From an uncultured Spirochaetota bacterium (GTDB lineage Bacteria > Spirochaetota > Spirochaetia > JAFGXN01), in contig CALXKN010000004.1 of NCBI GenBank assembly GCA_944388995.1, positions 6,394 to 70,393 on the forward strand: a DNA stretch of 64,000 bases. The letters are read 5' to 3'. Shown here in pieces: positions 1 to 64,000 of the stretch. The position numbers were made by a program, and so were the translations under genes. Positions within the stretch are counted from its first letter, which is position 1; every line of letters begins with the position of its first letter. Below the pieces are notes generated by a model. It was not told the DNA's origin. It did not search any database and saw nothing but the letters and a program-made list of their open reading frames with translations.

Positions 1-379
1 GGCATTGGTGCATGCAGTAAAAGGAGAAGCGGATGAATTTTATCGGGAGGAGTTAATGATGCGCCAAGCTGCCGGGTTTCCGCCGTTTTCGGGATTGGTT
101 CACTTGGTTTGCAAATCGGTCGATCGGGACACAGCAGAAACGGCTATCACCCGACTGGCGGAAGTTTTACAGAACAATGGAATCGGGGCGGATGAGTTGT
201 TGGGGCCGACAGAGGCACCGGTTGCTAAATTGAATGGCAAATATCGTTTTCACTGCTTGATACGCACTTCGAGGCCGCAAAAATACGCAAAGATTGTCAA
301 AGAAGCGGCTGCGGCGGTTGTCGGCGAATTCCGTCGGTGTCAAATTGATATCGATGCCGATCCGCTATCGGTTGAATAG
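1..379 (+). CDS. priA: primosomal protein N' (PriA), C-terminal fragment; gene starts upstream of window
   Basis: Translation of 5..379 resembles the PriA C-terminal region; sits directly upstream of def-fmt as in many bacteria. Confidence 0.55.
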   Translation, partial: ALVHAVKGEADEFYREELMMRQAAGFPPFSGLVHLVCKSVDRDTAETAITRLAEVLQNNGIGADELLGPTEAPVAKLNGKYRFHCLIRTSRPQKYAKIVKEAAAAVVGEFRRCQIDIDADPLSVE

Positions 380-381
380 AC

Positions 382-909
382 TTGCCAAAGCGGCCGAATT
401 TTAGTACAATGAAAATAATGAAACTGACCTTAATCGGAGATCCGGTCCTTCGTGAAAAGGCCGGGCCGGTAGAACAATTTGACGACTCTTTGCGGCAAAC
501 GCTTGACGGAATGGTTAAGCTGATGCGGAAAAAATCGGGAGTCGGATTAGCGGCTCCGCAGATAGGCATTAAAAAACGATTTTTCGTCGTCCAGGTTCCG
601 GGAGAAGAGCCGCTTTTCTTTGTCAATCCCGAAATCATCGGCACTTCGATGGAAATGAGCGGTTTTGAAGAGGGCTGTCTGAGCGTTCCCGGCGTCTGGG
701 GAGTGATTTCCCGTCCATCATCGATTCAGATTCAAGCCCAAAACGGTGACGGTAAATTTTTTCGGCTTTCTGCCGATGGTTATCTGGCGCGCATCATTCA
801 GCATGAATACGATCATCTCAACGGCATTCTGTTTGTTGATCACTTTGATGAAAAACAGTCGGCAAAATATCAAAAAAAATTAAACAAAGCGGAGCCGGCA
901 AAAAAATGA
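382..909 (+). CDS. def: peptide deformylase
   Basis: Motifs GLAAPQIG, EGCLSVPG, QHEYDHLNG (three PDF signature motifs). ORF begins at TTG 382; ATG at 409 (MKIMKL) is the more likely start. Confidence 0.9.
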   Translation: MPKRPNFSTMKIMKLTLIGDPVLREKAGPVEQFDDSLRQTLDGMVKLMRKKSGVGLAAPQIGIKKRFFVVQVPGEEPLFFVNPEIIGTSMEMSGFEEGCLSVPGVWGVISRPSSIQIQAQNGDGKFFRLSADGYLARIIQHEYDHLNGILFVDHFDEKQSAKYQKKLNKAEPAKK

Positions 910-1877
910 AGATTTTTTTTGCGGGGACTCCCGCCATCGCCGTTCCGACGCTGGAAGCACTGAACGCTTCTCCTGATATCGAGATTGTGGGCGTATTGAC
1001 CAATCCTGATCGGCCTGTTGGCCGGGGGCGTCATTACGAATCGACGCCGGTAAAAGCAAAAGCACTTGACTTGAAGCTGCGCGTTTATCAGCCTGAATCA
1101 TTGGCTGAGGATTTTTTTGACGTGATTCGTTTTTGCCGACCGCAGTTGTTGGTTGTATTCGCTTACGGAAAAATCTTTTCCCGGGATTTCCTTTCGCTCT
1201 TTCCGAACGGCGGCATCAATATTCATCCTTCTCTGCTGCCGCGATGGCGCGGACCTTCCCCGATTACTGCCGCCTTGCTTGCCCGCGACACTCAGACGGG
1301 ACTGTCGATTCAAACCGTTGATAAGTGGATGGATTGCGGAGATATTCTGTACAGCGAAAAGGTCTTTCTCAGCGGCCGCGAAACTGCGGAATCGCTGAAT
1401 ACTCTTTTTGCCTCAATGGCAGCGGAGGCGGCGGTTTGCGTTGTTGAAAATTTTGAAGAATTTTATCGCAATCGGACGCCGCAGGACGAGTCGGCAGCGA
1501 CTTATTGCCGCAAAATCAAAAAAGAAGACGGAATCATCGATTGGACGATGCCGGCGGTCGATATTGACGCTTGCGTCCGCGCCTATTATCCTCAGCCGAA
1601 AGCCCGTTCGTATTTTAACGGAATCGAGCTGTATTTTCTCCGTTGCGACGTATTCGATTCGGCGCGGCTGCCTCTTTCGCTTCTTGAAACTGCGGCGGCG
1701 GCTGTTCCCGGTGAGATTTTCGGTTATTTGAAACCGATCGGATTTTTAATCAAAACAGGAGACGGAATTTTGGCTGTTTCTGAATTGCAGTTGAAGTCAA
1801 GAAAGGCGTTGGATGCGGCGTCTTTCAAAAACGGTTCTCCCGAAATTGTCGGGACCCGTTTGGGGAGTGAGCCATGA
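906..1877 (+). CDS. fmt: methionyl-tRNA formyltransferase
   Basis: MKIFFAGTP...IHPSLLPRWRGPSPI formyltransferase signature; 4-nt overlap with def stop. Confidence 0.9.
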   Translation: MKIFFAGTPAIAVPTLEALNASPDIEIVGVLTNPDRPVGRGRHYESTPVKAKALDLKLRVYQPESLAEDFFDVIRFCRPQLLVVFAYGKIFSRDFLSLFPNGGINIHPSLLPRWRGPSPITAALLARDTQTGLSIQTVDKWMDCGDILYSEKVFLSGRETAESLNTLFASMAAEAAVCVVENFEEFYRNRTPQDESAATYCRKIKKEDGIIDWTMPAVDIDACVRAYYPQPKARSYFNGIELYFLRCDVFDSARLPLSLLETAAAAVPGEIFGYLKPIGFLIKTGDGILAVSELQLKSRKALDAASFKNGSPEIVGTRLGSEP

Positions 1878-2914
1878 AAATCAAAACATCCGGATCCCTC
1901 GGAAAGAGGATTCTCGCCTTTCTCAGAAGTCTTTTCTATGAAGAAACGGATTCTCCGGAGGTGAAGACCGTCAAAGTCGTTTCTTATACGGTTTTGACCG
2001 TCATTGCTGTCTGTATTCTTTTGTCAAGCATTCTGTTTTCTGCTCTTTTTGAAGAGAGGGAAACCGTTTCCGTTCCGAACGTTGTCGGTATGACGTTGGA
2101 TGAAGCGATGGAGACAATGCAAAATCATTTTCTCCGCGTTAAAATTAATCGAGTCAATACAGAAGATTTGACTGAGAAAGGGGTTGTGGTTTCACAAACC
2201 AAAACTCCCGGTTCAGTTGTCAAAGTCGATTATACGGTCGTTTTGAATGTCGGAAAGGGACCTGTTTCGGATAAAATCACTGATTTTTCGGGGTGGGACA
2301 TTGACGACGTGGAACCTTTTTTGAAAGCGTATCAATCGCAGCTGACGTTGTTGTATCCGCTTTCATATGTCGTCAATAACCGTCCGCGGGGGACCGTTTT
2401 GGGACAGGATCCTCCTGCCGGGACGGAGATTTACGGCGATATTTCACTGCGCCTGTTTGTCTCCGGAGGTCCGGACTTGTACCGGACGTCGATTGAAAAT
2501 TTTGTCGGAAAATCTTACCGCGAAACGATGCTGACGCTTGCAAACCGGAATATTGCGTTTCGTTTTACGGCAGAGGCTCCGCAAACGCGGCAGTCGCCGT
2601 TTACCATCTCTTCACAATCCGTCGAACCCGGTGAATTGATTTCCGTTTTCGAAGGCTGTGTGTTTAACGTCGTTCCGCCGACTTATGTCTCTGCTGATCG
2701 GGTTTTCGGTTTAGTTTCCGCAGCCGTTGAACGCCCGCGTGTTCCCGTTTTACTGAAGGTGACGCGAACCCCTGTCAATCAACGGGAAGAAGATTATTTT
2801 TCCATGCAGTTTATGAGCGATGTTATTTCTTTTCCGTATTACGATGCGCCGGGAACCGTTTACACGATTTATATGGACGAAACTCCCGTTACAATTCATC
2901 AAGTTGCAAAATGA
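1874..2914 (+). CDS. membrane-anchored PASTA-domain protein (no kinase or PBP domain)
   Basis: N-terminal TM helix (VLTVIAVCILLSSILFSALF) followed by PASTA-like repeats (VPNVVGMTLDEAMETM...GSVVKVDYTVVLNVGKGP); ATGA overlap with fmt. Confidence 0.55.
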   Translation: MKIKTSGSLGKRILAFLRSLFYEETDSPEVKTVKVVSYTVLTVIAVCILLSSILFSALFEERETVSVPNVVGMTLDEAMETMQNHFLRVKINRVNTEDLTEKGVVVSQTKTPGSVVKVDYTVVLNVGKGPVSDKITDFSGWDIDDVEPFLKAYQSQLTLLYPLSYVVNNRPRGTVLGQDPPAGTEIYGDISLRLFVSGGPDLYRTSIENFVGKSYRETMLTLANRNIAFRFTAEAPQTRQSPFTISSQSVEPGELISVFEGCVFNVVPPTYVSADRVFGLVSAAVERPRVPVLLKVTRTPVNQREEDYFSMQFMSDVISFPYYDAPGTVYTIYMDETPVTIHQVAK

Positions 2915-3834
2915 ACCGGGCAATTCAGGGATTTCTTCTTTTTATCGCAGTACTCGCTGTTTCGTGCGGAATCGCTCCGCCGAAAGAGATGAAGGCACAG
3001 CTGTTTTTGGATTTTCTTGATACAACGTCCGATGAGATCGTGGATTCGTTCAACGATTTCTCCGCGCTGGATCTATTGAAGCCGTATTGGCTGCCGAATC
3101 CTCTGCTGTGGCATTTTCCGCCGTCTCAAGAAATTCTATTTGAGAAGAGCGCTTTTCCCTCCGAAGAGCTTGACGATTCCGTCATGTTCGCTTTAAATGG
3201 AAATGGTGAAATCGTTTTAAATCGGAATTTTTATTTTACCGCATGGGGGAAAACACTTGTTTACTCGTTCGATAAAATCCGCTGGTTTGCGCTGGACGGC
3301 GATCCGCGGGAGTATGAGGCGTTTGTTCCCGACATTCGTTTCCGGTCGCAGCGCGACGGCGGGCGGCTGCACTTCCGTTTTACGTGGGCTGTACGCGAAG
3401 GAAATTCACCGAAACCGGTGCCGCTGAGGGATGCGGTTGTTTTTTCCGAACGGAAAGAAATTTCTCTCTTGCCGAATCAGGTCTGTTACTCCACCGACAA
3501 AAACGACCGCCCTGTTGATCTGCATTCTCATGTGTTTTTTGTTCCGAACGGAACGAAAGTCGCGTTTAAATGGGATTTTGACTGTAATTTTTTGCAGCTG
3601 CATCAGCTTGACGGCTGCCGCACGGTTTTGAAGCCTCTCAAAGATTTATGGTTTTATCGGAAAAATAGAATTATTTCTCTCGGTTTTGACGGGAAAAATT
3701 ACGGAGATACCTTTTTTAGTTATCGGTTTGCAATGAAACAATCGGTAACAACGGATGATACAGGTTATCCGACCGTTTGTCAACGGATTCTTTTAGTGAA
3801 TAAAAAATTTCCACATATTGATGTTGCCGACTGA
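2911..3834 (+). CDS. hypothetical lipoprotein
   Basis: Signal peptide with lipobox-like LAVSCG; no recognisable catalytic motifs. Confidence 0.45.
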   Translation: MNRAIQGFLLFIAVLAVSCGIAPPKEMKAQLFLDFLDTTSDEIVDSFNDFSALDLLKPYWLPNPLLWHFPPSQEILFEKSAFPSEELDDSVMFALNGNGEIVLNRNFYFTAWGKTLVYSFDKIRWFALDGDPREYEAFVPDIRFRSQRDGGRLHFRFTWAVREGNSPKPVPLRDAVVFSERKEISLLPNQVCYSTDKNDRPVDLHSHVFFVPNGTKVAFKWDFDCNFLQLHQLDGCRTVLKPLKDLWFYRKNRIISLGFDGKNYGDTFFSYRFAMKQSVTTDDTGYPTVCQRILLVNKKFPHIDVAD

Positions 3835-3888
3835 CCGTCGCGATTCGCTCTAAAACGGTCATTTTCGGTTTTAATGAAAGGAGCGAAT

Positions 3889-5178
3889 ATGAGAGAAATT
3901 AAATGTCCTAAGTGCGGTGAGGTGTTTCAGGCTGATGAAGCCGGATATGCGGCTATTGTCAAACAGGTCAGAGACGAAGAGTTTTCGAGGGAACTCGCGG
4001 CAAAAGAGTCGCAGTTTCAATCCGATAAAGAAAGTGCATTGCGTTTGACCCGCCTCGAAACCGAAAACCGTTTTAAGGATGATTTAAACAGAAAAGACGG
4101 TGAAATCGAGAAATTGAAATCGGAAATTGAAGCCGCGCGATTGGCAGGAAAGGCGACCGTCAGCGAATTGACTGCTGAAAAAGATCGGCGGATCGCCGAC
4201 TTGCAGGGCAAACTTGATGCCCTTTCTAAAGACAAAGAGATTGAAATTCACACTCTTCTCAAAGAAAAAGAACGGGAACTTGCAGAAAAAGAGAGTCGTA
4301 TTCTTTTGCTCAGCGGTGAACAAGAGCTTTTTAAAAAAGAGGTTTTACTGAAAGAACAGTCGTTGAAAGAGCAGTACGAAAATGAATTGAAAAACAAAGA
4401 TGAAGAAATCGAACGGCTGAAAAACTATAAACTGAAGCAGTCGACAAAAATGGTCGGCGAAAGTTTGGAACACCACTGCGAAACGGAGTTCAATCGCCTC
4501 CGTGCAACCGGTTTTCAAAGCGCATACTTTGAAAAGGATAACGACGCCAAACTCGGCAGCAAAGGCGACTACATTTATCGAGATTACGATCAAAACGGAA
4601 CAGAGTTTGTATCGATCATGTTTGAAATGAAAAATGAGGTCGAAACAACAGCGTCGAAAAAGAAAAATACGGACTTTTTAAAGGAATTGGATAAAGACCG
4701 CCGCCAAAAAAATTGCGAATACGCCGTTCTTGTTTCCATGCTGGAGCCGGAAAACGAGTTATACAATACGGGAATAGTCGATGTATCGCACTTATTTGAG
4801 AAGATGTATGTGATTCGGCCGCAGTTTTTTATTCCGATGATTACTTTATTGCGCAATGCAGCGCTTCATTCGCTCGAATATCGTAACGAATTGGCTCTTA
4901 TCAAAGCTCAAAATATCGATATTTCGAATTTTGAAGCGGAAATGAACGACTTTAAGGATAAGTTTTCAAAAAATTTTCGTCTTGCAAGCGAAAAATTCAA
5001 AAAAGCCATTGAAGAAATCGACAAAACAATCGAACATCTGCGGAAAACAAAAGAGGCGTTGCTGTCATCAGAAAATAATTTGCGGTTGGCAAACAGCAAA
5101 GCGGAGGGTTTAACGATTCAGCGGTTGACGCGAAACAATCCGACCATGCAGGCCAAATTCGATGAGTTAAAAAAGTAA
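3889..5178 (+). CDS. DUF2130-family protein: N-terminal zinc ribbon, long coiled coil, C-terminal PD-(D/E)xK-like domain
   Basis: [13 protein letters not shown] (C-x2-C), heptad-rich K/E coiled coil, C-terminal GDYIYRD...FEMK (D...ExK). AGGAG RBS 5 nt before ATG 3889; ORF-track start at 3874 includes the RBS. Confidence 0.6.
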
Positions 5179-5209
5179 GCGCAGCGCATTTTCTTTTTGC
5201 GCTTTAATT
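5177..5209. terminator. possible bidirectional stem-loop between convergent genes
   Basis: aagcgca...tgcgctt inverted repeat with T-rich loop, no clean downstream T-tract. Confidence 0.25.
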
Positions 5210-7345
5210 CAAATCGATCCAACCTGATTGCTCTATCACTTTGTTAATAACGCCGTCGGCGGTTTCAAAAACGAAACGCATCGGTTCCAATGTGCGGATG
5301 TGTACCCTGCGGATGTCTTCATCCGAAATAACGACATTGACCGTCCCGTTGGAGATTGAATCGATTCGGCAATGGTAACCGCGGACTTCTTTCGGCGATT
5401 CGGCGTAAATGTAGGCCTTATCGAAAAGAAATTCATACAGCAGCAGCGGCGCCTGAAAACGGCAGTGTTGCCTGATTCCGTAATTATGGGCTGTTTTGTA
5501 TTGGCTTTCCCTGCTTCGGTTGATGAGGGTCGCCATTGCGTTGAGGGCGTTCACCAAATCTTCTTCGCATCCTGTTTTTTCATAAAAAGCGGTGGCCGCT
5601 TTCAGGTAGACAGCCGTCGGATCGGTCGGAAAAGAAACTCCGGCATACAGCGGTGTGCTGTATGCGGAATGAAAATACGGCGAAGCGTTCTCTTTCTGAA
5701 TATGGCACTCTGCCGCTTTCAGCAGTTTTGCTCCGAGCAGAAAAAATTCCGTTTTCAATTCATCCGAAAAATCGGTCTGCGGTTCGGACAGTTCAAGAAA
5801 TTGTTTGGCTGAAATCAATGCTGTCGGCGGATAAGATTCATCGTAATTCGGTTTCTTGTTTTTCAAATAGGTGAGCGCTTTTATAAGGACATTCCGGCAC
5901 AGTTCGGCTTCTTCCGTTTTGCCGGCTTTTTGGTTCAGGTGCGACATTGCCATGAAAGAAGAAAGCAATAACGGAGAAGCTGTCAGATCTTCTTTTGTAT
6001 CGGGATAAAAGATATTCCCGCTGGGTAACTGCATTTTCGAAAAATAATCGGAAATCAGATTGGCAAAATCCAAATCATTGCTGATCAGAGCCAGATTGAG
6101 AAGGAGGAAGCCCGATTCGGGATCTTTAACGGCGTTTAAATTAAGTTTGTTGAGTTGCGGTTGAACAAAGATATTTTTGATAGCGGTAATCCGCTTTTCG
6201 GAAATCTCTTTAAATTCCGGAAAGAGTGCGCCGGCTGTAGCCGCCAAAATATCCGCATAGCAAATTTCATCGGAAGTTTGCGGAATCGGAGTTTTTACAG
6301 CCCGTTCCGCTTCCTGTCTGATAATTTCATGCGGATCTCTGAACACGGAAAATCCGGCGCTCGTTGTCTGTCCTTTTTCGTTCTGTACAGATAACAGATA
6401 AACACCCGGCGCCGCCATTTCTTCGAATGCGAACTGAATCGTCGGCGGTTCTTCCGGTTCGGATTTTTCTTCTTCCGCATTGGGATTTTTCGGCTGAGGT
6501 GTTCTTTCGAAAACAGTTTTGCTGCCGTCAGGGGCGGTCAGCGTCAGTTTAACCGGCGCCTTTGTATGAATCCGACCGGTAACGGTTTCTCCGATAAAGT
6601 AATATGTCCGTTTTAAATCAATGGTCGGAATCCCCGAAATATCAAGAATGACATTTTTCAGACAGTCGTTTTCGGGAATTGCGGCCAGAGAAAAGGCCCA
6701 TCTGACAGTTTCATTGTATTCCATTTGTCGGAAATTTTCTTTTGCCAATAAGTCGATTTTGATTGTCTGCGTTTTTTGATCAAACTGTAAATAGGAAATG
6801 CGCTCAACGGGACTCGGACAGGCAACGGCAAACATTTTCCTTCCGGGAGTTGTGAAACAACCCCACAGAGTGTTTTCTTCCTGCCGCAGGATTGTCGGGT
6901 AGTAAACTTCTTCTGAGGGGCGGTCAAGAGAGTTTCCGATATCAAATCCCAAGAGAATGGAGACATCGTGAGGGGCAGCCTCTTTATGTGAATTTTTTTT
7001 CATTTCGACTTCAATGATAAAAGAGCGGGCAGCGATATTCGGTCTGATGAATAACGAGTATTTGACACGATCCTTAACTGCGTAAAATTTATAGGGATTA
7101 ATCTCTTCTGCTTCAAGTTCCAGTTTTTCGTTGTCAATCAGAATAGCCGGTCCGGCAAGTGAGTCGGCTCGGAAAAAAAGCGGCGGCTGTTCTCTTGAAA
7201 GCCAAAGGCGGTCGAATCTTGTAAAATGATCGTCCGGATAGTTGTTTCCGTCCGGATAAACGGCCCGGATATAAACTTGCGGGTGTACGGAAAGGGTAAA
7301 AAGCGCTGAAAGAATAAATAATAAAATTCCGTTCTTTTTTTTCAT
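5204..7345 (-). CDS. large secreted hypothetical protein (713 aa)
   Basis: N-terminal signal peptide MKKKNGILLFILSALFTLSV; long ORF with coding-like composition; no recognisable motif. Confidence 0.5.
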   Translation of the reverse strand: MKKKNGILLFILSALFTLSVHPQVYIRAVYPDGNNYPDDHFTRFDRLWLSREQPPLFFRADSLAGPAILIDNEKLELEAEEINPYKFYAVKDRVKYSLFIRPNIAARSFIIEVEMKKNSHKEAAPHDVSILLGFDIGNSLDRPSEEVYYPTILRQEENTLWGCFTTPGRKMFAVACPSPVERISYLQFDQKTQTIKIDLLAKENFRQMEYNETVRWAFSLAAIPENDCLKNVILDISGIPTIDLKRTYYFIGETVTGRIHTKAPVKLTLTAPDGSKTVFERTPQPKNPNAEEEKSEPEEPPTIQFAFEEMAAPGVYLLSVQNEKGQTTSAGFSVFRDPHEIIRQEAERAVKTPIPQTSDEICYADILAATAGALFPEFKEISEKRITAIKNIFVQPQLNKLNLNAVKDPESGFLLLNLALISNDLDFANLISDYFSKMQLPSGNIFYPDTKEDLTASPLLLSSFMAMSHLNQKAGKTEEAELCRNVLIKALTYLKNKKPNYDESYPPTALISAKQFLELSEPQTDFSDELKTEFFLLGAKLLKAAECHIQKENASPYFHSAYSTPLYAGVSFPTDPTAVYLKAATAFYEKTGCEEDLVNALNAMATLINRSRESQYKTAHNYGIRQHCRFQAPLLLYEFLFDKAYIYAESPKEVRGYHCRIDSISNGTVNVVISDEDIRRVHIRTLEPMRFVFETADGVINKVIEQSGWIDLN

Positions 7346-7385
7346 GATTTATTTTATTTTATTTTTTTGTCCTTGTCAATAAAAA

Positions 7386-8141
7386 TCAGAAATCGACGGT
7401 GAGTCCGTCGTAGGCCAATTCCGTTCCGGGCGGCAATTCGGCGCTGACCGCTTCGTGTTCCAGATTGTGGCAGATGTGGGTGAAATAAACTTTCTCTGCT
7501 CCGATTTTTCCGGCGATTTCCGCTGCCTGAGGCAGGGAGAGGTGGGTCGGATGGGGGCGCCAGCGCAGGGCGTTTAAAACCAAGACGCGGCAGCCGGAGG
7601 CGGCTTTCAGAGTTTCGGCCGGAATGCGGAGGGCGTCGGTGATATAAACCAAGCCGCCGATTCGGTATCCGAAAATCCGCAGGTGTCCGTGATAAACCGG
7701 CAGCGGCACGATCTGACGGCCGCCGATCTCAAAAGGCCTCCGAACGCGGTGCGGCGCCAGCGACGGAAATCCGCCTCCGGCCTGTTTCGGCGGGGTGAAG
7801 GCGTAGGGAAAGGTGCGCCGCAGCGTTTTCAGCGTTTCGCGGCTGCCGTAAACCGGAAGCGGCCGGCGCGCGGTAAAAACCCGCAGGTCGTCGAGACCGA
7901 AGATGTGATCGGCGTGCGCATGGGTGTAGAGGACGGCGTCGACGCGGTCAAGTTTTTCCCGCAGAGCCTGAAGACGGAATTCAGGCGGCGTATCGATGAG
8001 CCACTTCTCTCCGCCGGTCTCCAGCAAAGCGCCGCAACGGGTGCGTTTGTTTTTCGGGTTTTCGGAGCGGCACACGGAACAGCGGCATCCGATAACGGGA
8101 ATACCGTGGGACGTTCCCGTTCCCAGAAAAGTCAGTCTCAT
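7386..8141 (-). CDS. MBL-fold metallo-hydrolase
   Basis: LGTGTSHGIP...HAHADHIFGLDDL metallo-beta-lactamase HxHxDH motif; last gene of the prfA-prmC-relA-ispD array. Confidence 0.7.
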   Translation of the reverse strand: MRLTFLGTGTSHGIPVIGCRCSVCRSENPKNKRTRCGALLETGGEKWLIDTPPEFRLQALREKLDRVDAVLYTHAHADHIFGLDDLRVFTARRPLPVYGSRETLKTLRRTFPYAFTPPKQAGGGFPSLAPHRVRRPFEIGGRQIVPLPVYHGHLRIFGYRIGGLVYITDALRIPAETLKAASGCRVLVLNALRWRPHPTHLSLPQAAEIAGKIGAEKVYFTHICHNLEHEAVSAELPPGTELAYDGLTVDF

Positions 8142-8833
8142 TCCGTCCGCTCCGTATTCCGCCGTTTTAAAATCGCTTCGGCAATGAAGAGGTCTTCGGG
8201 ACGGGTGATTTTGATGTTTTGCGGATCGCCTTCCGCGACGGCGCAGGAAAATCCGGCGTCAAAAAAGAGGGAAGAGTCGTCGGTGTACGTTTTTCCCGAT
8301 CCTTCGGCCAGCCGGTGCGCTTCCCGCAGTTTTTCCGTCGGAAACTTTTGCGGCAGCTGCACATTGAAAAGCCGGTCGCGGCGCAGAATGCGGCCGATTT
8401 CGTTTGATTCGGTTTTTTCCAAAACCGTAAACGGAATTTCGCAGCCGGGCGTCACCGCTTCCGCCGGGTGACGGAGAACCGCCGCAACCGTTTCCCGGGT
8501 GACCAACGGCCGCGCCGTTTCATGCAGCAGCGTTACGGGGAACGAACAGCGGGTAAGTCCGGCCGCCACCGATTGCCGGCGGGTTTCTCCCCCCGGCTGC
8601 CACAGAAGCGGCGGAAGTTCGATTTTCAGAGCGGCGATGATGTTTTCAATCTCCTTTCGGGTGCCTTCTCTGTAAACAATGACGATCTCTCCGATTTCGG
8701 GAAATCCGGATAACGCTTCCAATGCGTATGCAAAAACCGGTTTTCCGTTTAACTCAAGGAACTGTTTCGGGCAGCTGCCTCCCATGCGGCTGCCGCTGCC
8801 GCCGCTGAGTAAAACCGCACTGACGGATTTCAT
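8138..8833 (-). CDS. ispD: 2-C-methyl-D-erythritol 4-phosphate cytidylyltransferase
   Basis: AVLLSGGSGSRMGGSCPKQFLELNGKPV N-terminal nucleotidyltransferase signature; about 230 aa. Confidence 0.8.
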   Translation of the reverse strand: MKSVSAVLLSGGSGSRMGGSCPKQFLELNGKPVFAYALEALSGFPEIGEIVIVYREGTRKEIENIIAALKIELPPLLWQPGGETRRQSVAAGLTRCSFPVTLLHETARPLVTRETVAAVLRHPAEAVTPGCEIPFTVLEKTESNEIGRILRRDRLFNVQLPQKFPTEKLREAHRLAEGSGKTYTDDSSLFFDAGFSCAVAEGDPQNIKITRPEDLFIAEAILKRRNTERTE

Positions 8834-10839
8834 GATTCAATGCTCCGAATTTGAAGGACGTTGGGAATTGCCGACACTCCTTTTTTGACTTTATACAAAT
8901 CTTTGGCGCGGTTAAGTTCGATCATAAATTCTCCTTCCAGAAGATTTTTTTCGTTTTCATGAAGACTGCCGCGCAGTAAATGACCGGAAAACGGTTTCAG
9001 AATGTTTTCGATTTCTGAAAAGAGATTGCTGACCTCTTTGCTTAAAATCGAAAAGGTGTAAATTTTCCGGGGGGAGGAAATTTCCCATTCAACTTCAATC
9101 AGACGGTCTTTGATGTTTTCGATGTGCTGGAGATTTTTGCAGTCGGTACGGTGAACGATGATGCCGCGGCTGTGTGAAATGTAGCCGATAATCGAATCTC
9201 CGGGGGCAGGGCGGCAGCAGGTGGCGGTCTTGATTAAAAAGTTTTTCTCTTTATTGACCGAAAGTCCCAGCCGCGCTTTATCGAAAAATTCGCGGACAAC
9301 AGCGCCCGGTTCGGCGGCGGCCGTCTTTTTTCCTTTTTTTGATTCGCCCGGCAACACAGCGGGCGCTTTTTTCTTCGCAATAATCGACGATTCGATGATG
9401 TAATTTTCATCGTTTTTATTGAGCCACTGTCGGATCTTTGAACGGGCGGTGGAGGTTTTAACGAATTTCAGCCAGTTGATATTCGGTCGGGCGTTCGGCG
9501 ACGTTTGAATTTCCACCATTTGAGAGTTTTCCAGCGGCCGGTTAAGGGGCGAGATTTTTCCGTCGACTTTGGCTCCGATACAGTTGTTTCCCAGTTGAGT
9601 ATGGACCCGATAAGCAAAATCAATCGGTGTCGATCCTTTCGGCAGTTCGAGAATCTGTCCGGCCGGCGTAAAGACATAAATGGTGTCTTTCAGTAAATCC
9701 CTCTGAATTTCTTCCAAAAATTCGCGGGAGTTGTACATGGAGTTTTGCCACTCTTTCATTTTATTGATGACAGAGAGGTTGATGTCGTCTTCGCCGTTGA
9801 GTTTGATGTTTTTTTTATACGCCCAGTGGGCGGCGATGCCGTGCTCGGCCCGGTTGTGCATCTCTTCGGTTCGAATCTGAATTTCCAAAATCAATCCGTT
9901 GGGCACCATGACCGTTGTATGCAGACTTTGATATTTATTTGCTTTCGGCATGGCGATGTAATCTTTGAATTTCCCTTCAATCGGCGTGTAAAGGCTGTGA
10001 ACGAGCCCCATTAAAATGTAACACTCCTGATTGGTGCGGCAAATGACGCGGATGCCGAGAATATCGGAAATTTCCTGCAAGCTGATGTGCCGCCGTTTCG
10101 TCTTTCGGTAAATCGAATAGATGTGTTTGGTTCGCGCCGAGGTCGTGACTTTGTAGCCGGCTTTGCGCGCCTCGGACTTGATCTCTTCCTGTACGCGGTC
10201 GAGAGTTTCGCGGTATTTTTCAACGTCTTCGTGGACGGTCTGCCTGATGTGGTTGTACGCTTCCGGATTGAGTTCTTTGAACGCCAAATCCTCCAGCTCG
10301 GTTTTCATCCACGAAATTCCCAGTCTCTCGGCCAGCGGCGCATAGATGTCCAGGCACTCCCGCGCAAACCGTTTTGCCCGCTCCGGCGGCAGAAAATGAA
10401 CCGTCTGAATGTTGTGGAGTTTGTCCGCCAGTTTGATGATGATGACGCGGATGTCCTGCGTCATGGCAATCAGCATTTTGCGGATTGATTCGGCTTCCTG
10501 TTCGTTCTTTTTCGACAGTTTGACGCCGGAAATTTTTGTCACGCCGTTGACAAGCCGGGCGGTCTCCTCCCCGAAGTCGGTCTTTAATTCCTCAAGCGTG
10601 TAACCGGTGTCTTCCACGGTGTCATGAAGCAGGGCGGCCATTACGGTCATGGCGTCCATTTTCATATCAATGAGAATTAAGGCGACGCTTACGGGATGAA
10701 TGATGTACGGTTCTCCGCTGAGCCGTTTTTGACTGCCGTGGAGTTCGATCGCCTTGCTGAGCGCGGCCTGAATTTTCCGTCTGTCTTTTCCTGAAAAGAG
10801 GTCCAGTTTAGATTGAAAGGAGGTGATGATGGTTTCCAT
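8830..10839 (-). CDS. relA: bifunctional (p)ppGpp synthetase/hydrolase (RelA/SpoT family)
   Basis: HD domain (HPVSVALIL...LHDTVEDT), synthetase and TGS/ACT-like regions. ORF extends to 10914, but ATG at 10839 (METIIT) avoids a long overlap with prmC and is the more likely start. Confidence 0.85.
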   Translation of the reverse strand: METIITSFQSKLDLFSGKDRRKIQAALSKAIELHGSQKRLSGEPYIIHPVSVALILIDMKMDAMTVMAALLHDTVEDTGYTLEELKTDFGEETARLVNGVTKISGVKLSKKNEQEAESIRKMLIAMTQDIRVIIIKLADKLHNIQTVHFLPPERAKRFARECLDIYAPLAERLGISWMKTELEDLAFKELNPEAYNHIRQTVHEDVEKYRETLDRVQEEIKSEARKAGYKVTTSARTKHIYSIYRKTKRRHISLQEISDILGIRVICRTNQECYILMGLVHSLYTPIEGKFKDYIAMPKANKYQSLHTTVMVPNGLILEIQIRTEEMHNRAEHGIAAHWAYKKNIKLNGEDDINLSVINKMKEWQNSMYNSREFLEEIQRDLLKDTIYVFTPAGQILELPKGSTPIDFAYRVHTQLGNNCIGAKVDGKISPLNRPLENSQMVEIQTSPNARPNINWLKFVKTSTARSKIRQWLNKNDENYIIESSIIAKKKAPAVLPGESKKGKKTAAAEPGAVVREFFDKARLGLSVNKEKNFLIKTATCCRPAPGDSIIGYISHSRGIIVHRTDCKNLQHIENIKDRLIEVEWEISSPRKIYTFSILSKEVSNLFSEIENILKPFSGHLLRGSLHENEKNLLEGEFMIELNRAKDLYKVKKGVSAIPNVLQIRSIES

Positions 10840-11674
10840 AAACGACCCGTTCCCGACCGGCGGCGTCCCGCAGAACACCCGTTTCAGTATAACACAATTC
10901 TTCCATTTTGGCACGAATAATTTTCATTTGATGGGGAGCGGCTTCCAACAGCAGCCGCCCGCCCGGATTCAGTTTGACCGGGGCGCCGCTGAGAATGCGC
11001 AGGATCAGGGAAAGACCGTCGCCGCCGTCGGTAAGAGCCGGTTCCGGTTCATATAAATCGGGTTTGAGGTTTTCCATTTCCGTCAAACTGATATACGGCG
11101 GATTGGCGGCGATGATGTCGTAGTGTCCGGGAAGATTTTTCATCAAATCCCGTTTAAAGACAGTGATTTCCAATCCGAGACGGCGGAAATTCCTCCGCGC
11201 CACTTTTAACGCGGCTGCGCTGATATCCGATGCGCAGACCGTCCAACGCGGACGGGCGTTTTTCACCGCGGCGGCGATACAACCGGAACCGGTACAGAGA
11301 TCGAGCACCCGTAACGGCTTATTCTTGTCGCCGCTTTCAATGACGGCTTCGGCAAGCGTTTCGGTTTCCGATCGCGGAACCAAAACAGCCGGCGTGACCT
11401 CCAAATCCAAGCCGAAGAAACAACGGCTTTTGGTAATGTAAGCGACGGGAACGCCGGCAAGACGTCGTCTCAAAAAGCGGTTAAATCTCCGCTTTACGTT
11501 TTCCGGAACCTTCTCGTCAGCTGCCAGCAGCAACTGCGTCTGATTCAATCCCGATGCATATTCCGTAAGCAGCCGCACGTCCCACTGCGGTGAATCGAAA
11601 TTTTCAGGAGAACGCGGCGGCGGCGCCTCTTTCAGACGGCGAATTGCCTGCGTCTGCAGCTCTTTAAAAGTCAT
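10808..11674 (-). CDS. prmC: release factor glutamine N5-methyltransferase
   Basis: SAM-MTase motif [12 protein letters not shown] and IIAANPPYI (NPPY) motif; directly downstream of prfA. Confidence 0.85.
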
Positions 11675-12743
11675 CGTTGTCTGTCAACGCATCCTGGTTG
11701 GCGTTGATTTTCAACGCTTCGATTAATTCTTCCAGTTTTCCTTCCATTATTTGGTCGAGTTTATAAAGCGTTAAATTGATTCTGTGATCGGTCAGACGGT
11801 TCTGCGGAAAGTTGTATGTGCGAATCCGTTCGGAACGGTCTCCGCTTCCGACTTGGTGTTTTCGATCGGCGGCGCGTTCGGCTGCTTTTCGGGCTTCTTC
11901 CATTTCGTAAAGACGCGAGCGCAGCACCTTTATGGCCTTTGCCCGGTTTTTGATTTGCGACTTTTCGTCCTGGCAGGTAACCACCAATCCGGTCGGTAAG
12001 TGGGTGACGCGGACAGCCGAGTCGGTCGTATTGACGCTCTGCCCGCCGGGACCGGAGGAGCGGTAAACGTCGATTTTTAAGTCGTTTTCGTTGATTTCAA
12101 TGTCGGTTTCTTCCGCCTCCGGCAAAACGGCAACGGTAACGGCTGAAGTGTGGATGCGTCCGCCCGATTCGGTTGCGGGAATTCGCTGGACACGGTGAAC
12201 GCCGCTTTCATAACGCAAATCGCCGTAAACTTCCCGCCCGCTGATGTTGAAAATGATTTCTTTAAAACCGCCCAGTTCGTTTTCATTGGAGGAGAGCACT
12301 TCGATCTTCCATTTTCGGGCATCGGCGTAATACGAGTACATTCGGAAGAGATCGGCGGCAAAAAGAGCCGATTCGTCGCCTCCCGTCCCCGCGCGGATTT
12401 CCATAATAATATTTTTCAAATCGAGAGGATCCTTAGGAATCAGCAGTTTTTTTAACTCCGCTTCCAGAATTTCTCTCTTTTTTTCACATTCTTTTAAATC
12501 TTCTTTGGCCAGTTCCCGCATCTCTTCGTCGGAGTCGTCTGTCATCAGTTCACGGCAGTCGCTGATTTGACGTTCGGTTTCTCTGTATTCGTCAAATTTT
12601 TGTTTAATTTCAAACAACGCGGCGTGTTCCGTTGTCAGTTCGCGGTAGCGGTTGCGGTCGGCAATCACCGCGGGATCGGCCAGCAGCGTCTCGATTTTTT
12701 CAAAATTCTCGGCAATTTTTTCCAGTTTATCGAACATTCCCAT
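11664..12743 (-). CDS. prfA: peptide chain release factor 1
   Basis: [20 protein letters not shown] plus SGPGGQSVN (GGQ motif) and PxT-type domain layout. Confidence 0.9.
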
Positions 12744-12829
12744 GCCCTCATTATACGGTTTTTTTGATAAAAGACAAATGACCTGCGGAATTTTTTACCG
12801 TAAATCGAATCTGTTTCCGAATAAATAAT

Positions 12830-12858
12830 TTGACAACAGCGGAAAGTGCATGTATAAT
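12830..12858 (+). promoter_or_regulatory. sigma70-like promoter (TTGACA-17-TATAAT) for sialidase gene
   Basis: TTGACA at 12830-12835, 17-nt spacer, TATAAT at 12853-12858; AGGAG RBS at 12877-12881. Confidence 0.5.
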
Positions 12859-12888
12859 AGCAACAGAATTCATCACAGGAGTTTCTTT

Positions 12889-14538
12889 GTGAAAAAATTG
12901 ATTTTTTGTTTGGTAATAGCGCCGATGCTGATGTGTTCGGTTCCGTTTATAACGAAGTTTGAAATGGCTTACGCCGGAGACGCCTCCGGATCGGGATATT
13001 TCCGCATTCCCGCATTGCTGACGCTGCGCAGTCCGGACGGCTCCCTGACCGATACCGTTGTGGCTGTTCAGGACGTCCGTTTCTCCGGGTTGGGGGATTC
13101 TCCCGCCAATATCGATTCGGGAATTCGTATCTCGCACGACGCCGGAAAAACCTTTGACGGGCACCGTCTTCTGCCGCCGTACACCTTCCGCGACGTAGCG
13201 GACGGAGAAAAGCATAAAACCGATTCGGCTTCCTTTATCGACTGTTCCCTGTTTCAGAATTACGGAACGGGCCGGCTTTTCGTCGCGGTCAATATGTTCC
13301 CATGGGGGGGCGGCATCATGGGCGGAAACGTCGTAGAGGGTACGCCGTTTGTCGAAAAAGACGGCGAAACCGTGATGCTGCTGACGGCAACGAAGGCGGC
13401 GGTTGATTTGATTGAAAGCGGAGAAGCGCCGGATCCCGAAAAAATTTGGGAAAAAGCGGCGCGTCTGTCCGATGTCAAACGTCCCGGAACCTATTATGTG
13501 AAAAAAGTTTCCGAATATCCCGTTTATCAAACCGATGCTTCGGGAGGGATTTTGTCCGACGAAAACGGATATGCGCGGCTGAAAGAGCCGTTTAAGCGGG
13601 AAATTTACGATGAAAACGGCAGTTACACGAATTTCTTTCTGAACGAACGGTATGAAGTCTGCTATGACGACGGCAGCGATCGGGGGATTGTCCTGAAGGT
13701 TCAGCAAATCGGCGGCGGGGAAACCGTTCCGATGAACGTCGCGTTTAAATATTCGATTTTTCAAATGTTCCGCACGTCGTATAACTTTTTGATTTACAGC
13801 GACGATAAAGGGCAGACGTGGTCGGACCCGATCAATTTGACCGGTATGATTCAAAAACCGACGGAAAACGTCACATACCAAATCGCATCGCCGGGAACCG
13901 GTCTTTATGTTGACCGCGGTCCTTACAAAGGAAGGGTGATGTTTGCCTGCTATACGAATACATCTCCCGACGGAGCGGTGAAGGCGGAAGTGCCGGTTGC
14001 GGTTTGGTCGGATGATAACGGCAAGACGTGGACGCGCGGCGAGACGCTGACTGATTTGGGCGATACCGTCAAGATGTCGGAATCGGTTCTGACGGTGATG
14101 CCGGACGGCAATATCCGCATTTTTTCGCGGACGGGATCGAGCCGGGTCGGTACGGCGCTCTCCCTTGACGGCGGAAAAACGTGGCAGACGGCGCAAAAAA
14201 TTGAAAAAATTTACAATGCCGCAAGTTCCGGCTGTCAGATTACGGTTTTCAATTATCCGGTCAAGGTTGACGGCTGTGACGCGCTGGTTTTGGCCTCTCC
14301 GCAATCAGTTAAGGCGAGGGAAAAAGGGACATTGTGGATCGGTTTGATTCGCGACGGCTCGGGGAATGAAATCGACTGGACGCCGACGACGATTCACGAC
14401 GGCGCTTACGCCTACTCTTGCGCAACTCCGCTGGCCATTTATTCCGAAAGAGGATTCCCCGCGGTCGGTCTCTACGCCGAGTTGGAAGGCAACAAAATGC
14501 ATTACGGGATTCTTTCGTTTGATGATTTGCGCCGCTGA
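12889..14538 (+). CDS. exo-alpha-sialidase (neuraminidase), secreted
   Basis: YFRIPAL (FRIP motif), Asp-boxes SDDKGQTW, SDDNGKTW, SLDGGKTW; signal peptide after GTG 12889. ORF-track start 12850 lies inside the -10 box. Confidence 0.8.
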   Translation: MKKLIFCLVIAPMLMCSVPFITKFEMAYAGDASGSGYFRIPALLTLRSPDGSLTDTVVAVQDVRFSGLGDSPANIDSGIRISHDAGKTFDGHRLLPPYTFRDVADGEKHKTDSASFIDCSLFQNYGTGRLFVAVNMFPWGGGIMGGNVVEGTPFVEKDGETVMLLTATKAAVDLIESGEAPDPEKIWEKAARLSDVKRPGTYYVKKVSEYPVYQTDASGGILSDENGYARLKEPFKREIYDENGSYTNFFLNERYEVCYDDGSDRGIVLKVQQIGGGETVPMNVAFKYSIFQMFRTSYNFLIYSDDKGQTWSDPINLTGMIQKPTENVTYQIASPGTGLYVDRGPYKGRVMFACYTNTSPDGAVKAEVPVAVWSDDNGKTWTRGETLTDLGDTVKMSESVLTVMPDGNIRIFSRTGSSRVGTALSLDGGKTWQTAQKIEKIYNAASSGCQITVFNYPVKVDGCDALVLASPQSVKAREKGTLWIGLIRDGSGNEIDWTPTTIHDGAYAYSCATPLAIYSERGFPAVGLYAELEGNKMHYGILSFDDLRR

Positions 14539-14564
14539 CAGGAAGTTTCGGAGCGAAATTTGAA

Positions 14565-14618
14565 GGGAAGAAGCGTCCGCTTGCGGCGCTTCTTCCCTTT
14601 CTTTTTCTTTTTCTTTCG
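14565..14618 (+). terminator. rho-independent terminator after sialidase
   Basis: 11-bp perfect stem gggaagaagcg/cgcttcttccc followed by a tttctttttctttttctttc T-tract. Confidence 0.65.
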
Positions 14619-14665
14619 GCGGCAAACCGGTTGATTTCTTTTGAGATTCCGGGTAATCTGGATTT

Positions 14666-15535
14666 ATGAAAAACCCGGCTGCCGTTCTGATTCTTTCCGT
14701 TCTGTTTTCAGGCTGCGTGATTTGGAAAAGCGCCCGCGCCGTCGAAGCGCCGCAAACCGACGGAAAAATTACCGACAGGGCTCAAAAGATCGTCTTTGAC
14801 ACCGGAAAAGCGCCGGAATCTTCCGGCGTCGAGAACATCTTCGGCGATGAAAATTACTTTATCACCCACGGAGACAGTTTTTGTCCGTCGGCCGTTTACG
14901 GAATGCAGGTTGAGGACGGAGAGATTGTGCGCTATGACGAGTTCCGGCTGAAGGGCGGTACGCAATTCGACTGGGAAGATACGGCCTCTTCCGTCGATGA
15001 AAACGGAAACCGGACGCTCTATTTGGCCGATATCGGCGACAACTGGCGTTTCCGGACGCGGAAAACCATTTACGTTATCACGAAAATCGAAAACGACCGC
15101 GCCGTTGTCGACCGGAAAATCCGGTTCCGCTGTGTCAGGGACGGAAAAACCGTGTATGCCGATACCGAAGCGCTGTTTTTTTACGGCGGCGCGTTATATG
15201 TTATGACCAAAAATTCCGGAAAGGCGCTGATGTTCCGGATTCCGCTGGACGAAGGCGACCGCGTTGACGCCGAATTCGTGCAGTCGGTTTCCGTTCCCTC
15301 TCTCATTACCTCTGCGGCCGCAACCGACGACGGCGCTGTTTTGGCGGTTCTGTCGCTCGGGTACCTGTATTTTTACGATATTTCCGGCGGAACGGATAAC
15401 CTCGATTCAAAAGTGATAAAAATTTACTCCGCCTCCGGCTGCCGCCAGTGCGAAGGCGTTTGTTTTACCCGCGACGGAAGGGTCGCCGTCACTAACGAGC
15501 AAGGCGAACTCTATCTGTTTTCGGTTGACTTTTAA
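14666..15535 (+). CDS. hypothetical lipoprotein
   Basis: Signal peptide with LFSGC lipobox; no catalytic motif recognised. Confidence 0.45.
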   Translation: MKNPAAVLILSVLFSGCVIWKSARAVEAPQTDGKITDRAQKIVFDTGKAPESSGVENIFGDENYFITHGDSFCPSAVYGMQVEDGEIVRYDEFRLKGGTQFDWEDTASSVDENGNRTLYLADIGDNWRFRTRKTIYVITKIENDRAVVDRKIRFRCVRDGKTVYADTEALFFYGGALYVMTKNSGKALMFRIPLDEGDRVDAEFVQSVSVPSLITSAAATDDGAVLAVLSLGYLYFYDISGGTDNLDSKVIKIYSASGCRQCEGVCFTRDGRVAVTNEQGELYLFSVDF

Positions 15536-15795
15536 GGATTTTCGTTCTCTCCGGCAGCCGGACTCAGCCGTTCCAGTTCCTGCGTTAAACGAAGATTTTC
15601 GGCTTTCAGCGCTTCGATTTCTTTTGTGAGCGTTTGCACGGAAGAGACGGCTTTTTTATCGTTGGTGAAGTTGTCGATGACCCCATAGCGTTCCAGGAAG
15701 AAGAACAGAAGTATGTAAGGGACGACAATCAGAAATGAGACAAGGATGCGTCTGACGGTAGCTCTGTAGTCTTTATCTCCCGACGGTTTTGTCAT
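15532..15795 (-). CDS. small membrane protein with C-terminal coiled coil (FtsB/DivIC-like topology)
   Basis: 87 aa; single TM (ILVSFLIVVPYILLFFFL) followed by a leucine-zipper-like KEIEALKAENLRLTQELERL. Confidence 0.35.
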   Translation of the reverse strand: MTKPSGDKDYRATVRRILVSFLIVVPYILLFFFLERYGVIDNFTNDKKAVSSVQTLTKEIEALKAENLRLTQELERLSPAAGENENP

Positions 15796-15866
15796 GAAAG
15801 CCTCCTGTTTTGATATTAGCCTGTTTCTGGAAAAAAGTCAAATCCGAATTCATGGAAAATTCCTGC

Positions 15867-15895
15867 TTGATATTTGGGGAGGGGAGTGGTATAGT
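15867..15895 (+). promoter_or_regulatory. sigma70-like promoter (TTGATA-17-TATAGT)
   Basis: TTGATA 15867-15872, 17-nt spacer, TATAGT 15890-15895; about 30 nt upstream of ATG 15926 with AAGGAG RBS. Confidence 0.4.
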
Positions 15896-15925
15896 GAAAC
15901 TATATGGAATAAAAAGGAGTTCCCG

Positions 15926-17332
15926 ATGCAAAAACGACGTTTTTTTTTCTTTATATTTATCCTGTTTTCATTCCTGTGTTACGGGATTGATGCGGATTTT
16001 GATTTAACTCCGCTGACAGAAAACGGGGTTCTTGTCTATCCCACGCCTCCGAGGGCGTCCGGACAGAGCGATGTATTGGCTTTGCGTTGTGAGCCGATTG
16101 AAACCGTGCGTATTGCCGCCATCGGATTGGGAATGCGGGGATCTTCCATGACGCTGAGTTTTGCCCGTGTTCCGAACGCCGAAATTACCGTTATTTGCGA
16201 TAAAAATCCCGAAGCGGTTGAAAAGACGGTTCGGGCGTTAAAAGCCCTCGGTAAATCGGAACCTGTAACGTATACAGGCGAAGAAGATTGGAAAGAGATT
16301 TGCCGTCGCGGCGATGTTGATTTGATTTGCGTTTTTACGCCGTGGCCGCTGCACACTCCGATTGCTGTCGAGGCAATGAGAAACGGAAAGCACGTCGCAA
16401 TAGAAGTTCCGGCGGCATTGACATTGCGGGAGTGTTGGCAGTTGGTCGATACGGCTGAACAGACCCGCCGCCATTGTATTATGATGGAGAACTGCAATTA
16501 TGATTTTTTTGAAATGGCAATACTGAATATGGCGCAGCAGGGTGTTTTCGGAGAAATCGTTCACGTCGAAGGTGCGTATATCCACGATTTGCGCAGCATG
16601 CACTTTGCTTTGCCGGGGGAAGAGGGACATTATGAGGATATGTGGCGTCTTCAGGAGACTCGGAAACATACCGGGAATCTCTATCCGACGCACGGATTGG
16701 GACCTGTCGCTCATGTTTTGAATCTCCATCGTGGTGATAAAATCGATGTTCTGGTTTCGCTTTCCTCTGGACAATTCGGAATGAGTGCATTTGCCGAAAA
16801 TAAATTCGGTAAGGATTCCGAATTTGCGGGAGAGGATTATCGGTTGGGCGATATGAATACAACCGTTGCCAGAACCGTTAACGGAAAGACGGTTATGATT
16901 CAGCATGACGTGACTTCTCCCCGTCCGTACAGCCGTCTTCATACTGTCAGCGGAACAAAGGGATTTGCACAGAAATATCCGGTAGAGACCATTGCTTTGG
17001 ATCCAGATGCCCATCAGTCGGTTTCCAAGGCAAAATTAAAGGCACTTCTGAAAAAATACGAGCATCCGATTACCAGACAGTACGGACGGAAAGCAAAATC
17101 CGTCGGCGGGCATGGCGGAATGGATTATATTATGAACTGTCGAATCATTTACTGCCTGAATCACGGGCTGCCGATGGATCAGGATGTTTATGATGCGGCC
17201 GAATGGAGCGCTTTTTGTGAGTTGACGGAAGTTTCGGCCGAAAACAACGGAATTCCTGTTCGATTTCCCGATTTTACAAGAGGCGCATGGAACCGTTTGG
17301 ACGGTGTAAAATATTATATGGACGGAGAATGA
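15926..17332 (+). CDS. secreted Gfo/Idh/MocA-family NAD-dependent enzyme, GH109 (alpha-N-acetylgalactosaminidase)-like
   Basis: Signal peptide MQKRRFFFFIFILFSFLCYG, Rossmann motif IAAIGLGMRG, about 470 aa typical of GH109. ORF-track start 15794 is upstream of the RBS-supported ATG 15926. Confidence 0.55.
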   Translation: MQKRRFFFFIFILFSFLCYGIDADFDLTPLTENGVLVYPTPPRASGQSDVLALRCEPIETVRIAAIGLGMRGSSMTLSFARVPNAEITVICDKNPEAVEKTVRALKALGKSEPVTYTGEEDWKEICRRGDVDLICVFTPWPLHTPIAVEAMRNGKHVAIEVPAALTLRECWQLVDTAEQTRRHCIMMENCNYDFFEMAILNMAQQGVFGEIVHVEGAYIHDLRSMHFALPGEEGHYEDMWRLQETRKHTGNLYPTHGLGPVAHVLNLHRGDKIDVLVSLSSGQFGMSAFAENKFGKDSEFAGEDYRLGDMNTTVARTVNGKTVMIQHDVTSPRPYSRLHTVSGTKGFAQKYPVETIALDPDAHQSVSKAKLKALLKKYEHPITRQYGRKAKSVGGHGGMDYIMNCRIIYCLNHGLPMDQDVYDAAEWSAFCELTEVSAENNGIPVRFPDFTRGAWNRLDGVKYYMDGE

Positions 17333-18120
17333 AAATTAATTCAATGAAGAGTGCTTCGGAAGTGCGCACGGCTTGCCGCACAGGACGTTGGGACGGACCA
17401 ACCTGCGGATTGGCGCCCGGTTTTGTTCAGGCCAATTTGGCTGTTTTTCCGAAAGATTGGGCCTATGATTTTCTGCTTTTTGCGCAGCGCAATCCCCGTC
17501 CGGTGCCGGTTTTGGAAGTCGGTGAAACTGGTGATTTTCTTGTGAAAGAGCTTGCCGAAGACGCCGATATCAGAACCGATTTACCGAAATACATCGTTTG
17601 GGAGAACGGAAAGCCTGTCTGTGAAGTGCCCGATATCGTCGATTTTTGGAGAGAGGATCTCGTTTGGTTTCTGATTGGCTGCAGCTTCAGTTTTGAAGAG
17701 GAATTGATGAATGCAGGACTTCCTGTCCGTCATATTGAGGAAAAAGTCAACGTTCCGATGTACCGAAGTTCATTGATTTGCAGAGGCGCCGGAAAAATTC
17801 CTGATACGCCGATGGTTGTCAGTATGAGACCTTACACGCCGGAAGACGCCGAACGGGCTTCGGAAATCACCGGAAGGATGCCGTCTGTTCACGGAGCCCC
17901 CGTTCATAAGGGCTCTCCCGACGCTATCGGCATTAAAGACATTCAAAAACCGGATTTTGGGGATGCCGTTACGGTCTATCCCGGAGAAATTCCTGTTTTT
18001 TGGGCATGCGGAGTCACTCCGCAATCGGCAGTCATGGAAGCGAAGCCGCCGTTTATGATTTCACACGCCCCGGGGCATATGTTCATCGGAGATAAGCGGA
18101 ATGAAGAGTACCGCATTTGA
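17329..18120 (+). CDS. DUF1445/YcsI-family protein (putative hydro-lyase; D-glutamate cyclase-like C-terminal domain)
   Basis: RTACRTGRWDGPTCGLAPGFVQANLAVFPKDWAYDFLLFAQRNPRPVPVL matches the conserved DUF1445 N-terminus; lies beside pxpBAC as in the B. subtilis ycsF-ycsI-kipIA operon. Confidence 0.6.
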   Translation: MKINSMKSASEVRTACRTGRWDGPTCGLAPGFVQANLAVFPKDWAYDFLLFAQRNPRPVPVLEVGETGDFLVKELAEDADIRTDLPKYIVWENGKPVCEVPDIVDFWREDLVWFLIGCSFSFEEELMNAGLPVRHIEEKVNVPMYRSSLICRGAGKIPDTPMVVSMRPYTPEDAERASEITGRMPSVHGAPVHKGSPDAIGIKDIQKPDFGDAVTVYPGEIPVFWACGVTPQSAVMEAKPPFMISHAPGHMFIGDKRNEEYRI

Positions 18121-18955
18121 TAAAATTGAAAATTTGGTATTACAGGATCCCGGTAAAAGAGGGTTTCCGCGCTTTGCCGTTCCGGGAATGTACCGTCGGG
18201 CGGCGGAGTCTCTTTTTTTTGCGTCGTCAGTATGGATGGTTTCCGGATTTTGGATTCTTGGGGCAGGCGCCTTGGAAACCGACGGACCTCCGGGAACGGT
18301 GGTTTTGGCATCCGCTTTGAAACAATTAAAAATTCCGGTCAGAGTTTTTACCGATGCACACTCCGTCGGAATTTTTCACTCCGCTTCGGCCGCTCTCGGA
18401 TTGACTGATCTTCCGGTTGACGGTGCGGATCATTTCGCATTCCGTTCAGGAGAAATTGCGCCGTCGCATTTTATCGCGTTGGAGCGTCCCGGAAAAGCTG
18501 TTGACGGAGAGTGTTATAATTTCCGGGGAGAGTCGGTATCCCGGTTTACGGCCGATACCGATGCTCTTTTGAACCGGGTCAAATCGGAGGGGAGTGTTAT
18601 TGTTGCTGTCGGTGACGGCGGTAACGAGTTGGGAATGGGAAATTTCCGCAGGCAAACGGAAAGACTTTTTTCGGACGGACGGCCTTTTGCCGCTGTCGCC
18701 GTTTCCGATTTTCCTCTTTGTGCCGGAGTCAGTAATTGGGGAGGTTACGCTTTGGCAGCCATGCTTTCGTTGCTGAGCGGAAGGCCTTTGATGCCGACTG
18801 CTTCAACGCTTTCGGCGGTTCTGAAAGCGTGTGCGGCGGCCGGTTGCGTTGACGGCGTTACCGGGCGGAATGAAACTACGGTGGACGGACTGCCTCCCGG
18901 ATATGAGGAGGAAGTTTACGTGCAAATACGGAGGATTGCAGATGTTTCCGTTTGA
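18101..18955 (+). CDS. DUF4392-like protein (partner of DUF1445)
   Basis: Adjacent to and overlapping DUF1445; GDGGNELGMGN motif. The assignment rests mainly on recalled family co-occurrence. Confidence 0.4.
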   Translation: MKSTAFDKIENLVLQDPGKRGFPRFAVPGMYRRAAESLFFASSVWMVSGFWILGAGALETDGPPGTVVLASALKQLKIPVRVFTDAHSVGIFHSASAALGLTDLPVDGADHFAFRSGEIAPSHFIALERPGKAVDGECYNFRGESVSRFTADTDALLNRVKSEGSVIVAVGDGGNELGMGNFRRQTERLFSDGRPFAAVAVSDFPLCAGVSNWGGYALAAMLSLLSGRPLMPTASTLSAVLKACAAAGCVDGVTGRNETTVDGLPPGYEEEVYVQIRRIADVSV

Positions 18956-19592
18956 AAAAACGGCGGTGGGCGATTTCGCTGTTTCATGGAAATTGGCGGA
19001 AACGATTTCGGTTGAAACTTCTCGCCGGGTTTTGTGCTGTTATCAGGCTTTGAGAGAAAGTAAAAATCCTGTTTTGAAGCAAATCACAGATATCGTTCCG
19101 ACTTATTTATCCGTCACTGTTTATTTCAGAGAGGCCGGAAACGATGAAATTCAGAAGGCCGTTGCTTTGACGGATGAGTTTTTTTCCCGCTTGGATATGA
19201 ATTCTGCGGATAATGGAAAAGGTTCCGTCCTGACGGTTGAATTTCCGGTTGTTTATAACGGCGCGGATTTGGAGCGGGTTGCTGAAATCCACGGAATTTC
19301 CGTCGAAAGCGTCATTCGGCTTCACTGTTCGTCCGAATACCGCGTTGCCATGATCGGATTTAAACCGTATTTTCCGTATTTAATCGGATTGCCGGCTGAG
19401 TTGGAAACTCCGCGGTTGGATTCTCCGCGGCTGTCGGTTCCTGCCGGTTCCGTTGCCGTAGGCGGAGCGCAAACGGGAATTTATCCGGAGGTTTCGCCCG
19501 GCGGTTGGAATCTTCTCGGAGTAACTGATCCGGAATTGCTGAAACAGTTGCGCCCCGGCGATCGGGTTTTGTTTAAAGCTGTCAGTAAATAA
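18942..19592 (+). CDS. pxpB: 5-oxoprolinase subunit B (KipI / allophanate hydrolase subunit 1 family)
   Basis: GFKPYFPYLIGL...PRLSVPAGSVAVGGAQTGIYPEVSPGGWNLLG carboxyltransferase-domain signature; GGAGG RBS 7 nt upstream of ATG 18942. Confidence 0.7.
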   Translation: MFPFEKTAVGDFAVSWKLAETISVETSRRVLCCYQALRESKNPVLKQITDIVPTYLSVTVYFREAGNDEIQKAVALTDEFFSRLDMNSADNGKGSVLTVEFPVVYNGADLERVAEIHGISVESVIRLHCSSEYRVAMIGFKPYFPYLIGLPAELETPRLDSPRLSVPAGSVAVGGAQTGIYPEVSPGGWNLLGVTDPELLKQLRPGDRVLFKAVSK

Positions 19593-19604
19593 AAAGGAGA
19601 AAAA

Positions 19605-20324
19605 ATGGTTGTCAACTGCGATATCGGGGAGAGAGGAGTCAATCATCCGACAGATTTAAAGTTAATGACTCTTATTTCAACCGCCAATATTGCCTGCGGC
19701 GGGCACGCCGGAGATCGGGAAAGCGTCGACGCTTTTTGCGCATTGGCAGATAAGAATAACGTAACCGTTTCAGCGCATCTGTCCTATCCCGATAAAGAAA
19801 ATTTCGGGCGGATTTCCATGAAAATCGATCCGGAACGATTAGCGGATTCTCTTTCCGAACAATATGAATTGATGCCTCCGGCAGTAAAACGTATCAAATT
19901 TCACGGAGCGCTTTACAATGATGCTGTCGCCGAAGGCCGGCTTGCTTCTTTTTTGACAGAATGGATGAAACGGAATGCCGTCAATGAAGTCATTGCACCG
20001 AATGATTCTGCGTTGGCGGCGGCGGCACGGAACGCCGGAATTAAGGTTGAGGCGGAGGGCTTTGCCGAACGACGGTATATTTGGGATCCTCGGACGCGGC
20101 AGCTGACTTTGATGCCGCGCCGTTATCCGGAGGCGTCAATAAAAAATTTAAAGGAAGCGGTTGAACAATCCGTGCGGATGGTGCGTTCCGGAGAAGTGAC
20201 GGCATTTGTTGAAACCGGCGGGGAGTGGATTGAGCGTCTCTGTCCGATTGTTGTCGAAACGGTCTGCATTCATTCCGATTCTGTGATTGCTGTGGATTTG
20301 GCGGAATTGTTACGGAAATGCTGA
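19605..20324 (+). CDS. pxpA: 5-oxoprolinase subunit A (LamB/YcsF family)
   Basis: MVVNCDIGE...ISTANIACGGHAGD typical LamB/YcsF N-terminus; AAGGAG RBS. Confidence 0.75.
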   Translation: MVVNCDIGERGVNHPTDLKLMTLISTANIACGGHAGDRESVDAFCALADKNNVTVSAHLSYPDKENFGRISMKIDPERLADSLSEQYELMPPAVKRIKFHGALYNDAVAEGRLASFLTEWMKRNAVNEVIAPNDSALAAAARNAGIKVEAEGFAERRYIWDPRTRQLTLMPRRYPEASIKNLKEAVEQSVRMVRSGEVTAFVETGGEWIERLCPIVVETVCIHSDSVIAVDLAELLRKC

Positions 20325-21148
20325 AAGAAGTCGCACCCGGATTTTCCAGAAAAGTCTCCTTACCTGTTTACGGTCTGCAGGATCGCGGTATTGCTCCCGG
20401 GGGAGCGGCTGACCGGTTTTCGTTAGAGTGCGCGCTCTCTGTTTTGGGCGCCGGCGGAGATTCGTGGGAGGCCTATGAGTCGGTTGTGCCGGGACGGTGG
20501 GAGTGGGATGAGGATTCTTTTGCGGTTATGACCGGCGCTCCGTGCAAAAATGCTCTTCTGTGTCTGCCTTCCGGCGGAGCGGAACCGGTTGCGGAAGGAG
20601 TTCCGTTTTTTGCTCCTGCCGGTTCGCGGTTGAACTGCGGTGAACGGATAAAAGGGTTTCGGATTTATTTGACATCGGTGAAAAAAACGGAAATTCCTGA
20701 TCCGATCCGCCGCCGCCTGCTTCCGGTTGAAGAACGGTATGCCTGGGCGGAATTCGGCTGTATCCGTGTTGTTCGGGGACCGGAAGCCGCATTACTGAAG
20801 GATCCGTCGGTTTTCTGCCGTTCTTATTGGAAAATTTCAGTAAAATCTGATCACAGCGGATTGAGATTGGAAGGAATTGTACCGGAAACGGATTCGCTAA
20901 ACATGATTTCCGATGCGGTTGCCGATGGAACCGTTCAGTTGACGCCGCAAGGTCCGATTGTGTTGTTGCACTCACGGCAGACAGTCGGCGGGTATCCGCG
21001 GATTTACAACGTGATTTCGGCCGATGTTGATTTGCTGGCGCAATACATGCCGGGACAAATCATTCATTTCAGGGAAATTGATATCGGTGAAGCACGGCGC
21101 ATTAATGAAGAAAAAAAACTGTCGGCAGTTGCTTTTGAGACAGAATAA
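20318..21148 (+). CDS. pxpC: 5-oxoprolinase subunit C (KipA / allophanate hydrolase subunit 2 family)
   Basis: RQTVGGYPRIYNVISADVDLLAQ signature of KipA-type proteins. Confidence 0.7.
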   Translation: MLKEVAPGFSRKVSLPVYGLQDRGIAPGGAADRFSLECALSVLGAGGDSWEAYESVVPGRWEWDEDSFAVMTGAPCKNALLCLPSGGAEPVAEGVPFFAPAGSRLNCGERIKGFRIYLTSVKKTEIPDPIRRRLLPVEERYAWAEFGCIRVVRGPEAALLKDPSVFCRSYWKISVKSDHSGLRLEGIVPETDSLNMISDAVADGTVQLTPQGPIVLLHSRQTVGGYPRIYNVISADVDLLAQYMPGQIIHFREIDIGEARRINEEKKLSAVAFETE

Positions 21149-21157
21149 GGAGTTTAT

Positions 21158-21991
21158 ATGGATATTTGGTATGCAGACGGGAAATTCGTTCCGGAAGACG
21201 AGGCTTTTGTTTCGGCAAGAGATCTGGCTGTTTTGCGCGGATTCGGGGTGTTTGATTTTTTGAGAACCTATCACCGGAAACCGTTTTATTTGGAGGCGCA
21301 TATCGATCGCTTTTTCCGTTCGGCGGACGTGATCGGACTGAAAATTCCGATGAGCAAAAAAGAGACGGCCTCCGTGATCGAAGAGACGCTTTCGCGCAAT
21401 CCTCATCTTGAGGAGGCTAATATCCGGTTTGTCTTTACCGGCGGAAGCAGTCCCGACAATACTTTGCCGGCTGATAATGCCGGAAAATTTTACGTCATGG
21501 TCAGCCGTAAACAGGAGTGTCCTGCGTCGTGGTACAGCGACGGAGTGAAAACGATAACTGTTGATCAAAAACGCGCCTTTCCAGAGGCCAAGAGTATTGA
21601 TTACATTGCCGCAATTCAGGCGCAGCGCCAGGCAAAGAGTGTCGGCGCCGTTGAAGCGTTGTATACAGATGAAAAAAAGCGGGTTTTAGAAGCAACCACT
21701 TGTAATTTTTTTATTGTTAAAAACGGGAAATTGGTGACTCCCGGAGACGGAATCCTCCGCGGAATTACCAGAATGGCGTTACTGGAACTTTTAGACGGAA
21801 AGATTGATGTTGAAATCCGGGATATCAGTTTAAATGAGGCGCTTGATGCGGATGAAGCATTTATTACGGCTTCCAATAAGGAAATTGTTCCGGTTGTCAG
21901 AATCAATGACAGTGTTATCGGAGACGGAAAAGTCGGTAAAACTGTTAAACAGGTAACGGCTTGGTTCCGGGAAATGACGGACAGGTATTGA
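21158..21991 (+). CDS. class IV aminotransferase (D-amino-acid or branched-chain aminotransferase)
   Basis: FVSARDLAVLRGFGVFDFLRTY fold-type IV PLP aminotransferase N-terminus; about 277 aa; immediately upstream of alr. Confidence 0.7.
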   Translation: MDIWYADGKFVPEDEAFVSARDLAVLRGFGVFDFLRTYHRKPFYLEAHIDRFFRSADVIGLKIPMSKKETASVIEETLSRNPHLEEANIRFVFTGGSSPDNTLPADNAGKFYVMVSRKQECPASWYSDGVKTITVDQKRAFPEAKSIDYIAAIQAQRQAKSVGAVEALYTDEKKRVLEATTCNFFIVKNGKLVTPGDGILRGITRMALLELLDGKIDVEIRDISLNEALDADEAFITASNKEIVPVVRINDSVIGDGKVGKTVKQVTAWFREMTDRY

Positions 21992-21995
21992 TTTC

Positions 21996-23141
21996 ATGGA
22001 TTCCCGATTTTTCCCTCGCGCGGAAATCGATTTAAAGGCGCTTGCCGGCAATTACCGTCGGTTGAAAGCGTTGATGGCGCCGACGGCGCGGATGGCGGCG
22101 GTAATCAAAGCGGACGCATACGGTCACGGAGCCGTCAGGACGGCCCGGACGGCGTTAAACGAAGGCGCTTCCTTTTTGGTTGTTGCCCGGCCGGAAGAAG
22201 CGTTTGAACTGAGGGCGGCGGGCATCGGCGCGCCGGTTCTGCTTTTGGGTGCGCTGCCGCCGGAAAACGTGCGGGAAGCCGCCGAGGCCGGAATCACGTT
22301 GTCGGTCAACGGATTTGATGATGCGCATGAATTGAGCAGCCGGCTCGGCGGCGCTTCGGTGAAGGTTCACCTCAAAGTCGATACGGGCATGGGGCGGCTT
22401 GGGTTTTCTTTTAACGAATTCAGTGCTGATATTTCCGATGCGCTGCGAACGGTTCGTTCGGTTGCCTCGTTGCCGGGAGTGGAACTCGAAGGACTCTACA
22501 CTCACTTTGCTTCTGCTGATGCCGCCGAAGAAGAGACCGCTTTTTGCCTTACCCAATTTGACAGTTTTTCGCGGCTGATTCGGATTTTAGAAAAAGAGAA
22601 TCTGCGCCCGCCGATTTGTCACTGCGCCAACAGTGCGGCGACGCTGCGATTTCCTCAAATGCACCTCGATATGTGCCGCGTTGGCATTGTACAATACGGT
22701 TTGCGTCCGTCGGAATTTGTCGATGTCGCCGCACTCGGTTTCCGTCCTGTCATGACACTGCGTTCGCGAATCATTTATCTCAAAGAGGTTCCAGCCGGAT
22801 TTCCCGTCAGTTACGGTTCGGTGTGGAAAAGCCGGCGTCCGTCGCGGATTGCGACCGTAGCCGTCGGTTACGGTGACGGTTACCGCCGCTGTCTCTCCAA
22901 CTGCGGGGAGATGCTGCTGCGCGGCAAACGGGTGCCGGTTGTCGGACGGGTGTGCATGGATCTGACGATGATTGACGTCACCTCCGTTCCCGAAGCGGCC
23001 GTCGGGGACGAGGTGACCGTTTGGGGTGTTGAGGGAAGCGAAACGCTGTCGGCCGACGAAGTTGCGGCGGCGGCCGGCACCATCGGCTACGAAATGACAA
23101 CCGGATTAAACGTCCGCGTGCCGCGGATTTTCAAGGAGTGA
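21996..23141 (+). CDS. alr: alanine racemase
   Basis: AVIKADAYGHG (PLP-lysine motif) and overall Alr length. Confidence 0.85.
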   Translation: MDSRFFPRAEIDLKALAGNYRRLKALMAPTARMAAVIKADAYGHGAVRTARTALNEGASFLVVARPEEAFELRAAGIGAPVLLLGALPPENVREAAEAGITLSVNGFDDAHELSSRLGGASVKVHLKVDTGMGRLGFSFNEFSADISDALRTVRSVASLPGVELEGLYTHFASADAAEEETAFCLTQFDSFSRLIRILEKENLRPPICHCANSAATLRFPQMHLDMCRVGIVQYGLRPSEFVDVAALGFRPVMTLRSRIIYLKEVPAGFPVSYGSVWKSRRPSRIATVAVGYGDGYRRCLSNCGEMLLRGKRVPVVGRVCMDLTMIDVTSVPEAAVGDEVTVWGVEGSETLSADEVAAAAGTIGYEMTTGLNVRVPRIFKE

Positions 23142-23143
23142 GT

Positions 23144-23620
23144 TTGAAACGCGTTCTGTTTGTCTGTCTCGGAAACATTTGCCGTTCGCCTCTGGCACAG
23201 GCGCTTTTCGAAAAGGAAATCGAAGAGCGGGGATTGAGCCCGGCGGTTGTGGCCGACAGTTGCGGTTGTTCCGGCTGGCACAGCGGCGATTTGCCGGATC
23301 CCCGGATGAGGACGGAAGCGGCGCGCCACGGAATCGATTTGACCCACCGTGCGCGGAAAATCACAAACCGCGACGGCAGTGAATTCGATTATATCTTTGC
23401 AATGGATGAAGAGATTTATGACCGCCTTTCCGATGAATTGGGTGAAAAATACTGGAACAAAATCCGACTGTTTCGGGAGTGGGATCAACCCGATGCCGAC
23501 GGCAGCCGGGACGTACCGGATCCGTATTACGGCGGCAGAGAGGGGTTTGCAGCGGTTTATGACATTTGCGAACGAAACTGCCGCCTGATTGCCGACCGGC
23601 TTTTCCCGTGTAACGATTGA
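23144..23620 (+). CDS. low-molecular-weight protein-tyrosine phosphatase
   Basis: VLFVCLGNICRSPLAQA (CX5R P-loop) and DPYY motif; TTG 23144 (RBS AAGGAG) preferred over GTG 23138. Confidence 0.8.
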   Translation: MKRVLFVCLGNICRSPLAQALFEKEIEERGLSPAVVADSCGCSGWHSGDLPDPRMRTEAARHGIDLTHRARKITNRDGSEFDYIFAMDEEIYDRLSDELGEKYWNKIRLFREWDQPDADGSRDVPDPYYGGREGFAAVYDICERNCRLIADRLFPCND

Positions 23621-24639
23621 TCCGGAAAGGTGTTTTAAAAGAAAGAGGAACGGTTGTGTCTGACGAAAAAAAATTCGAAAAAGAGTGTGCGGTTTTAAAC
23701 GAAATCAAATCCGAGACGGCGAAGGTCATTGTCGGACAGGAGACGGTGATCGACCGTCTTCTGACGGCGCTGATTTGCGGCGGTCACGTTTTGCTTGAAG
23801 GCGTTCCCGGATTGGCAAAGACGCTGACGGTTTCCGTTCTGTCGCAGGTCATCGACGCCGACTTCAAACGGATTCAGTTTACGCCGGATTTGCTTCCCTC
23901 CGATTTGTTGGGTACCCTGATATACAATCCTCAGAAGGGGGCGTTTACAACCAAGAAGGGACCGGTTTTTGCCAACATCGTTTTGGCGGATGAAATCAAC
24001 CGCGCTCCGGCGAAGGTCCAGTCGGCTCTGCTGGAGTGTATGCAGGAGCGGCAGGTAACGCTCGGCGACGAAACCTTCCCGCTGCCGAAACCGTTTTTTG
24101 TTCTGGCGACACAGAATCCCATCGATCAGGAGGGAACCTATGCGCTTCCGGAGGCGCAGGTCGACCGTTTTTTCATGAAGCTGAATGTCACTTATCCCCG
24201 GCGGGACGAAGAGCTTCGGATTTTGGAGTCGATGAGTCTCAGCGAAATGCCGGCGGTGCGCCGCGGCGCGGTTTCCTCTCAGACGCTGCTCTCGTTTCAA
24301 ACCCTGCTTGACGAAGTTTATCTTGACGGCAAGCTGAAAGGATACATCGTCGACTTGATCCGGGCGACGCGCGATCCCGCTTCCGTCGGATTGGGAAAAC
24401 TGAAACCGCTGATCGCCTTCGGCGCTTCTCCCCGCGCCGTCATTGCGCTGGCGAAAGCTTCCAAGGCGACTGCCGTCTTAAACGGAAGAAATTGGGTCAA
24501 ACCGGAGGACATCGCCGCCGTCGCGCCGGACATTTTACGGCATCGAGTGATTCTCGGTTACGAAGCAATGGCCGAAGGAAAGACTTCGGATGCCGTCATT
24601 GACGAACTTCAAAAGGCGTGTCCCATTCCCGCATGTTAA
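23617..24639 (+). CDS. MoxR-family AAA+ ATPase
   Basis: Walker A LLEGVPGLAKT, Walker B VLADEINRA, about 330 aa. Confidence 0.85.
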   Translation: MIRKGVLKERGTVVSDEKKFEKECAVLNEIKSETAKVIVGQETVIDRLLTALICGGHVLLEGVPGLAKTLTVSVLSQVIDADFKRIQFTPDLLPSDLLGTLIYNPQKGAFTTKKGPVFANIVLADEINRAPAKVQSALLECMQERQVTLGDETFPLPKPFFVLATQNPIDQEGTYALPEAQVDRFFMKLNVTYPRRDEELRILESMSLSEMPAVRRGAVSSQTLLSFQTLLDEVYLDGKLKGYIVDLIRATRDPASVGLGKLKPLIAFGASPRAVIALAKASKATAVLNGRNWVKPEDIAAVAPDILRHRVILGYEAMAEGKTSDAVIDELQKACPIPAC

Positions 24640-25520
24640 ACGCCGATTTAAGAAAAAAAATTGAATATATTAAAATCATGACTCGCAAAAAGACCTCCGG
24701 CTCTTTTTCCGGAGGTTATTTGAGCGCTTTTCGCGGCCGCGGCATCGAATTCGAAGAGGTGCGCGAATACGCCGCAGGCGACGATTACCGCGCCATCGAT
24801 TGGAACGTGACCGCCAAAACCGGCAGGCCGCACATCAAGCGTTTTGCCGAAGAACGGGAGCTGACGCTTTTTTTTGCGGTCGACGTCTCCGCTTCGGCTG
24901 ATTTCGGCACGGGCGGAAAAACCAAAAAGGAAACAGCCGCCGAAATGGTCTGCGCTCTGGCGTTTGCCGCCGGACTGAACCGCGACCGCACCGGTCTTTT
25001 GCTTTTCAGCGACCGCAGCGAGCTGCGCGTGGCGCCGTCGAAAGGCGAGTGGCACTATTTGCGGCTGACAAGGGATCTGCTGGCGTTTGAGTGCCGGGAG
25101 AAGAAAACCTCGATTTCGGCCGCCTTAACCGATTTGGATGAAATCACCTCCAAACGGGCGGTGGTTTTTCTCTTTTCCGATTTTATTGATTCGGGATGGG
25201 AGAGGGCGCTGAAACAGACTGCAGTCAGACACGATTTGATTCCCGTCGTACTGAGGGATCCGGCGGAGTTGCGGCTGCCTTCCTGCGGACTGATGGAATT
25301 TGCCGACGGTGAGAGCGGCCAGACGGTGTTTGTTGACACGGCCTCGCCTGCCGTGCGCCGCCGCTACGAAGAAACCGCCGCCCGCCGCGACCGGGAACTG
25401 ATGAAGAAACTGAGGAAGTGCGGCGCCGATCCTCTGCTGATTGAGACCGACCGCGACTGGATTGATCCGTTGCGGCGGCTGTTTTTCGGAAGGGAACACC
25501 GCTTTCGGGAGGGTGTATGA
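24618..25520 (+). CDS. DUF58-domain protein (MoxR partner)
   Basis: GGYLSAFRGRGIEFEEVREYAAGDDYRAIDWNVTAK DUF58 signature. Start ambiguous (GTG 24618, ATG 24633 or ATG 24675). Confidence 0.7.
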   Translation: MSHSRMLNADLRKKIEYIKIMTRKKTSGSFSGGYLSAFRGRGIEFEEVREYAAGDDYRAIDWNVTAKTGRPHIKRFAEERELTLFFAVDVSASADFGTGGKTKKETAAEMVCALAFAAGLNRDRTGLLLFSDRSELRVAPSKGEWHYLRLTRDLLAFECREKKTSISAALTDLDEITSKRAVVFLFSDFIDSGWERALKQTAVRHDLIPVVLRDPAELRLPSCGLMEFADGESGQTVFVDTASPAVRRRYEETAARRDRELMKKLRKCGADPLLIETDRDWIDPLRRLFFGREHRFREGV

Positions 25521-26395
25521 AAATCGCAGTACGTTTGACAGCCTTTTTGCTGTTTGGTTTTCTTTCCTGCGCGCGCGGGGAACCGCTGCCGGATCTGCTT
25601 AAAACGTATCAGGTTCCGACGGGAACCTTCAGCGTTTCGGTTGACCGTTCTTCCGTTAATCCGGCGGAACGGCTGACAGTGAGCGCCGAAACGCGCCGCG
25701 AAGACGGAAAGCTTCCCGCTCTGACATGGAGCGGAGATCTGCCGCTGAGGCTTCTTGAGACTTACGAAGCGCCGGCGGAGACCGTCTACCGCTTCGACTC
25801 TGATGTGCCCGGCCGTTATGTTTTGCCGCGGCTGAAAGTGGCGTTTCCGGATGAACGGGAATTTTTCACCGACGAAATTCCGCTTACCGTTTTCAGTGAA
25901 ACGGAAGGCGGCGGGCTTCCCGCGGAAATCCTTCCGATTCAGGATGACGAAACCGATCTGTTTTTGATTCTGCTGAGTGTCTGTGCGGCCGTTTTTATTC
26001 TTCTGTTTGCGGTTTTGATTGCGCTTCTGGTGCGTTACCGGATTCTCAAAAAACGTTTAAAGGAGGCGGTTGACCTTCAGCCGCTGAATATACTGACAGC
26101 CTTAAAAGAGGCGGCCGCCAACCGTTTCGATACGCTGAAAACCGATCAGGCCGCCGTTCTGATCCTGCGGGCGGTGATGCTTTCGGTGAGTGACGGGGAG
26201 AAAATCGACGGGGTGATGGAACAATTCCCCGTCGGAACGCTCCGGAAACTGCGGGAAAAAACGGAGAAGTATCAGAAAATTGCCTTTGCGCAGACTCCCG
26301 TCACCAAAACCGAACTGACGGAGGATCTGAATTTTTTCATCGCATTTCAAAAAGAATGGATCCGGCTGAAAAATGAAGAGGCCGCGAAGAAATGA
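25517..26395 (+). CDS. hypothetical membrane protein of Bat operon
   Basis: Signal peptide plus internal TM (LFLILLSVCAAVFILLFAVLIALLV); conserved position between DUF58 and BatA. Confidence 0.5.
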   Translation: MKIAVRLTAFLLFGFLSCARGEPLPDLLKTYQVPTGTFSVSVDRSSVNPAERLTVSAETRREDGKLPALTWSGDLPLRLLETYEAPAETVYRFDSDVPGRYVLPRLKVAFPDEREFFTDEIPLTVFSETEGGGLPAEILPIQDDETDLFLILLSVCAAVFILLFAVLIALLVRYRILKKRLKEAVDLQPLNILTALKEAAANRFDTLKTDQAAVLILRAVMLSVSDGEKIDGVMEQFPVGTLRKLREKTEKYQKIAFAQTPVTKTELTEDLNFFIAFQKEWIRLKNEEAAKK

Positions 26396-27420
26396 GTTTT
26401 GCGTTTCCGTATGCGTTTCTTCTGCTGATTCCGCTCTGTTGCTACCCTGTTTTTGCTTTTTTTTGCAGAAAGCGGCGTCCTGAAACGGTTTTTTCATCGG
26501 TTTCGTTTTTCGGGGAAAAGCCGCCGGCGACCTTCCGGACGAAAACGGCCTTTATTCCGAAGCTGCTGTTTGCCGCGGCGCTGCTCTCCGGCATTGCCGC
26601 GGCCGCCGGACCTCAGAAAGTCACTGAAGCGGTGGAACGGCCCAAAGAAGGCATTGCCGTCGAGTTGGTATTCGACCGATCTTCGAGCATGGAAACGGTT
26701 TTATTGGAGAGTCTGCCTCCGCAAAAGCGGCTTGCGGCTGCCAAAGACGCGTTAAAGGCCTTTGTTTTCGGCGATGAAAAAGAAGGTCTGCCGGGACGTC
26801 CGAACGACTTGATCGGACTGATAGTCTTTGCCCGCTACGCCGACACCGTTTATCCGCTGTCGGTTTCGCACGAGGCGTTGCGGCCGATTATCGATTCGGT
26901 GGAAACACCGCTCGGCAGTGAGACGGAGGACGGAACCAATATCGGTGATGCGTTGGCGTTGGCGGCGGCGAGACTGAAAGCTTTTGATGAAGATGCGGAT
27001 TTTAAAATCGACAGCCGCGTGGTGGTTCTTCTGACCGACGGCGAAAACAACGTCGGAGAAAAAACGCCGCTTGAGGCAGCCGAATTGGCAAAAGAGTGGG
27101 GAATCCGCGTTTACTGCATCTTTTTCGGCGGACGCGGTTACATCGATTATTACGGACAAAAGTTTCCCGTTTTCAGTCATCCGGCCGGATTTCCCGATTT
27201 GACGGCCATCGCCGAGATGACCGGCGGACAGGCGTTTCGCGCCGACAGTACGGGTGAATTGCTGGAAATTTACAAGGAAATCGACCGGTTGGAAAAGACG
27301 GCTTTTGAAGTTTCTTCCCTGACTCGGACGGAAGAACGGTACCGGCCGTTTTTAACGGCGGCGGTGGCGCTTTTTTTTGTTTCGGCGGTTTCGGCTCTGA
27401 CGGTGTACGGAAGGAATTGA
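26392..27420 (+). CDS. batA: vWA-domain aerotolerance protein BatA
   Basis: N-terminal TMs, vWA MIDAS-like VELVFDRSSSM, C-terminal TM. Confidence 0.7.
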   Translation: MSFAFPYAFLLLIPLCCYPVFAFFCRKRRPETVFSSVSFFGEKPPATFRTKTAFIPKLLFAAALLSGIAAAAGPQKVTEAVERPKEGIAVELVFDRSSSMETVLLESLPPQKRLAAAKDALKAFVFGDEKEGLPGRPNDLIGLIVFARYADTVYPLSVSHEALRPIIDSVETPLGSETEDGTNIGDALALAAARLKAFDEDADFKIDSRVVVLLTDGENNVGEKTPLEAAELAKEWGIRVYCIFFGGRGYIDYYGQKFPVFSHPAGFPDLTAIAEMTGGQAFRADSTGELLEIYKEIDRLEKTAFEVSSLTRTEERYRPFLTAAVALFFVSAVSALTVYGRN

Positions 27421-28427
27421 TGCAGGAGTTGGTTTTTCTTTATCCCGAAGCGTTTTTTCTTTTATGGTTTCTGCCGTTTTTGATTGCGGCGGCGGCCGTT
27501 TCAGTTAAAAAACGGCGCCGTATCGAAAAAATTTACACCCGCCGCCGTCCCCGTTCCCGAAGAGCCCGCTTTTTTTCCCGGGCGGCTGCGTTCTGCGCGG
27601 CGGCGGCTTTGCCGCTTTGTGTGACGGCGGCAGCCGGTCCGGCCTGGGGAAAAGAGCTTCAGGCGGTGCAGACGGAGGGACGGGATGTGGTTTTTCTTGT
27701 CGACGTCTCTCAAAGTATGCTGGCGCGGGATTTGAATCCCAACCGGTTGGTTCAGGCTCAGACGGCCATTAAAGATACGATCGATCTGCTTGAAGGCGAC
27801 AGGGCGGCTTTGGTTGCGTTTGCCGGCAGTACCGTCGTTATGGCTCCTCTGACGACCGATTATGCGTTTCTGCGGCGGGCGGCGGACGAACTTTCGGTCA
27901 GTACGGTTGATCGCGGCGGAACGATGACAGGCGATGCGCTTCGCAAAACCATGCAGTTCATCTTTCCCGATTCGGAAGCCTCTGATGGTTACCGAGACAT
28001 CATTTTGATTACCGACGGCGAAGATCAGGGCAGTTTTCCGGTTCAGGCGGCCGAAGCGGCCGGAAAAAAAGGCATTCGGTTGATTTGCATCGGACTGGGA
28101 GACGAGGCGACCGGCACCCGTATTCCGGTTACCGATCCTTCGGGAACGGAGCGCTTTCTGATGTATAAAGGAAAGGAAGTTTGGAGCCGTCTCGATTCGA
28201 CAACTTTGAGAAAAATGGCGGCGGCAACTCCCGGCGGAAAATATTTGAATATCTCACGAGGCAGTTTTGATCTGGCATCGATTTATACCGAATTGGTGAA
28301 AGGCGCCGATCAACGTCGTTATGATTCGGGAGATTTTGAAGATTACAAAAACGAATATCGAATTTTTCTATTGCCGGCTTTGATTTTAATGACAGCAGCG
28401 CTTTTTTTACGGAGGGCGGCGGCATGA
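27417..28427 (+). CDS. batB: vWA-domain aerotolerance protein BatB
   Basis: VVFLVDVSQSM MIDAS motif, flanking TMs. Confidence 0.7.
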   Translation: MMQELVFLYPEAFFLLWFLPFLIAAAAVSVKKRRRIEKIYTRRRPRSRRARFFSRAAAFCAAAALPLCVTAAAGPAWGKELQAVQTEGRDVVFLVDVSQSMLARDLNPNRLVQAQTAIKDTIDLLEGDRAALVAFAGSTVVMAPLTTDYAFLRRAADELSVSTVDRGGTMTGDALRKTMQFIFPDSEASDGYRDIILITDGEDQGSFPVQAAEAAGKKGIRLICIGLGDEATGTRIPVTDPSGTERFLMYKGKEVWSRLDSTTLRKMAAATPGGKYLNISRGSFDLASIYTELVKGADQRRYDSGDFEDYKNEYRIFLLPALILMTAALFLRRAAA

Positions 28428-29227
28428 AGCGGATTTTGTTTGCGGCAGTGTTTCCGATATTTTTTTCCGCCTGTACGTTTCGTTCGGCGGCGTCGCTGTA
28501 CAATGAGGGGAATGAGTTGTATCGGGAAGGTCGTTTTACGGAAGCCGCTGACCGTTACAAAGAAGCGATTGAAAAAGATCCATCGCCCGGGCTGGCAGCA
28601 CGAATTTATTTTAATGCGGGCAATGCGTCGGTAAAGGAAGCGCTCGCTTCTTCCGGTGAATCGGCAGATCTTTCCTCTGCTGACAGCGAAAATCGCCTTC
28701 GTCAAGCTCTGGAACTTTATTGTCTGGCGCAGGCGTGTTGCAGCGAATCGTTTGCAGCAGCGGCTGTCAATGCGGAGTGGGTCAGAGTTCGTTTGTCCGG
28801 CAGCGAACAAAACTCCGAAGAACAAAACTCCGATAAAAATGAAGGAAGTTCATCCGATGAATCGGATTCTGCTGAAAACAAAGAAAACTCCTCCGGAGAA
28901 TCGGAAGAAGAAAGCAGCGAAGATTCATCTGAAAAACAGGATCCGCAAGAGAACAAAAGTGAAAATTCCGACCGGACGAATTCCGGAAAAGAAGAGGACA
29001 GCATTTCCGAAGAAGAAAATCCCGGCGAAGGTCAAGGCGCTGCTTCCGAAGAAGGAGAAAAAGACGCTTTCGGGCAGCCGAAATCCGAAGAAGACGCCCT
29101 TTCTCAGGAAGAGGCGGCACGGATGCGGGAAGCGGCAGAGTTGTTGGAACGGGAAGCGGCTATGCGCCGGCAACGCCCGCTATTTAATCGGGTGCCTTCC
29201 TATGATGATACGGAGAGGAATTGGTGA
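28424..29227 (+). CDS. batC: TPR/acidic low-complexity aerotolerance protein BatC
   Basis: Lipoprotein signal, TPR-like N-terminus, long Ser/Glu/Asp-rich tract. Confidence 0.6.
   Translation: MKRILFAAVFPIFFSACTFRSAASLYNEGNELYREGRFTEAADRYKEAIEKDPSPGLAARIYFNAGNASVKEALASSGESADLSSADSENRLRQALELYCLAQACCSESFAAAAVNAEWVRVRLSGSEQNSEEQNSDKNEGSSSDESDSAENKENSSGESEEESSEDSSEKQDPQENKSENSDRTNSGKEEDSISEEENPGEGQGAASEEGEKDAFGQPKSEEDALSQEEAARMREAAELLEREAAMRRQRPLFNRVPSYDDTERNW
28800..29110 (+). repeat. acidic low-complexity (GAA/GAT-rich) coding tract within batC
   Basis: Runs of gaagaa/gatgaa encoding SEEQNSD..ESEEESSEDSSE. Generates the spurious K-rich ORF 28656..29423 in another frame. Confidence 0.6.
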
Positions 29228-30918
29228 TGAAAAAAAGATTTCTGTTTTTATTGCTGTTGCCGTCGTTTTTAACCGCTCAAGCCGCATTTCCGCAGAACGT
29301 TTCGACTTCTCTCAGCCGTTCGGAGTCATATGTCGGCGAAACAGTCTATCTCTCGTTTTCTTTGCAAACGGAAGAAAAACCGGTTTTAAAGCCGCTGCGC
29401 GCGGTTTTGGGCTTGAAAATTGAGTATCAAGGGGAGAATGTTTCGACTCAGGTGACGACAACAATCGTCAACGGCCGCCGTCAAACGCGGACAGTGTACC
29501 AATACCGCTTTACTTACGCCGTAACGGGGGAGAAACCGGGCGTTTATATCATTCCGCAAACGACGGTTTCCGTCGGCGATCGGGAAATGAGTACATCTCC
29601 GGCTAAGCTGACAGTAAAGGAGATTGAGCGCAATGAAAAGTATCGGTTGATATTGAGAGTCGAAAACGGAGAGCGCGTTTATGTCGGCGAATCGGTTGAT
29701 TTGACTGTCGAATTGGAAATTTCCTCCGAAATCGGGACTCCGGAAATTGAAATTCCGTTTCTAAACGGAACTGAGCTTTCACCTGTCAAAAATTACACGG
29801 AGACGGATGCCGGAAATATCAAAATTAACGACGGCTATTTTCCCGTTAAAAGGGAAGAGGCGGTCCGTTCAAGAGCGGTTTTTTCTGCCCGTCTGCGTTT
29901 TGCAGCGCAAACACCGGGAGTTTATTCGTTCGATGAGGCAAGAGCTTCGTTTCGAGCGGTGACATCCGTCCGCGAATCGGTCGATATTTTCGGCCGTACG
30001 GTTGCTGACAAACAGTACGAGTCGGTTGTCATTCCGGCGGAGAGCGGTCAGTTGGAAATTCTTGCGCTGCCGCAGCCTCAACCGGCGAATTTTTCCGGTA
30101 TTGTCGGCGTTCCGCGTTTGAGTGCCGAAGCCGATTTGACTGAAGCGTTTGTCGGTGATCCGATTACTTATCGGCTGACGGTCGAAGGTGTAGAAAACGT
30201 TCCTTCGGATTTACCGCCGTTGAATCGGATCGATTCGTTTGAGTCGCACTTTCGGATTCCCGAACACCATTCGCCGGCAATGAATGAGAACGGTAAAACG
30301 GTCTTTGTCTACACCATCCGTCCGCTTTCGGCTGATGTCGATGAAATTCCCGCTTATCCGTGCGTTGTTTTTAATCCCGAATCGGAGAGTTACGAAACCG
30401 TAACGGCGTCAGCGCTGCCGTTAAAGGTGAATCCGTCGCCGGCTTTAGTCGAAGAACAAATTGAAGAGTTTTCGTTTGATTCCGCCGAACGGGAAAAAGT
30501 ATCGATGGAAAAAATCGAAAACTTGCTGCCAGCCAATCCTTCTGCTTCGGCGTTATTAAAAAAGGAGAGTCGGTTTCCGTATCGTCCGTTGTTTTGGATT
30601 GTTTACGCGGTTTCGTTTGTTATTGCATTGATACCGATTGCGGCAGCTGTTATTTTGTGTCTTCGTAAACGCCGTTCGCCGACTCTTGCTTCCCGTAAGA
30701 GAGAGCTGCTGCAGCGGTTTGAATCTCTTCTTCGACGAAACGATGGAAAGAAGCTTGAATCGTTCCTCAATCTTTTGAATGAGTACGATGATGTTAAAGC
30801 GGTCTGTCCGGTGTGTTCGATCATCGAAGATGAGGTTGAACGGGCGCTTTTTTCCGGAAGCGCCGGTGAATTCGACGCCGGAGTGGCGTTTGCGAGGTTG
30901 AAGGAGGGACTGCGATGA
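29221..30918 (+). CDS. batD: BatD-like oxygen-tolerance protein
   Basis: Signal peptide, about 565 aa, C-terminal TM (LFWIVYAVSFVIALIPIAAAVILCL); canonical position. Confidence 0.65.
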   Translation: MVMKKRFLFLLLLPSFLTAQAAFPQNVSTSLSRSESYVGETVYLSFSLQTEEKPVLKPLRAVLGLKIEYQGENVSTQVTTTIVNGRRQTRTVYQYRFTYAVTGEKPGVYIIPQTTVSVGDREMSTSPAKLTVKEIERNEKYRLILRVENGERVYVGESVDLTVELEISSEIGTPEIEIPFLNGTELSPVKNYTETDAGNIKINDGYFPVKREEAVRSRAVFSARLRFAAQTPGVYSFDEARASFRAVTSVRESVDIFGRTVADKQYESVVIPAESGQLEILALPQPQPANFSGIVGVPRLSAEADLTEAFVGDPITYRLTVEGVENVPSDLPPLNRIDSFESHFRIPEHHSPAMNENGKTVFVYTIRPLSADVDEIPAYPCVVFNPESESYETVTASALPLKVNPSPALVEEQIEEFSFDSAEREKVSMEKIENLLPANPSASALLKKESRFPYRPLFWIVYAVSFVIALIPIAAAVILCLRKRRSPTLASRKRELLQRFESLLRRNDGKKLESFLNLLNEYDDVKAVCPVCSIIEDEVERALFSGSAGEFDAGVAFARLKEGLR

Positions 30919-31709
30919 AACGAGTTTTGATTCTTTTAATGGCAGCGCTCGCCGTTTCCGGATTCGCTTCGAACGCCGAAGAACGCATTGCCGAAGCTGA
31001 AAAATTTTTTCGGGAAGGTTTGGATTTAATGAAAACCGACGCTTCCGCGTCGGCTGCCGCGTTTGAAAAGAGCGAAGCGCTCTACCGCGCTTCTGCAGCC
31101 GAATTTCCCAATGCGGCGGTTTACCTCTGTCTCGGAAACGCGGCGTTTTTACGCCGGGATTTTCCGAAAGCCGTTTATTATTACCGCCAGTCGCAGTCGT
31201 TCAGCGACAACGCTTCCGTCCGCGCCGCTTTAAACGCAGCCCGCCTGCGTTTAAACGAAGAGATTGAAATTCCGATTCAGGTAAAAATTTTTGAAACCGT
31301 CTTCTTTCCTCACTACAGGATTCCGTTTTCCGTGCGTGCGGCTGCCTTTCCCGTACTGCTTTTCGCCCTGTCGCTTCTTGCCTCATCGGCGCTGCTTCGC
31401 GGCGGTTGGAAGCGGAAAAAGGCGGTCGCCGCCGTTTTGGCTTTTCTTTTGGCCGCGGACTTCCTTTCCGTGACTGTGACCGTTGCTGAAAAAACCTTCC
31501 GCAGGGAAGGGGTCATTTTGAGTGAAACCGAAGGCCGCTCCGGCAACCACCTTGCTTACGACCCCGCTTACCTGCGCCCGGTTCCGGCAGGAAGCGAAGT
31601 GACGGTGACTGACGAACGGTTCGGCTGGATGCGGATTGTTTTGCGGGACCGCTCGCGTTGCTGGGTTCCGAAAGAGGCCGTCTCACTGATCGGCGATCCG
31701 CTTCAGTAA
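30915..31709 (+). CDS. batE: BatE-like TPR/SH3-type protein
   Basis: Signal peptide, TPR-like helices, internal TMs and C-terminal SH3-like GWMRIVLRDRSRCWVPKEAV. Confidence 0.55.
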   Translation: MKRVLILLMAALAVSGFASNAEERIAEAEKFFREGLDLMKTDASASAAAFEKSEALYRASAAEFPNAAVYLCLGNAAFLRRDFPKAVYYYRQSQSFSDNASVRAALNAARLRLNEEIEIPIQVKIFETVFFPHYRIPFSVRAAAFPVLLFALSLLASSALLRGGWKRKKAVAAVLAFLLAADFLSVTVTVAEKTFRREGVILSETEGRSGNHLAYDPAYLRPVPAGSEVTVTDERFGWMRIVLRDRSRCWVPKEAVSLIGDPLQ

Positions 31710-32936
31710 AAATACGGCAGCCTCGGTTTTGGAAACAAAACCCGTATCGCTCACCGTTCCGTCCGCGGAAATAATCAGCAGCCGGTTCGTATCGGTTTCA
31801 AATCCGCAGCCCGGCGCGGAAACGTCATTGACGGCAATAAAGTCGGCGCGGGCCTTTTCCATGCGCTTCACGGCGTCTTTGCGCAAAAGCGCTTCGTCGG
31901 CCTGCGGCAGCGCGCGGAACGCGGTGATTTGGCTTTCCGGCGACTGTTCCCGCATACGGTCGAGGATTTTGACAGTCGGAACCAATGTCACGGTGAGACT
32001 CCCGGTTCCGTGCGTCGGAATTTTCCCCTGAACGGAAACTTCCGGCTTCCAGTCTCCGACTGCCGCGGCGGCGATGATGCGGTCGTATTTGTTTTCCTTT
32101 AATTCTGTTTCAACGGCGGCCGCCATCTGATCGGCGGTTTCCGTTTTGATAATGCGCACATTGTCCGGCAGTCGGCACGCCGTTTTCCCCGCAATCATCG
32201 TTACTTCCGCGCCCGCTTTTTGAGCCGCTTCGGCGACAGCCGCGCCCATTTTTCCGCTGGAATTATTGGAAATCACCCGTACACTGTCAAGATATTCGAC
32301 GGTCCGTCCCGTCGTGACGAGGATCCGTTCGCCTTCCAGGAAACGGTCGCCGTGCGGTGAGTGCAGCCGGATTTTGACCTCCTTCAGAATGGTTTCTTCA
32401 TCGGGAATTTTGGCTTTTCCTTCTTCCATTCGGGGAGCGAGAACCGAAACGCCCCAGCTTCGTAACCGGGCCAGATTTTCCCTGACGGCGGGATGGTAAA
32501 ACATCGGTTCGTGCATGGAAGGAACCAGGACAATCGGAATCCCTTCGCCGAGCGCGGTTGTGGCAAAAGTCGTAACGGGGGTGTCGTCGATTCCGCAGGC
32601 GATTTTTCCGACAGTGTTCGCTGTCGCCGGAGCAATCAGCAGCAAATCGGCTTTCGTCTTCGTGTTTCCGGCAAAACAAACGTGTTCGACATCGCCGGTC
32701 AGTTCAAGAATCGGCTTGCGTCCGGTCGCCCAGTGCAGTAACTGAGGGGAGATGAGTCCGGCGGCAGCCGCGCTCATTACGGGAATGATTTCCGCTCCGT
32801 GCCGCATCAGCAGACGGGCCAGTCCGACGCTTTTCAGTACGGCGACGCTGCCGCAGAGCGCCAGGACGATGCGTTTTCCTTTTAAATCGGAAGAAAGGGT
32901 TCCGATAATGTCGGTTGACGGGTGGGGTTCAGCCAT
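31683..32936 (-). CDS. coaBC: bifunctional phosphopantothenoylcysteine decarboxylase / phosphopantothenate-cysteine ligase
   Basis: Flavoprotein N-domain KRIVLALCGSVAVLKS, DFP-domain C-terminal half; about 417 aa. Confidence 0.85.
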   Translation of the reverse strand: MAEPHPSTDIIGTLSSDLKGKRIVLALCGSVAVLKSVGLARLLMRHGAEIIPVMSAAAAGLISPQLLHWATGRKPILELTGDVEHVCFAGNTKTKADLLLIAPATANTVGKIACGIDDTPVTTFATTALGEGIPIVLVPSMHEPMFYHPAVRENLARLRSWGVSVLAPRMEEGKAKIPDEETILKEVKIRLHSPHGDRFLEGERILVTTGRTVEYLDSVRVISNNSSGKMGAAVAEAAQKAGAEVTMIAGKTACRLPDNVRIIKTETADQMAAAVETELKENKYDRIIAAAAVGDWKPEVSVQGKIPTHGTGSLTVTLVPTVKILDRMREQSPESQITAFRALPQADEALLRKDAVKRMEKARADFIAVNDVSAPGCGFETDTNRLLIISADGTVSDTGFVSKTEAAVFLLKRIADQ

Positions 32937-34098
32937 TTTCTGTCTCCGTAATTTTCTGTAAATCCTTTAAAAAACGGCGGACGGTCTTTTCCGTCACATG
33001 GGGCATAATGACGATACGCAAATACTCTCCGAAGAAGGAGATCGCCCAGCCTTTTGCCCGCAGTCGTTCGGAAAGAATTTCATTTGCGATTTTTGTCGAG
33101 CAAAAAGCGACGACGTTGAGCTGCGGTTCTTTTACACAGCGGATTCCGTCGATTCGGTCCAAACGTCCGGCAAGGGAACGGGCGAGGGACATCGATTTTC
33201 TGACGATTTTGATATAGCCGCTTTCGCCGAGTCTGAGGATTTGCGCCCAGTTGGCCAAAACCGCCGCGCCGCTGCGGGTTCCGACGAGCGTCAGATGTTC
33301 CGTTTCTCCTCCGGAAAGATAAGAGACGGGAAAGGCGACCCGTCCGGCAATTTCGGCGGAACGGTACAAAATGCAGCCGCCGGGAGTGAGTCCCCGTCCC
33401 ATTTTGTGGGGATCGATGGTGACGGAAGAGACGCCGGGAACCGAAAAATCAAACGGCTTGGAAGGAAACCCCGCTTTTTCCAAAAAAGGCAGAACGAAAC
33501 CGCCGAAAGCGGCGTCCGTATGAAGGTAGACGCCGTGTTTTTCAGCCAACGCTCCCAAAGCGGGGATATCGTCGACCGCTCCGGTTCCCGTGGTTCCGGC
33601 AATGCCGATCAACGCCAGCGTGTTTTCCGAAATAGCGGCGGCTGCCGCTTCGACGTCAATCGAAAAATCTTCTTTATGAGGGATAAAAATCAGTTTGAGA
33701 TCCATCATTTCGGCCGCTTTGCGGAACGAAAAGTGGGCGCAGTCGGAGAGAATCACTTCCCTCTGGTTGGAGGCGGACAGTTTTTTGGCCGTCAGTAGCG
33801 CCAGAATGTTGGCCTCCGTTCCGCCGGTCGTAAAAACGCCGGCGGCGGACGGATTTCCGAGCAGGGAGCCGAGCATTTCAACCGCCCGGCGTTCGATTTC
33901 CGCCGTCCCCGGACACAGCCCCGGATCGCCGAGGTTCTTTTCGATATAGCGGCGGAAAATGCGGGCGCAAAATGCCGGCGGATCGGAACACATACTGCCG
34001 ATAATTTTTCCGCTTCGAAATGATAAATCCCGTCGCAATTCTTTTTTCAGGATGCGGTTGATTTTCGCTTTCGGGAACGGCTTTTTCGGAAAAGGCAT
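32929..34098 (-). CDS. group II PLP-dependent decarboxylase, archaeal MfnA-type (probable L-aspartate/L-tyrosine decarboxylase supplying beta-alanine)
   Basis: FTTGGTEANILAL and ...DPHKMG (PLP-Lys) motifs; about 389 aa like MfnA; embedded between coaBC and panB. Confidence 0.65.
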   Translation of the reverse strand: MPFPKKPFPKAKINRILKKELRRDLSFRSGKIIGSMCSDPPAFCARIFRRYIEKNLGDPGLCPGTAEIERRAVEMLGSLLGNPSAAGVFTTGGTEANILALLTAKKLSASNQREVILSDCAHFSFRKAAEMMDLKLIFIPHKEDFSIDVEAAAAAISENTLALIGIAGTTGTGAVDDIPALGALAEKHGVYLHTDAAFGGFVLPFLEKAGFPSKPFDFSVPGVSSVTIDPHKMGRGLTPGGCILYRSAEIAGRVAFPVSYLSGGETEHLTLVGTRSGAAVLANWAQILRLGESGYIKIVRKSMSLARSLAGRLDRIDGIRCVKEPQLNVVAFCSTKIANEILSERLRAKGWAISFFGEYLRIVIMPHVTEKTVRRFLKDLQKITETENG

Positions 34099-34865
34099 CA
34101 GCGGTACGACTCGTTTTGAGAGGGATAATCGCCCGAGCGGACGTCGCGGACGAATGAGTGGACCGCTTCGATGATAACGCCGCAGAGATCCGCATAGCGT
34201 CTGACGAATTTAGCGCCCTTTTCTTCTTTCAGACCGAGCATATCGTTGACAACAAGAACCTGTCCGTCGCAGCCGTTGCCGGCGCCGATTCCGATTGTCG
34301 GAATGTCGAGCGACTCCGTAATTTCGGCCGCCAATGCGGAAGAGGTGCACTCGATCACAGTCATGACGGCGCCCTCTTCCTGAAGAGCCGCCGCTTCGGT
34401 TTTGAGCCTGATTTGTTCGTCCTCCTCTTTTCCGCGGACTTTGAAGTTTTCGGCTGTCTGCGGAAGAAGTCCGATGTGGGCGCACACGGGGATGCCGGCA
34501 TCGGTCAGCGCCCGGACAATTCCTTTGCGGTAGCCTTCCAGCTTAACGCCGTCGGCGCCCGCTTCAATCAGACGGCGGGCGTTTGCAACGGCGGTTTCCG
34601 GCGTTTCGTAACTGAGATGAGGCATATCGGTCCACACAAACGCATTCGGCGCGCCCGCGCGGACGGAGCGGGTGTGGTAAACCATCTGACCGACCGTTAC
34701 TTCCCGCGTTGATGAAACGCCTTGGAATACATTTCCCAAACTGTCGCCGACAAGGATACAGTCGATACCGGCTTTTTCAAGCAAGGAAGCGAACGCCGCG
34801 TCGTAGGCGGTCAGCATTGTCAGCCGTTCGCCCGTTTCTCGGTATTTCCCGAAACTTCGTTTCAT
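34098..34865 (-). CDS. panB: 3-methyl-2-oxobutanoate hydroxymethyltransferase
   Basis: RLTMLTAYDAAFASLLEKAGIDCILVGDSLGNV N-terminal PanB signature. Confidence 0.85.
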   Translation of the reverse strand: MKRSFGKYRETGERLTMLTAYDAAFASLLEKAGIDCILVGDSLGNVFQGVSSTREVTVGQMVYHTRSVRAGAPNAFVWTDMPHLSYETPETAVANARRLIEAGADGVKLEGYRKGIVRALTDAGIPVCAHIGLLPQTAENFKVRGKEEDEQIRLKTEAAALQEEGAVMTVIECTSSALAAEITESLDIPTIGIGAGNGCDGQVLVVNDMLGLKEEKGAKFVRRYADLCGVIIEAVHSFVRDVRSGDYPSQNESYR

Positions 34866-35611
34866 AAAATTCCCCTGACGGCTTTCTCCGCCTCTTTCAG
34901 AATGGCCGTATTATCGTATTCATCAAGAATTTTTCGGCGTTCTTCTTCGGAGAGTGCAGCCGTCTCTTTCAGTTTGCGGATTAAAAGCGGCAGCGCGCGG
35001 GTGATGTTGTCGACAATGGTGACCGTTCCCGAAACGGCCGTGCGCGAGAGCGGGTTCAGGTCGATGACGACGGTTTTCTTTCCTTCCCGGACAAGCGCTT
35101 CGGCGCGGTCGCCGTCTTCCAGCGGAACAATCACCGTGTCGGCGGCCGCAATACCGTTGCGGTCGACAATGCGCCGCGCGTGATCGAGTGAGGAAAGACG
35201 CAGCGTATCGGATTTCTTCACTCCCAAAACGGTTTTGACTCCGTGTTTTTTCAAATGCTTCAGAATCGCCCGTTCCCGTTTCGGCGTGCGGTAAAACAGA
35301 TTGATTTCGACGGCAACCGGCGAGATCCGTTCAATTTCGGCAATTTCATCGGGGCAAAGCGCCGCCGCATTTCCGTTGACCGAGAGAATCGGCCGTTCGG
35401 ATTCAAGAATCAGCGCCGCCGCCGCTTCGGCTGCCTTGAGCGCAAACGGTTTCGTCTCTTCTCCCAACAAATAATCGAACGCTTCCCCCCGTCCGTGGGC
35501 AATCAGTCCCGATTCGGCGACAATCGATTTTTTTCCGCCTTCCGTAATCAGATGGCGCATCAAAAGAGAATGGTAGCGCGGGTGACTCGGCGGAAGGTCT
35601 TTAAAGCTCAT
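34862..35611 (-). CDS. DUF137-family protein resembling archaeal 4-phosphopantoate--beta-alanine ligase (phosphopantothenate synthetase, PPS)
   Basis: SHPRYHSLLMRHLITEG...LIAHGRGEAFDYLLGE N-terminal pattern and about 249 aa size fit the COG1701/PPS family; operon context with PoK-like kinase, panB, coaBC. Confidence 0.5.
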   Translation of the reverse strand: MSFKDLPPSHPRYHSLLMRHLITEGGKKSIVAESGLIAHGRGEAFDYLLGEETKPFALKAAEAAAALILESERPILSVNGNAAALCPDEIAEIERISPVAVEINLFYRTPKRERAILKHLKKHGVKTVLGVKKSDTLRLSSLDHARRIVDRNGIAAADTVIVPLEDGDRAEALVREGKKTVVIDLNPLSRTAVSGTVTIVDNITRALPLLIRKLKETAALSEEERRKILDEYDNTAILKEAEKAVRGIL

Positions 35612-36510
35612 CGGATTCTGGCTCCTTTTTCGGCAACGGTTGAGATGAGTATATCACTTTTGAGATTCTTTTTCAGCAGTTTTTTTAATTTTTGCGCTTC
35701 CCTTTTGCCGGAACAGAAGGTGTAGACGCCGTCGCCGAACATCAGCATGGCGGCGCGTTTGCCGTAACTTTCCAAAAGAGCCGCCGCTTTGCGTCCGTTT
35801 TCGGAAAAAAGATCCGCTTCCGCCGAAAAACCGGCCGCTTCCGTCAAAAACCGTTGCGGCGACGATTCGTTTTTGAGGCGCAGCAGCCGTTCGCCGGCAG
35901 ATCGGTTAATCCGCTCCCGGATAAGGGGATCCGAAAGCGAGCAGACCGTTGAGAGCGGACCGAAGAGCGCAAACACGGCATAAACCGTCTCTTCCGGAAA
36001 AAAGCCGTCAATCAGACCGAACGGCGGCGCGCCCGGTTTCAGCCGCAGTTCAAAACCGCCCCGCTGTTCGCCGACGACGGTTCCCAATCCGGTTCTGCAC
36101 AAAACATCGGCGCTGTGGGCCGCTCCGACAGTCTGACTTTCATCAAGAGGGGAACCGTAAAGCCGGTTCAGCGCCAACGCGAGACTCAGCGCGCCTGCCC
36201 CCGAAGTTCCGAAGCCGGCTCCCTGCGGTACGTTTACGCGGTGCGCGATTTTCAGCGGTTCGGGAGGAATTCCGGCGGCGGCGAAAAACAGCTCGGCTGT
36301 TTTCAGAGAAACGGGCGCAAAGACGCGGCGACCGTTGATGAGGACGATACTCTCCGATCGGAAACGGCATCGGCGGACAGCGGTGAAAGTTCCCTTGCCG
36401 ATACAAAAACCGGCTCCCAAGGAGCCGGTCTGCAGCGGATTCTCCGAGGCGTCTTTGATTGTAAAAAATCCCGTTATATGAGCGGGGCAGAAAGATTTCG
36501 CTCTGCGCAT
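35608..36510 (-). CDS. GHMP-kinase family protein resembling archaeal pantoate kinase (PoK)
   Basis: N-terminal CPAHITGFF and GHMP motif II PQGAGFGTSGAGALSLALALN; about 300 aa; context. Confidence 0.5.
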   Translation of the reverse strand: MRRAKSFCPAHITGFFTIKDASENPLQTGSLGAGFCIGKGTFTAVRRCRFRSESIVLINGRRVFAPVSLKTAELFFAAAGIPPEPLKIAHRVNVPQGAGFGTSGAGALSLALALNRLYGSPLDESQTVGAAHSADVLCRTGLGTVVGEQRGGFELRLKPGAPPFGLIDGFFPEETVYAVFALFGPLSTVCSLSDPLIRERINRSAGERLLRLKNESSPQRFLTEAAGFSAEADLFSENGRKAAALLESYGKRAAMLMFGDGVYTFCSGKREAQKLKKLLKKNLKSDILISTVAEKGARIR

Positions 36511-36544
36511 ACCTCAGTATAACGGTTTTTTTGAAAAAAGTAAA

Positions 36545-37480
36545 TCAGACCCACTTATCGATTTCCTGCGGATTGGCGATGATTTCCGCGACCCGATCCT
36601 GAAACGGCAGCAGCTGTCCGAAATCGACGGCTCTGTGATCGAAGGTGCAGCAGATCGGCAGGATTTTACGGATTCCGATTTGCTGTCTGCCGTTTGCGTC
36701 GGTGTACACGCCCGGGCGGTCCTGCAGCGCATTCAGACCGATAACGAAAACCTGAGGGGCGATGATTTCAAGGATGGAAACAGCGCCTTTTTGGTGGCGG
36801 TTAATGGATCCGATATTCGAAACCAAAGTCGTCGCGCCGAAAATATCGGCAGGCGTCAGTCTGTCTTTTTCCGGAATTTTATAGTACTCTTTGCGTCGTT
36901 GCCTGGAAATCCGCCGGACTCTGTGCTTGCCGATTAAATTCGGAATGATTTGTTTCAGAGAAGAAAATTTCAGGTTTTTCAAATCGGAGATTTTTTCGCC
37001 GAAACTGACCTTGTACAGCAACTCTTCGAGAATGGTATTTTTCAGCCGCCGGGCAATGTCGTTGATGTAATCGGTGATTTCATGAAGATTCTTGTTGCCG
37101 ACGTCTTTGACAATCGGAGTGAACATATCTCCGTTATCAAGCATCCACGGAAGCGCAATGTTGATTTCCCGGGCAATTTTATGCGTTCCGCGGGCTGTCG
37201 ATGCCGAGTACTCCAAGTTGGAGTTGAGTTCCGGCGCCGCCTTCAGTCCCTCGGCGATGACTTTCAGCATCAGCGTATTGAACGAGATTTTTCCGTTTTT
37301 TGAAAAACGTTCTTTATTATCCTGAAAATACTGAAAAAAATCGGTCATATCCGGTTCATAAACGTAGGAAACGTGGGGAATTTCATTCCACGATTTCTGC
37401 GTCATGTAAGCGACCATTTTTCTCTGGATTCCGAAAATCCGCTTTTCCGTAAAGGTAATCCCTTTTCCCATTTGACTCAT
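36545..37480 (-). CDS. stand-alone 2-oxoacid dehydrogenase E2-type acyltransferase catalytic domain (CAT-like), no lipoyl/PSBD domains
   Basis: C-terminal catalytic motif CCTFDHRAVDFGQ (DHRxxDG-like) and overall E2 catalytic-domain layout, beginning directly with the catalytic domain. Confidence 0.55.
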   Translation of the reverse strand: MSQMGKGITFTEKRIFGIQRKMVAYMTQKSWNEIPHVSYVYEPDMTDFFQYFQDNKERFSKNGKISFNTLMLKVIAEGLKAAPELNSNLEYSASTARGTHKIAREINIALPWMLDNGDMFTPIVKDVGNKNLHEITDYINDIARRLKNTILEELLYKVSFGEKISDLKNLKFSSLKQIIPNLIGKHRVRRISRQRRKEYYKIPEKDRLTPADIFGATTLVSNIGSINRHQKGAVSILEIIAPQVFVIGLNALQDRPGVYTDANGRQQIGIRKILPICCTFDHRAVDFGQLLPFQDRVAEIIANPQEIDKWV

Positions 37481-37568
37481 AGTGATTTGCTCCTTTAATT
37501 TGTATGGTTTATTATAACCGATTTTCTTTCAAAAATAATTAAAATAGTATTAAAAAAAACAAAAATAA

Positions 37569-37578
37569 TGCTATAATA
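37569..37578 (+). promoter_or_regulatory. extended -10 element (TGcTATAAT) upstream of pyrB-pyrI fusion
   Basis: tgctataat at 37569-37578 in an AT-rich divergent intergenic region; GTGAGGTGG RBS then ATG 37593. Confidence 0.35.
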
Positions 37579-37592
37579 AAGTGAGGTGGATT

Positions 37593-39176
37593 ATGTGCGC
37601 ACGGTTTAAAGGTCGCAGTCTGTCGGTTATTAATGATTTAAGCGTAGAGGAACAGATTTTCTTATATCAAAAGACACGCGAATTGAAAGAGGCGCACAAA
37701 GAGGGAAGGGGGCTTGATGCGTTCCGGCTGAAGAATCCGGAGGCGTCGTTCTACCTTCTGTTTATGGAAGACAGCACGCGGACAAAGGAGAGCTTCCGCA
37801 ATGCGGCCGCCTTTCACGGCGGGCGGGTCAATCTTTTCGATGCAGCCGGCTCTTCGTTTAATAAAATGGAAAGTATATCCGATACGGTTAAAATGCTGGT
37901 CGGTTACGCGCCTTCTTCGACCTTTATCATCCGCAGCCGGCTGGAAGGACTGACGGCGTTTTTGGACGATACCCTCGGCGAGTACTGCGTTCATCACGGT
38001 ATCGAGAAGCCGGTTTTCATCAACGCCGGCGACGGCAAACACGAACATCCGACGCAGGAGCTTCTGGATGAGTTCAGTTTTCTTGAACAGAAGAACTGGG
38101 ACCGCAGCGCCATTCACTTGGCGATTGTCGGCGATCTTTTTCACGGACGGACGGTTCATTCGAAGGTCAACGGTCTGAGAATTTTTGATTCCGTCCGGGT
38201 CGATTTGATTGCGCCGAAAGAGCTGATGATGCCGGAGCATTACATCGACGAAATGAAAGGCAACGGATTTTCGCTGCGGATTTTCGCTTCCATTGAAGAG
38301 TATTTGACTCAGGACGATACGGCCGGAATTTGGTATTTTACCCGTCTGCAGCTGGAGCGGATGGGCGATGAAGTTTTGGAAAAGGCCGGTCAGCTGCGCA
38401 AGGCGGTCACATTCCGCCGCGAGTTCATGCCGTTACTGAAACCCGGTACGCGGTTTTATCATCCGCTGCCCCGGCATAAAGAACATCCGACCGTGCCGAC
38501 GTTTCTTGACAACACCGCACTGAACGGCTGGGACGCCCAGTCGGTCAACGGCTATTTTACCCGGATCATCGAAATCGGACTGCTTAACGGTCTTTATGAC
38601 GGAGAGGCGGAGAAGAGCCTTCCTCCGGTTTGCGCAAAGCCCGCTCCGTCGTCTTCGTTCGTGAAAGAGATGCCGCTGAATCCCGAACCGAAGATTTCAG
38701 ACCGCAAAGTCGGCATTAAGCCGGTTGAGAACGGAATCGTTATTGATCACATCTCCTGCGGGCCGTCTATTGAAACGATTTGGAACAATATCGACCGAAT
38801 CCGGAAAGTGCTGCATCTGAATGTCCGCAGCTCTCACGGCGTTTATCACCGCAACGATCCGAACTTTTACAAAGGCATCATTTCTCTTCCCGATATTCTT
38901 TCGTTTTCCCAAAAAGAGGTCAAGAAACTGGCCGCCGTTTCTCCCGGCTGCACGATTAATTTTATCAAAGACTCCCGCGTGTATAAAAAACTGCGGTTGG
39001 ACATGCCGCCGCGCGTTTACGGGTTTTCCGAAATTTCATGCAAAAACGAAGCCTGCGTTTCCCATGCCTCGCACCATGAATCGGTGATGACGGAATTTTT
39101 GCGGGCGGGCGAACAGACTTTTAAGTGCAAATACTGCGAAAAGCCGTTTCACTACGATGAAATTTGGGATTTATGA
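37593..39176 (+). CDS. pyrB: aspartate carbamoyltransferase, fused catalytic (PyrB) and regulatory (PyrI) chains
   Basis: STRTKESF (STRT) and HPLPR carbamoyltransferase motifs in residues about 1-330; C-terminal about 150 aa has a PyrI-like VENGIVIDHI allosteric domain and a 4-Cys zinc domain (CKNEAC...CKYCEK). Confidence 0.7.
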   Translation: MCARFKGRSLSVINDLSVEEQIFLYQKTRELKEAHKEGRGLDAFRLKNPEASFYLLFMEDSTRTKESFRNAAAFHGGRVNLFDAAGSSFNKMESISDTVKMLVGYAPSSTFIIRSRLEGLTAFLDDTLGEYCVHHGIEKPVFINAGDGKHEHPTQELLDEFSFLEQKNWDRSAIHLAIVGDLFHGRTVHSKVNGLRIFDSVRVDLIAPKELMMPEHYIDEMKGNGFSLRIFASIEEYLTQDDTAGIWYFTRLQLERMGDEVLEKAGQLRKAVTFRREFMPLLKPGTRFYHPLPRHKEHPTVPTFLDNTALNGWDAQSVNGYFTRIIEIGLLNGLYDGEAEKSLPPVCAKPAPSSSFVKEMPLNPEPKISDRKVGIKPVENGIVIDHISCGPSIETIWNNIDRIRKVLHLNVRSSHGVYHRNDPNFYKGIISLPDILSFSQKEVKKLAAVSPGCTINFIKDSRVYKKLRLDMPPRVYGFSEISCKNEACVSHASHHESVMTEFLRAGEQTFKCKYCEKPFHYDEIWDL

Positions 39177-39578
39177 ACCGCTCCGCTTTTTGCGGCGGCG
39201 GAAAAGAAAATCAAAAATCCGTCTGAAAAAATTCGCGATGCGCTGTTTCAGCGTGGGATTTTTCAGGCGGTGAATGCGTTCGTATCCTTCATTCAGCTCC
39301 GCTTCCGTAAACGGCTTGCGGAAGATGTTTTCTTCGATTTCCAGTTCAAGCGACTTGATTTCCCCCGGATCGTCGATGACTTTTGCTTCTATCGATTTCC
39401 AGCCGAGCCGTTTGGCCGCTTCCAGACGCCGTTCGCCGGCAATCAGCCGGTAATCGGATGTCACTAAAATCGGGGAAAAAAGCCCGTGGCGGTTCAGGCT
39501 GTCGCTCAGCGTTTCGATGTTGCCGAGGTCTTTGCGTATGCGGTTGCGGACTTTGATGTCGCTGATTTTAACTTTCAT
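39171..39578 (-). CDS. small ParB/Srx-fold (ParB N-terminal nuclease-like) domain protein
   Basis: 135 aa; ...SPILVTSDYRLIAGERRLEAAKRLG (ParB box GERR motif). Confidence 0.5.
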   Translation of the reverse strand: MKVKISDIKVRNRIRKDLGNIETLSDSLNRHGLFSPILVTSDYRLIAGERRLEAAKRLGWKSIEAKVIDDPGEIKSLELEIEENIFRKPFTEAELNEGYERIHRLKNPTLKQRIANFFRRIFDFLFRRRKKRSGS

Positions 39579-39596
39579 TTGTCCCTCCGTTCGGCG

Positions 39597-42242
39597 TTAA
39601 ATCCCCAGAAGCGGGTTTTCTTCCGTCAAAAGATCCAATTCTTTCTGTTCGGCCGGCTGCGTTTCGGTTTCTTCCTTTTCTCCAAAAGAATTTTTTTCCT
39701 CTCCGAAAGAGCGCTGTTTTCCGGCGGATTCAAACGCCTTCTCCGAAAGAATGTCGGATTGATACATGGAAACAATTTCTTCTTCCGAAAAATATTGATC
39801 GAGCATCGATTGAAGGAATTCGTTGTTCTCCTCTTCGACGGACGCCCAAACCGATTCGGATCCGATTTGATTGACCTCGGATTCCACTTTGTGTTCTCCG
39901 GAGACCGAGAGCGTGTAGCGGGCGGCGCACATGGAACACTCTTCCTGCGGCTGCGTGCCGGTGATAAAAATTTCGCTGAAACGGCGGGCGCAGGCGGGCG
40001 ACGGTTTGGCTCCCGAAACGGAACAGACCTCCGCGTAGGTCAGACCCGACGCCGGACGTTTAAAGTCGCGGATCGGCAGTGTTTTGTGGATGGCGTACAT
40101 GTATTCGCACCACGATTGTCCCGAATGGGATTCTCCTGTGATATTGGCTCCGAGGGAAAGGCCGGGGTAGTCGAATCCGTACCAAACGGCCGTCGTCATG
40201 TAGGGTGAAAAACCGACCGTCCAGACGTCGCCCCAGTTGTCGGTTGTGCCGGTTTTGACGGCCATCGGCATGCCGTTGAAGTTGTTGACCATGGAGGCGC
40301 GCACGCGCATGGTGCCGATGGTCAGCGTCGATTTCAGCATATCGGTCATGATGTAGGCGTCCTGTTCGCTCATGACGTTGTAAAGCGCCGGATTTTCTGC
40401 TTGAACGCGGCGGCTGTCGGAGACGTTGTCGATAATGATTTCACCGTTGCGGTTGCGGACCGTTAAAATCGCAATCGGATCAACGGCCTTTCCGCCGTTT
40501 GCGAAAATCGAGTAGGCGCGCGCCATTTGATACGGGTTGGTCTGGATGATTCCCAGTGCGAGCGGATAAACCCGCGGATAGGCCTGCTTGTCGAAGCGTT
40601 TGTCGTAAGTTCCGAGCATCTTCGTGATGCGGTCAATGGCCGGCTCGAATCCAACCCGCTCTAAAACGTCAACCGCCGGAATGTTCATGCTGAACGCCAG
40701 CGCCCGCCGCGCCAGCATATCGCCGTACCAACGGCCGCCGTAGTTGCGGGGGATGTACGGGTCGTTTTGCTCGGCAAAATAGACGCGCGGCGTATCGGAG
40801 AGGTAGGTGGCGGGGGTGATCACTCTTGACGAAATACCGGCCGAATAGATGAGCGGTTTGATGGAGGAACCGGGCGTCACCATCGCGTTTGTGGCGCGGT
40901 TGTTCTCCTTTGTCAGAAAATCACTTCCGCCGATCATCGCCAGAATGTTGCCGGTTTCGTTTTCAACGCAGATAAAAGCGCCCTCCACCGTGTTGCGTTC
41001 ATTGATTCGCCGCAGATACTGCGCCCGTTCCGCCGTTGATTGGTGAAGTCCGGGAGCGGAAGTCATCAGCGATACCATGTGAAGCAACGGATTGATTTCG
41101 CTGTCGTAGGTTTCCATCGCCCTCCGTCCGCGTTGATCGCCCCGTTCGGCCAGTGCGGGTATGTCGGTCGTATAGGCCAGCGCCGACAAAACCGGCAGGA
41201 GTTCGGATAAGTCGCGCTCGCTGCCGCCTTTTGTGTTCCGACGGTAATCGGCGTTAATGCGGCGGAATCCCTGGCTCATCACCGATTCGGCGATCGTCTG
41301 ATAATCCAGATCCAACGAAGTGTTGACAATGAAACCGTCCGTATTGATATCCGTCGAACCGTAGAGCATTTTGGTCAGCTGAATGCGGACGTACTCGGAG
41401 AAGTAGGGCGCCTGTTTTTCGTTGGCTTCGTAAGAGCTGTTGTTGACGAAACGGGTGTAGTCGTAGGAGCTCCAGAACTCGTCGTAGGATTTTTGCGCCT
41501 CTTCACGGGTCAGATAGCCGGAGGCGACCATCTGTTTCATCACCTCTTCCTGCCGGGATTTGGCGTTGTCGATGTGGGAAATCAGGTTGAATCGCGAGGG
41601 ATTGGAAAGACAGACAACCAAAACAGCTGCTTCCGCAGGCGTCATTTCCCGCGCCGGTTTTTCAAAGTAAAAGTTGCTTGCCGCTTCAAAGCCGTTTGTT
41701 CCGTAGCCGAGGGTCGCGTCATTCATATACTGTTCAAGAATCTGTTCTTTCGAATAGGACTCTTCCATCAGAAAAGCGTACCACAACTCCTTGATTTTCC
41801 GCGCGTAAGTAATTTCACTGCGGTCGCAGAAAATCATTCCCGACGTCTGCTGCGTCAAAGAGCTGCCGCCGCCGCGGTTTTGTCCGATCAAACGGAAAAG
41901 GAAAGCGCGCGAGAATCCGACGACATTCAGCCCCCGGTGCCCGAAAAAATTCCTGTCTTCGCGGCTGATGAGGGCGTAAATGACATGAGCCGGCAAATCC
42001 CGGGCCGAGAGAATTTTCCGGTTTTGATTGCCGTAAAACTCGGAAATCAGCCGTCCCTTCCGGTCGTAAATTCTTGTCGGCAAAACCGGTTCGTAGTTTT
42101 CCAAGACTTGTTCCATGTGCCACTCGGATGAAGAAATCAAGCCCGTCGTGACGCCGAAGATAACCGACGTCATCAGCATCGCCGCGACGCCGATGATTGT
42201 GAAAAAAATCATAATCGCTTTTTGAAAGCGGGAAAACACCAT
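39597..42242 (-). CDS. mrcA: penicillin-binding protein 1A (bifunctional transglycosylase/transpeptidase)
   Basis: N-terminal TM, GT51 motifs (EDRNFFGHRGLN; RGGSSLTQQ), transpeptidase SxxK-type region; about 881 aa with acidic C-terminal tail. Confidence 0.85.
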   Translation of the reverse strand: MVFSRFQKAIMIFFTIIGVAAMLMTSVIFGVTTGLISSSEWHMEQVLENYEPVLPTRIYDRKGRLISEFYGNQNRKILSARDLPAHVIYALISREDRNFFGHRGLNVVGFSRAFLFRLIGQNRGGGSSLTQQTSGMIFCDRSEITYARKIKELWYAFLMEESYSKEQILEQYMNDATLGYGTNGFEAASNFYFEKPAREMTPAEAAVLVVCLSNPSRFNLISHIDNAKSRQEEVMKQMVASGYLTREEAQKSYDEFWSSYDYTRFVNNSSYEANEKQAPYFSEYVRIQLTKMLYGSTDINTDGFIVNTSLDLDYQTIAESVMSQGFRRINADYRRNTKGGSERDLSELLPVLSALAYTTDIPALAERGDQRGRRAMETYDSEINPLLHMVSLMTSAPGLHQSTAERAQYLRRINERNTVEGAFICVENETGNILAMIGGSDFLTKENNRATNAMVTPGSSIKPLIYSAGISSRVITPATYLSDTPRVYFAEQNDPYIPRNYGGRWYGDMLARRALAFSMNIPAVDVLERVGFEPAIDRITKMLGTYDKRFDKQAYPRVYPLALGIIQTNPYQMARAYSIFANGGKAVDPIAILTVRNRNGEIIIDNVSDSRRVQAENPALYNVMSEQDAYIMTDMLKSTLTIGTMRVRASMVNNFNGMPMAVKTGTTDNWGDVWTVGFSPYMTTAVWYGFDYPGLSLGANITGESHSGQSWCEYMYAIHKTLPIRDFKRPASGLTYAEVCSVSGAKPSPACARRFSEIFITGTQPQEECSMCAARYTLSVSGEHKVESEVNQIGSESVWASVEEENNEFLQSMLDQYFSEEEIVSMYQSDILSEKAFESAGKQRSFGEEKNSFGEKEETETQPAEQKELDLLTEENPLLGI

Positions 42243-42296
42243 GTTAACAGAATATTTTTTGAAAGGAGAATTGTCAAGGGTTTTGCCGCTTATTAA

Positions 42297-42324
42297 TGAA
42301 AAAACCGACCGCCGGGCGGTCGGC
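42297..42324 (-). terminator. rho-independent terminator ending the minus-strand M23-peptidase operon
   Basis: On the minus strand: stem ccgaccg/cggtcgg with 5-nt loop followed by TTTTTTC. Confidence 0.5.
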
Positions 42325-42418
42325 TGTCAGTCTTCAATATAGCAAACTGGGAGGGGAACTATATCTTGCCTGACATTAAGTTTATCGGCAAACGGGCGAT
42401 AAACTTAATTGAGAACGG

Positions 42419-43315
42419 TTAAAAATTTAAAAAAAGTCGGGGATCTTTTTTTGCGTTGTCGGAGATGAATTCAAAGTGAAGGTGGGGGCCCGTCGCGCGG
42501 CCCGTACTGCCGACGGCGGCGATGATGTCGCCTCCGGCGACAAATTGGTTTTCGGTCACGTAAATTTTTGAAAGGTGGGCGTAGCGGGTGCGGACGTTGT
42601 TGTCGTGGATAATCTCGATATAGGTGCCGTAAATCGGGTGACCTTCGCCGCAGAGGGCGACAGTACCGTTTTGAGGGCAGATGACGTCGGTGCCGGCCGG
42701 CGCGGCAATGTCGACACCGCCGTGAAACGACTCCCTCCCGTGAAACGGATCCTTGCGGAGCCCGTAATCGGAGGTGATGCGCCCCTTCGGAACGGGAAAA
42801 AAGCGCAGAAAACCCAGAAAATACGACCGTTCGAGATCGCCGTAACTCTGTCCGTCGAGCCAAAAAAAGAGTTCCTTCAAATCGCCCGACCGGATGCGGA
42901 CGGATTGTTCCCCGTTCCAGTCGTGTCCTTCGAAAACCATCAGTTCAAGATCGGATTTCCGCCGTTCGGGAAGGAAAAGCGCCGGGCGGTTGGGAACCAG
43001 AATCTCGGTTTTGCCGTCAAAGACGATATTTGAGGAGATCCTGTTGAGGGAAGCGATGGTCTCAAAAGGCAGCGAGAGGAGGGAGGAGAGGGCAATCAGC
43101 GTCATCCCCTCCGCCGGAGTGTAGCGGCGGAAAACAAAGCCGGGAAGTTCGCCGCCTGCCGCCTGCGCCGAGTAATACGCCTCAATATCGAAGCAAAGCT
43201 GCGCGTATTGGGGATCGGCTGCGTAAAGTTCGGTGATTTCGGGATAAGTTCCGTTGCCGAAAAGCGCGGCCGGAAAAAAAATCAGCAGAAGGAGCGGGGA
43301 AAGCCGTTTTTTCAT
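42419..43315 (-). CDS. M23-family metallopeptidase (secreted)
   Basis: HGGVDIAAPAGTDV...HLHFE M23 motifs; signal peptide begins at MKKRLSPLLLLIFF (start 43315), ORF-track extension to 43450 unlikely. Confidence 0.75.
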   Translation of the reverse strand: MKKRLSPLLLLIFFPAALFGNGTYPEITELYAADPQYAQLCFDIEAYYSAQAAGGELPGFVFRRYTPAEGMTLIALSSLLSLPFETIASLNRISSNIVFDGKTEILVPNRPALFLPERRKSDLELMVFEGHDWNGEQSVRIRSGDLKELFFWLDGQSYGDLERSYFLGFLRFFPVPKGRITSDYGLRKDPFHGRESFHGGVDIAAPAGTDVICPQNGTVALCGEGHPIYGTYIEIIHDNNVRTRYAHLSKIYVTENQFVAGGDIIAAVGSTGRATGPHLHFEFISDNAKKDPRLFLNF

Positions 43316-43737
43316 GCGGCGTCCTTGGACAAAAAGAGCGGTATTCTCAAGGCGGTGAAAAAAAGAAGCGAAAGGAGGGCCGGAACCGGCAGCTGCCACA
43401 CGACCGACAGAATCAGGCAGGCCGCAAAGAAGAACGACGCCGTCCGGCAAGCGATGAAAACCGTCTTCTTTTTCAGCGAAAGGTTGCGCTTTTTTTTCAA
43501 AAAGATAATCTTTCTCAGCCAGAAACCGAAGGCGGCCGTCAAAAAAACAGCTATGCAGGTGCGTGTGTAAGCGGTCGGCGCTTCAACAGCAAACGCCCAA
43601 AGCGGCGAAGCAATGAGAATGCCGGTAATCAGGGAAACAGCAACGGCTGCCGCCAGAATCGAAAAGTCAAGGAGGGAGTCAAAAATTCGGGAGCGGATCC
43701 GGCCGGCGGAAAATTTCATAGGCGCATTATAACTCAT
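43312..43737 (-). CDS. hypothetical polytopic membrane protein
   Basis: 141 aa, four predicted TM helices; ATGA-overlap with downstream M23 peptidase gene. Confidence 0.45.
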   Translation of the reverse strand: MSYNAPMKFSAGRIRSRIFDSLLDFSILAAAVAVSLITGILIASPLWAFAVEAPTAYTRTCIAVFLTAAFGFWLRKIIFLKKKRNLSLKKKTVFIACRTASFFFAACLILSVVWQLPVPALLSLLFFTALRIPLFLSKDAA

Positions 43738-44632
43738 TTGAGGAAGATTGACAATATTTTTCTTTTAAAACAGACGGCAGGCAGAAGAGGGGAATCGGTT
43801 TGCCGTCGGAAGTGCGGCCGAAAACGGCGTTCGGTTTGTCGGAACCATGAAAATCGCTGCCGCCGCTGATAAGCATGCCGAGCCGCTGTGCGGCGGCCAG
43901 CAGATAACGCATGCGGACAGCTGAACAGCTGGAGTGGACGACTTCAACCCCGTCGACGCCGCGGGCTTTGACGTCGGAAAGAAACGCTTCGGTTCGATCC
44001 CAATTCAAATTAAGCGACAGAGGATGGGCAACAAAAGTCAGCCCGCCCGCGTCGCGGATGGCGGCGACGGCTTCCTCCAACGGTGTTTTTTCAAACGGAA
44101 CAACGTTGCCCGTGTGCGCTCCCAAGTAACGAGCAAATGCTTCTTGCAGTGAACAGACTTCCTTTAAACGAATCAGTTCGCGGGCAATGCGCAGCCGCCC
44201 GGGAGCGCCTCTCTCCGAAGAGAGAATCAATTCGCCGTCAATATCAATGCCGTGAGCGGCTATCCGGCGGCAGATTTCGAGAAAGCGCTCCCGCCGCCGC
44301 GCGCTTTGCCTGCGGCAAAGCGCGGAGAGCTGCGCTCTCCCGCCGTCGACGCCGAGTCCCAAAAGATGGAAGGGACGGCCTTCGTAATCTTCGATTGTGA
44401 TTTCTGTTCCCGGAATGAAAACGATGCCGGCGCCGGCGGCTGCGGCGGCTGCTTCCGGCAGTCCGTCAACTGTATCGTGATCGGTCAGGGCCCAGTAACG
44501 GACGTTCTTTTCGACGGCTGTCCGAACCATTTCTTTCGGCGGCAGAGCACCGTCGGAATAAAACGAGTGGGTGTGAAGATCGCATGAAACGGCGTGACGA
44601 AGGAGGGGAGCGCTTTTTTTCTTTTTTTTCAT
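43727..44632 (-). CDS. PHP-domain phosphoesterase
   Basis: CDLHTHSFYSDGA...ALTDHD PHP (polymerase/histidinol phosphatase) metal-binding motifs. Confidence 0.7.
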   Translation of the reverse strand: MKKKKKSAPLLRHAVSCDLHTHSFYSDGALPPKEMVRTAVEKNVRYWALTDHDTVDGLPEAAAAAAGAGIVFIPGTEITIEDYEGRPFHLLGLGVDGGRAQLSALCRRQSARRRERFLEICRRIAAHGIDIDGELILSSERGAPGRLRIARELIRLKEVCSLQEAFARYLGAHTGNVVPFEKTPLEEAVAAIRDAGGLTFVAHPLSLNLNWDRTEAFLSDVKARGVDGVEVVHSSCSAVRMRYLLAAAQRLGMLISGGSDFHGSDKPNAVFGRTSDGKPIPLFCLPSVLKEKYCQSSSNEL

Positions 44633-45141
44633 GTAATAGAGCGCAGAAAGTAGCGTCCGTCACGCGAATAAAATTCGAAATCGGAACTGAAGGTCTTTTC
44701 TCCGTTGCCGACAGTGCATCGGCGAAGTTTTGTCTCTTCCGGTAAAGACGAAATCAAATAGTCATCTTCAGGGATCCATTCGAAGTTGTTCTTTTGGGAG
44801 ATCAGTTTTCCGAAGAGCAGTGTTCCGGTAAATGGGTGGACGGTGACTAAGCAGAGCGCGCTTTTTTCGCATAGCGCCGCTTTAATCAGCCGCTCACTCT
44901 CTTCGATCGTCATCTTTCCTTCCGTCGGTAAAACGAATGTTTTCTCTTTTCCGTATAGACGAATGAGCTTCTGAATCTTTCGTTCTTTATCGGCATGAAG
45001 GAGAATCAAGTCCGGCTTGATTGTTTTTCCGATTTTCTTCGGATTCGCTTCGCTTTTAACGAGGTTGAGATTGTGTTTTAGACAAAACTGATCGGCAACA
45101 GTCTCCGTTTCTTTCGAAATTCCCGGACAGAAAAGGGTCAT
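44629..45141 (-). CDS. hypothetical protein
   Basis: 170 aa; coding-like; translationally coupled to flanking genes (4-nt overlaps both sides). Confidence 0.4.
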   Translation of the reverse strand: MTLFCPGISKETETVADQFCLKHNLNLVKSEANPKKIGKTIKPDLILLHADKERKIQKLIRLYGKEKTFVLPTEGKMTIEESERLIKAALCEKSALCLVTVHPFTGTLLFGKLISQKNNFEWIPEDDYLISSLPEETKLRRCTVGNGEKTFSSDFEFYSRDGRYFLRSIT

Positions 45142-46091
45142 TTTTCGATTCCTAAATTCCGGACGGCGTAGTCTTTAATCCTCCAGACGGAATCTTTTTT
45201 CTCCAGTCGGTATTTGTATTCTTTTTTTTCAGTGAAGGTCACGCGATCAAAGAATTCGATGACAGTGACTTGCGCATTTGTCGCGGTGTATGTGGTCAAT
45301 GAGATTTCGTATCGGTTGGGAATCAGTACAAATTCTCTTTCGGCGTTTCCTTCCGTGATTTTCCGACGATATTCATTCAAAAGTGCATTGCGGACTTCTT
45401 CCGATCCTTTCATGTAAAGATCTTTTCGCTCTGCGTTTTTGAGATAGAGTGATTCTAAATCAATATAAAGGAAGAAGTCGTCGTTCTTTTTGTTCATTAA
45501 TGCATCGATAGTGAAGGCGACAACGCGGTCGGGTTCCATTGCGCTTCGGCGAGCGGCAGCAGAGGACGGCTGAACTGTTTCTTCCGCAGCGGTTAAGATT
45601 TCTTCTTGCGTCGATTCGGCTTCACCGATATTTAAAAAAAGCGGATTGGAGACGGCCGCTTCTCCCGAATTTTGACTCAGCTGACCGAAAAAGAGCACTT
45701 CGATTTTATAAGAATCGGCTTGATTGATAACGACGTAATCCGCCAGAACGATGCGAAAGCTGTAACTTTCGTTCGGTTGAAGGATAATTTCTTTGTACTG
45801 ATACGGCTCCTGAATCGCCATGGTTTTCAGGTAGAGGTCGGACGGTTCGCAGAGGACGCCTTGAAGGGTGGCAGCCTTAACTTTGATGTTGTAGATTTTG
45901 TTGTCCGCGGAGAGAAAGGCGATCGGATTTTCGGTTTTGTTCTCCAATTCGACCAAAATTTCAACGGCAGAGTCGGGAGTATAGATTTTTTTGTTGTAAA
46001 ATCGTATATTGACATCGGGGTTGATGATTTGGGCAAACAGCGCCGATGCCGACCAAAACAGAAGGGTTGCCGAAAGTATAACTCGTTTCAT
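45138..46091 (-). CDS. hypothetical secreted protein
   Basis: Signal peptide MKRVILSATLLFWSASALFAQ; first gene of the 5-gene minus-strand operon. Confidence 0.45.
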   Translation of the reverse strand: MKRVILSATLLFWSASALFAQIINPDVNIRFYNKKIYTPDSAVEILVELENKTENPIAFLSADNKIYNIKVKAATLQGVLCEPSDLYLKTMAIQEPYQYKEIILQPNESYSFRIVLADYVVINQADSYKIEVLFFGQLSQNSGEAAVSNPLFLNIGEAESTQEEILTAAEETVQPSSAAARRSAMEPDRVVAFTIDALMNKKNDDFFLYIDLESLYLKNAERKDLYMKGSEEVRNALLNEYRRKITEGNAEREFVLIPNRYEISLTTYTATNAQVTVIEFFDRVTFTEKKEYKYRLEKKDSVWRIKDYAVRNLGIEK

Positions 46092-46111
46092 CTGGACTCC
46101 TTTTATCTACT

Positions 46112-49100
46112 ATGAAGGAATTTCGTTCGTTTTTGTTTTCGAAAATCAGGAGCTATCCGCCTTACGATGCGCTTCTTTCCGCATTTGCTTACGAAAAATA
46201 TCCGATTCACGTTGACGGATTAAAAGGCTCTTTGATTCCTCTTATATTATCGGAATTATTTTCTATAGGTAAAGCCTCTTTTTTGATAATTCTGCCTTAC
46301 GAAAAAGAGGCTGCTCAGGCCGCCGCCGATTTGCGGGATGCGGGTGTTCCTGCATTTTATTTTCCCGATTCGGGTCATCTGCCGTATTCGGAGAGCCGCC
46401 GCAGTTCGCCGGCAGAGGGTGAACGTTTTGCGCTGCTGCAGCGGTTGGCGTCGGCGCAAAAGTGTATTGTGACCGTATCGCTTCGTTCTTTTTTACAGCC
46501 TGTGACGCCTCCGTCGGTTTTGTCGGCGATGAAGATGACGGTGAAAGTCGGCGGCAGCCTTGATACGCAGGCGCTCGAACGGTTTCTCTCCGACGGCGGT
46601 TACACGCGTACGGTGAGGGTTTCAGCGGCGGGTGAGTTTGCCGTTCGCGGCGAGGTGGTTGATGTATTTCCGCCGGGGCAGAAGGCAGCGGTGCGCATCG
46701 TTGCCGAGTGGGACGTTATCGAGAAAATCCGCCGCTTCGATCCGCTTTCCCAGGAGAGCATTGAAGAAATTTCCGAGGCGGATCTTTATCCGGCTGTCGA
46801 ATGGATTTGGAGCGATGAGCGAATCGACGGATTGGCCTCATTTCTCTCCAAAAAGAGTTATTTGCGGGGGAAATGCGACTTGTTTCTCTCTGATTTGAGG
46901 GAGAAGCGCAGCTGTGCGGCGGAAGAGCAGCTTTACCCGTTGTCGTTTGGGAAACGCGCGTTTTTGAGCGACTATTTAAAGGACAAAGATGCGGCGGTTT
47001 TTGTCAATCCCGAACGGTTCGGGGCGTTGGCGGAAGGTGCGTTTAAAGAACTGAAGGGGCTTTACGCGCGGGCGCGGACTGCCGGTATGGTTGTACCAAC
47101 TCCTGAGGAGTTTTTACAGACTTACGAAGAGGCGGCTGCGCGCTGCAGCAAAACGATTTCGGTTGACTTTATTCCGCAGACAGCGAACCGCGACCGCATT
47201 TCGTTTGACGCCGGCGATTCCCACTCTTACTTCGGTAATATTGCTTATCTGAAGGAAGAGCTCCAAACGCGGGCGGCCGCCGGTTACCGCGTGTTTATTT
47301 TTGCCGGAAATGCGGCGCAAGGCGAACGGCTGCGTTATCTGCTGCGGGACACCGGAGTCGAAGTTTCGGACGGACGGCTGTCGGAAGGTTTTGTGATTCC
47401 GCCGCTGAAGATCCTCTGCATTGCCGAGCACGAAATCTTTGGACGGAAGCGGCGTAAGGTCTCCGTTGTTCGCAACATTCAGACGAAGGTCATCGACAGC
47501 TTTCTCGATTTAAACGAGGGCGATTACGTGGTTCACGTTAACCACGGCGTCGCCGTTTACCGCGGCATTGAGCGGGTTGTTTCGGGTGAGCGGGAACGAG
47601 ACTACATTAAACTTGAGTACGCTCAAAATGAAATTCTCTTCATCCCGACTGAGCAGGTGAACCTCGTTCAGCGTTACCTCGGCGGTGAAGGCAAAACCCC
47701 GTCGCTTGATGTTCTCGGCGGTAAAAGCTGGCAGCACAAAAAGGAGCACGCCCGTAAAAGTGTTGAAGATTTGGCGGACATGCTTTTGGATATTTATTCC
47801 GAACGGGAACAGGCGCGCGGTTACCGTTTCTCTCCGGATACGGAGTGGCAGTCGGATTTCGAAGCGCGTTTTCCTTATGAAGAGACCGAAGATCAGCTGC
47901 GTTCCGTTGCCGAAATTAAGGCTGATATGGAATCAGACAAACCGATGGATCGGCTCTTGTGCGGCGATACCGGCTACGGAAAAACAGAAGTGGCGATGCG
48001 GGCGGCGTTTAAGGCGGCTGTTGACGGCAAGCAGACGGCTCTCATCGCTCCGACGACGATTCTTGCGGGACAACACTACGAAAATTTCGTCAAACGGTTT
48101 GAAGGCTTTCCCGTCCGCATCGAACTGCTTTCCCGCTTTGTCAAAGGAATAAAACAGAAGGAAGTACTGAAGGCGGTCGCCGCCGGCGAGGTTGATATTC
48201 TTATCGGCACCCACCGGTTATTGCAAAAGGATGTCGTTTTTAAAGATCTCGGTTTGCTCATTGTTGATGAAGAGCACCGTTTCGGCGTAAAGGACAAAGA
48301 GCGGCTGAAAACTCTTAAAGCCAACGTCGACGCTTTGGCAATGTCGGCTACACCGATTCCCCGCACTCTCCATATGTCGCTGCTGAAAATTCGTGATATT
48401 TCTCTTATCACAACCTCTCCTTACAACCGCAAGCCGATTGAAACCGTCGTCTGCGCCTTTGACGAGCGGCTGATTCGCAACGCCGTCATGAAAGAGGTCG
48501 AACGGGGCGGGCAGGTCTTTTATCTGCACAACCGCATTGAGAGTCTCGAATCGGTTCGGCTTTTTCTGGAAAAGATTCTCCCCGAAGTGATGATTGAAAC
48601 CGCACACGGCCGCATGAGCGCCGAAGAGCTTGACGAAAAGATGCACCGCTTCATCAATAACAACTTTCAAGTACTGCTCTCTACAACCATTATCGAAAGC
48701 GGCATCGACATTCCCAATGTCAACACCATTATCATCGACCGCGCCGATATGTACGGTATCAGTCAGCTTTACCAGCTTAAAGGGCGTGTCGGCCGCAGCG
48801 ACCGCAGCTCTTACGCATGGCTCTTCTATCCGAAGGAACAACCGCTTTCGGAAGCGGCTGTCAAACGTCTGCAGGTTATTTCCGATTTTGGAGAACTGGG
48901 TTCGGGGTTCCGCATTGCGATGAAAGATATGGAGATTCGCGGTGCCGGCAACCTTCTCGGACGCGAACAGCACGGGGAAATCGCTTCGGTCGGCTACGAA
49001 ATGTACCTCAAACTTCTTGATGACGTCATCGGCGAAAAACAGAATCGTCCCAAACAGGAAGAGGTGTGTCTTGACCTCGAATACTCCGGTTACATTCCCA

Positions 49101-49498
49101 ACGAGTACATCGCCGACAAAAGCGAGAAAATGGCGGTCTACAAACGCATCGCCTCTATTCGCAGCGAAGAAGATTACGATCTTGCGCAAGCCGAAATCGA
49201 CGACCGTTACGGTCCTCTGCCGCCTGCTGTCGCCTCCCTCTTTGCCGTTGCCCGCATCAAGCTGCTCGCCGAAAAACTCGGTATCGTTTCGATTCGCGAA
49301 CGAGGCGGTTTTGCGGACATTGTCTTCGGTAAAATCAGCCTTCTCGACCCCGGCAAAACCGTCCGTCTGATCGCCGAAAATCCGGACTCCGTCATCTACC
49401 GGCCCGAACGCCCTGATACTCTGCGCATCAAAACCGGCACTCTCGAACTGGTTCAAAAGAGCGCTTACCTCGGCGAACGGCTGCAGAACTTACTGTAA
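46112..49498 (+). CDS. mfd: transcription-repair coupling factor
   Basis: Superfamily-2 helicase motifs GDTGYGKTEVAMRAAF (Walker A), DEEHRFG, TRG-motif region; 1128 aa. Confidence 0.9.
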   Translation: MKEFRSFLFSKIRSYPPYDALLSAFAYEKYPIHVDGLKGSLIPLILSELFSIGKASFLIILPYEKEAAQAAADLRDAGVPAFYFPDSGHLPYSESRRSSPAEGERFALLQRLASAQKCIVTVSLRSFLQPVTPPSVLSAMKMTVKVGGSLDTQALERFLSDGGYTRTVRVSAAGEFAVRGEVVDVFPPGQKAAVRIVAEWDVIEKIRRFDPLSQESIEEISEADLYPAVEWIWSDERIDGLASFLSKKSYLRGKCDLFLSDLREKRSCAAEEQLYPLSFGKRAFLSDYLKDKDAAVFVNPERFGALAEGAFKELKGLYARARTAGMVVPTPEEFLQTYEEAAARCSKTISVDFIPQTANRDRISFDAGDSHSYFGNIAYLKEELQTRAAAGYRVFIFAGNAAQGERLRYLLRDTGVEVSDGRLSEGFVIPPLKILCIAEHEIFGRKRRKVSVVRNIQTKVIDSFLDLNEGDYVVHVNHGVAVYRGIERVVSGERERDYIKLEYAQNEILFIPTEQVNLVQRYLGGEGKTPSLDVLGGKSWQHKKEHARKSVEDLADMLLDIYSEREQARGYRFSPDTEWQSDFEARFPYEETEDQLRSVAEIKADMESDKPMDRLLCGDTGYGKTEVAMRAAFKAAVDGKQTALIAPTTILAGQHYENFVKRFEGFPVRIELLSRFVKGIKQKEVLKAVAAGEVDILIGTHRLLQKDVVFKDLGLLIVDEEHRFGVKDKERLKTLKANVDALAMSATPIPRTLHMSLLKIRDISLITTSPYNRKPIETVVCAFDERLIRNAVMKEVERGGQVFYLHNRIESLESVRLFLEKILPEVMIETAHGRMSAEELDEKMHRFINNNFQVLLSTTIIESGIDIPNVNTIIIDRADMYGISQLYQLKGRVGRSDRSSYAWLFYPKEQPLSEAAVKRLQVISDFGELGSGFRIAMKDMEIRGAGNLLGREQHGEIASVGYEMYLKLLDDVIGEKQNRPKQEEVCLDLEYSGYIPNEYIADKSEKMAVYKRIASIRSEEDYDLAQAEIDDRYGPLPPAVASLFAVARIKLLAEKLGIVSIRERGGFADIVFGKISLLDPGKTVRLIAENPDSVIYRPERPDTLRIKTGTLELVQKSAYLGERLQNLL

Positions 49499-49504
49499 AA
49501 TTTT

Positions 49505-49660
49505 TTTTGGGGCGTCCCGGCTTCGCCGTCGGCGCCCTTCGGACTCGGTCTGCCCGCCGATCGGCGGGCAGACGGCCTTACGGCCCCCTCCGGGCGCCTG
49601 ACGCCTTCGGCAGGGCTGCGCCTCCCTGCGCGGTTATTTTAGAAAAACAAATTCAGTTTT
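49505..49660 (+). repeat. GC-rich cluster of perfect stem-loops downstream of mfd (probable terminator / REP-like element)
   Basis: 11-bp perfect stem gtctgcccgcc-GATC-ggcgggcagac at 49548-49573 plus further short GC hairpins; T-rich ttattttag follows at about 49648. Confidence 0.4.
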
Positions 49661-49903
49661 GGCTAATCCAAAAGACCCCCATTAATATTAATGCCGTTTT
49701 TTTCCTTTTTCAGCGGAGCGCCTGCGGAACTCCGGCGCGAGGGATTGAAGCGGAAATGAGCGGCCGACGGAAAGAAGGCGCAGGGCAAAGCGGCAGCTTT
49801 GCCGCGGACGCCGGTAAGGGAGGCCGCGAATTGCAGCGGAAAGCCCGGTGCGCGCCGCAAGCGGCGCGCACGCGCCCGGAAGATAGAGGGAAAAAGGCTG
49901 TGC

Positions 49904-49932
49904 TTGCGCTTTCGGGTGGTTTGGGCTATAAT
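49904..49932 (+). promoter_or_regulatory. sigma70-like promoter (TTGCGC-17-TATAAT) for Hcy-MT/MTHFR gene
   Basis: ttgcgc 49904-49909, 17-nt spacer, tataat 49927-49932, ATG at 49948 (short leader). Confidence 0.4.
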
Positions 49933-49947
49933 GTCGCAGGGGTGCTT

Positions 49948-51792
49948 ATGGATTTAGCGGCTGAGTTGAAGAATCGTGTGTTGATTTTTGACGGAGCGAT
50001 GGGAACGCTTCTTTATGATAAAGGATATTTTTTAAATGCGTGTTACGAGCAGCTGGCTTTGACGGCGCCTGCTGTGATTGAGTCGATTCACCGCGATTAT
50101 TTGAGGGCGGGCGCCGATGTGCTGACCACCGATACTTTCGGAGCCAATCCGCTGCGGTTGGCGGCGTTCGGTTTGGAGGATCGAACCGATGAGATCAATG
50201 AGGCGGCTGTGCGCGCGGCGCGGCGGGCGATTGAGGCTGAGGGAGCGCAGGCGTTTGTGGCCGGCGATATCGGGCCGTGTTCGTTTTTCAGACAGCGAGG
50301 TTCGGCAAAGAAGACGGTTTTGCGTGATGCGTTTCGTCGTCAGGCGGAGGCGCTGGCTCGAGCGGGGGCCGACTTTTTCCTTTTGGAGACCTTTACCCGT
50401 CTTTCGGAGCTGATGACAGCGGCGCAGGCAGCGTCCGAGTTCGGTTTGCCGGTAGCCGCTTCGTTTACGCCTCCCGGGAATACAGGCGCTGCCGACGAGG
50501 TTGACGGCGAGGGCGTGGCTGCTTTTGTTTCTCGTCTTGATAACGAGAAGTGTGTCCAGGCGATTGGGATGAATTGCGGCAGCGGGCCGGCAGCGCTCTT
50601 TTCGGCGGCCGAAATTGCGTTGAAGCATACCCGCAAACCGTTGATTGTGATGCCTAACGCGGGGCTGCCGCGGATGGTGGACGGGCGGCTGATGTATTTG
50701 ACGAATCCCGAATACTTTACCGAGTATGCCAAGCGCTACGCCTCTCTCGGCGTGCGGGGTATCGGCGGCTGCTGCGGGACGACTCCCGATCACATTCGGG
50801 AAGCGGCGGCGGCGCTGAAGCCTCTGCTTCGTACCCGCGTGACGGTGGAGGTGAGTGAAGCCGGAAAGGCGGTTGTTGAGCGGGAGCCGGTTCCGGCGGC
50901 CGAACGGTCTCGGTTGGCTGCCAAGATTTTTGCAGGAGAGAAGGTGACTTCCGTAGAGATGGTTTCTCCCGGAGGCGCTGATTTGACGCCGATGTTGGAA
51001 AAGGTCAAGCTTTGCAGTGAGGCGGGCGTCGATGCGGTCAACATTCCCGACGGACCGCGTGCCAATTCGCGCATATCTCCGATGATTGCGGCGGCGGAAA
51101 TCGAACGGCGTATCGGCATCGAAACGGTGCTCCACTACTGCTGCCGGGACCGTAATCTCATCGGAATTCAAGCCGATTTGTTGGGAGCGGCGGCTGTCGG
51201 GCTGCGCAATCTGCTGCTGATCACCGGAGATCCGCCGAAGCTGGGGAGCTATCCGCAGGCCACCGGTGTTTTTGACATCGATTCGGTCGGTTTGGTGCAG
51301 ACGGTTTCGCATTTAAACAGAGGTGTCGATCCGGCCGGCCGCGTTATCGAGCCGCCGACCGCGTTTTTTGCGGGAGTCGGGCTTAATCCGTGTGCCGTGA
51401 ATCTCGACGCCGAAAAGGAACACTTTCTTGAAAAGGTGAAGGCGGGCGCCGAGTTTTGCATTACTCAGCCGGTATTTGATCCCGAAGCGCTGCTTTCGAT
51501 TATCCGTTGGATGAAAGAGGCAGGCGCGGCGATTCCCGTTATCGCCGGGATTTGGCCGCTGACGGGGTATAAAAACGCCGAATTTATGAAGAACGAGGTG
51601 CCGGGGGTTGTTTTGCCTGACGAATTGTTGCTGAGGATGTCCAAAACCCGCACAAAGGAGGAGGGCCTCAAAGAAGGCGCCGACATTGCCCGCGAAATGA
51701 TAGCGGCTATTCGGGATGATGTAGCGGGAATTCAGGTGAGCGCTCCGTTCGGACGTATCGACATTGCCATCGATGTTTTGGAGGCGTTGTGA
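49948..51792 (+). CDS. bifunctional homocysteine S-methyltransferase / 5,10-methylenetetrahydrofolate reductase (YitJ-like)
   Basis: N-terminal Hcy-binding domain (IFDGAMGTLLYDKGY...DVLTTDTF; GMNCG...GGCCGTTPDHI zinc Cys ligands); C-terminal MetF-like domain. The ORF-track N-terminal extension back to 49507 is a GC-rich run, not coding. Confidence 0.75.
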   Translation: MDLAAELKNRVLIFDGAMGTLLYDKGYFLNACYEQLALTAPAVIESIHRDYLRAGADVLTTDTFGANPLRLAAFGLEDRTDEINEAAVRAARRAIEAEGAQAFVAGDIGPCSFFRQRGSAKKTVLRDAFRRQAEALARAGADFFLLETFTRLSELMTAAQAASEFGLPVAASFTPPGNTGAADEVDGEGVAAFVSRLDNEKCVQAIGMNCGSGPAALFSAAEIALKHTRKPLIVMPNAGLPRMVDGRLMYLTNPEYFTEYAKRYASLGVRGIGGCCGTTPDHIREAAAALKPLLRTRVTVEVSEAGKAVVEREPVPAAERSRLAAKIFAGEKVTSVEMVSPGGADLTPMLEKVKLCSEAGVDAVNIPDGPRANSRISPMIAAAEIERRIGIETVLHYCCRDRNLIGIQADLLGAAAVGLRNLLLITGDPPKLGSYPQATGVFDIDSVGLVQTVSHLNRGVDPAGRVIEPPTAFFAGVGLNPCAVNLDAEKEHFLEKVKAGAEFCITQPVFDPEALLSIIRWMKEAGAAIPVIAGIWPLTGYKNAEFMKNEVPGVVLPDELLLRMSKTRTKEEGLKEGADIAREMIAAIRDDVAGIQVSAPFGRIDIAIDVLEAL

Positions 51793-53114
51793 AGTATTAC
51801 GACGTCCACTGTCACCTCTTTACCCACGATATTCTCTCTCGAACCGGTTCGTCGATTCTCAGTTTTCTCAATCGTTTTTTGACAGATTCAAAGGAAGACA
51901 GCTGCACGGATACAGACGGTCGTCTTCGACGGATTTCCGGTTTCATTGATACTGCTTTGGCAGACGATGCACTGGAAACTTTTAAGGAGATGGAAAGCGT
52001 TTACGGAGCTCATTTTGCCGTTTGTCCGCTTTGCATGGATTTGAAATATAGTATGATCGACGCTCGTCCGGGAGATGATCATACTGCTGCTGAAACGGTG
52101 GCTGCCGTCGGCTCTTACGAACCGGACAACCGCGGTTCGTATTGGAGTTTTCGTCGGATTGTCAATTTCTTTTCCGGAAACCACTACAGCGCGCTGCCGA
52201 ATATGTTTGCCGACAGCTTTCTCACTCAAATTGAAGAGATGGAGCGGTTAAAAGCCCGTTATCCCGATCGCGTTTATCCGTTTTTTCCCGTTGATCCCCG
52301 GCGCAACCGCGATTGCGACCTGATGGCGCTGATCAAACAGAAAGTCGGTCCGGGAAAGCCGTTTGTCGGAATCAAACTTTACCCGGCGCTCGGATTTTCT
52401 GTTACCGATCCTTTTCTCTACGGCAGTGAAAAAGGGAGCGGCGGTCTTTACGCTTACTGCGAAAAATATTCGATTCCGATTGTCACCCACTCCGGTTTCC
52501 GCGGTTATGCGGCGTTGGCCAAGCGTATCGAAGTCTGCGGCGATATCTTTCACACCGAATCGGGACGTCCCGTTCCCGTGCGCGAAATCTATCCCGACGG
52601 TATCGTTTCCTTCCCGATCAAAGAGAAGATGAGCGAAATTACCATGCGCGGGTATTTGTTCAATCATCCCGTTTTATGGGAGAAGGTTCTCAATCGCTAT
52701 CCGAAGCTTTATATCAATTTCGCTCACTTCGGCGGAGATAAGTTCATTTACAAATACATTCATGAATCGTCGACTTCGGGTTATTACACCGCCGAAATCC
52801 TGCGGTTCATGGCTAAGTATCCGAACGTTTACACCGATTTGAGCTGTTTCGTCGATAACGGAAAAAAAGGGTACTCTTTAAGTGAAGTCAAAAAAGAGAT
52901 CTACGATAAGACCAAACTCTCCGTCCGGAAAAAATTCCTTTACGGTTCCGATTACTTCATTCTCAAATTTAAAGAGTGTTCGCTTCAGAATTACTATGCC
53001 CGCTTTCGTGAAGTTTTCGGTTCGGAAATGCGGAAAATTGCCTCTGTCAACACGGGAAGGTTTCTGCGCTACGGGATGAAGCCGAAGCGGATTTGGAGGA
53101 GGTGGTTGTGGTAA
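51789..53114 (+). CDS. amidohydrolase-2 (TIM-barrel metal-dependent hydrolase) family protein
   Basis: N-terminal MKYYDVHCHLF (HxH metal motif) and internal H/D residues; 441 aa; ATGA overlap with upstream gene. Confidence 0.45.
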   Translation: MKYYDVHCHLFTHDILSRTGSSILSFLNRFLTDSKEDSCTDTDGRLRRISGFIDTALADDALETFKEMESVYGAHFAVCPLCMDLKYSMIDARPGDDHTAAETVAAVGSYEPDNRGSYWSFRRIVNFFSGNHYSALPNMFADSFLTQIEEMERLKARYPDRVYPFFPVDPRRNRDCDLMALIKQKVGPGKPFVGIKLYPALGFSVTDPFLYGSEKGSGGLYAYCEKYSIPIVTHSGFRGYAALAKRIEVCGDIFHTESGRPVPVREIYPDGIVSFPIKEKMSEITMRGYLFNHPVLWEKVLNRYPKLYINFAHFGGDKFIYKYIHESSTSGYYTAEILRFMAKYPNVYTDLSCFVDNGKKGYSLSEVKKEIYDKTKLSVRKKFLYGSDYFILKFKECSLQNYYARFREVFGSEMRKIASVNTGRFLRYGMKPKRIWRRWLW

Positions 53115-56005
53115 ACGAAGGCGATGTTGTCGGCGGTTTTCGTATCGAATCGGTCAAGGATTTACCTGAGAAAAAAGGCGTCGGTATTTCGGCTCGCCAT
53201 GAACAGACCGGGTTGGAGGTGTTCCACTTTTTAACCGATGATCGGGAAAATTTTTTCGGCTTTGTCGTTTCCACGCCGCCGGAAGACGATTGCGGTATTC
53301 CGCACATTTTAGAGCATTCAATTCTTTCGGCTTCCCGCGATCTGCCGATGAAAGACGCATTTTTTTCAATGGAAAAGCGCAGCGCAGCGACTTTTATGAA
53401 TGCAATGACTTATCCCGATGCAACGGTTTTTCCCGCCGCCTCGGCGGTTCCCGAAGATTACTACAATCTTTTGGAGTATTACGGCGGCTGCGTTTTTTTT
53501 CCTTTGCTGAGAGAAGAGACGTTTAAAACCGAAGGCGTGCGTCCGGAAAGAAGCGGTTCCGGTGCGTTCGTCTTCAACGGTATTGTTTATAACGAAATGA
53601 AAGGCGTTTATTCGCAGTTCGATGCGGCCGTTGAGCGAAGCGTTGTTTCCTCGCTTTTTCCCGACTGCGCTTATCGTTTCGAATACGGCGGTGATCCGAA
53701 TGAAATTCCGTCGTTATCTTATGAGGCGTTTCTCGATTTTTACCGCCGCCGTTACGTTCCGCAGAATATCAAACTTTTCCTTTACGGTTCGCTGCCGACG
53801 GAAGAGCAGCTGGCGTTTTTGGATGAGAAAATTCTTTCCCGGGTGACGGTTTCGGGCGAGCGGGCGCCGCTGCCGAATCAAACGCGGTGGAAGCGGCCGC
53901 GTTCGTTTTCGGTTGAGGCGCCTCCCGGTGAAGAGGGCGCCGTTGTGGCATTCAGTTGGCTGTGGGATGAAGCCGTTTCTCCCGAAGCGTGTATCGAAGC
54001 TGAATTGCTTTCCGCCTGCCTTTGCGGTCATCAGGGAACGCCGCTTTATCGCAAACTCTCCGAATCCGGTTTAGGCAGTGATTTGTCTCCGTATATGGGC
54101 GGAGGCAGTGAGCTGCGTTATCTTTTTTTCACTTGCGGTTTGCGAGGTGTGAAAACCCGCCGCATCGATGCGGCGTTTGATTTTATCCGTTCGGCTGTCG
54201 ATGAAATCGCGCGGGAAGGAATTGCTTCCGATGTTGTCGACGGAGTGCTCGACTCTTATGAGTTTTCAATGAAGGAGATCAAAAGCGGCGTTCCGCTCGG
54301 TCTTCGTTACCTTGAGCGGATGATGTTTACGTGGATGAGAGGAGGAGATCCGTGTGAATGGTTTCAGATCGAAGGGGTGTTTCGGGAATTGCGCCGCCGT
54401 TTCTCCGATCCTTCGTTCATTAAATCGCGGCTGAAAACGCTTCTGACGGACAATTCTCACCGCGCGGACATTGTCGTCGCCTCTTCATCCGTTTACTTCG
54501 AAAGTTGGACCCGTGCTGCCGAAAAAGCTGCCGCTGATTTGATGAATACCCGCTTTTCCGATCCGGGGGCGGTTGAACGGGATGAGAAAGCGTTCAACGA
54601 GTACCGCAATGCGCCCGAAAATGAAGAGGCCCTTAACCGCTTTCCGCCGCTGACACGCCGAAACGTTCGAGCTCCGCTGCTGAAAATTCCGTACAGACGG
54701 GATGAAGTCGGCGGCTGTCCGATTCTGACGACGGAAACTGAGACCAACGGTATCGTTTATCTCGATTTGTACTTTCGGCTGGATCAGGCCGAGTCAGGCT
54801 TGCTGCCGTTTTTTAATCAATTTTCCAAACTTCTTTTGAGCGCCGGACAAAAACACAGAAGTTACGATGAAGCGGCTCGTGAAATGACAAAAGTTTTCGG
54901 TTCTTTTTCGTCATATATTGAAATCGGCAGCGAGCCGCGTTCGGATAAACCGCATCTGTTTCTGGTTATCCGCACCCGTTTTTTGGAGGAGAAGGCGGAG
55001 GTTGCCGTCGATTCATTGATTCGCGTGCTTTGCGAAACGGTTTTTACCGATCTTAAACGTATTCGAACGGTTTTAACCGAATCGAAAAACGATATGGCTG
55101 CCGATTTAACTCAAAACGGTTCATTATTTGCGGCTTCTTACGCTCGATCATTTCTTTCCGCCGAGGCTGCGGCCGGAGACCTTGTTGACGGCGTTCGTCA
55201 GTACCGCTTTCTGTCCGACGTTTTGAAAAGCCGTCGCCGCCTGCGCCGTTTTGCCGCCCGCATGACGGCGCTTTTACCCGAAATCTGTTCCCGTCGGCGG
55301 GTGATTTACGGTTTAGCCGGAAGCCGGCGCGCTATCGCTCAAACCGCAGCCGAGCTGACCCGACTGACCGATGCTCTTTCCGATGCGCTGCTGCCGGAGG
55401 TTTCTGTGTTTGACCTTGCCGTCTCACCGCCGCCGCAAGGAATTCAAGGGGCGGCGATTGCCTCCGACGTGGCGTTTAATGCATTTGTGCAAAAAACAGA
55501 TTCTTTTGATTTTCTTCGTCTGGCCCGCAGACGGCTTTTGACTGACTTAATGAAGAATCGTCTGCTTGACGAAGTGCGCGTTAAATCGGGGGCGTACGGA
55601 GCCGCTGCGTTTTTAAGCGGCCGTTTTCTGCAGATGACCTCTTACCGTGATCCTCGGGTTACCTCCACATTCGAGGCGTTTGAAAACACGCGAAAGACTT
55701 TCGCCGAAAATCCGCCGTCGTCAACCGAATTGGAGCACCACATTGTTCAATCGCTGGCGATCAACTTAAAGCCGGTTCGGCCGTCGGCTCGGCTTTCCCG
55801 CGTCATGCTGCAGGAGCTGCTGGTGATCGACGACGATTACCGAGAACGGCTCTTGGTCGAAACGGCGAATGTGACGCCCGAAGATGTGCTTGATGAAGCG
55901 AGGCGGCTGTATAACGCCGGATTTCCGCAAGTGAAAGCGTCGTTAGCGGGAAAAAGGATGCTGAAGGCGGTTAAAGCCCGGATTGACCGTTCTCTTTCGG
56001 TCTGA
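53093..56005 (+). CDS. M16C-type (PreP/pitrilysin-like) zinc metallopeptidase
   Basis: Inverted zinc motif HILEHSIL (HxxEH) in the first 100 aa, about 970 aa. Start uncertain (TTG 53093 / GTG 53102 / GTG 53108, RBS GGAGGAGG). Confidence 0.75.
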   Translation: MEEVVVVNEGDVVGGFRIESVKDLPEKKGVGISARHEQTGLEVFHFLTDDRENFFGFVVSTPPEDDCGIPHILEHSILSASRDLPMKDAFFSMEKRSAATFMNAMTYPDATVFPAASAVPEDYYNLLEYYGGCVFFPLLREETFKTEGVRPERSGSGAFVFNGIVYNEMKGVYSQFDAAVERSVVSSLFPDCAYRFEYGGDPNEIPSLSYEAFLDFYRRRYVPQNIKLFLYGSLPTEEQLAFLDEKILSRVTVSGERAPLPNQTRWKRPRSFSVEAPPGEEGAVVAFSWLWDEAVSPEACIEAELLSACLCGHQGTPLYRKLSESGLGSDLSPYMGGGSELRYLFFTCGLRGVKTRRIDAAFDFIRSAVDEIAREGIASDVVDGVLDSYEFSMKEIKSGVPLGLRYLERMMFTWMRGGDPCEWFQIEGVFRELRRRFSDPSFIKSRLKTLLTDNSHRADIVVASSSVYFESWTRAAEKAAADLMNTRFSDPGAVERDEKAFNEYRNAPENEEALNRFPPLTRRNVRAPLLKIPYRRDEVGGCPILTTETETNGIVYLDLYFRLDQAESGLLPFFNQFSKLLLSAGQKHRSYDEAAREMTKVFGSFSSYIEIGSEPRSDKPHLFLVIRTRFLEEKAEVAVDSLIRVLCETVFTDLKRIRTVLTESKNDMAADLTQNGSLFAASYARSFLSAEAAAGDLVDGVRQYRFLSDVLKSRRRLRRFAARMTALLPEICSRRRVIYGLAGSRRAIAQTAAELTRLTDALSDALLPEVSVFDLAVSPPPQGIQGAAIASDVAFNAFVQKTDSFDFLRLARRRLLTDLMKNRLLDEVRVKSGAYGAAAFLSGRFLQMTSYRDPRVTSTFEAFENTRKTFAENPPSSTELEHHIVQSLAINLKPVRPSARLSRVMLQELLVIDDDYRERLLVETANVTPEDVLDEARRLYNAGFPQVKASLAGKRMLKAVKARIDRSLSV

Positions 56006-56413
56006 GCTTTTTCTCTTTGGGAGCCGTTTTCTCTTCAATCCGGCTGAGCATTTGTGTTGAAAGAATTTGCGGCCATTCGGGAAGCACTTCGCTGCTTTCG
56101 GTCTCATAAGTGCGCAGAATCCCGAAAAAGGCGTCTTCGGCCTCCCGGTACTTTTCCTGTCTGTAAAGCAGGTACGCGATTTCGTAACGGCATTCGATTC
56201 CGATGGCTTTGTATTCGGGAAAACGCGCAATCACCTCTTCAAAAAGAGCGATCACGGCTTCGTAATCTTTTTTGGTTTTGATTTGCCCCTGCTGGACCTG
56301 GGCGTGAAAAAAAAGCTCTTCCGCCGAAAGATTCCCGTTCGTTTCCGTATCAACCGTTACGCAGGAAAAGAGAAAAAGCAAAACGGCGAAAACCGGCGCA
56401 AATGTTTTCACAC
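55971..56413 (-). CDS. small TPR-like lipoprotein
   Basis: GTG start 56413 gives MKTFAPVFAVLLFLFSC lipobox; TPR-like helices (YREAEDAFFGILRTY). ORF-track extension to 56501 unlikely. Confidence 0.45.
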
Positions 56414-56713
56414 CCGGAAGACCTCGTCGTTGACCGGCAGTTTTTTCTTTAAATCTTTCAGATATTCTTCCTCGTCGCCCATCGATTCGTAAGCGTCGCA
56501 TTGATCCAGTTTCCGGCGGATGACGGTGAAGTACTTGTAGTATTTTTCGTCACCCATTTTCTTTTTCCACATACCGGCGTCGCAGCGGACGCGGAGCTGA
56601 TATTCGCCTTCGTTCTGTGTTTGTGTTTTGATGACTTTGCAGTGAATGCAGTTGGCGCAGTATATTTTCGAATCGTCAAAATCTTTTCCGGAAGCGGAAT
56701 CACTGTCTTTCAT
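56408..56713 (-). CDS. small Cys-containing (zinc-ribbon-like) hypothetical protein
   Basis: 101 aa, CANCIHC...C pattern; overlaps downstream lipoprotein gene start (gtgtga coupling). Confidence 0.35.
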   Translation of the reverse strand: MKDSDSASGKDFDDSKIYCANCIHCKVIKTQTQNEGEYQLRVRCDAGMWKKKMGDEKYYKYFTVIRRKLDQCDAYESMGDEEEYLKDLKKKLPVNDEVFRV

Positions 56714-56895
56714 TTTTTAAAACCTCGCATTAATGCAACATTTCGCTCATTGTATTCCGTAAAAATAAAAAAGTCAATAAGAACGGGCAGAATCCGGCGG
56801 AAAACTCGTTATTTCTTGCAAAATACTCAAAAAAGTTCTTTCCATATCTGCAATTATGTTTTATAATAAAACGGCTTTTTGCAGGGAGGGAAAAA

Positions 56896-59800
56896 GTGAG
56901 TATGGTCGGTCTGCTTTTAAACGCCGTGACTTTGGCAGTTTCCGTTGCAATCGTCATTGTTTTCCGCATTATGGATCGGGATAACCGCTCTTTGGACAAA
57001 TTGAAACGATATGCGGCGTCTCTTCAGGAAGAAATCGACGGAATTGTTGAGAAATCCGTGCAGGAGCTGAAAAATACCGCTTTGGATCTGGAGGTCAATA
57101 CGAGGGCCGGGCGGGAGCTGTTAAGCGATGTCAATCGGGAAGATTCCCGTCTGACGGAAATTCAGGAGCGCATCGGCGGTCTGGAAAACAGTGTCAGAAA
57201 TTCCGAAACGGCGATGGATCAGCTTGCGGGATTGACGCAGAGTGTTGAAGAGAATATGCGCAATCTCCGCCGCGAATCGGATTTTGTTACGGCCGTTGCC
57301 AAAAAAGTGAAGGAGATCGACGAACGGACGCAGGCTATCCGCAGTGAGATGGATGAGGTTCTGAACGAATTCGAAGCAAAAGCTTCCGATTCTTTGGAAC
57401 GGATTTCACGCGAGGTTCGGGATGATTTCGAAGAGGAGAAAAAGGAATGCCTGCGTTCCATCGAGGATACAAAAGAGTCGGCCGAACGTGATTGGGCGGC
57501 TTATGTTTCGGGAGAGAAGGAAAGTTTCGATCGGGCTGCGGATGAAATCAGGGAATTTGTCCGGACCATTTCCGAAGAAGGAACCCGAATTTCCGATGAG
57601 GCCGTTTCCCGCATGAACGAAGGTGCGGCGGCAGCGGCCGATGCCTTCCGGAGCGTCTGCGGGGAGAGTCTTCAAAGTCAGCAGGACAAGATTCAGTCCG
57701 TTCGGGAATCGCTTGCCCGGGCGCTGGAAGAGCTGACGGATCAGGTTGAAAATGTCAAGTTTGCTCACCGCGAGTCAATGACGCAAATTCAATCCGAAAA
57801 AGAGCAGATGGAAGAACTTTTTCTTCAGCTGCGGCAAAAAAGCGCCGAACTGACGGATCAGACTGCCGCTCAGATGAAGGAAGATTCCAGGAAGGCGACT
57901 GCGGCCTTTAAAGCAGACTGCGAATCCTTGCAAAGGGAAAACCGGGAGCATGCGGACGGACTGAAAAATTCATTTCAGGAGGTACTTTCTTCCGTGTCGG
58001 CGCAGCTGGAGTCCGTCAAAGGAACTCACGAAGCGGCTTTAAACCGTCTGAATACCGAAAAAATGCAAATGCTGGCGCTGGTTGCCGGACAGCGGGAAAA
58101 ACTGGAAGAGCAGATCAAAAAGGAAATCGCCTCCGTTCTTTCCGGAGTCAAAGAGAAAACCGATACATATACGGCCATTTTTGATGCCAAAGTTGCCGAC
58201 GCCAAAAGCCGCGTCGAAAAAGATCTTTCCGTTCTTCAGGAAAAACAAAACAGAAACCGTTCGGTTTATGTCCGTCAGATGGAAACGCTTGAATCCGATA
58301 TCGAAAAACTTCTGGGAAAATTCAAGACACAGGCCGAAGAGGTCGAAACCCGCTATCAGCGCAACATTCAGAGCGCCATGGACCGCTCCCTTCGGCTTGA
58401 GGACGATATTTTCGAAAATCTCCGCCACAACATTGAAGAGAGGGCTGCAAAATCGGAAAAGCAGCTGGAATCCCATTTAGCTTCCCTGTTTGCTAATATA
58501 GAAACAACAAATGAAGAAATTCTGCACCATTTCGGAGAGATGCGCAGCGAAGTCGAAATGAAAAAAGAAGAGTCGAAAAAAGACTTGGAACAGTTAAAAA
58601 CATCGATTTCAGCCGCTTTGCATGAAGCCGATGCGTTTAACCGTTCGAATTTAACCCGGATTTTGGAAGAGGCTGAAACTTCCCGTAAACGTCTGCGGGA
58701 AGATTTGGACAGTTTCATAGAACGAATGAATTCGGAAATGGATTCCTTTAGGGGAAAAATTACTGACGAACTGAACCTTTCCGAAATGCGCTTGGACGAA
58801 AATACGCGCAAATTGGATCATATTTCGTCGGAAATTGACACTTCAGGCACTCAAATGATTGAATCGGCTTCAGCGCGGTTCAATCAGTCGTTGAATCTCG
58901 TTACGGCGGAAATTGAACGGAAAATAACGGAATTGAACCGTCTGTTTGAGGACCACAAAACGCATTTGGAGTACAAAGTCTCTCAAATCGATGAGGTCGA
59001 ATCGAGCATCGGACGTTATATGGAGGAGGTTTCGGTTTCTCTGGAAAAAGCCGGGAAGCGGAACGAAGAGCTTCTGGAATCATTTGCGGCGGAAGCGCAG
59101 GAGCGGCGGGAGAGCGAGCGGGCGAAAACGGAAGAAGGGTACCGCGAGATTCATCAGACCATCGAGAATATTGGAAAAGAAATCGAATCGATTAAAGCGG
59201 CGGCGTACGAAAGTACCGATAAGCAGATGTCGATTTACGAAGACCAATTTTTTGCCGATTTACGCGAACGGACCGACGCTTTGAATTTAAAAGTTTTGGA
59301 GTGGCAGCAGCAGACCGAAAAGGACATGGAAAAAATTTTGCTTGAATCCCGTGCTCATCAGGCAGAAGCGGAAGAGCAGCGGCGGGCGGCAATCGCGGAA
59401 GGGTTAAAGAAAATCGAAGAGCAGACCGACCGCGAACTGCTCCATTTAAACAGCCGCATTCAGTCGCTTCAGGATAAGATTGCTTCGGATTCCCTGCGCA
59501 ACGAACAGGAAGTAGAAGAGTTTAAAATTCAGATTAATAAAAATATCGAAGGCATCCGCAACGAGGCGCAAAACGCATTCGAAGTGGAATTTTCGAAATA
59601 CGATATGAGTATTGCGGCGAGGCTGGGTGAGTATCAAAAAAATCTGGACGGAGAGATTGAGTCGGTAAAAGGAAAGTTGGAAGAAAATATTTCCGATATA
59701 TTGAAAAGGAACGAAACCGCTTACTCCGATTTAAAGGTTATGCATTCGAACGTCATTCAGCAGATGAAAAATACGGAAGCTGATTTAAAGGCTAAATACG

Positions 59801-61086
59801 CCGATTTGAAAACTTCCGTTTCCGAGAACGTCAATATCATCAAAGATTCCTTTGCGACGCAAAAAGACGGTGTGCTTGAAAAAGCAAAACGGGATACGGA
59901 GGAGTTGGCAAAAGCGGTTCTGATAGTCAGTCAGGATGTCGAAAAAATGGGGATCGATTTACGGCAAAAGTCTGACGATGCTCTTATCGAACTGAATAAA
60001 AAGTATGATGAATTTTATGCGGAATTCAACTATAAGACCGATACGTTACTGAATGAGTTGGATTACAAAATCCGCGATTTCCGTCAGTCCAGCGCCGATA
60101 CCCGCGAAAAAATCGAAGCTGTACAGCAGAAACTTCATAACGATGTCGAAGAAGGGCGGAAAAATCTCTCTTTTCGTCTGGATGAAATTACGAAACGGAT
60201 CCGCGATTTTGAATCGCAGACAAAACTTTTTGAGCGCGCCGACAGTATGAAGAAGAAGCTGACCGATGATATCGCCTCTCTTCGTAATGAAATTGATCAG
60301 TTGGTAATTAAAAAGAAAGAATTCAAAGATATTGATGTCACCTTAGCCAAAGTGAAGGCGATAGAGGCCGATGTGACGGGGAAATTGGGGCAGCTGCAGG
60401 CCAATAAGCGGATTGTCGATGATTTGGAGAAGGACTTTAAACGGTTGCGCGATACTTCTGCCGAAATTAACTCCCGTATCGATAAAGTGACGGCTTCCAA
60501 CGACGCCGTTATGGAAATGCAGGCGCGGCTGCGGCAGTTGGATGAGCTGGAAAGAACCGTCGAGGATCAATATACCCGTTTGGAGAAAAAGGAGCACGTT
60601 CTCAATCACACCACAATGGGAATTGATAAGAATTTTGAGGAGATGCAGGAGCTGGAAACCAGGCTGAAAAATTTCGAAATATCGTTCAATGATTTTCTCG
60701 GAAAATTGGCCGGAGCATCCAAACGGATCGAATCTCTCAGTAATAATAAGGAGCGGGCCGACTTTGCTGTTGAAAAACTGATGGATCTGGACTCCATGCT
60801 TGCTGATATCGACGCGAAGATTGAGTCTGTTACAAAAGCCCGCAAATGGTTGGCCGATACCGAGTCCCGGCTGGTTCAACTCAACGACTCTGCCGTTAAA
60901 AATCTGACAACTTTAAAGGAGGTCACGGAGCTTTCCAACTTTTCAGGCGGAAAAGGAAAGGTTGATCGGAATGCTTTGATTTTACGTTTGGCTCAGCAGG
61001 GTTGGAGCGCTGCCGATATTGCGAAAAAGCTGAATATCGGACTCGGCGAAGTACAGTTGATTATAGAGACGAATCTGAATAAATAG
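56896..61086 (+). CDS. giant membrane-anchored coiled-coil protein with C-terminal helix-turn-helix (1396 aa)
   Basis: N-terminal TM (LLLNAVTLAVSVAIVIVF), about 1300 aa of E/K/Q/L-rich heptad sequence, C-terminal ILRLAQQGWSAADIAKKLNIGLGEVQLII (HTH-like). AGGGAGGG RBS before GTG 56896 / ATG 56902. Confidence 0.6.
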   Translation: MSMVGLLLNAVTLAVSVAIVIVFRIMDRDNRSLDKLKRYAASLQEEIDGIVEKSVQELKNTALDLEVNTRAGRELLSDVNREDSRLTEIQERIGGLENSVRNSETAMDQLAGLTQSVEENMRNLRRESDFVTAVAKKVKEIDERTQAIRSEMDEVLNEFEAKASDSLERISREVRDDFEEEKKECLRSIEDTKESAERDWAAYVSGEKESFDRAADEIREFVRTISEEGTRISDEAVSRMNEGAAAAADAFRSVCGESLQSQQDKIQSVRESLARALEELTDQVENVKFAHRESMTQIQSEKEQMEELFLQLRQKSAELTDQTAAQMKEDSRKATAAFKADCESLQRENREHADGLKNSFQEVLSSVSAQLESVKGTHEAALNRLNTEKMQMLALVAGQREKLEEQIKKEIASVLSGVKEKTDTYTAIFDAKVADAKSRVEKDLSVLQEKQNRNRSVYVRQMETLESDIEKLLGKFKTQAEEVETRYQRNIQSAMDRSLRLEDDIFENLRHNIEERAAKSEKQLESHLASLFANIETTNEEILHHFGEMRSEVEMKKEESKKDLEQLKTSISAALHEADAFNRSNLTRILEEAETSRKRLREDLDSFIERMNSEMDSFRGKITDELNLSEMRLDENTRKLDHISSEIDTSGTQMIESASARFNQSLNLVTAEIERKITELNRLFEDHKTHLEYKVSQIDEVESSIGRYMEEVSVSLEKAGKRNEELLESFAAEAQERRESERAKTEEGYREIHQTIENIGKEIESIKAAAYESTDKQMSIYEDQFFADLRERTDALNLKVLEWQQQTEKDMEKILLESRAHQAEAEEQRRAAIAEGLKKIEEQTDRELLHLNSRIQSLQDKIASDSLRNEQEVEEFKIQINKNIEGIRNEAQNAFEVEFSKYDMSIAARLGEYQKNLDGEIESVKGKLEENISDILKRNETAYSDLKVMHSNVIQQMKNTEADLKAKYADLKTSVSENVNIIKDSFATQKDGVLEKAKRDTEELAKAVLIVSQDVEKMGIDLRQKSDDALIELNKKYDEFYAEFNYKTDTLLNELDYKIRDFRQSSADTREKIEAVQQKLHNDVEEGRKNLSFRLDEITKRIRDFESQTKLFERADSMKKKLTDDIASLRNEIDQLVIKKKEFKDIDVTLAKVKAIEADVTGKLGQLQANKRIVDDLEKDFKRLRDTSAEINSRIDKVTASNDAVMEMQARLRQLDELERTVEDQYTRLEKKEHVLNHTTMGIDKNFEEMQELETRLKNFEISFNDFLGKLAGASKRIESLSNNKERADFAVEKLMDLDSMLADIDAKIESVTKARKWLADTESRLVQLNDSAVKNLTTLKEVTELSNFSGGKGKVDRNALILRLAQQGWSAADIAKKLNIGLGEVQLIIETNLNK

Positions 61087-61096
61087 AGGAGCGGAT

Positions 61097-61447
61097 ATGG
61101 AGCCGTGTTTATTTTGCAGGATTGCCGGCGGAGAAATTCCGTCGGAAAAAGTTTATGAGGATGAATTTGTTTACGCGTTTGAAGATATCAATCCGCAGGC
61201 GCCGGTTCACGTTTTGATCGTTCCCAAGCGTCACATTGCGCGCGTTGAAGATCTTTGCCACTCAGACGCCGAGACAGCCGGCCGTTTACTGACGGCGGCG
61301 GCGGTCATCGCGAAGCAAAGAGGGCTGACAAACGGATTCCGCGCCGTATTCAATAACGGCGCGGACGGCGGACAGGAGGTTGAACACATTCATCTGCATT
61401 TGATCGGCGGGGTCAAAATGGGCTGGCCGCCGTTTCCGTCGGTTTAA
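61097..61447 (+). CDS. HIT-family (histidine triad) protein
   Basis: HIHLHLIGG histidine-triad motif, 116 aa, AGGAG RBS. Confidence 0.8.
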   Translation: MEPCLFCRIAGGEIPSEKVYEDEFVYAFEDINPQAPVHVLIVPKRHIARVEDLCHSDAETAGRLLTAAAVIAKQRGLTNGFRAVFNNGADGGQEVEHIHLHLIGGVKMGWPPFPSV

Positions 61448-62208
61448 TCGGCAACTTCCAGCATTATCGGGCAGTGATCAGAGCCGGTGATGTCGGAAAG
61501 AATTTCGCAGGATTTTAATTTTTCTTTTAAAACCGGATTGACGCAGAAAAAGTCAATTCTCCAGCCGATGTTTTTGCTGCGCGCCTGAAAACGGTAGCTC
61601 CACCATGTATAGGCGTCGGTTTTTTCGGGGTAGAAAAAACGGAAGCAGTCGGTGTAGCCCGCGTCAAGAAACCGTTTCATCCACGCCCGTTCTTCCGGAA
61701 GATACCCGGGATTGCCTTCGTTCGCTTTCGGATTTTTTAAATCGATCGGAAACGGCGCAATGTTGTAATCGCCGCAGAGAATCACCTCCAATCCGGCCGC
61801 GGTCAGTTCATTCAGCTTCTGTTCCATCGCTTCGCAGAAGCGCAGCTTATAACCGAGACGTTTTCCGCCTTCCTGACTGTTGGGAAAGTAAGCGGAGATC
61901 AGAACCCGTTTTCCGAATGTCAGAAACAGCGCGCGGCCTTCGTCGTCGAATTCTTCTATATTCATTTTTTCGATTTTATCCGGTTCCCGTTTTGTATAAA
62001 CCGCGACGCCGCTGTAACCTTTCCGCTTGGCGTCGGCAAAACAGACCCGGTAGGGAGAAAACTCCTTGAAGTGCCGCTTTAAAACAGTCTCCTGGGCTTT
62101 GGTTTCCTGCAGGCACCAGCAGTCCGCGTCGGAACCTTTCATGATATCGAAAAGACCTTTTTCTTCCGCCGAACGGATTCCGTTGACATTCCATGAGATG
62201 ATTTTCAT
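61444..62208 (-). CDS. xth: exodeoxyribonuclease III
   Basis: MKIISWNVNGIRS N-terminus and EEP-fold motifs. Start at 62208 (ATG overlapping upstream stop as ATGA) preferred over ORF-track 62310. Confidence 0.8.
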   Translation of the reverse strand: MKIISWNVNGIRSAEEKGLFDIMKGSDADCWCLQETKAQETVLKRHFKEFSPYRVCFADAKRKGYSGVAVYTKREPDKIEKMNIEEFDDEGRALFLTFGKRVLISAYFPNSQEGGKRLGYKLRFCEAMEQKLNELTAAGLEVILCGDYNIAPFPIDLKNPKANEGNPGYLPEERAWMKRFLDAGYTDCFRFFYPEKTDAYTWWSYRFQARSKNIGWRIDFFCVNPVLKEKLKSCEILSDITGSDHCPIMLEVAD

Positions 62209-62810
62209 GTTTTGTTGCACTCCCCACCCGGCGACAGCGCCGTTTGTTTTTGTTTCAGCGCCTGAAAGAGTTCCCGCGGAATGCGCAGTTCCCTTTGCCT
62301 GGCGCTCCAATAAGTTTCTCCGTAGTCGGTAAAAATTTCTTCCCCCCGTTCGACGGTACGGGCGGCGTAAAAGAAGACAATCCAGTGCCCGTCAATGAAA
62401 AGATGATCGGCGGCTGCGTTCGGGGTAAACGAGTGGTTGGCAAACCGAAGCGCATTGCCTTTTTTCAGAGCGTTGATTTCCAGCCGCGGAAAAGTCGGCG
62501 CCGGTACAAGCCAGGCATAGTCGGTTCTTCTTGAGAACGGCAGCGCCCAGCGCTGTTCGCCGGTGTACTGACCGATCCAGTCGCCCTCAGCCAGCGTTTT
62601 GCGGGCAAAAAGACCGCAGCCGTGAACCGAAGAAGGGCGCACTTCGACGTCGGCGATCTCCCCGCGGCGGATTGATTTTCCGTATTTCTTTAAGAGCCGT
62701 TCGAATTCGTTCCGGTTGCGTTCGTAGTAACCGCGCGCGCTGAACAGAGGCCGCTGCTGAATCCGGTTTTGTGTCAAAAATTCAAAATCATCGGGATAAA
62801 ACGGCTCCAT
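62205..62810 (-). CDS. bacterial SET-domain protein (putative lysine methyltransferase)
   Basis: FANHSFTPNA (NHSCxPN-like SET motif), GCGLFA, and C-terminal EEIFTDYG; 201 aa; translationally coupled to xth. Confidence 0.6.
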   Translation of the reverse strand: MEPFYPDDFEFLTQNRIQQRPLFSARGYYERNRNEFERLLKKYGKSIRRGEIADVEVRPSSVHGCGLFARKTLAEGDWIGQYTGEQRWALPFSRRTDYAWLVPAPTFPRLEINALKKGNALRFANHSFTPNAAADHLFIDGHWIVFFYAARTVERGEEIFTDYGETYWSARQRELRIPRELFQALKQKQTALSPGGECNKT

Positions 62811-62875
62811 AGCTCATTTTATCACAAATCGGAGAAAAAGAAAACGAAAAAAAGATCTGCGTCCGTTAAAACGGA

Positions 62876-62902
62876 TTGCAAAAATCAGAAATTCGATATA
62901 AT
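62876..62902 (+). promoter_or_regulatory. candidate promoter (TTGCAA-15-TATAAT)
   Basis: ttgcaa 62876-62881, tataat 62897-62902, AGGAG RBS 62911-62915, GTG 62922. Confidence 0.3.
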
Positions 62903-62921
62903 ATAGGACAAGGAGAATTTT

Positions 62922-64000
62922 GTGGAATCGGCATCATCGATTGGTGGAACACTGGCCCGTTTTGCGAATGCCCTGAATCAAAACGGAAGCAGTTTAAATG
63001 AATTTATTGAAAAAAATTACTTAAAAAAATGGGTAAGCGACGATCTCTATCGGGTGATGAGAATTCGTACGACGTTTATTGCAGCAATGACTCGATTTTT
63101 GACGGATGAAGGGCTGCTGAATTTGGAACGAGTCTCTCTCAGTCCGGTAACCGATCCGTTGGCTCACGACATAGAGCACTCTCCGACCATTCGGTACAAA
63201 GGACAGCCGTATAAAACGACACATTCGATGATTTATTCCAAATTTCTTGCGTGTTTTAATCCGAAAATCAAAGGAATTTTTGTTGACTCCCCCAATATCC
63301 GACTGGAGATTGAAGATCCAAACGGTATTCAGCGGGGAAAATATTTAATTGATTTTTCTCAGATGGATATTGAGCTGCGCCGCTCTTGCCGACCGACTTT
63401 GGATGAGTATTTTCATCAGCGCGAAAAAGTGGAGTCGATTTTGCGGGATGAAACAGAAACGGCGCTGTCGTTTTTTGAACGATTGATTACAGCGGCTGTC
63501 AGCGAAATTGTCGAAAAAAATGCGGATGATTTAAAAGCGTTGAAAGTGTCGCTTGACGTGCCCGAAACTCCGTTTCCCCGTATTACAAGAGACGAAGCGG
63601 TGCGGTTAACGGGAACTAAAGCGTTTGAAGCGCCTCTCGGCGACGTTTTTAAGACCCATTTTTTCTGGATTACCGGATTAATGCGGGAGAATTACGATTT
63701 GATTTACCCGTATCTGAACAAAGACGGTTCGAAAATTCCTTTGTCGGATTTCCGTTCCGAGCAGATTTACAATTACGATTTATGCGCCCGCAGCCGCTCC
63801 GATGAAGGCGTTTGGGGGCAGCCTTACGAGGTTCTTTCCGGCGCCTTGAGAGAGTGGCTTTATGAACCGATTGTCGAGAGGCTGATTGACAACAAGATTT
63901 TGAGAACCAGACCGCAGTTTTCGCGGGAAGGAGAGTTGCTGAATCCCGAAGATCTGGACGGGTACGGACCGTTTTTGTGCGCGGCGCACGCTTTGACGGA
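62922..64000 (+). CDS. class II aaRS-like catalytic-core protein, AsnA (aspartate--ammonia ligase)-like; 5' part only, continues beyond window
   Basis: Open frame from GTG 62922 to window end (absent from ORF track because no stop). Motif-1-like RIRTTFIAAMTRFLTDEGLLNLERVSLSP and a YLIDFSQMDIE block reminiscent of AsnA QWDWE. Confidence 0.4.
   Translation, partial: MESASSIGGTLARFANALNQNGSSLNEFIEKNYLKKWVSDDLYRVMRIRTTFIAAMTRFLTDEGLLNLERVSLSPVTDPLAHDIEHSPTIRYKGQPYKTTHSMIYSKFLACFNPKIKGIFVDSPNIRLEIEDPNGIQRGKYLIDFSQMDIELRRSCRPTLDEYFHQREKVESILRDETETALSFFERLITAAVSEIVEKNADDLKALKVSLDVPETPFPRITRDEAVRLTGTKAFEAPLGDVFKTHFFWITGLMRENYDLIYPYLNKDGSKIPLSDFRSEQIYNYDLCARSRSDEGVWGQPYEVLSGALREWLYEPIVERLIDNKILRTRPQFSREGELLNPEDLDGYGPFLCAAHALT

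Follow-up and report, generated by a model that had tools for sequence, protein, structure and literature searches.

A candidate GC-rich relative of the Flavo-1 RNA motif in the composite spacer between mfd and a methyltransferase/MTHFR fusion gene of an uncultured spirochaete

The Flavo-1 motif (Rfam RF01705) was catalogued as a probable RNA without a cis-regulatory or switch function, from Bacteroidetes and a few Spirochaetes (Weinberg et al. 2010, PMC2864571). In Flavobacterium psychrophilum its matches are oriented sense or antisense relative to transcripts (PMC9723704), and unannotated Leptospira transcripts also contain matches (bioRxiv 10.1101/2023.03.29.534852). The published consensus is a single hairpin, which leaves a GCGUKAGG flank unpaired and ends 7 nt after the hairpin. 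The published seed includes dozens of Flavobacterium copies and a sequence from NC_002967.9, which we take to be Treponema denticola and which is the only seed sequence that we recognised as spirochaetal. REP elements, another kind of intergenic hairpin, are lineage-specific and 20–40 nt long. Genes of the YitJ type are under S-box control in Bacillus.

The DNA analysed here is a 64-kb stretch (64,000 nt, the window) from an uncultured Spirochaetota bacterium, which is 99% identical to a locus (L001) of an uncultured Spirochaetes MAG; an exact look-up did not find the window protein on record. A spacer of 449 nt (49499–49947) separates the mfd stop codon from the start codon of a 614-aa S-methyl_trans + MTHFR fusion. 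The Pfam S-methyl_trans domain begins at residue 12 of the fusion, and the N-terminus is in line with orthologues. mfd is the upstream neighbour in every same-species or near-species locus (L001, L025 and L030–L038). The spacer is a composite of four parts rather than a single leader RNA (Table 1), and we read their order as a polymorphic hairpin cluster, AT-rich DNA that includes an invariant 30-nt island, a 153-nt element, and the promoter, Shine-Dalgarno sequence and start codon of the next gene.

Table 1. Features of the mfd–methyltransferase/MTHFR spacer, in window positions.
Feature	Positions	Strand	Basis or remark
mfd (transcription-repair coupling factor)	46112–49498	+	Pfam TRCF, UvrB_inter, CarD_TRCF_RID, DEAD, Helicase_C
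GC-rich multi-hairpin block 3' of the mfd stop codon	49499–49650	+	
AT-rich island AAAAGACCCCCATTAATATTAATGCCGTTT	49670–49699	unassigned	30/30 identical in every strain having it
U/C-rich tract and degenerate third motif copy (TTTCAGCGGAGCGCC)	49700–49723	+	
Flavo-1-type three-way-junction element, 153 nt	49730–49882	+	Rfam RF01705, 20.1 bits; model R1; RNAalifold
P0, 5' strand	49734–49739	+	pairs with 49871–49876
Motif 1, GAUUGAAGCGGAAA	49743–49756	+	5' strands of two 3x3 GNA/GNA purine internal loops
Apical domain	49757–49830	+	begins with a U-A pair and tandem G.A/A.G mismatches
Motif 2, UUGCAGCGGAAAGC	49831–49844	+	3' strands of both internal loops
P4 hairpin GUGCGCGCCGC-AA-GCGGCGCGCAC, junction side arm	49848–49871	+	
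Sigma-70-type promoter of the methyltransferase/MTHFR gene	49904–49932	+	sequence reading; hexamers invariant among strains
Shine-Dalgarno AGGGG (49938–42) and start codon ATG (49948)	49938–49950	+	

The spacer is non-coding. The initial annotation had found no credible protein in it, and frameshifting indels between strains agree with this. Upstream of the ATG, the frame of the fusion gene stays open as far as 49507, and public gene models (630–678 aa) reach into the spacer. Strains differ there by indels of +1, +1 and −4 nt, and thus the open frame is not coding, which rules out both an N-terminal extension and a small ORF; gene models of this length are artefacts. Two minus-strand ORFs (49663–49860 and 49710–49871) were ruled out in the same way. 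The description of the region as GC-rich and hairpin-dense also held, with a GC content of 0.61 compared to 0.51 for the window, and with folding better than that of shuffled sequence. The fold of the whole spacer (−220.5 kcal/mol, z = −3.2) was equalled by 1 of 100 shuffles, and that of the core (49730–49885; −82 kcal/mol, z = −3.9) by 0 of 200. All three perfect GC stems that had been named are present. One is a perfect 13+13 palindrome (49548–49573), which is dispensable, being absent from strain L030; another is an 11-bp stem with a 2-nt loop (49848–49858/49861–49871); the third, GCGGCA/TGCCGC near 49790–49805, is better drawn as GGCAAAGC (49784–91) paired with GCUUUGCC (49796–803). Searching the 64-kb window with blastn-short gave no repeats of the spacer, only self and palindrome matches. 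An occurrence of TTGAAGCGGAAA at 4931 is a chance match within coding sequence, and sub-threshold Rfam matches to ncS16, Ysr224, proV, STnc250 and P15 are GC-hairpin noise.

RNAalifold applied to nine strain variants gave the same architecture, a three-way junction. P0 is an outer helix that joins the two ends of the element; its GC repeat permits two registers (GGCGC/GCGCC or GCGCG/CGCGC), and in P1a GGG (49741–43) pairs with CCC (49844–46). Both strands of the long arm, with its two consecutive 3x3 purine internal loops, read UUGNAGCGGAAA, and this segment is therefore a pseudo-twofold-symmetric duplex. Motif 1 and motif 2 were invariant in all strains. The apical domain comprises P2 (GCGGCC 49760–65/GGCCGC 49822–27), two hypervariable internal-loop blocks (49766–83 and 49804–21) and an invariant hairpin, P3 (GGCAAAGC-GGCA-GCUUUGCC, 49784–803). 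Haplotypes of the two blocks combine freely (A+1, A+2 and B+1), so there is no covariation between them, and pairing of one block with the other was rejected. No stem substitution among strains breaks pairing on the + strand: two pairs change from G-C to G-U, and P2 pair 49765:49822 runs from C-G through U-G to U-A. P2 pair 49762:49825 and, in L025, helix 1 showed G-C to G-U. Across the wider family described below, three of the five pairs of helix 1 had changes on both sides, and the counterpart of the apical domain varied in length and sequence. Relatives have a hairpin of unrelated sequence (9–45 nt) at the position of P4.

The element is a GC-rich, divergent relative of Flavo-1. The Rfam match (E = 0.18) covers model positions 9–69 of 76, coincides exactly with the two invariant motifs and carries an insertion of 70 nt in place of the model's 21. 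It falls well below the Flavo-1 gathering threshold (42 bits), and whole-window Rfam scans report no such match. The two motifs agree with the Flavo-1 consensus at 29 of 30 positions, with every predicted pair formed. They give two consecutive 3x3 internal loops with a 2-bp helix between them, and the letters (5' GAU-U-GNA-GC-GNA-AA, 3' UU-GNA-GC-GGA-AAGC) follow the same pattern in the published consensus and seed. Thus the element shares with Flavo-1 the twin purine loops, with near-identical conserved letters (GAUUGAAGCGGAAA ... AUUGNAGCGGAAAGC), the GGG/CCC closing helix, a variable apical stem-loop and an intergenic position; as a member of the Spirochaetes, the host also falls within the range reported for Flavo-1. 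In contrast to the A/U-rich stem of Flavo-1 (AUCCUUUU/AAAAGAU), the stem of the element is GC-rich and opens with tandem G.A pairs. Its apical domain is 74 nt long, compared to about 20 nt in the Rfam consensus, and it adds P0 and P4 to the published hairpin to make a three-way junction. It is also, apparently, low-copy in its host genome, with one copy in 64 kb.

Scanning metagenomes with the two motifs yielded 28 loci, where we would expect about 0.2 by chance on our own rough estimate. When 20 metagenome loci and one viral locus were scanned with Rfam, all 14 matches were to Flavo-1 (42.5–74 bits). Among these relatives, L055, L056 and L065 are Flavo-1 at 56.6, 42.5 and 43.2 bits, and their flanks, GCGUKA[AG]G ... 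CCG/CUG-hairpin-ACGCCCAAA, are the same as those of the window element. A model (R1) built solely from 12 metagenomic or viral relatives, with no sequence from the window species, gave a single match in the 64-kb window: the element, at full length (43.9 bits, E ~4.5e-9). In an alignment of 15 diverse sequences, with the window element in register, 84.9% of cells paired, compared to 36–46% in slid controls; none of 500 shuffles reached the observed value, and 14 of 23 pairs changed on both sides. Both the covariation analysis and R1 draw on relatives that had been retrieved with 24 nt of the window element itself, and agreement within the motifs is therefore circular; the independent evidence comes from P0, P1a, the stem bases and the flanks. 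Closing and apical stems covaried while the loops were fixed, a pattern that is independent for the stems alone. The outer helix and the side hairpin, both absent from the published model, are supported by covariation. Scans of viral contigs with the long-gap pattern gave no matches, and a literature search for the motif sequence returned unrelated primer matches only.

The family is not tied to a class of gene. Its members adjoin hisA/hisF, TetR/GldC, EngB/GltX, DNA methylase and phage terminase genes in either orientation, about half of them are not upstream of a gene on the same strand, and one copy lies in a viral contig. This independence of gene context agrees with the published descriptions of Flavo-1 (PMC2864571, PMC9723704). 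Copies are strictly intergenic, often 2–40 nt from a stop codon, and several loci hold more than one: three in 14 kb of L055, two in L047, and second copies in L041, L052 and L060. On which strand is the element active? Across the family, stem stability showed no strand preference (12 versus 13), mismatches in our alignment were more often C.A/A.C than G.U (18 versus 6), and gene orientation leaned slightly to the opposite strand in 3' UTRs. Wobble counts, stem energies and the orientation lean together make a DNA-level or opposite-strand role conceivable. Binding of a CsrA-type protein to GGA was rejected, since the published seed shows GGC, GGU and GAC at the GGA of the second loop, so that this triplet is not conserved.

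The conserved segments of the element are identical at 139 of 142 positions between the window and L025, and the AT-rich island at 30 of 30, compared to an identity of 0.67–0.74 at fourfold-degenerate sites of the flanking genes between the same strains. With a divergence of 28%, three or fewer differences among 137 sites would have a probability of ~7e-16. Conserved segments alternate with variable ones over 20–80 nt, which argues against simple recombination. The copy at this fixed chromosomal site is thus under very strong purifying selection.

In the hairpin block 3' of mfd, a U-run (49501–06) pairs with an A-run (49641–46) and encloses nested helices: GGGCGUC/GACGCCU, GGCGCCC/GGGCGCC, the palindromic hairpin at 49548–73 and GGCC-UUAC-GGCC (49574–85). 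A terminator-like hairpin (49610–29) is followed by UUAUUUU. Identity between the window and L025 is 0.87 in this block, and strains gain or lose whole hairpins, with a 51-nt deletion in L030 and a hairpin insertion of 9–10 nt in L025, L031, L036 and L038; the 3' part is missing in L032. Covariation was confined to the U/A closing helix. Most likely, the cluster ends or stabilises the mfd transcript. A minus-strand promoter at 49665–49636 was ruled out, its −10 being destroyed in L025-type strains. The AT-rich island contains a perfect 14-bp palindrome (CATTAATATTAATG, 49680–93), and its invariance compares with an identity of only 0.69–0.75 in neighbouring 49634–69. It may serve as a promoter or an operator; strain L032 lacks it, so a promoter here would not be essential. 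The U/C-rich tract that follows is dispensable: deletions remove it from L025 and L032, and it varies in L030 and L031. A helix enclosing the element, formed by CCUUUUUC (49704–11) and GAAAAAGG (49890–97), was rejected since it is lost in L025 and L031.

Does the element control the gene that follows it? The initial annotation had proposed a SAM- or folate-responsive cis-regulator. Such a reading, in which a distal promoter (perhaps one in the invariant island) drives transcription of a new riboswitch responsive to SAM, SAH, methionine or folate, or of some other leader, draws on the YitJ-type gene and on a strongly constrained element that lies on the same strand and ends 66 nt from the ATG. 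There is no terminator after the element, and read-through into the gene, giving a long 5' UTR, is thus conceivable, as are alternative pairings of the U/C tract with GAAAAAGG and the purine motifs, to which it is complementary. However, that tract is deleted in two strains and its partner changes independently in L031. Moreover, the near-consensus promoter noted earlier about 15 nt upstream of the ATG is indeed there (−35 TTGCGC 49904–09, 17-nt spacer, −10 TATAAT 49927–32), downstream of the structured block. Its hexamers do not vary among strains, whereas spacer positions 49916–19 and flank positions 49901–02 do. Being placed directly before the ATG, it undermines a leader model, a complication that the initial annotation had foreseen. 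Orthologues at 69–78% identity keep TATAAT without the element or a riboswitch; in the orthologues L002, L003 and L026, TATAAT stands 15–25 nt before the ATG and the rest of the spacer is missing. Rfam scans agreed with the earlier finding by eye that canonical SAM-I and B12 elements are lacking: with Rfam 15, no RNA family at all was matched in the window at gathering thresholds, and no riboswitch (SAM-I to SAM-VI, SAM/SAH, THF or cobalamin) was found even at E ≤ 10 in 49300–50150 or the whole window. Regions upstream of orthologous genes also gave no riboswitch. What the element has in common with SAM, THF and cobalamin riboswitches is position only, as a folded, non-coding stretch on the sense strand 5' of a Hcy methyltransferase/MTHFR gene. 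It differs in that neither a terminator nor a helix sequestering the Shine-Dalgarno sequence follows it, in the promoter between block and gene, and in homologues that adjoin unrelated genes rather than methionine genes. A sensor for this gene is thus very improbable, and the spacer should not be annotated as a SAM riboswitch.

The fallback offered by the initial annotation, an sRNA or REP-like element, was close to the evidence. Like REP/BIME sequences, the family consists of short intergenic hairpins that are present in many copies per Bacteroidetes genome, in either orientation and often after stop codons. The element could on this basis be a REP- or MITE-like repeat or relic, with a hairpin that a transposase or recombinase would recognise as single-stranded or cruciform DNA; effects on the host, such as stabilising or terminating neighbouring transcripts, would be secondary. 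Multiple copies elsewhere, the viral copy, stems without strand preference, and a surrounding spacer that gains and loses whole hairpins all suit this idea. However, the family unit is 80–170 nt long, and its 14-nt loop motif is common across phyla while the stems are adapted to host GC content, which is better explained by long residence and a conserved partner than by a lineage-specific transposase. Target-site duplications and terminal repeats are not visible, only the one spirochaetal seed sequence was recognised, and the window copy is single and strongly conserved, with 98% identity at an orthologous site against a neutral divergence of about 30%. We therefore consider a mobile repeat unlikely, though the foremost of the alternatives. 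Less credible still than a riboswitch is a DNA-level regulatory region, in which the repeats TTGNAGCGGAAA and the palindrome CATTAATATTAATG would be transcription-factor sites for the promoter at 49904–32. TTGNAGCGGAAA occurs at 49745 and 49831, 86 bp or about 8 helical turns apart and 5' of the promoter, with a degenerate third copy at 49710, and the palindromic island is invariant. Yet stems between and around the repeats covary, and selection has therefore acted on pairing, not on the repeat sequence alone; the same repeats also occur in gene contexts with no promoter following, and the third repeat and the island are each absent from some strains.

The explanation that we favour, and hold to be probable, is a composite spacer carrying a gene-independent module of the Flavo-1 type that is not a SAM, folate or B12 sensor. 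The module would be a + strand product, arising at a promoter within the invariant island or through transcription that continues past mfd, and its conserved twin loops would dock a trans-acting factor, probably a dimeric protein. It may act as a stable structured RNA or as a transcript-boundary element just 5' of the next promoter, and would sense neither SAM nor folate on behalf of the downstream gene. Our best guess at its role is that of an RNA module, located where one transcript gives way to the next, that binds a protein; we infer that RNA rather than DNA is the active form.

Flavo-1 has been an orphan motif since 2010, and the Rfam model misses GC-rich relatives such as this one. The model also omits the three-way junction that a subset of the family, published seed sequences among them, forms. 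More speculatively, and with low confidence, Flavo-1 might be the Bacteroidetes tip of a multi-phylum family that reaches into phages, with a shared pseudo-twofold twin-loop module and, in a large subset, a three-way junction with paired termini. Were this so, the architecture would suit a stable, processed, protein-binding RNA or, alternatively, a new kind of boundary or terminator element with an orientation bias, sited directly after stop codons. In the spirochaete lineage, the captured single copy, almost invariant just 5' of a methionine-cycle promoter, might then have acquired a regulatory role for the methionine-cycle gene or for mfd. A rebuilt model, together with a single-copy and strongly constrained example, would make the search for a binding partner and a function more tractable.

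The spacer between mfd and the gene for the homocysteine S-methyltransferase/MTHFR fusion is 449 nt long and has a GC content of 61%, compared with 51% for the window. All of the GC stems listed in the initial annotation were found in it, and compared with dinucleotide-shuffled controls its fold was more stable (z = -3.2 over the full length, z = -3.9 over 49730-49885). No spacer segment occurs a second time elsewhere within the window. The frame of the fusion gene is open back to 49507, and in public assemblies (P0001, P0122-P0133) the gene is called at 630-678 aa instead of 614, because no stop codon interrupts that frame across the spacer (49507-49947). These N-terminal extensions are an artefact, as close strains differ in the spacer by indels of +1, +1 and -4 nt. 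The spacer is therefore not translated, in agreement with the earlier statement that no credible protein lies between the mfd stop and the ATG.

The mfd-spacer-gene order was kept in 11 recovered loci (L001, an uncultured Spirochaetes MAG with 99% protein identity to the window locus, L025 and L030-L038), which together with the window gave nine distinct spacer sequences. Protein identity between the window and L025 is 93-94%, but at fourfold-degenerate sites identity is only 0.67-0.74, a distance sufficient to show constraint. Between these two, 139 of 142 positions were identical across 49724-49806 and 49822-49880, which flank a hypervariable 15-nt block (49807-21, identity 0.47). At 28% neutral divergence, the probability of no more than three differences among 137 sites is ~7e-16. 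The alternation of conserved and variable blocks every 20-80 nt speaks for selection and against a recombination tract.

Features of the mfd-fusion gene interval
Feature	Position	Strand	Details
mfd	46112-49498	+	upstream gene
Nested GC helices, U-run/A-run closing pair, then terminator-like hairpin	49499-49650	+	identity 0.87
Fast-evolving stretch	49634-69		identity 0.69-0.75, about silent-site rate
AT-rich 30-nt island with perfect 14-bp palindrome CATTAATATTAATG	49670-49699		invariant in strains having it
Deleted or variable stretch	49700-23		strain comparison
P0, closing helix	49734-38 / 49872-76	+	RNAalifold, single-sequence fold
Long arm	49741-49846	+	RNAalifold, single-sequence fold
P4 hairpin	49848-71	+	RNAalifold, single-sequence fold
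Variable stretch	49881-49900		identity 0.56
Promoter	-35 TTGCGC 49904-09; -10 TATAAT 49927-32	+	17-nt spacer; both hexamers fixed among strains
Homocysteine S-methyltransferase/MTHFR fusion	ATG at 49948	+	614 aa; downstream gene

RNAalifold, applied to the nine variants, and the single-sequence fold concurred on a three-way junction. At the base of its long arm is P1a (GGG/CCC), beyond which a GC/GC step separates two 3x3 purine internal loops; beyond the loops come AAU/AUU, tandem G.A/A.G, P2 (GCGGCC/GGCCGC), two variable internal-loop blocks and an invariant P3 hairpin. All stem substitutions among strains keep + strand pairing (two G-C to G-U; C-G to U-G to U-A at 49765:49822), and these three or four pairing-preserving events are weak but consistent support for a + strand RNA. 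The apical blocks (49766-49783 and 49804-49821) occur as sharply different haplotypes, differing at 7-8 of 17 positions in the 5' block and 8 of 15 in the 3' block, which combine freely within invariant surroundings.

The core of this element is a divergent three-way-junction variant of the known orphan motif Flavo-1. Rfam 15 at gathering thresholds gave nothing in the window, and the top match of a permissive scan was Flavo-1 (RF01705; 20.1 bits, E = 0.18), which alone is not significant. The aligned segments coincide exactly with the invariant motifs GAUUGAAGCGGAAA and AUUGCAGCGGAAAGC, which agree with the Flavo-1 consensus at 29 of 30 positions; the low score results from a 70-nt insertion. 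Scanning a metagenome collection with the pattern GATTGAAGCGGAAA-N55-85-AGCGGAAAGC gave 28 loci, compared with roughly 0.2 expected by chance, and a shorter-gap pattern gave one viral contig. When 20 motif loci were scanned against Rfam, 14 matched, all to Flavo-1, at 42.5-74 bits. Multiple copies are carried by L055 (three within 14 kb) and L047 (two).

A subset of these carriers (L039, L040, L043, L044, L048, L049, L053, L055, L056 and L065-L067) shares the outer architecture of the window element: on the 5' side a strand of five nucleotides, in most cases GCGUU or GCGUG, and then A-GG-GAUUG, and on the 3' side ...AAAGC-CCG, a hairpin whose sequence is free, the strand complementary to those five nucleotides (AACGC or CACGC) and CCAAA. 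Three of the subset exceed the Rfam threshold and so bridge the window element to accepted Flavo-1 members. In a 15-sequence alignment the window element lay in register, with 84.9% of cells paired compared with 36-46% when slid by 1-3 columns; both sides changed in 14 of 23 pairs, the observed values were reached by 0 of 500 shuffles, and P0 alone covaried at 3 of 5 pairs. As the relatives were chosen via 24 nt of the window element, the independent evidence is the stems, flanks and architecture only. A covariance model built from 12 unrelated sequences only (R1) gave a single match in the whole window, at full length (49730-49882, + strand, 43.9 bits, E ~4.5e-9). It also found additional copies in metagenomic loci, and no match near orthologous genes in other phyla. 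A large ORF, which we take to be a terminase large subunit, ends 3 nt from one three-way-junction-type member on an IMG/VR viral contig (L039, 3720-3816). Another carrier (L042, 4979-5240) has a tandem array of 82-nt units with one GGGATTRAAGCGGAAAGC half-motif each, a different arrangement of the same module.

One accession of the Flavo-1 seed, NC_002967.9, is presumably Treponema denticola. It stands there with many GCGUKAGGGAU-type sequences (PMC2864571, supplement 151). Flavo-1 was described from 239 representatives in Flavobacteria, other Bacteroidetes 'or the related Spirochaetes' and was classed as a likely RNA, neither switch nor cis-regulator (Weinberg et al. 2010, PMC2864571). Because its published consensus is a single hairpin with an unpaired 5' flank and an alignment ending 7 nt past the hairpin (PMC2864571), the P0 helix and P4 arm present in the window element fall outside the published and Rfam model. 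On comparing the seed with L039-L067, the three-way junction is formed by GCGUKAGG-type members too, whose outer helix covaries and whose side hairpin, free in sequence, is followed by CCAAA. Lacking outer helix and side hairpin, the model under-scores GC-rich relatives. In Flavobacterium psychrophilum, Flavo-1 matches overlap transcribed regions in sense or antisense orientation, and many matches are not transcribed (PMC9723704); unannotated Leptospira transcripts in a long-read study were matched to Flavo-1 (bioRxiv 10.1101/2023.03.29.534852), and in a review the motif appears with no function assigned.

Outside the element, the GC block after mfd is modular. Entire hairpins are gained or lost between strains (L025, L030-L038): L030 lacks 49535-85, large palindrome included, L032 lacks ~49611 to ~49735, and four strains have an extra small hairpin. 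The strains combine a small set of haplotype blocks as mosaics, a pattern indicating frequent recombination. The U-run/A-run helix shows UA-to-CG changes. The AT-rich island, missing in L032 and flanked by neutrally evolving sequence, could be a promoter or operator. The promoter placed just before the ATG by the initial annotation is upheld: its spacer is partly changed among strains and its -35 and -10 are fixed, as is usual for a functional promoter.

More distant orthologues of the fusion gene (L002 and L003, 78% identical; L026, 74%; L027-29, 69%) have other genes upstream, and the window spacer was absent from all of them; common to them are only a TATAAT 15-25 nt before the ATG and an SD. 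Upstream of the gene in L002 (~3560-3640) are ~20-nt tandem repeats (CAGAAACAAAGTGTTTCA...) and no Flavo-1-like element. In L027/L028 (690-3940) a split metH-like pair, consisting of an S-methyl_trans gene and a Pterin_bind/B12-binding/Met_synt_B12 gene in that order, lies directly upstream of the fusion gene, and the gap of only 60 nt makes the fusion gene operonic there, not promoter-proximal.

These comparisons bear on the initial proposal of a SAM or folate riboswitch controlling the fusion gene, which is not supported. The permissive Rfam scan gave no match to SAM, THF or cobalamin models, and no riboswitch model matched here or upstream of the orthologues, which do without the element. 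Family members neighbour unrelated genes (hisA/hisF, TetR/GldC-like, EngB/GltX, a DNA methyltransferase, a radical-SAM enzyme, glycosidases, phage terminase); of 29 copies (L039-L067 and the window), 13 have a 3' neighbour on their own strand and 15 have one on the opposite strand. A recognisable promoter separates the element from the next start codon in the window and several Bacteroidetes examples. The fallback of an sRNA or REP-like element came close.

A + strand structured RNA, stand-alone or a boundary module, is the favoured reading. Paired termini are typical of stable or processed RNAs, and they favour it together with the element's position 232 nt past mfd and 22 nt ahead of the fusion gene's -35. 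Transcription of such an RNA would start in the invariant island or reach it as mfd read-through. Competing readings are a REP-like DNA element, an array of transcription-factor sites and a long regulated leader. A role in DNA or on the opposite strand would fit the stem stability, which lacks strand bias across the family, and the placement of stop codons: among the 29 copies, where a stop codon lies no more than 41 nt away, the element's 3' end abuts a convergent gene 12 times and the 5' end follows a co-directional gene twice, a signal only suggestive given crude gene calls and some copies from the same genome. The complementary strand might then be the one residing in 3' UTRs. Orientation also biases placement at the 5' side, where 16 of 22 neighbouring genes are encoded on the opposite strand.

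For the favoured + strand RNA, the loop region suggests a mode of action. Both of its strands read the same sequence, UUGNAGCGGAAA, so that the duplex, with two GNA/GNA loops, is nearly twofold symmetric. From AT-rich Bacteroidetes to GC-rich soil organisms this region does not change, while all the stems follow genome composition. The fixed twin loops may be the surface by which a conserved partner, probably a dimer, recognises the element. Considered as a regulator of the fusion gene the element is ordinary; its use lies in helping to revise and broaden the Flavo-1 family.

Follow-up and report, generated by a model that had tools for sequence, protein, structure and literature searches.

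Results

The window, that is, the whole 64,000-nt stretch of DNA analysed from an uncultured Spirochaetota bacterium, carries a gene for a 1396-aa coiled-coil protein followed by a gene of the HIT family (Table 1). The coding sequence starts with GTG, and an alternative ATG start at position 56,902 agrees with a 1394-aa homologue (P0001). Promoter-like sites on both strands upstream of the gene are consensus matches, the number of which in this region is not above that expected from shuffled sequence. The gene had been taken for monocistronic from the sequence alone, which is unlikely: no terminator-like site was seen between its stop codon and the HIT gene and, as the gap is so short, the two are probably co-transcribed, in the window's lineage only. 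Their adjacency is retained only in the close relatives L001–L003. The GC content of the gene, noticed earlier to be lower than that of neighbouring genes, is also lower than that of the window (0.469 versus 0.511). The deficit is located at codon position 2 (0.319), indicating that it reflects amino-acid composition and not foreign origin.

Table 1. Features of the SpiroCoCo locus, in positions of the window
Feature	Position	Strand	Basis or remark
Divergent promoter-like site	56777-56749	-	Consensus match
Promoter-like site TTTCCA-17-TATAAT	56839..56867	+	~29 nt 5' of start codon; consensus match only
Ribosome-binding site GGGAGGG	56884..56890	+	5 nt 5' of GTG; read off sequence
SpiroCoCo family coiled-coil protein CDS, 1396 aa	56896..61086	+	ORF real
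Single N-terminal TM helix, aa ~4-25	56905..56970	+	Sole hydrophobic segment; helix 5-25 in AlphaFold2 model
SpiroCoCo_N domain, aa 11-219	56926..57552	+	NF047514 match; juxtamembrane motif RIMDRDNRSLDKLKRY and heptad coiled coil
Central rod, aa ~125-1100	57268..60195	+	Hydrophobic period 3.64, one coherent phase
Mid-rod motif AAYESTDKQMSIYEDQFFADLRERTDALNLKVLEW, aa ~765-805	59188..59310	+	Conserved; E782, F785, D788, R792 invariant in alignment A5
SpiroCoCo_C domain, aa 1085-1390	60148..61065	+	NF047515; heptad coiled coil and tip domain
Stalk motif KARKWLADTESRL (family consensus AREWLARTETRL)	60835..60873	+	Conserved among 114 sequences
Flexible linker GGKGKVD (family consensus G-A-P, conserved)	60946..60966	+	pLDDT <50 at aa 1351-1354
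C-terminal three-helix HTH-fold domain, DUF6115/DUF2802 (FipA-like) type	60967..61077	+	AlphaFold2, Foldseek
HIT-family (HinT-like) gene	61097..61447	+	Starts 10 nt past SpiroCoCo stop codon

By its sequence, the protein is a member of the SpiroCoCo family, which is already named in NCBIfam (NF047514, SpiroCoCo_N/NF047516, LA_3659 family; NF047515, SpiroCoCo_C). It matched both terminal domain models well over their cut-offs, with 154.7 bits against 75 for NF047514 and 251 bits against 125 for NF047515. Pfam DUF6115 (PF19610) also exceeded its cut-off, with 39.8 bits for the full protein and 46.5 bits for the C-terminal fragment, so the sequence-only reading was wrong in placing the protein outside the standard annotated families. 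The protein also shares with the family its spirochete source and a central coiled coil of variable length, and does not differ from it structurally. The family comprises 385 representative clusters, the named members of which are nearly all from spirochetes, and is conserved across the spirochete phylum. No described function or experiment for any member was found in the literature searched.

The likeness to SMC or EzrA proteins that had been suggested goes no further than the long coiled coils shared with SMC, Rad50, EzrA and the ZorA tail. The ATPase head of SMC or Rad50 is missing (39.6 bits, cut-off 729), as are an EzrA Pfam match and a MotA/ExbB membrane domain, and the matches of this type are restricted to coiled-coil segments, with scores far under the family cut-offs. 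There was no MCP-signalling Pfam match in the protein. Automated pipelines name SpiroCoCo members 'chromosome segregation ATPase' or 'SbcCD ATPase subunit', and PADLOC matches were to ZorA tail regions and LmuB.

The single N-terminal transmembrane (TM) helix recognised earlier was confirmed: Kyte–Doolittle values of 19-residue windows exceeded 1.6 at residues 1–28 only, where AlphaFold2 also placed a helix. The helix is flanked by positive residues (R24, R28, R31, K35, K37 and R38), from which an N-out/C-in topology is predicted, with everything past the helix predicted to be cytoplasmic and the membrane to be the spirochete inner membrane. Nearly all of the ~110 full-length representatives have a TM helix at residues 1–26; its absence from ~10 is possibly due to truncated gene calls. 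Two juxtamembrane residues (R24 and D27) are invariant, and three more (N30, R31 and L33) are conserved in at least 90%. A heptad coiled coil follows at residues ~40–165, with a phase constant over residues 41–166, and this segment is also seen in the family-wide periodicity map.

Nearly the whole protein is helical in the AlphaFold2 model, with low confidence for residues 1–1200; it contains no proline, and its non-TM sequence is rich in E, L, K, A, S, R and D. The rod had been described as uninterrupted and heptad-like, but heptads are confined to residues ~40–165 and ~1077–1340, and the middle ~975 residues have a period of 3.64. The spectral power at this period was 15.4, whereas 300 shuffles reached at most 2.2 and phase-randomised block controls at most 7.1, and a period of 3.63–3.66 was present family-wide, in every full-length representative checked (~110). 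One phase-coherent seam of this period implies a nearly unsupercoiled coiled coil. The seam is narrow, with ~3 of 11 angular positions being 52–56% LIVMF, and has mixed charges on either side, as in coiled coils. Its core is rich in large hydrophobic residues and not in alanine. In hendecad-type rods such a core may mean an oligomer above the dimer (PMC9858780), and by analogy the composition of the seam may argue for an oligomer higher than a dimer and against dimer pairing. The N-proximal part of the central rod is the length-variable region among family members. A near-identical strain tolerates a length difference of 453 aa in one block, which is easier to reconcile with a parallel rod in register than with a specific antiparallel hairpin. 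The mid-rod motif was found in 97 of 112 representatives, at a near-constant distance from the C-terminus (median 618 aa; 608–626 aa in 58 of the 97), and overlaps a dip in periodicity amplitude.

Beyond the central rod, heptads return in a second coiled coil, which spans ~260 aa; family-wide, heptad periodicity covers the last ~50–305 aa. A conserved QTKLFERAD motif is located at a predicted helix break (residues 1107–1114). The invariant residues of the stalk motif are W1318, E1323 and R1325, with R1316 close to invariant. The tip domain occupies the extreme C-terminus in nearly all of the ~110 full-length representatives, and the tip and N-terminal domains are much more strongly conserved than the rod. 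The tip comprises helices at residues 1358–1367, 1372–1379 and 1383–1394 (pLDDT 88–92, AlphaFold2), and includes the residues G1369, W1370, I1375, G1384, E1385, V1386, L1388, I1389 and E1391. The HTH-like character earlier ascribed to the last ~40 residues was upheld, as the three short helices superpose on the HTH of resolvase, NarL/LuxR and sigma region 4 (Foldseek probabilities >0.9 for resolvase, NarL, RcsB and sigma region 4; rmsd 1.7–2.3 Å over 36–42 residues). In resolvase, too, the HTH follows a long helix and a linker. However, the third helix, which is basic and polar in LuxR/NarL, sigma-70 region 4 and serine-recombinase HTH domains, is acidic and hydrophobic in SpiroCoCo (consensus S-R-G-E-V-E-L-I-L-E-L), and the scores of the tip on these Pfam families are marginal or under cut-off. 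The net charge of helix 3 is −1 to −4 in 109 of 109 members, and the mean for the whole domain is −0.25. As the putative recognition helix is acidic throughout, DNA binding is unlikely, and so is the tethering of DNA through this HTH that had been envisaged.

Within Pfam, the tip together with its stalk is closest to DUF6115: the 42-aa tip alone scored 41.6 bits, and the last ~100 residues align to positions 34–132 of the 134-position model, upstream of which the protein has ~1260 further residues. No paper naming DUF6115 was found in the literature searched. Among 122 family C-termini, DUF6115 was matched in 121 and DUF2802 (PF10975) in 119 at E ≤ 0.01. The individual DUF2802 scores of family members (27–32.9 bits, E 1e-7 to 5e-6) all fall short of 33.5, the Pfam gathering cut-off, the tip encoded in the window reaches only 11.6–19.8 bits, and the signal is carried by ~30 residues. 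None of five canonical DNA-binding HTH domains matched DUF2802 at E ≤ 1. The near-invariant G1369, E1385 and L1388 fall on DUF2802 profile positions 43, 59 and 62 (Pfam coordinates). These specific relatives of the tip point to protein recruitment, not to DNA or a sigma factor, and the suggested anti-sigma-like role found no specific support.

The gene neighbourhood was analysed at 75 non-redundant metagenomic loci in two sets, one of 68 first-downstream genes and the other of 42 upstream plus 54 second-downstream genes. In each set, the 25 families seen most often include none for flagella or chemotaxis. A HAD hydrolase gene lies upstream in 22/42, and in 15 of 68 loci one of the first two downstream genes is grpE, with HSP70 in 7. 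Four separately retrieved homologues have the order HAD–SpiroCoCo–grpE–dnaK–dnaJ. The grpE–dnaK–dnaJ linkage is missing in the window's lineage and in most loci.

Discussion

We give about even chances to our best explanation for the protein, a spacer that is anchored in the membrane and presents a protein-binding tip. By its computed anatomy, the TM helix anchors a chain running through a heptad coil, the length-variable 3.64 rod, a second heptad coil and the linker to the three-helix domain. Chains would pair in parallel and in register through the continuous hydrophobic seam, giving a rod of ~200 nm, and the tip would act as a protein-binding adaptor, not as a DNA reader. From the sequence-only reading, a very long coiled-coil scaffold in the cytoplasm, anchored in the membrane and bearing an HTH fold at its tip, is retained; its unannotated status, the DNA tether and the anti-sigma function are not supported.

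DUF2802 is the FlhF-binding domain of FipA and thus a documented protein-binding domain (PMC11620751); FipA is a polar determinant that interacts with FlhF in Vibrio, Pseudomonas and Shewanella (eLife 2024;13:RP93004; PMC11620751). The SpiroCoCo tip is probably homologous to this domain, which binds the SRP-type GTPase FlhF, and such homology would mean that a cytoplasmic partner is recruited or positioned at a defined distance from the membrane anchor. The tip matches the 30 most conserved DUF2802 profile positions, including the G/E/L triad, which corresponds to VpFipA G110, E126 and L129. These are the three residues with 100% conservation in FipA, and FlhF binding is lost in G110A and L129A (PMC11620751). 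FipA has periplasmic residues 1–5, a TM helix at residues 6–28, a cytoplasmic coiled region and then DUF2802 (PMC11620751), so both proteins share a very short periplasmic N-terminus, one TM helix, a cytoplasmic coil and a C-terminal domain, and self-association through a non-tip region is plausible in both. On the other hand, FipA has ~160 aa with a ~30-aa coil, compared with 1396 aa and a ~1300-aa rod, and its binding domain is near the membrane, whereas the SpiroCoCo tip would lie as much as ~200 nm from it if the rod does not run along the membrane. The SpiroCoCo tips also score under the DUF2802 cut-off. The fipA gene adjoins the flhF/flhG operon (PMC11620751), unlike the SpiroCoCo gene; as there are no flagellar neighbours, gene context gives no support to FlhF. 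In spirochetes, the study that described FipA found no homologue of it (PMC11620751). FlhF is therefore named here only tentatively, as the leading candidate for the partner of the tip, a possible assignment that we would not yet call likely.

An intermediate-filament-like cytoskeletal or polarity element, like Scy, FilP or crescentin, would also make use of the rod: by self-assembly, rods would form filaments or a lattice attached to the membrane, which would shape or organise the cell without FlhF, and the tip would serve generically in assembly or in contact with a partner. In both Scy and FilP, heptads at the N-terminus lead into a long hendecad rod, which exceeds 1000 residues in Scy (PMC9858780). 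The Streptomyces and SpiroCoCo rods thus share a heptad segment, then a very long, little supercoiled non-heptad stretch with a period near that of an undistorted α-helix (3.63). Phylum-wide conservation is in line with such a role, and the three conserved 'stations' with fixed spacing could be lattice contacts. However, Scy and FilP are soluble, come from a different phylum and have no sequence homology to SpiroCoCo, which has a TM anchor in place of their DivIVA-like N-terminal domain, a seam core not rich in alanine, a further heptad segment and the HTH-fold tip; the full protein gave no DivIVA or filament Pfam match at E ≤ 1. Moreover, the stronger conservation of the tip and N-terminal domains than of the rod suggests function at the ends. 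With filament formation as a candidate only, we consider this explanation unlikely. The near-11/3 period is likewise what a membrane-coating amphipathic helix protein (apolipoprotein, PspA or LEA-like) might have, with 11-mer-type helices on a lipid surface, and Pfam Apolipoprotein A1/A4/E matched five stretches (E 5e-19; 69 bits, below the cut-off of 90). The narrow hydrophobic face (~100°) with mixed K/R and D/E flanks is not the class-A charge pattern, proline punctuations are lacking, and the phase coherence across ~975 residues argues for a continuous helix–helix seam, making this the least probable of the alternatives, with hardly any chance of being right.

A membrane-to-DNA tether or membrane-bound transcription regulator, the earlier proposal, is favoured by the fold of the tip, by its 24.9 bits on Pfam HTH_23 (cut-off 24.6) and by PDB profile matches to Pax5 and Tn3 resolvase (E 0.02–0.03). 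Given the acidic helix 3, the best matches to DUF6115 and DUF2802, which are not DNA-binding, and the geometry, odd in a regulator, of a tip held off the membrane by a rod whose length is about the width of a thin spirochete, we regard it as very unlikely. About as little weight, or slightly less, falls to a stress- or chaperone-linked factor, such as a membrane sensor or DnaK client platform, functionally coupled to the grpE–dnaK–dnaJ operon found behind the gene in many spirochetes. The gene order described above is what suggests it, but that linkage is confined to a minority of loci, the gaps before grpE are 100–340 nt, and inherited synteny alone can explain an order kept among relatives. 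In addition, T. denticola TDE0626, which lies upstream of grpE and which we assume from synteny to be a SpiroCoCo gene, was not co-transcribed with grpE–dnaK–dnaJ (PMC2965109).

Returning to the membrane-anchored spacer, the SpiroCoCo family models do not include the mid-rod motif, the link to DUF2802 or the periodicity of 3.64. If FlhF is the partner of the tip, the protein would be implicated in where the subpolar periplasmic flagella are placed or how many there are.

Family membership and membrane anchor

The open reading frame predicted by the sequence-only reading was borne out, with a GTG start preceded at 5 nt by GGGAGGG; an alternative ATG two codons inside it agrees with the homologue P0001 (1394 aa, 99% identical). 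The protein had been thought to fall outside any standard annotated family. However, two NCBIfam models, SpiroCoCo_N and SpiroCoCo_C, and Pfam DUF6115 all matched it above their cut-offs (see the table). Clearly, it belongs to a family that is known and named but whose function is unknown, and in the literature searched we found no mention of SpiroCoCo, LA_3659 or DUF6115.

The C-terminal 312 aa retrieved only two fragments in a word-indexed homologue search, so that an exhaustive search of cluster representatives was needed; with the last 157 aa as the query, it recovered 385 representative clusters at E<=1e-3, and a metagenome scan recovered 506 relatives. The nearest genomic loci came from MAGs of Spirochaetales or Spirochaetia, in which the local synteny was conserved, and the relatives bearing names were assigned to Treponema, Alkalispirochaeta, Rectinema, Spirochaetaceae and Spirochaetales, while one family fragment was binned as Delongbacteria. 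The smallest intact member seen was 773 aa long (locus L045). Apparent short 'mini' forms were rejected, as the short matches on long contigs came from giant genes broken by frameshifts or from chimeric contigs of such genes. In public records, automated labels of SpiroCoCo proteins or fragments include 'chromosome segregation ATPase' (many cases), 'SbcCD ATPase subunit', 'NarL/FixJ response regulator', 'sigma24' and 'phage shock protein A', a systematic mislabelling caused by the coiled coil and the helix-turn-helix (HTH)-like tip.

The single N-terminal transmembrane (TM) helix that had been proposed was recovered, residues 1-28 being the sole hydrophobic segment of the protein, and a TM helix was found at residues 1-26 in nearly all of the ~110 full-length representatives compared. 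The positive flank that follows it predicts an N-out/C-in orientation, which would place all downstream residues in the cytoplasm. The protein lacks proline and has a high content of E, L, K, A, S, R and D. The GC content of the gene is indeed lower than that of the window (0.469 vs 0.511), and the deficit sits at codon position 2 (0.319). Thus, it is explained by amino-acid composition, and horizontal transfer was rejected as its source.

Coordinates of the SpiroCoCo gene, its domains and motif, and other features of the window
Feature	Window position (nt)	Strand	Residues or length	Observation
SpiroCoCo-family gene	56896-61086	+	1396 aa	GTG start
SpiroCoCo_N (NF047514)			aa 11-219	154.7 bits, cut-off 75, passed
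SpiroCoCo_C (NF047515)			aa 1085-1390	251 bits, cut-off 125, passed
Pfam DUF6115				39.8 bits (full protein), 46.5 (fragment), 41.6 (last 42 aa), gathering cut-off 27, passed
Mid-rod motif YEDQFFADLRERTD	59188-59310	+	aa 765-805	invariant in alignment with distant homologues
Segment replaced in L002	57600-57992		393 nt	1752 nt in L002 (8705-10456)
Divergent CxxC protein	56408-56713	-	101 aa	CxxC...C motifs, no Pfam or NCBIfam family match
Bat-like gene run	23617-31709	+		
Second coiled-coil-rich protein	3874-5178	+	434 aa	N-terminal CxxC zinc-ribbon-like motif
HIT gene end/Xth overlap	61444-61447		4 nt	convergent ORFs
Xth/SET-domain gene overlap	62205-62310		~100 nt	Xth ORF called from first TTG

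Architecture of the rod

The rod, the long helical part between the TM helix and the C-terminal tip, does not consist of uninterrupted heptads as had been supposed. Heptads were present only at aa ~40-165 and ~1077-1340, and from aa ~125 to ~1100 the hydrophobic period was 3.64 with an almost constant phase. The peak power of this periodicity was 15.4, as compared with a maximum of 2.2 in 300 composition-preserving shuffles and of 7.1 in phase-randomised controls, in which blocks of 33 residues retained local amphipathicity. All of the ~110 full-length representatives that we checked had a period of 3.63-3.66. In the average of 100 representatives, heptads occurred at aa ~45-155 and in the last ~50-305 aa, with a sharp change to 3.64, indicating that the two NCBIfam domains are the heptad segments and that the variable rod is the 3.64 part. 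Self-BLAST revealed no recent internal repeats in the protein; the periodicity is statistical and does not represent tandem duplication.

An AlphaFold2 model of aa 1-1200, which we used for secondary structure only, ignoring the three-dimensional arrangement because of its low confidence (mean pLDDT 54.6), was nearly all helical, with one helix spanning residues 422 to 1106. At a rise of 0.15 nm per residue, the ~1325 helical residues would give the rod a span of about 200 nm. As the period of an undistorted alpha-helix is 3.63 (PMC9858780), a period of 3.64 predicts almost no supercoiling of the rod.

Apart from its ends, the rod contains a conserved site, the mid-rod motif (family consensus VFEDEFFADL..R, in the longer form VFEDEFFADL..R......L..W), which was found in 97 of 112 representatives and is not covered by either NCBIfam domain model. 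It lay at a nearly constant distance from the C-terminus (median 618 aa, 58/97 within 608-626, SD 70), whereas its distance from the N-terminus ranged from 284 to 1682 (SD 268), which confines the length variation to the region between the N-domain and the motif. The motif may serve either as a hinge or as another site of binding. A comparison with L002, the locus of a near-identical strain, showed length variation of this kind: the DNA was 95.2% identical as far as nt 57599 and 81.9% identical starting from nt 57993, and the segment between was exchanged for a longer one, extending the L002 rod by 453 aa at about residue 235. This junction marks a recombination or indel breakpoint within the gene.

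The C-terminal tip

In an AlphaFold2 model based on a 122-sequence alignment (mean pLDDT 91), a long helix extended to aa 1351 and was followed by a flexible linker and three short helices. Foldseek superposed these helices on the HTH domains of resolvase, of NarL, RcsB and LiaR, and of sigma region 4, with a probability above 0.9 and an rmsd of 1.7-2.3 A over 36-42 residues, so that the HTH-like C-terminus proposed earlier stands as a fold. Scores of the Pfam HTH families were borderline or lower: with a cut-off of 24.6, HTH_23 reached 24.9 bits when the 42-aa tip was scored and 19 for the full protein, and GerE, Sigma70_r4 and HTH_7 were all under their cut-offs for the protein or its tip.

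In addition to DUF6115, matched by 121/122 family C-termini, 119/122 matched DUF2802 (best E 5.8e-8), the domain of FipA, which recruits the flagellum-placing SRP-type GTPase FlhF in Vibrio and Pseudomonas. DUF2802 was also the top Pfam family for the 39-aa tip consensus alone (32.9 bits). All DUF2802 scores were below the gathering cut-off of 33.5, being 11.6-19.8 bits for the window protein and 27-32.9 for other members. None of five DNA-binding HTH controls, for which we used what we take to be the sequences of GerE, NarL-C, gamma-delta resolvase, Hin and sigma-70 region 4 (each matched its own family strongly), matched DUF2802 at E<=1. The swrB gene of B. subtilis lies at the end of the fla/che operon, a position likened to that of fipA. 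SwrB was considered as a DUF6115 member, and was dropped as unsupported when its presumed N-terminal 107 aa, in which H13, L48, F51 and L53 agree with a published account (bioRxiv 10.1101/2021.04.30.442225), gave no DUF6115 match.

Gene neighbourhood

The gene had been taken as monocistronic, but the HIT gene starts 10 nt past its stop codon with no terminator-like site between them, which makes this improbable in the window's lineage. The window neighbours are of the housekeeping kind (M16 peptidase, 101-aa CxxC protein, BamD-like TPR protein, HIT, exonuclease III (Xth) and SET-domain protein). As the HIT, CxxC, BamD-like and M16 genes are linked to the SpiroCoCo gene in the closest relatives only, they carry no functional inference. 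The CxxC protein is 90-95% identical in the close relatives' loci L001-L003, far above the 63-75% of its neighbouring genes, and thus is unusually constrained. The overlap of the Xth and SET-domain genes indicates that the true Xth start is probably further downstream. Elsewhere in the window, a gene run resembles, by eye from translations, a MoxR-type AAA ATPase, a DUF58-like protein, and several von Willebrand-type and TPR membrane proteins, as in the Bat (aerotolerance) operon, which is known from Bacteroides, Leptospira and Borrelia.

Of 75 non-redundant metagenomic loci, 42 had an upstream gene, which in 22 cases encoded a HAD-IA hydrolase and was co-oriented and immediately adjacent, the gap being -28 to +62 nt. 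This looks like an operon; the hydrolase is absent from this position in the window's lineage. In loci L011-L090, this hydrolase was ~220 aa long, its gene often overlapping the SpiroCoCo gene or lying <=60 nt away. Downstream, grpE was the first or second gene in 15/68 loci, and four separately retrieved homologues had the same order of HAD upstream and grpE downstream. Flagellar or chemotaxis families were absent from the 25 most frequent of either neighbour set, and no flagellar family was found within the 64-kb window. Thus, gene context does not support a flagellar role. A tblastn search of plasmids with the family consensus gave chance matches in TraH only.

Possible functions

The most likely mechanism, to which we give an even chance, is that of an in-register coiled-coil spacer which is anchored in the membrane and exposes a protein-binding tip of the FipA/DUF6115 type, additional conserved sites being present in mid-rod and close to the membrane. 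By experimental mapping, FipA has 5 residues in the periplasm and a TM helix spanning 6-28, after which come a coiled region and then DUF2802 (aa 68-135); G110, E126 and L129 are 100% conserved, and G110A and L129A abolish FlhF binding (PMC11620751). Since DUF2802 is a 68-position profile, these residues of the Vibrio protein correspond to positions 43, 59 and 62, assuming that its DUF2802 match is full-length and gapless. The same positions are G, E and L in the window protein (G1369, E1385 and L1388) and in six other members, and the triad is kept in 110-112 of 114 sequences. By prediction, SpiroCoCo proteins also share with FipA a short periplasmic N-terminus, one TM helix and a cytoplasmic C-terminal domain. 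FlhF is the best candidate partner of the tip in view of the triad's conservation, the topology in common with FipA and the specific DUF2802 signal; the assignment is tentative and somewhat improbable, being weakened by the sub-threshold scores, the lack of flagellar context and the ~200-nm distance from anchor to tip. Moreover, the FipA gene adjoins the flhA-flhF-flhG-fliA operon, whereas the SpiroCoCo gene does not.

According to the authors who described FipA, spirochetes are without FipA homologues (PMC11620751). That SpiroCoCo is the missing counterpart, an anchored landmark with an FlhF-capturing tip and a ruler rod siting flagellar motors, we regard as unlikely. Under this proposal, the tip would capture FlhF at a membrane-anchored landmark, and the rigid, nearly unsupercoiled rod would serve as a molecular ruler, made of a lineage-specific variable segment and a constant distal module of ~618 residues bounded by the second conserved site. 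The ruler would determine where periplasmic flagellar motors are assembled with respect to one another or to the cell pole.

Among the rival explanations, we ranked an intermediate-filament-like cytoskeletal element highest; below it came, in this order, the tethering of DNA, a factor linked to dnaK and a helical protein that coats lipid. Scy and FilP have hendecad rods described as almost unsupercoiled (PMC9858780), which is also predicted for the SpiroCoCo rod. However, Scy and FilP are soluble and have a DivIVA-like N-terminal domain, whereas SpiroCoCo begins with a TM helix and gave no DivIVA match at E<=1. An EzrA-like filament, also proposed earlier, found no counterpart, as the Pfam EzrA model gave no match at E<=1 over the full protein, and neither did the MCP-signalling model, which would fit the chemoreceptor alternative. 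The suggested likeness to SMC proteins did not hold either, as SMC and Rad50 models reached only ~40 bits against cut-offs of 570-1090 (best score 39.6, cut-off 729), in coiled-coil stretches only and with no ATPase head. Tethering of DNA through the tip would fit its HTH fold, but helix 3 (consensus SRGEVELILEL) carries a net charge of -1 to -4 in 109/109 members, in place of a basic or polar recognition helix, and the mean charge of the whole domain is -0.25, which argues against DNA recognition.

A dnaK-linked factor would be consistent with the proximity of grpE; the gene preceding grpE in T. denticola, which we took as a SpiroCoCo member from synteny alone, was not co-transcribed with grpE-dnaK-dnaJ (PMC2965109). 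As for a lipid-coating helix, the hydrophobic seam of the rod covers about 3/11 of the angular positions, with 52-56% LIVMF and mixed K/R and D/E on its flanks, and so narrow a seam with such flanks points to a coiled coil and not to a lipid-binding face. A role in a defence system was rejected, as PADLOC gave coiled-coil matches only; those to ZorA models covered tail positions, and ZorA has a MotA/ExbB-type multi-pass membrane domain in contrast to the single TM helix of SpiroCoCo.

The way in which FlhF is guided to its site in bacteria other than the polar gamma-proteobacteria is acknowledged to be open, and according to a 2025 review, landmarking in patterns other than monotrichous ones 'remains unclear' (PMC12826062). 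As a phylum-wide spirochete protein with the topology of FipA and the conserved residues of its binding domain, SpiroCoCo offers a concrete test case for FlhF placement. If the reading as an FlhF-capturing ruler is true, SpiroCoCo would be a rare candidate for a protein ruler, of about 200 nm. If the FlhF link fails, what is left is an unexceptional protein from a named family whose function is unknown; whatever that function, its seam, running for ~1000 residues at a period of 3.64 without register breaks, makes it a striking natural coiled coil.
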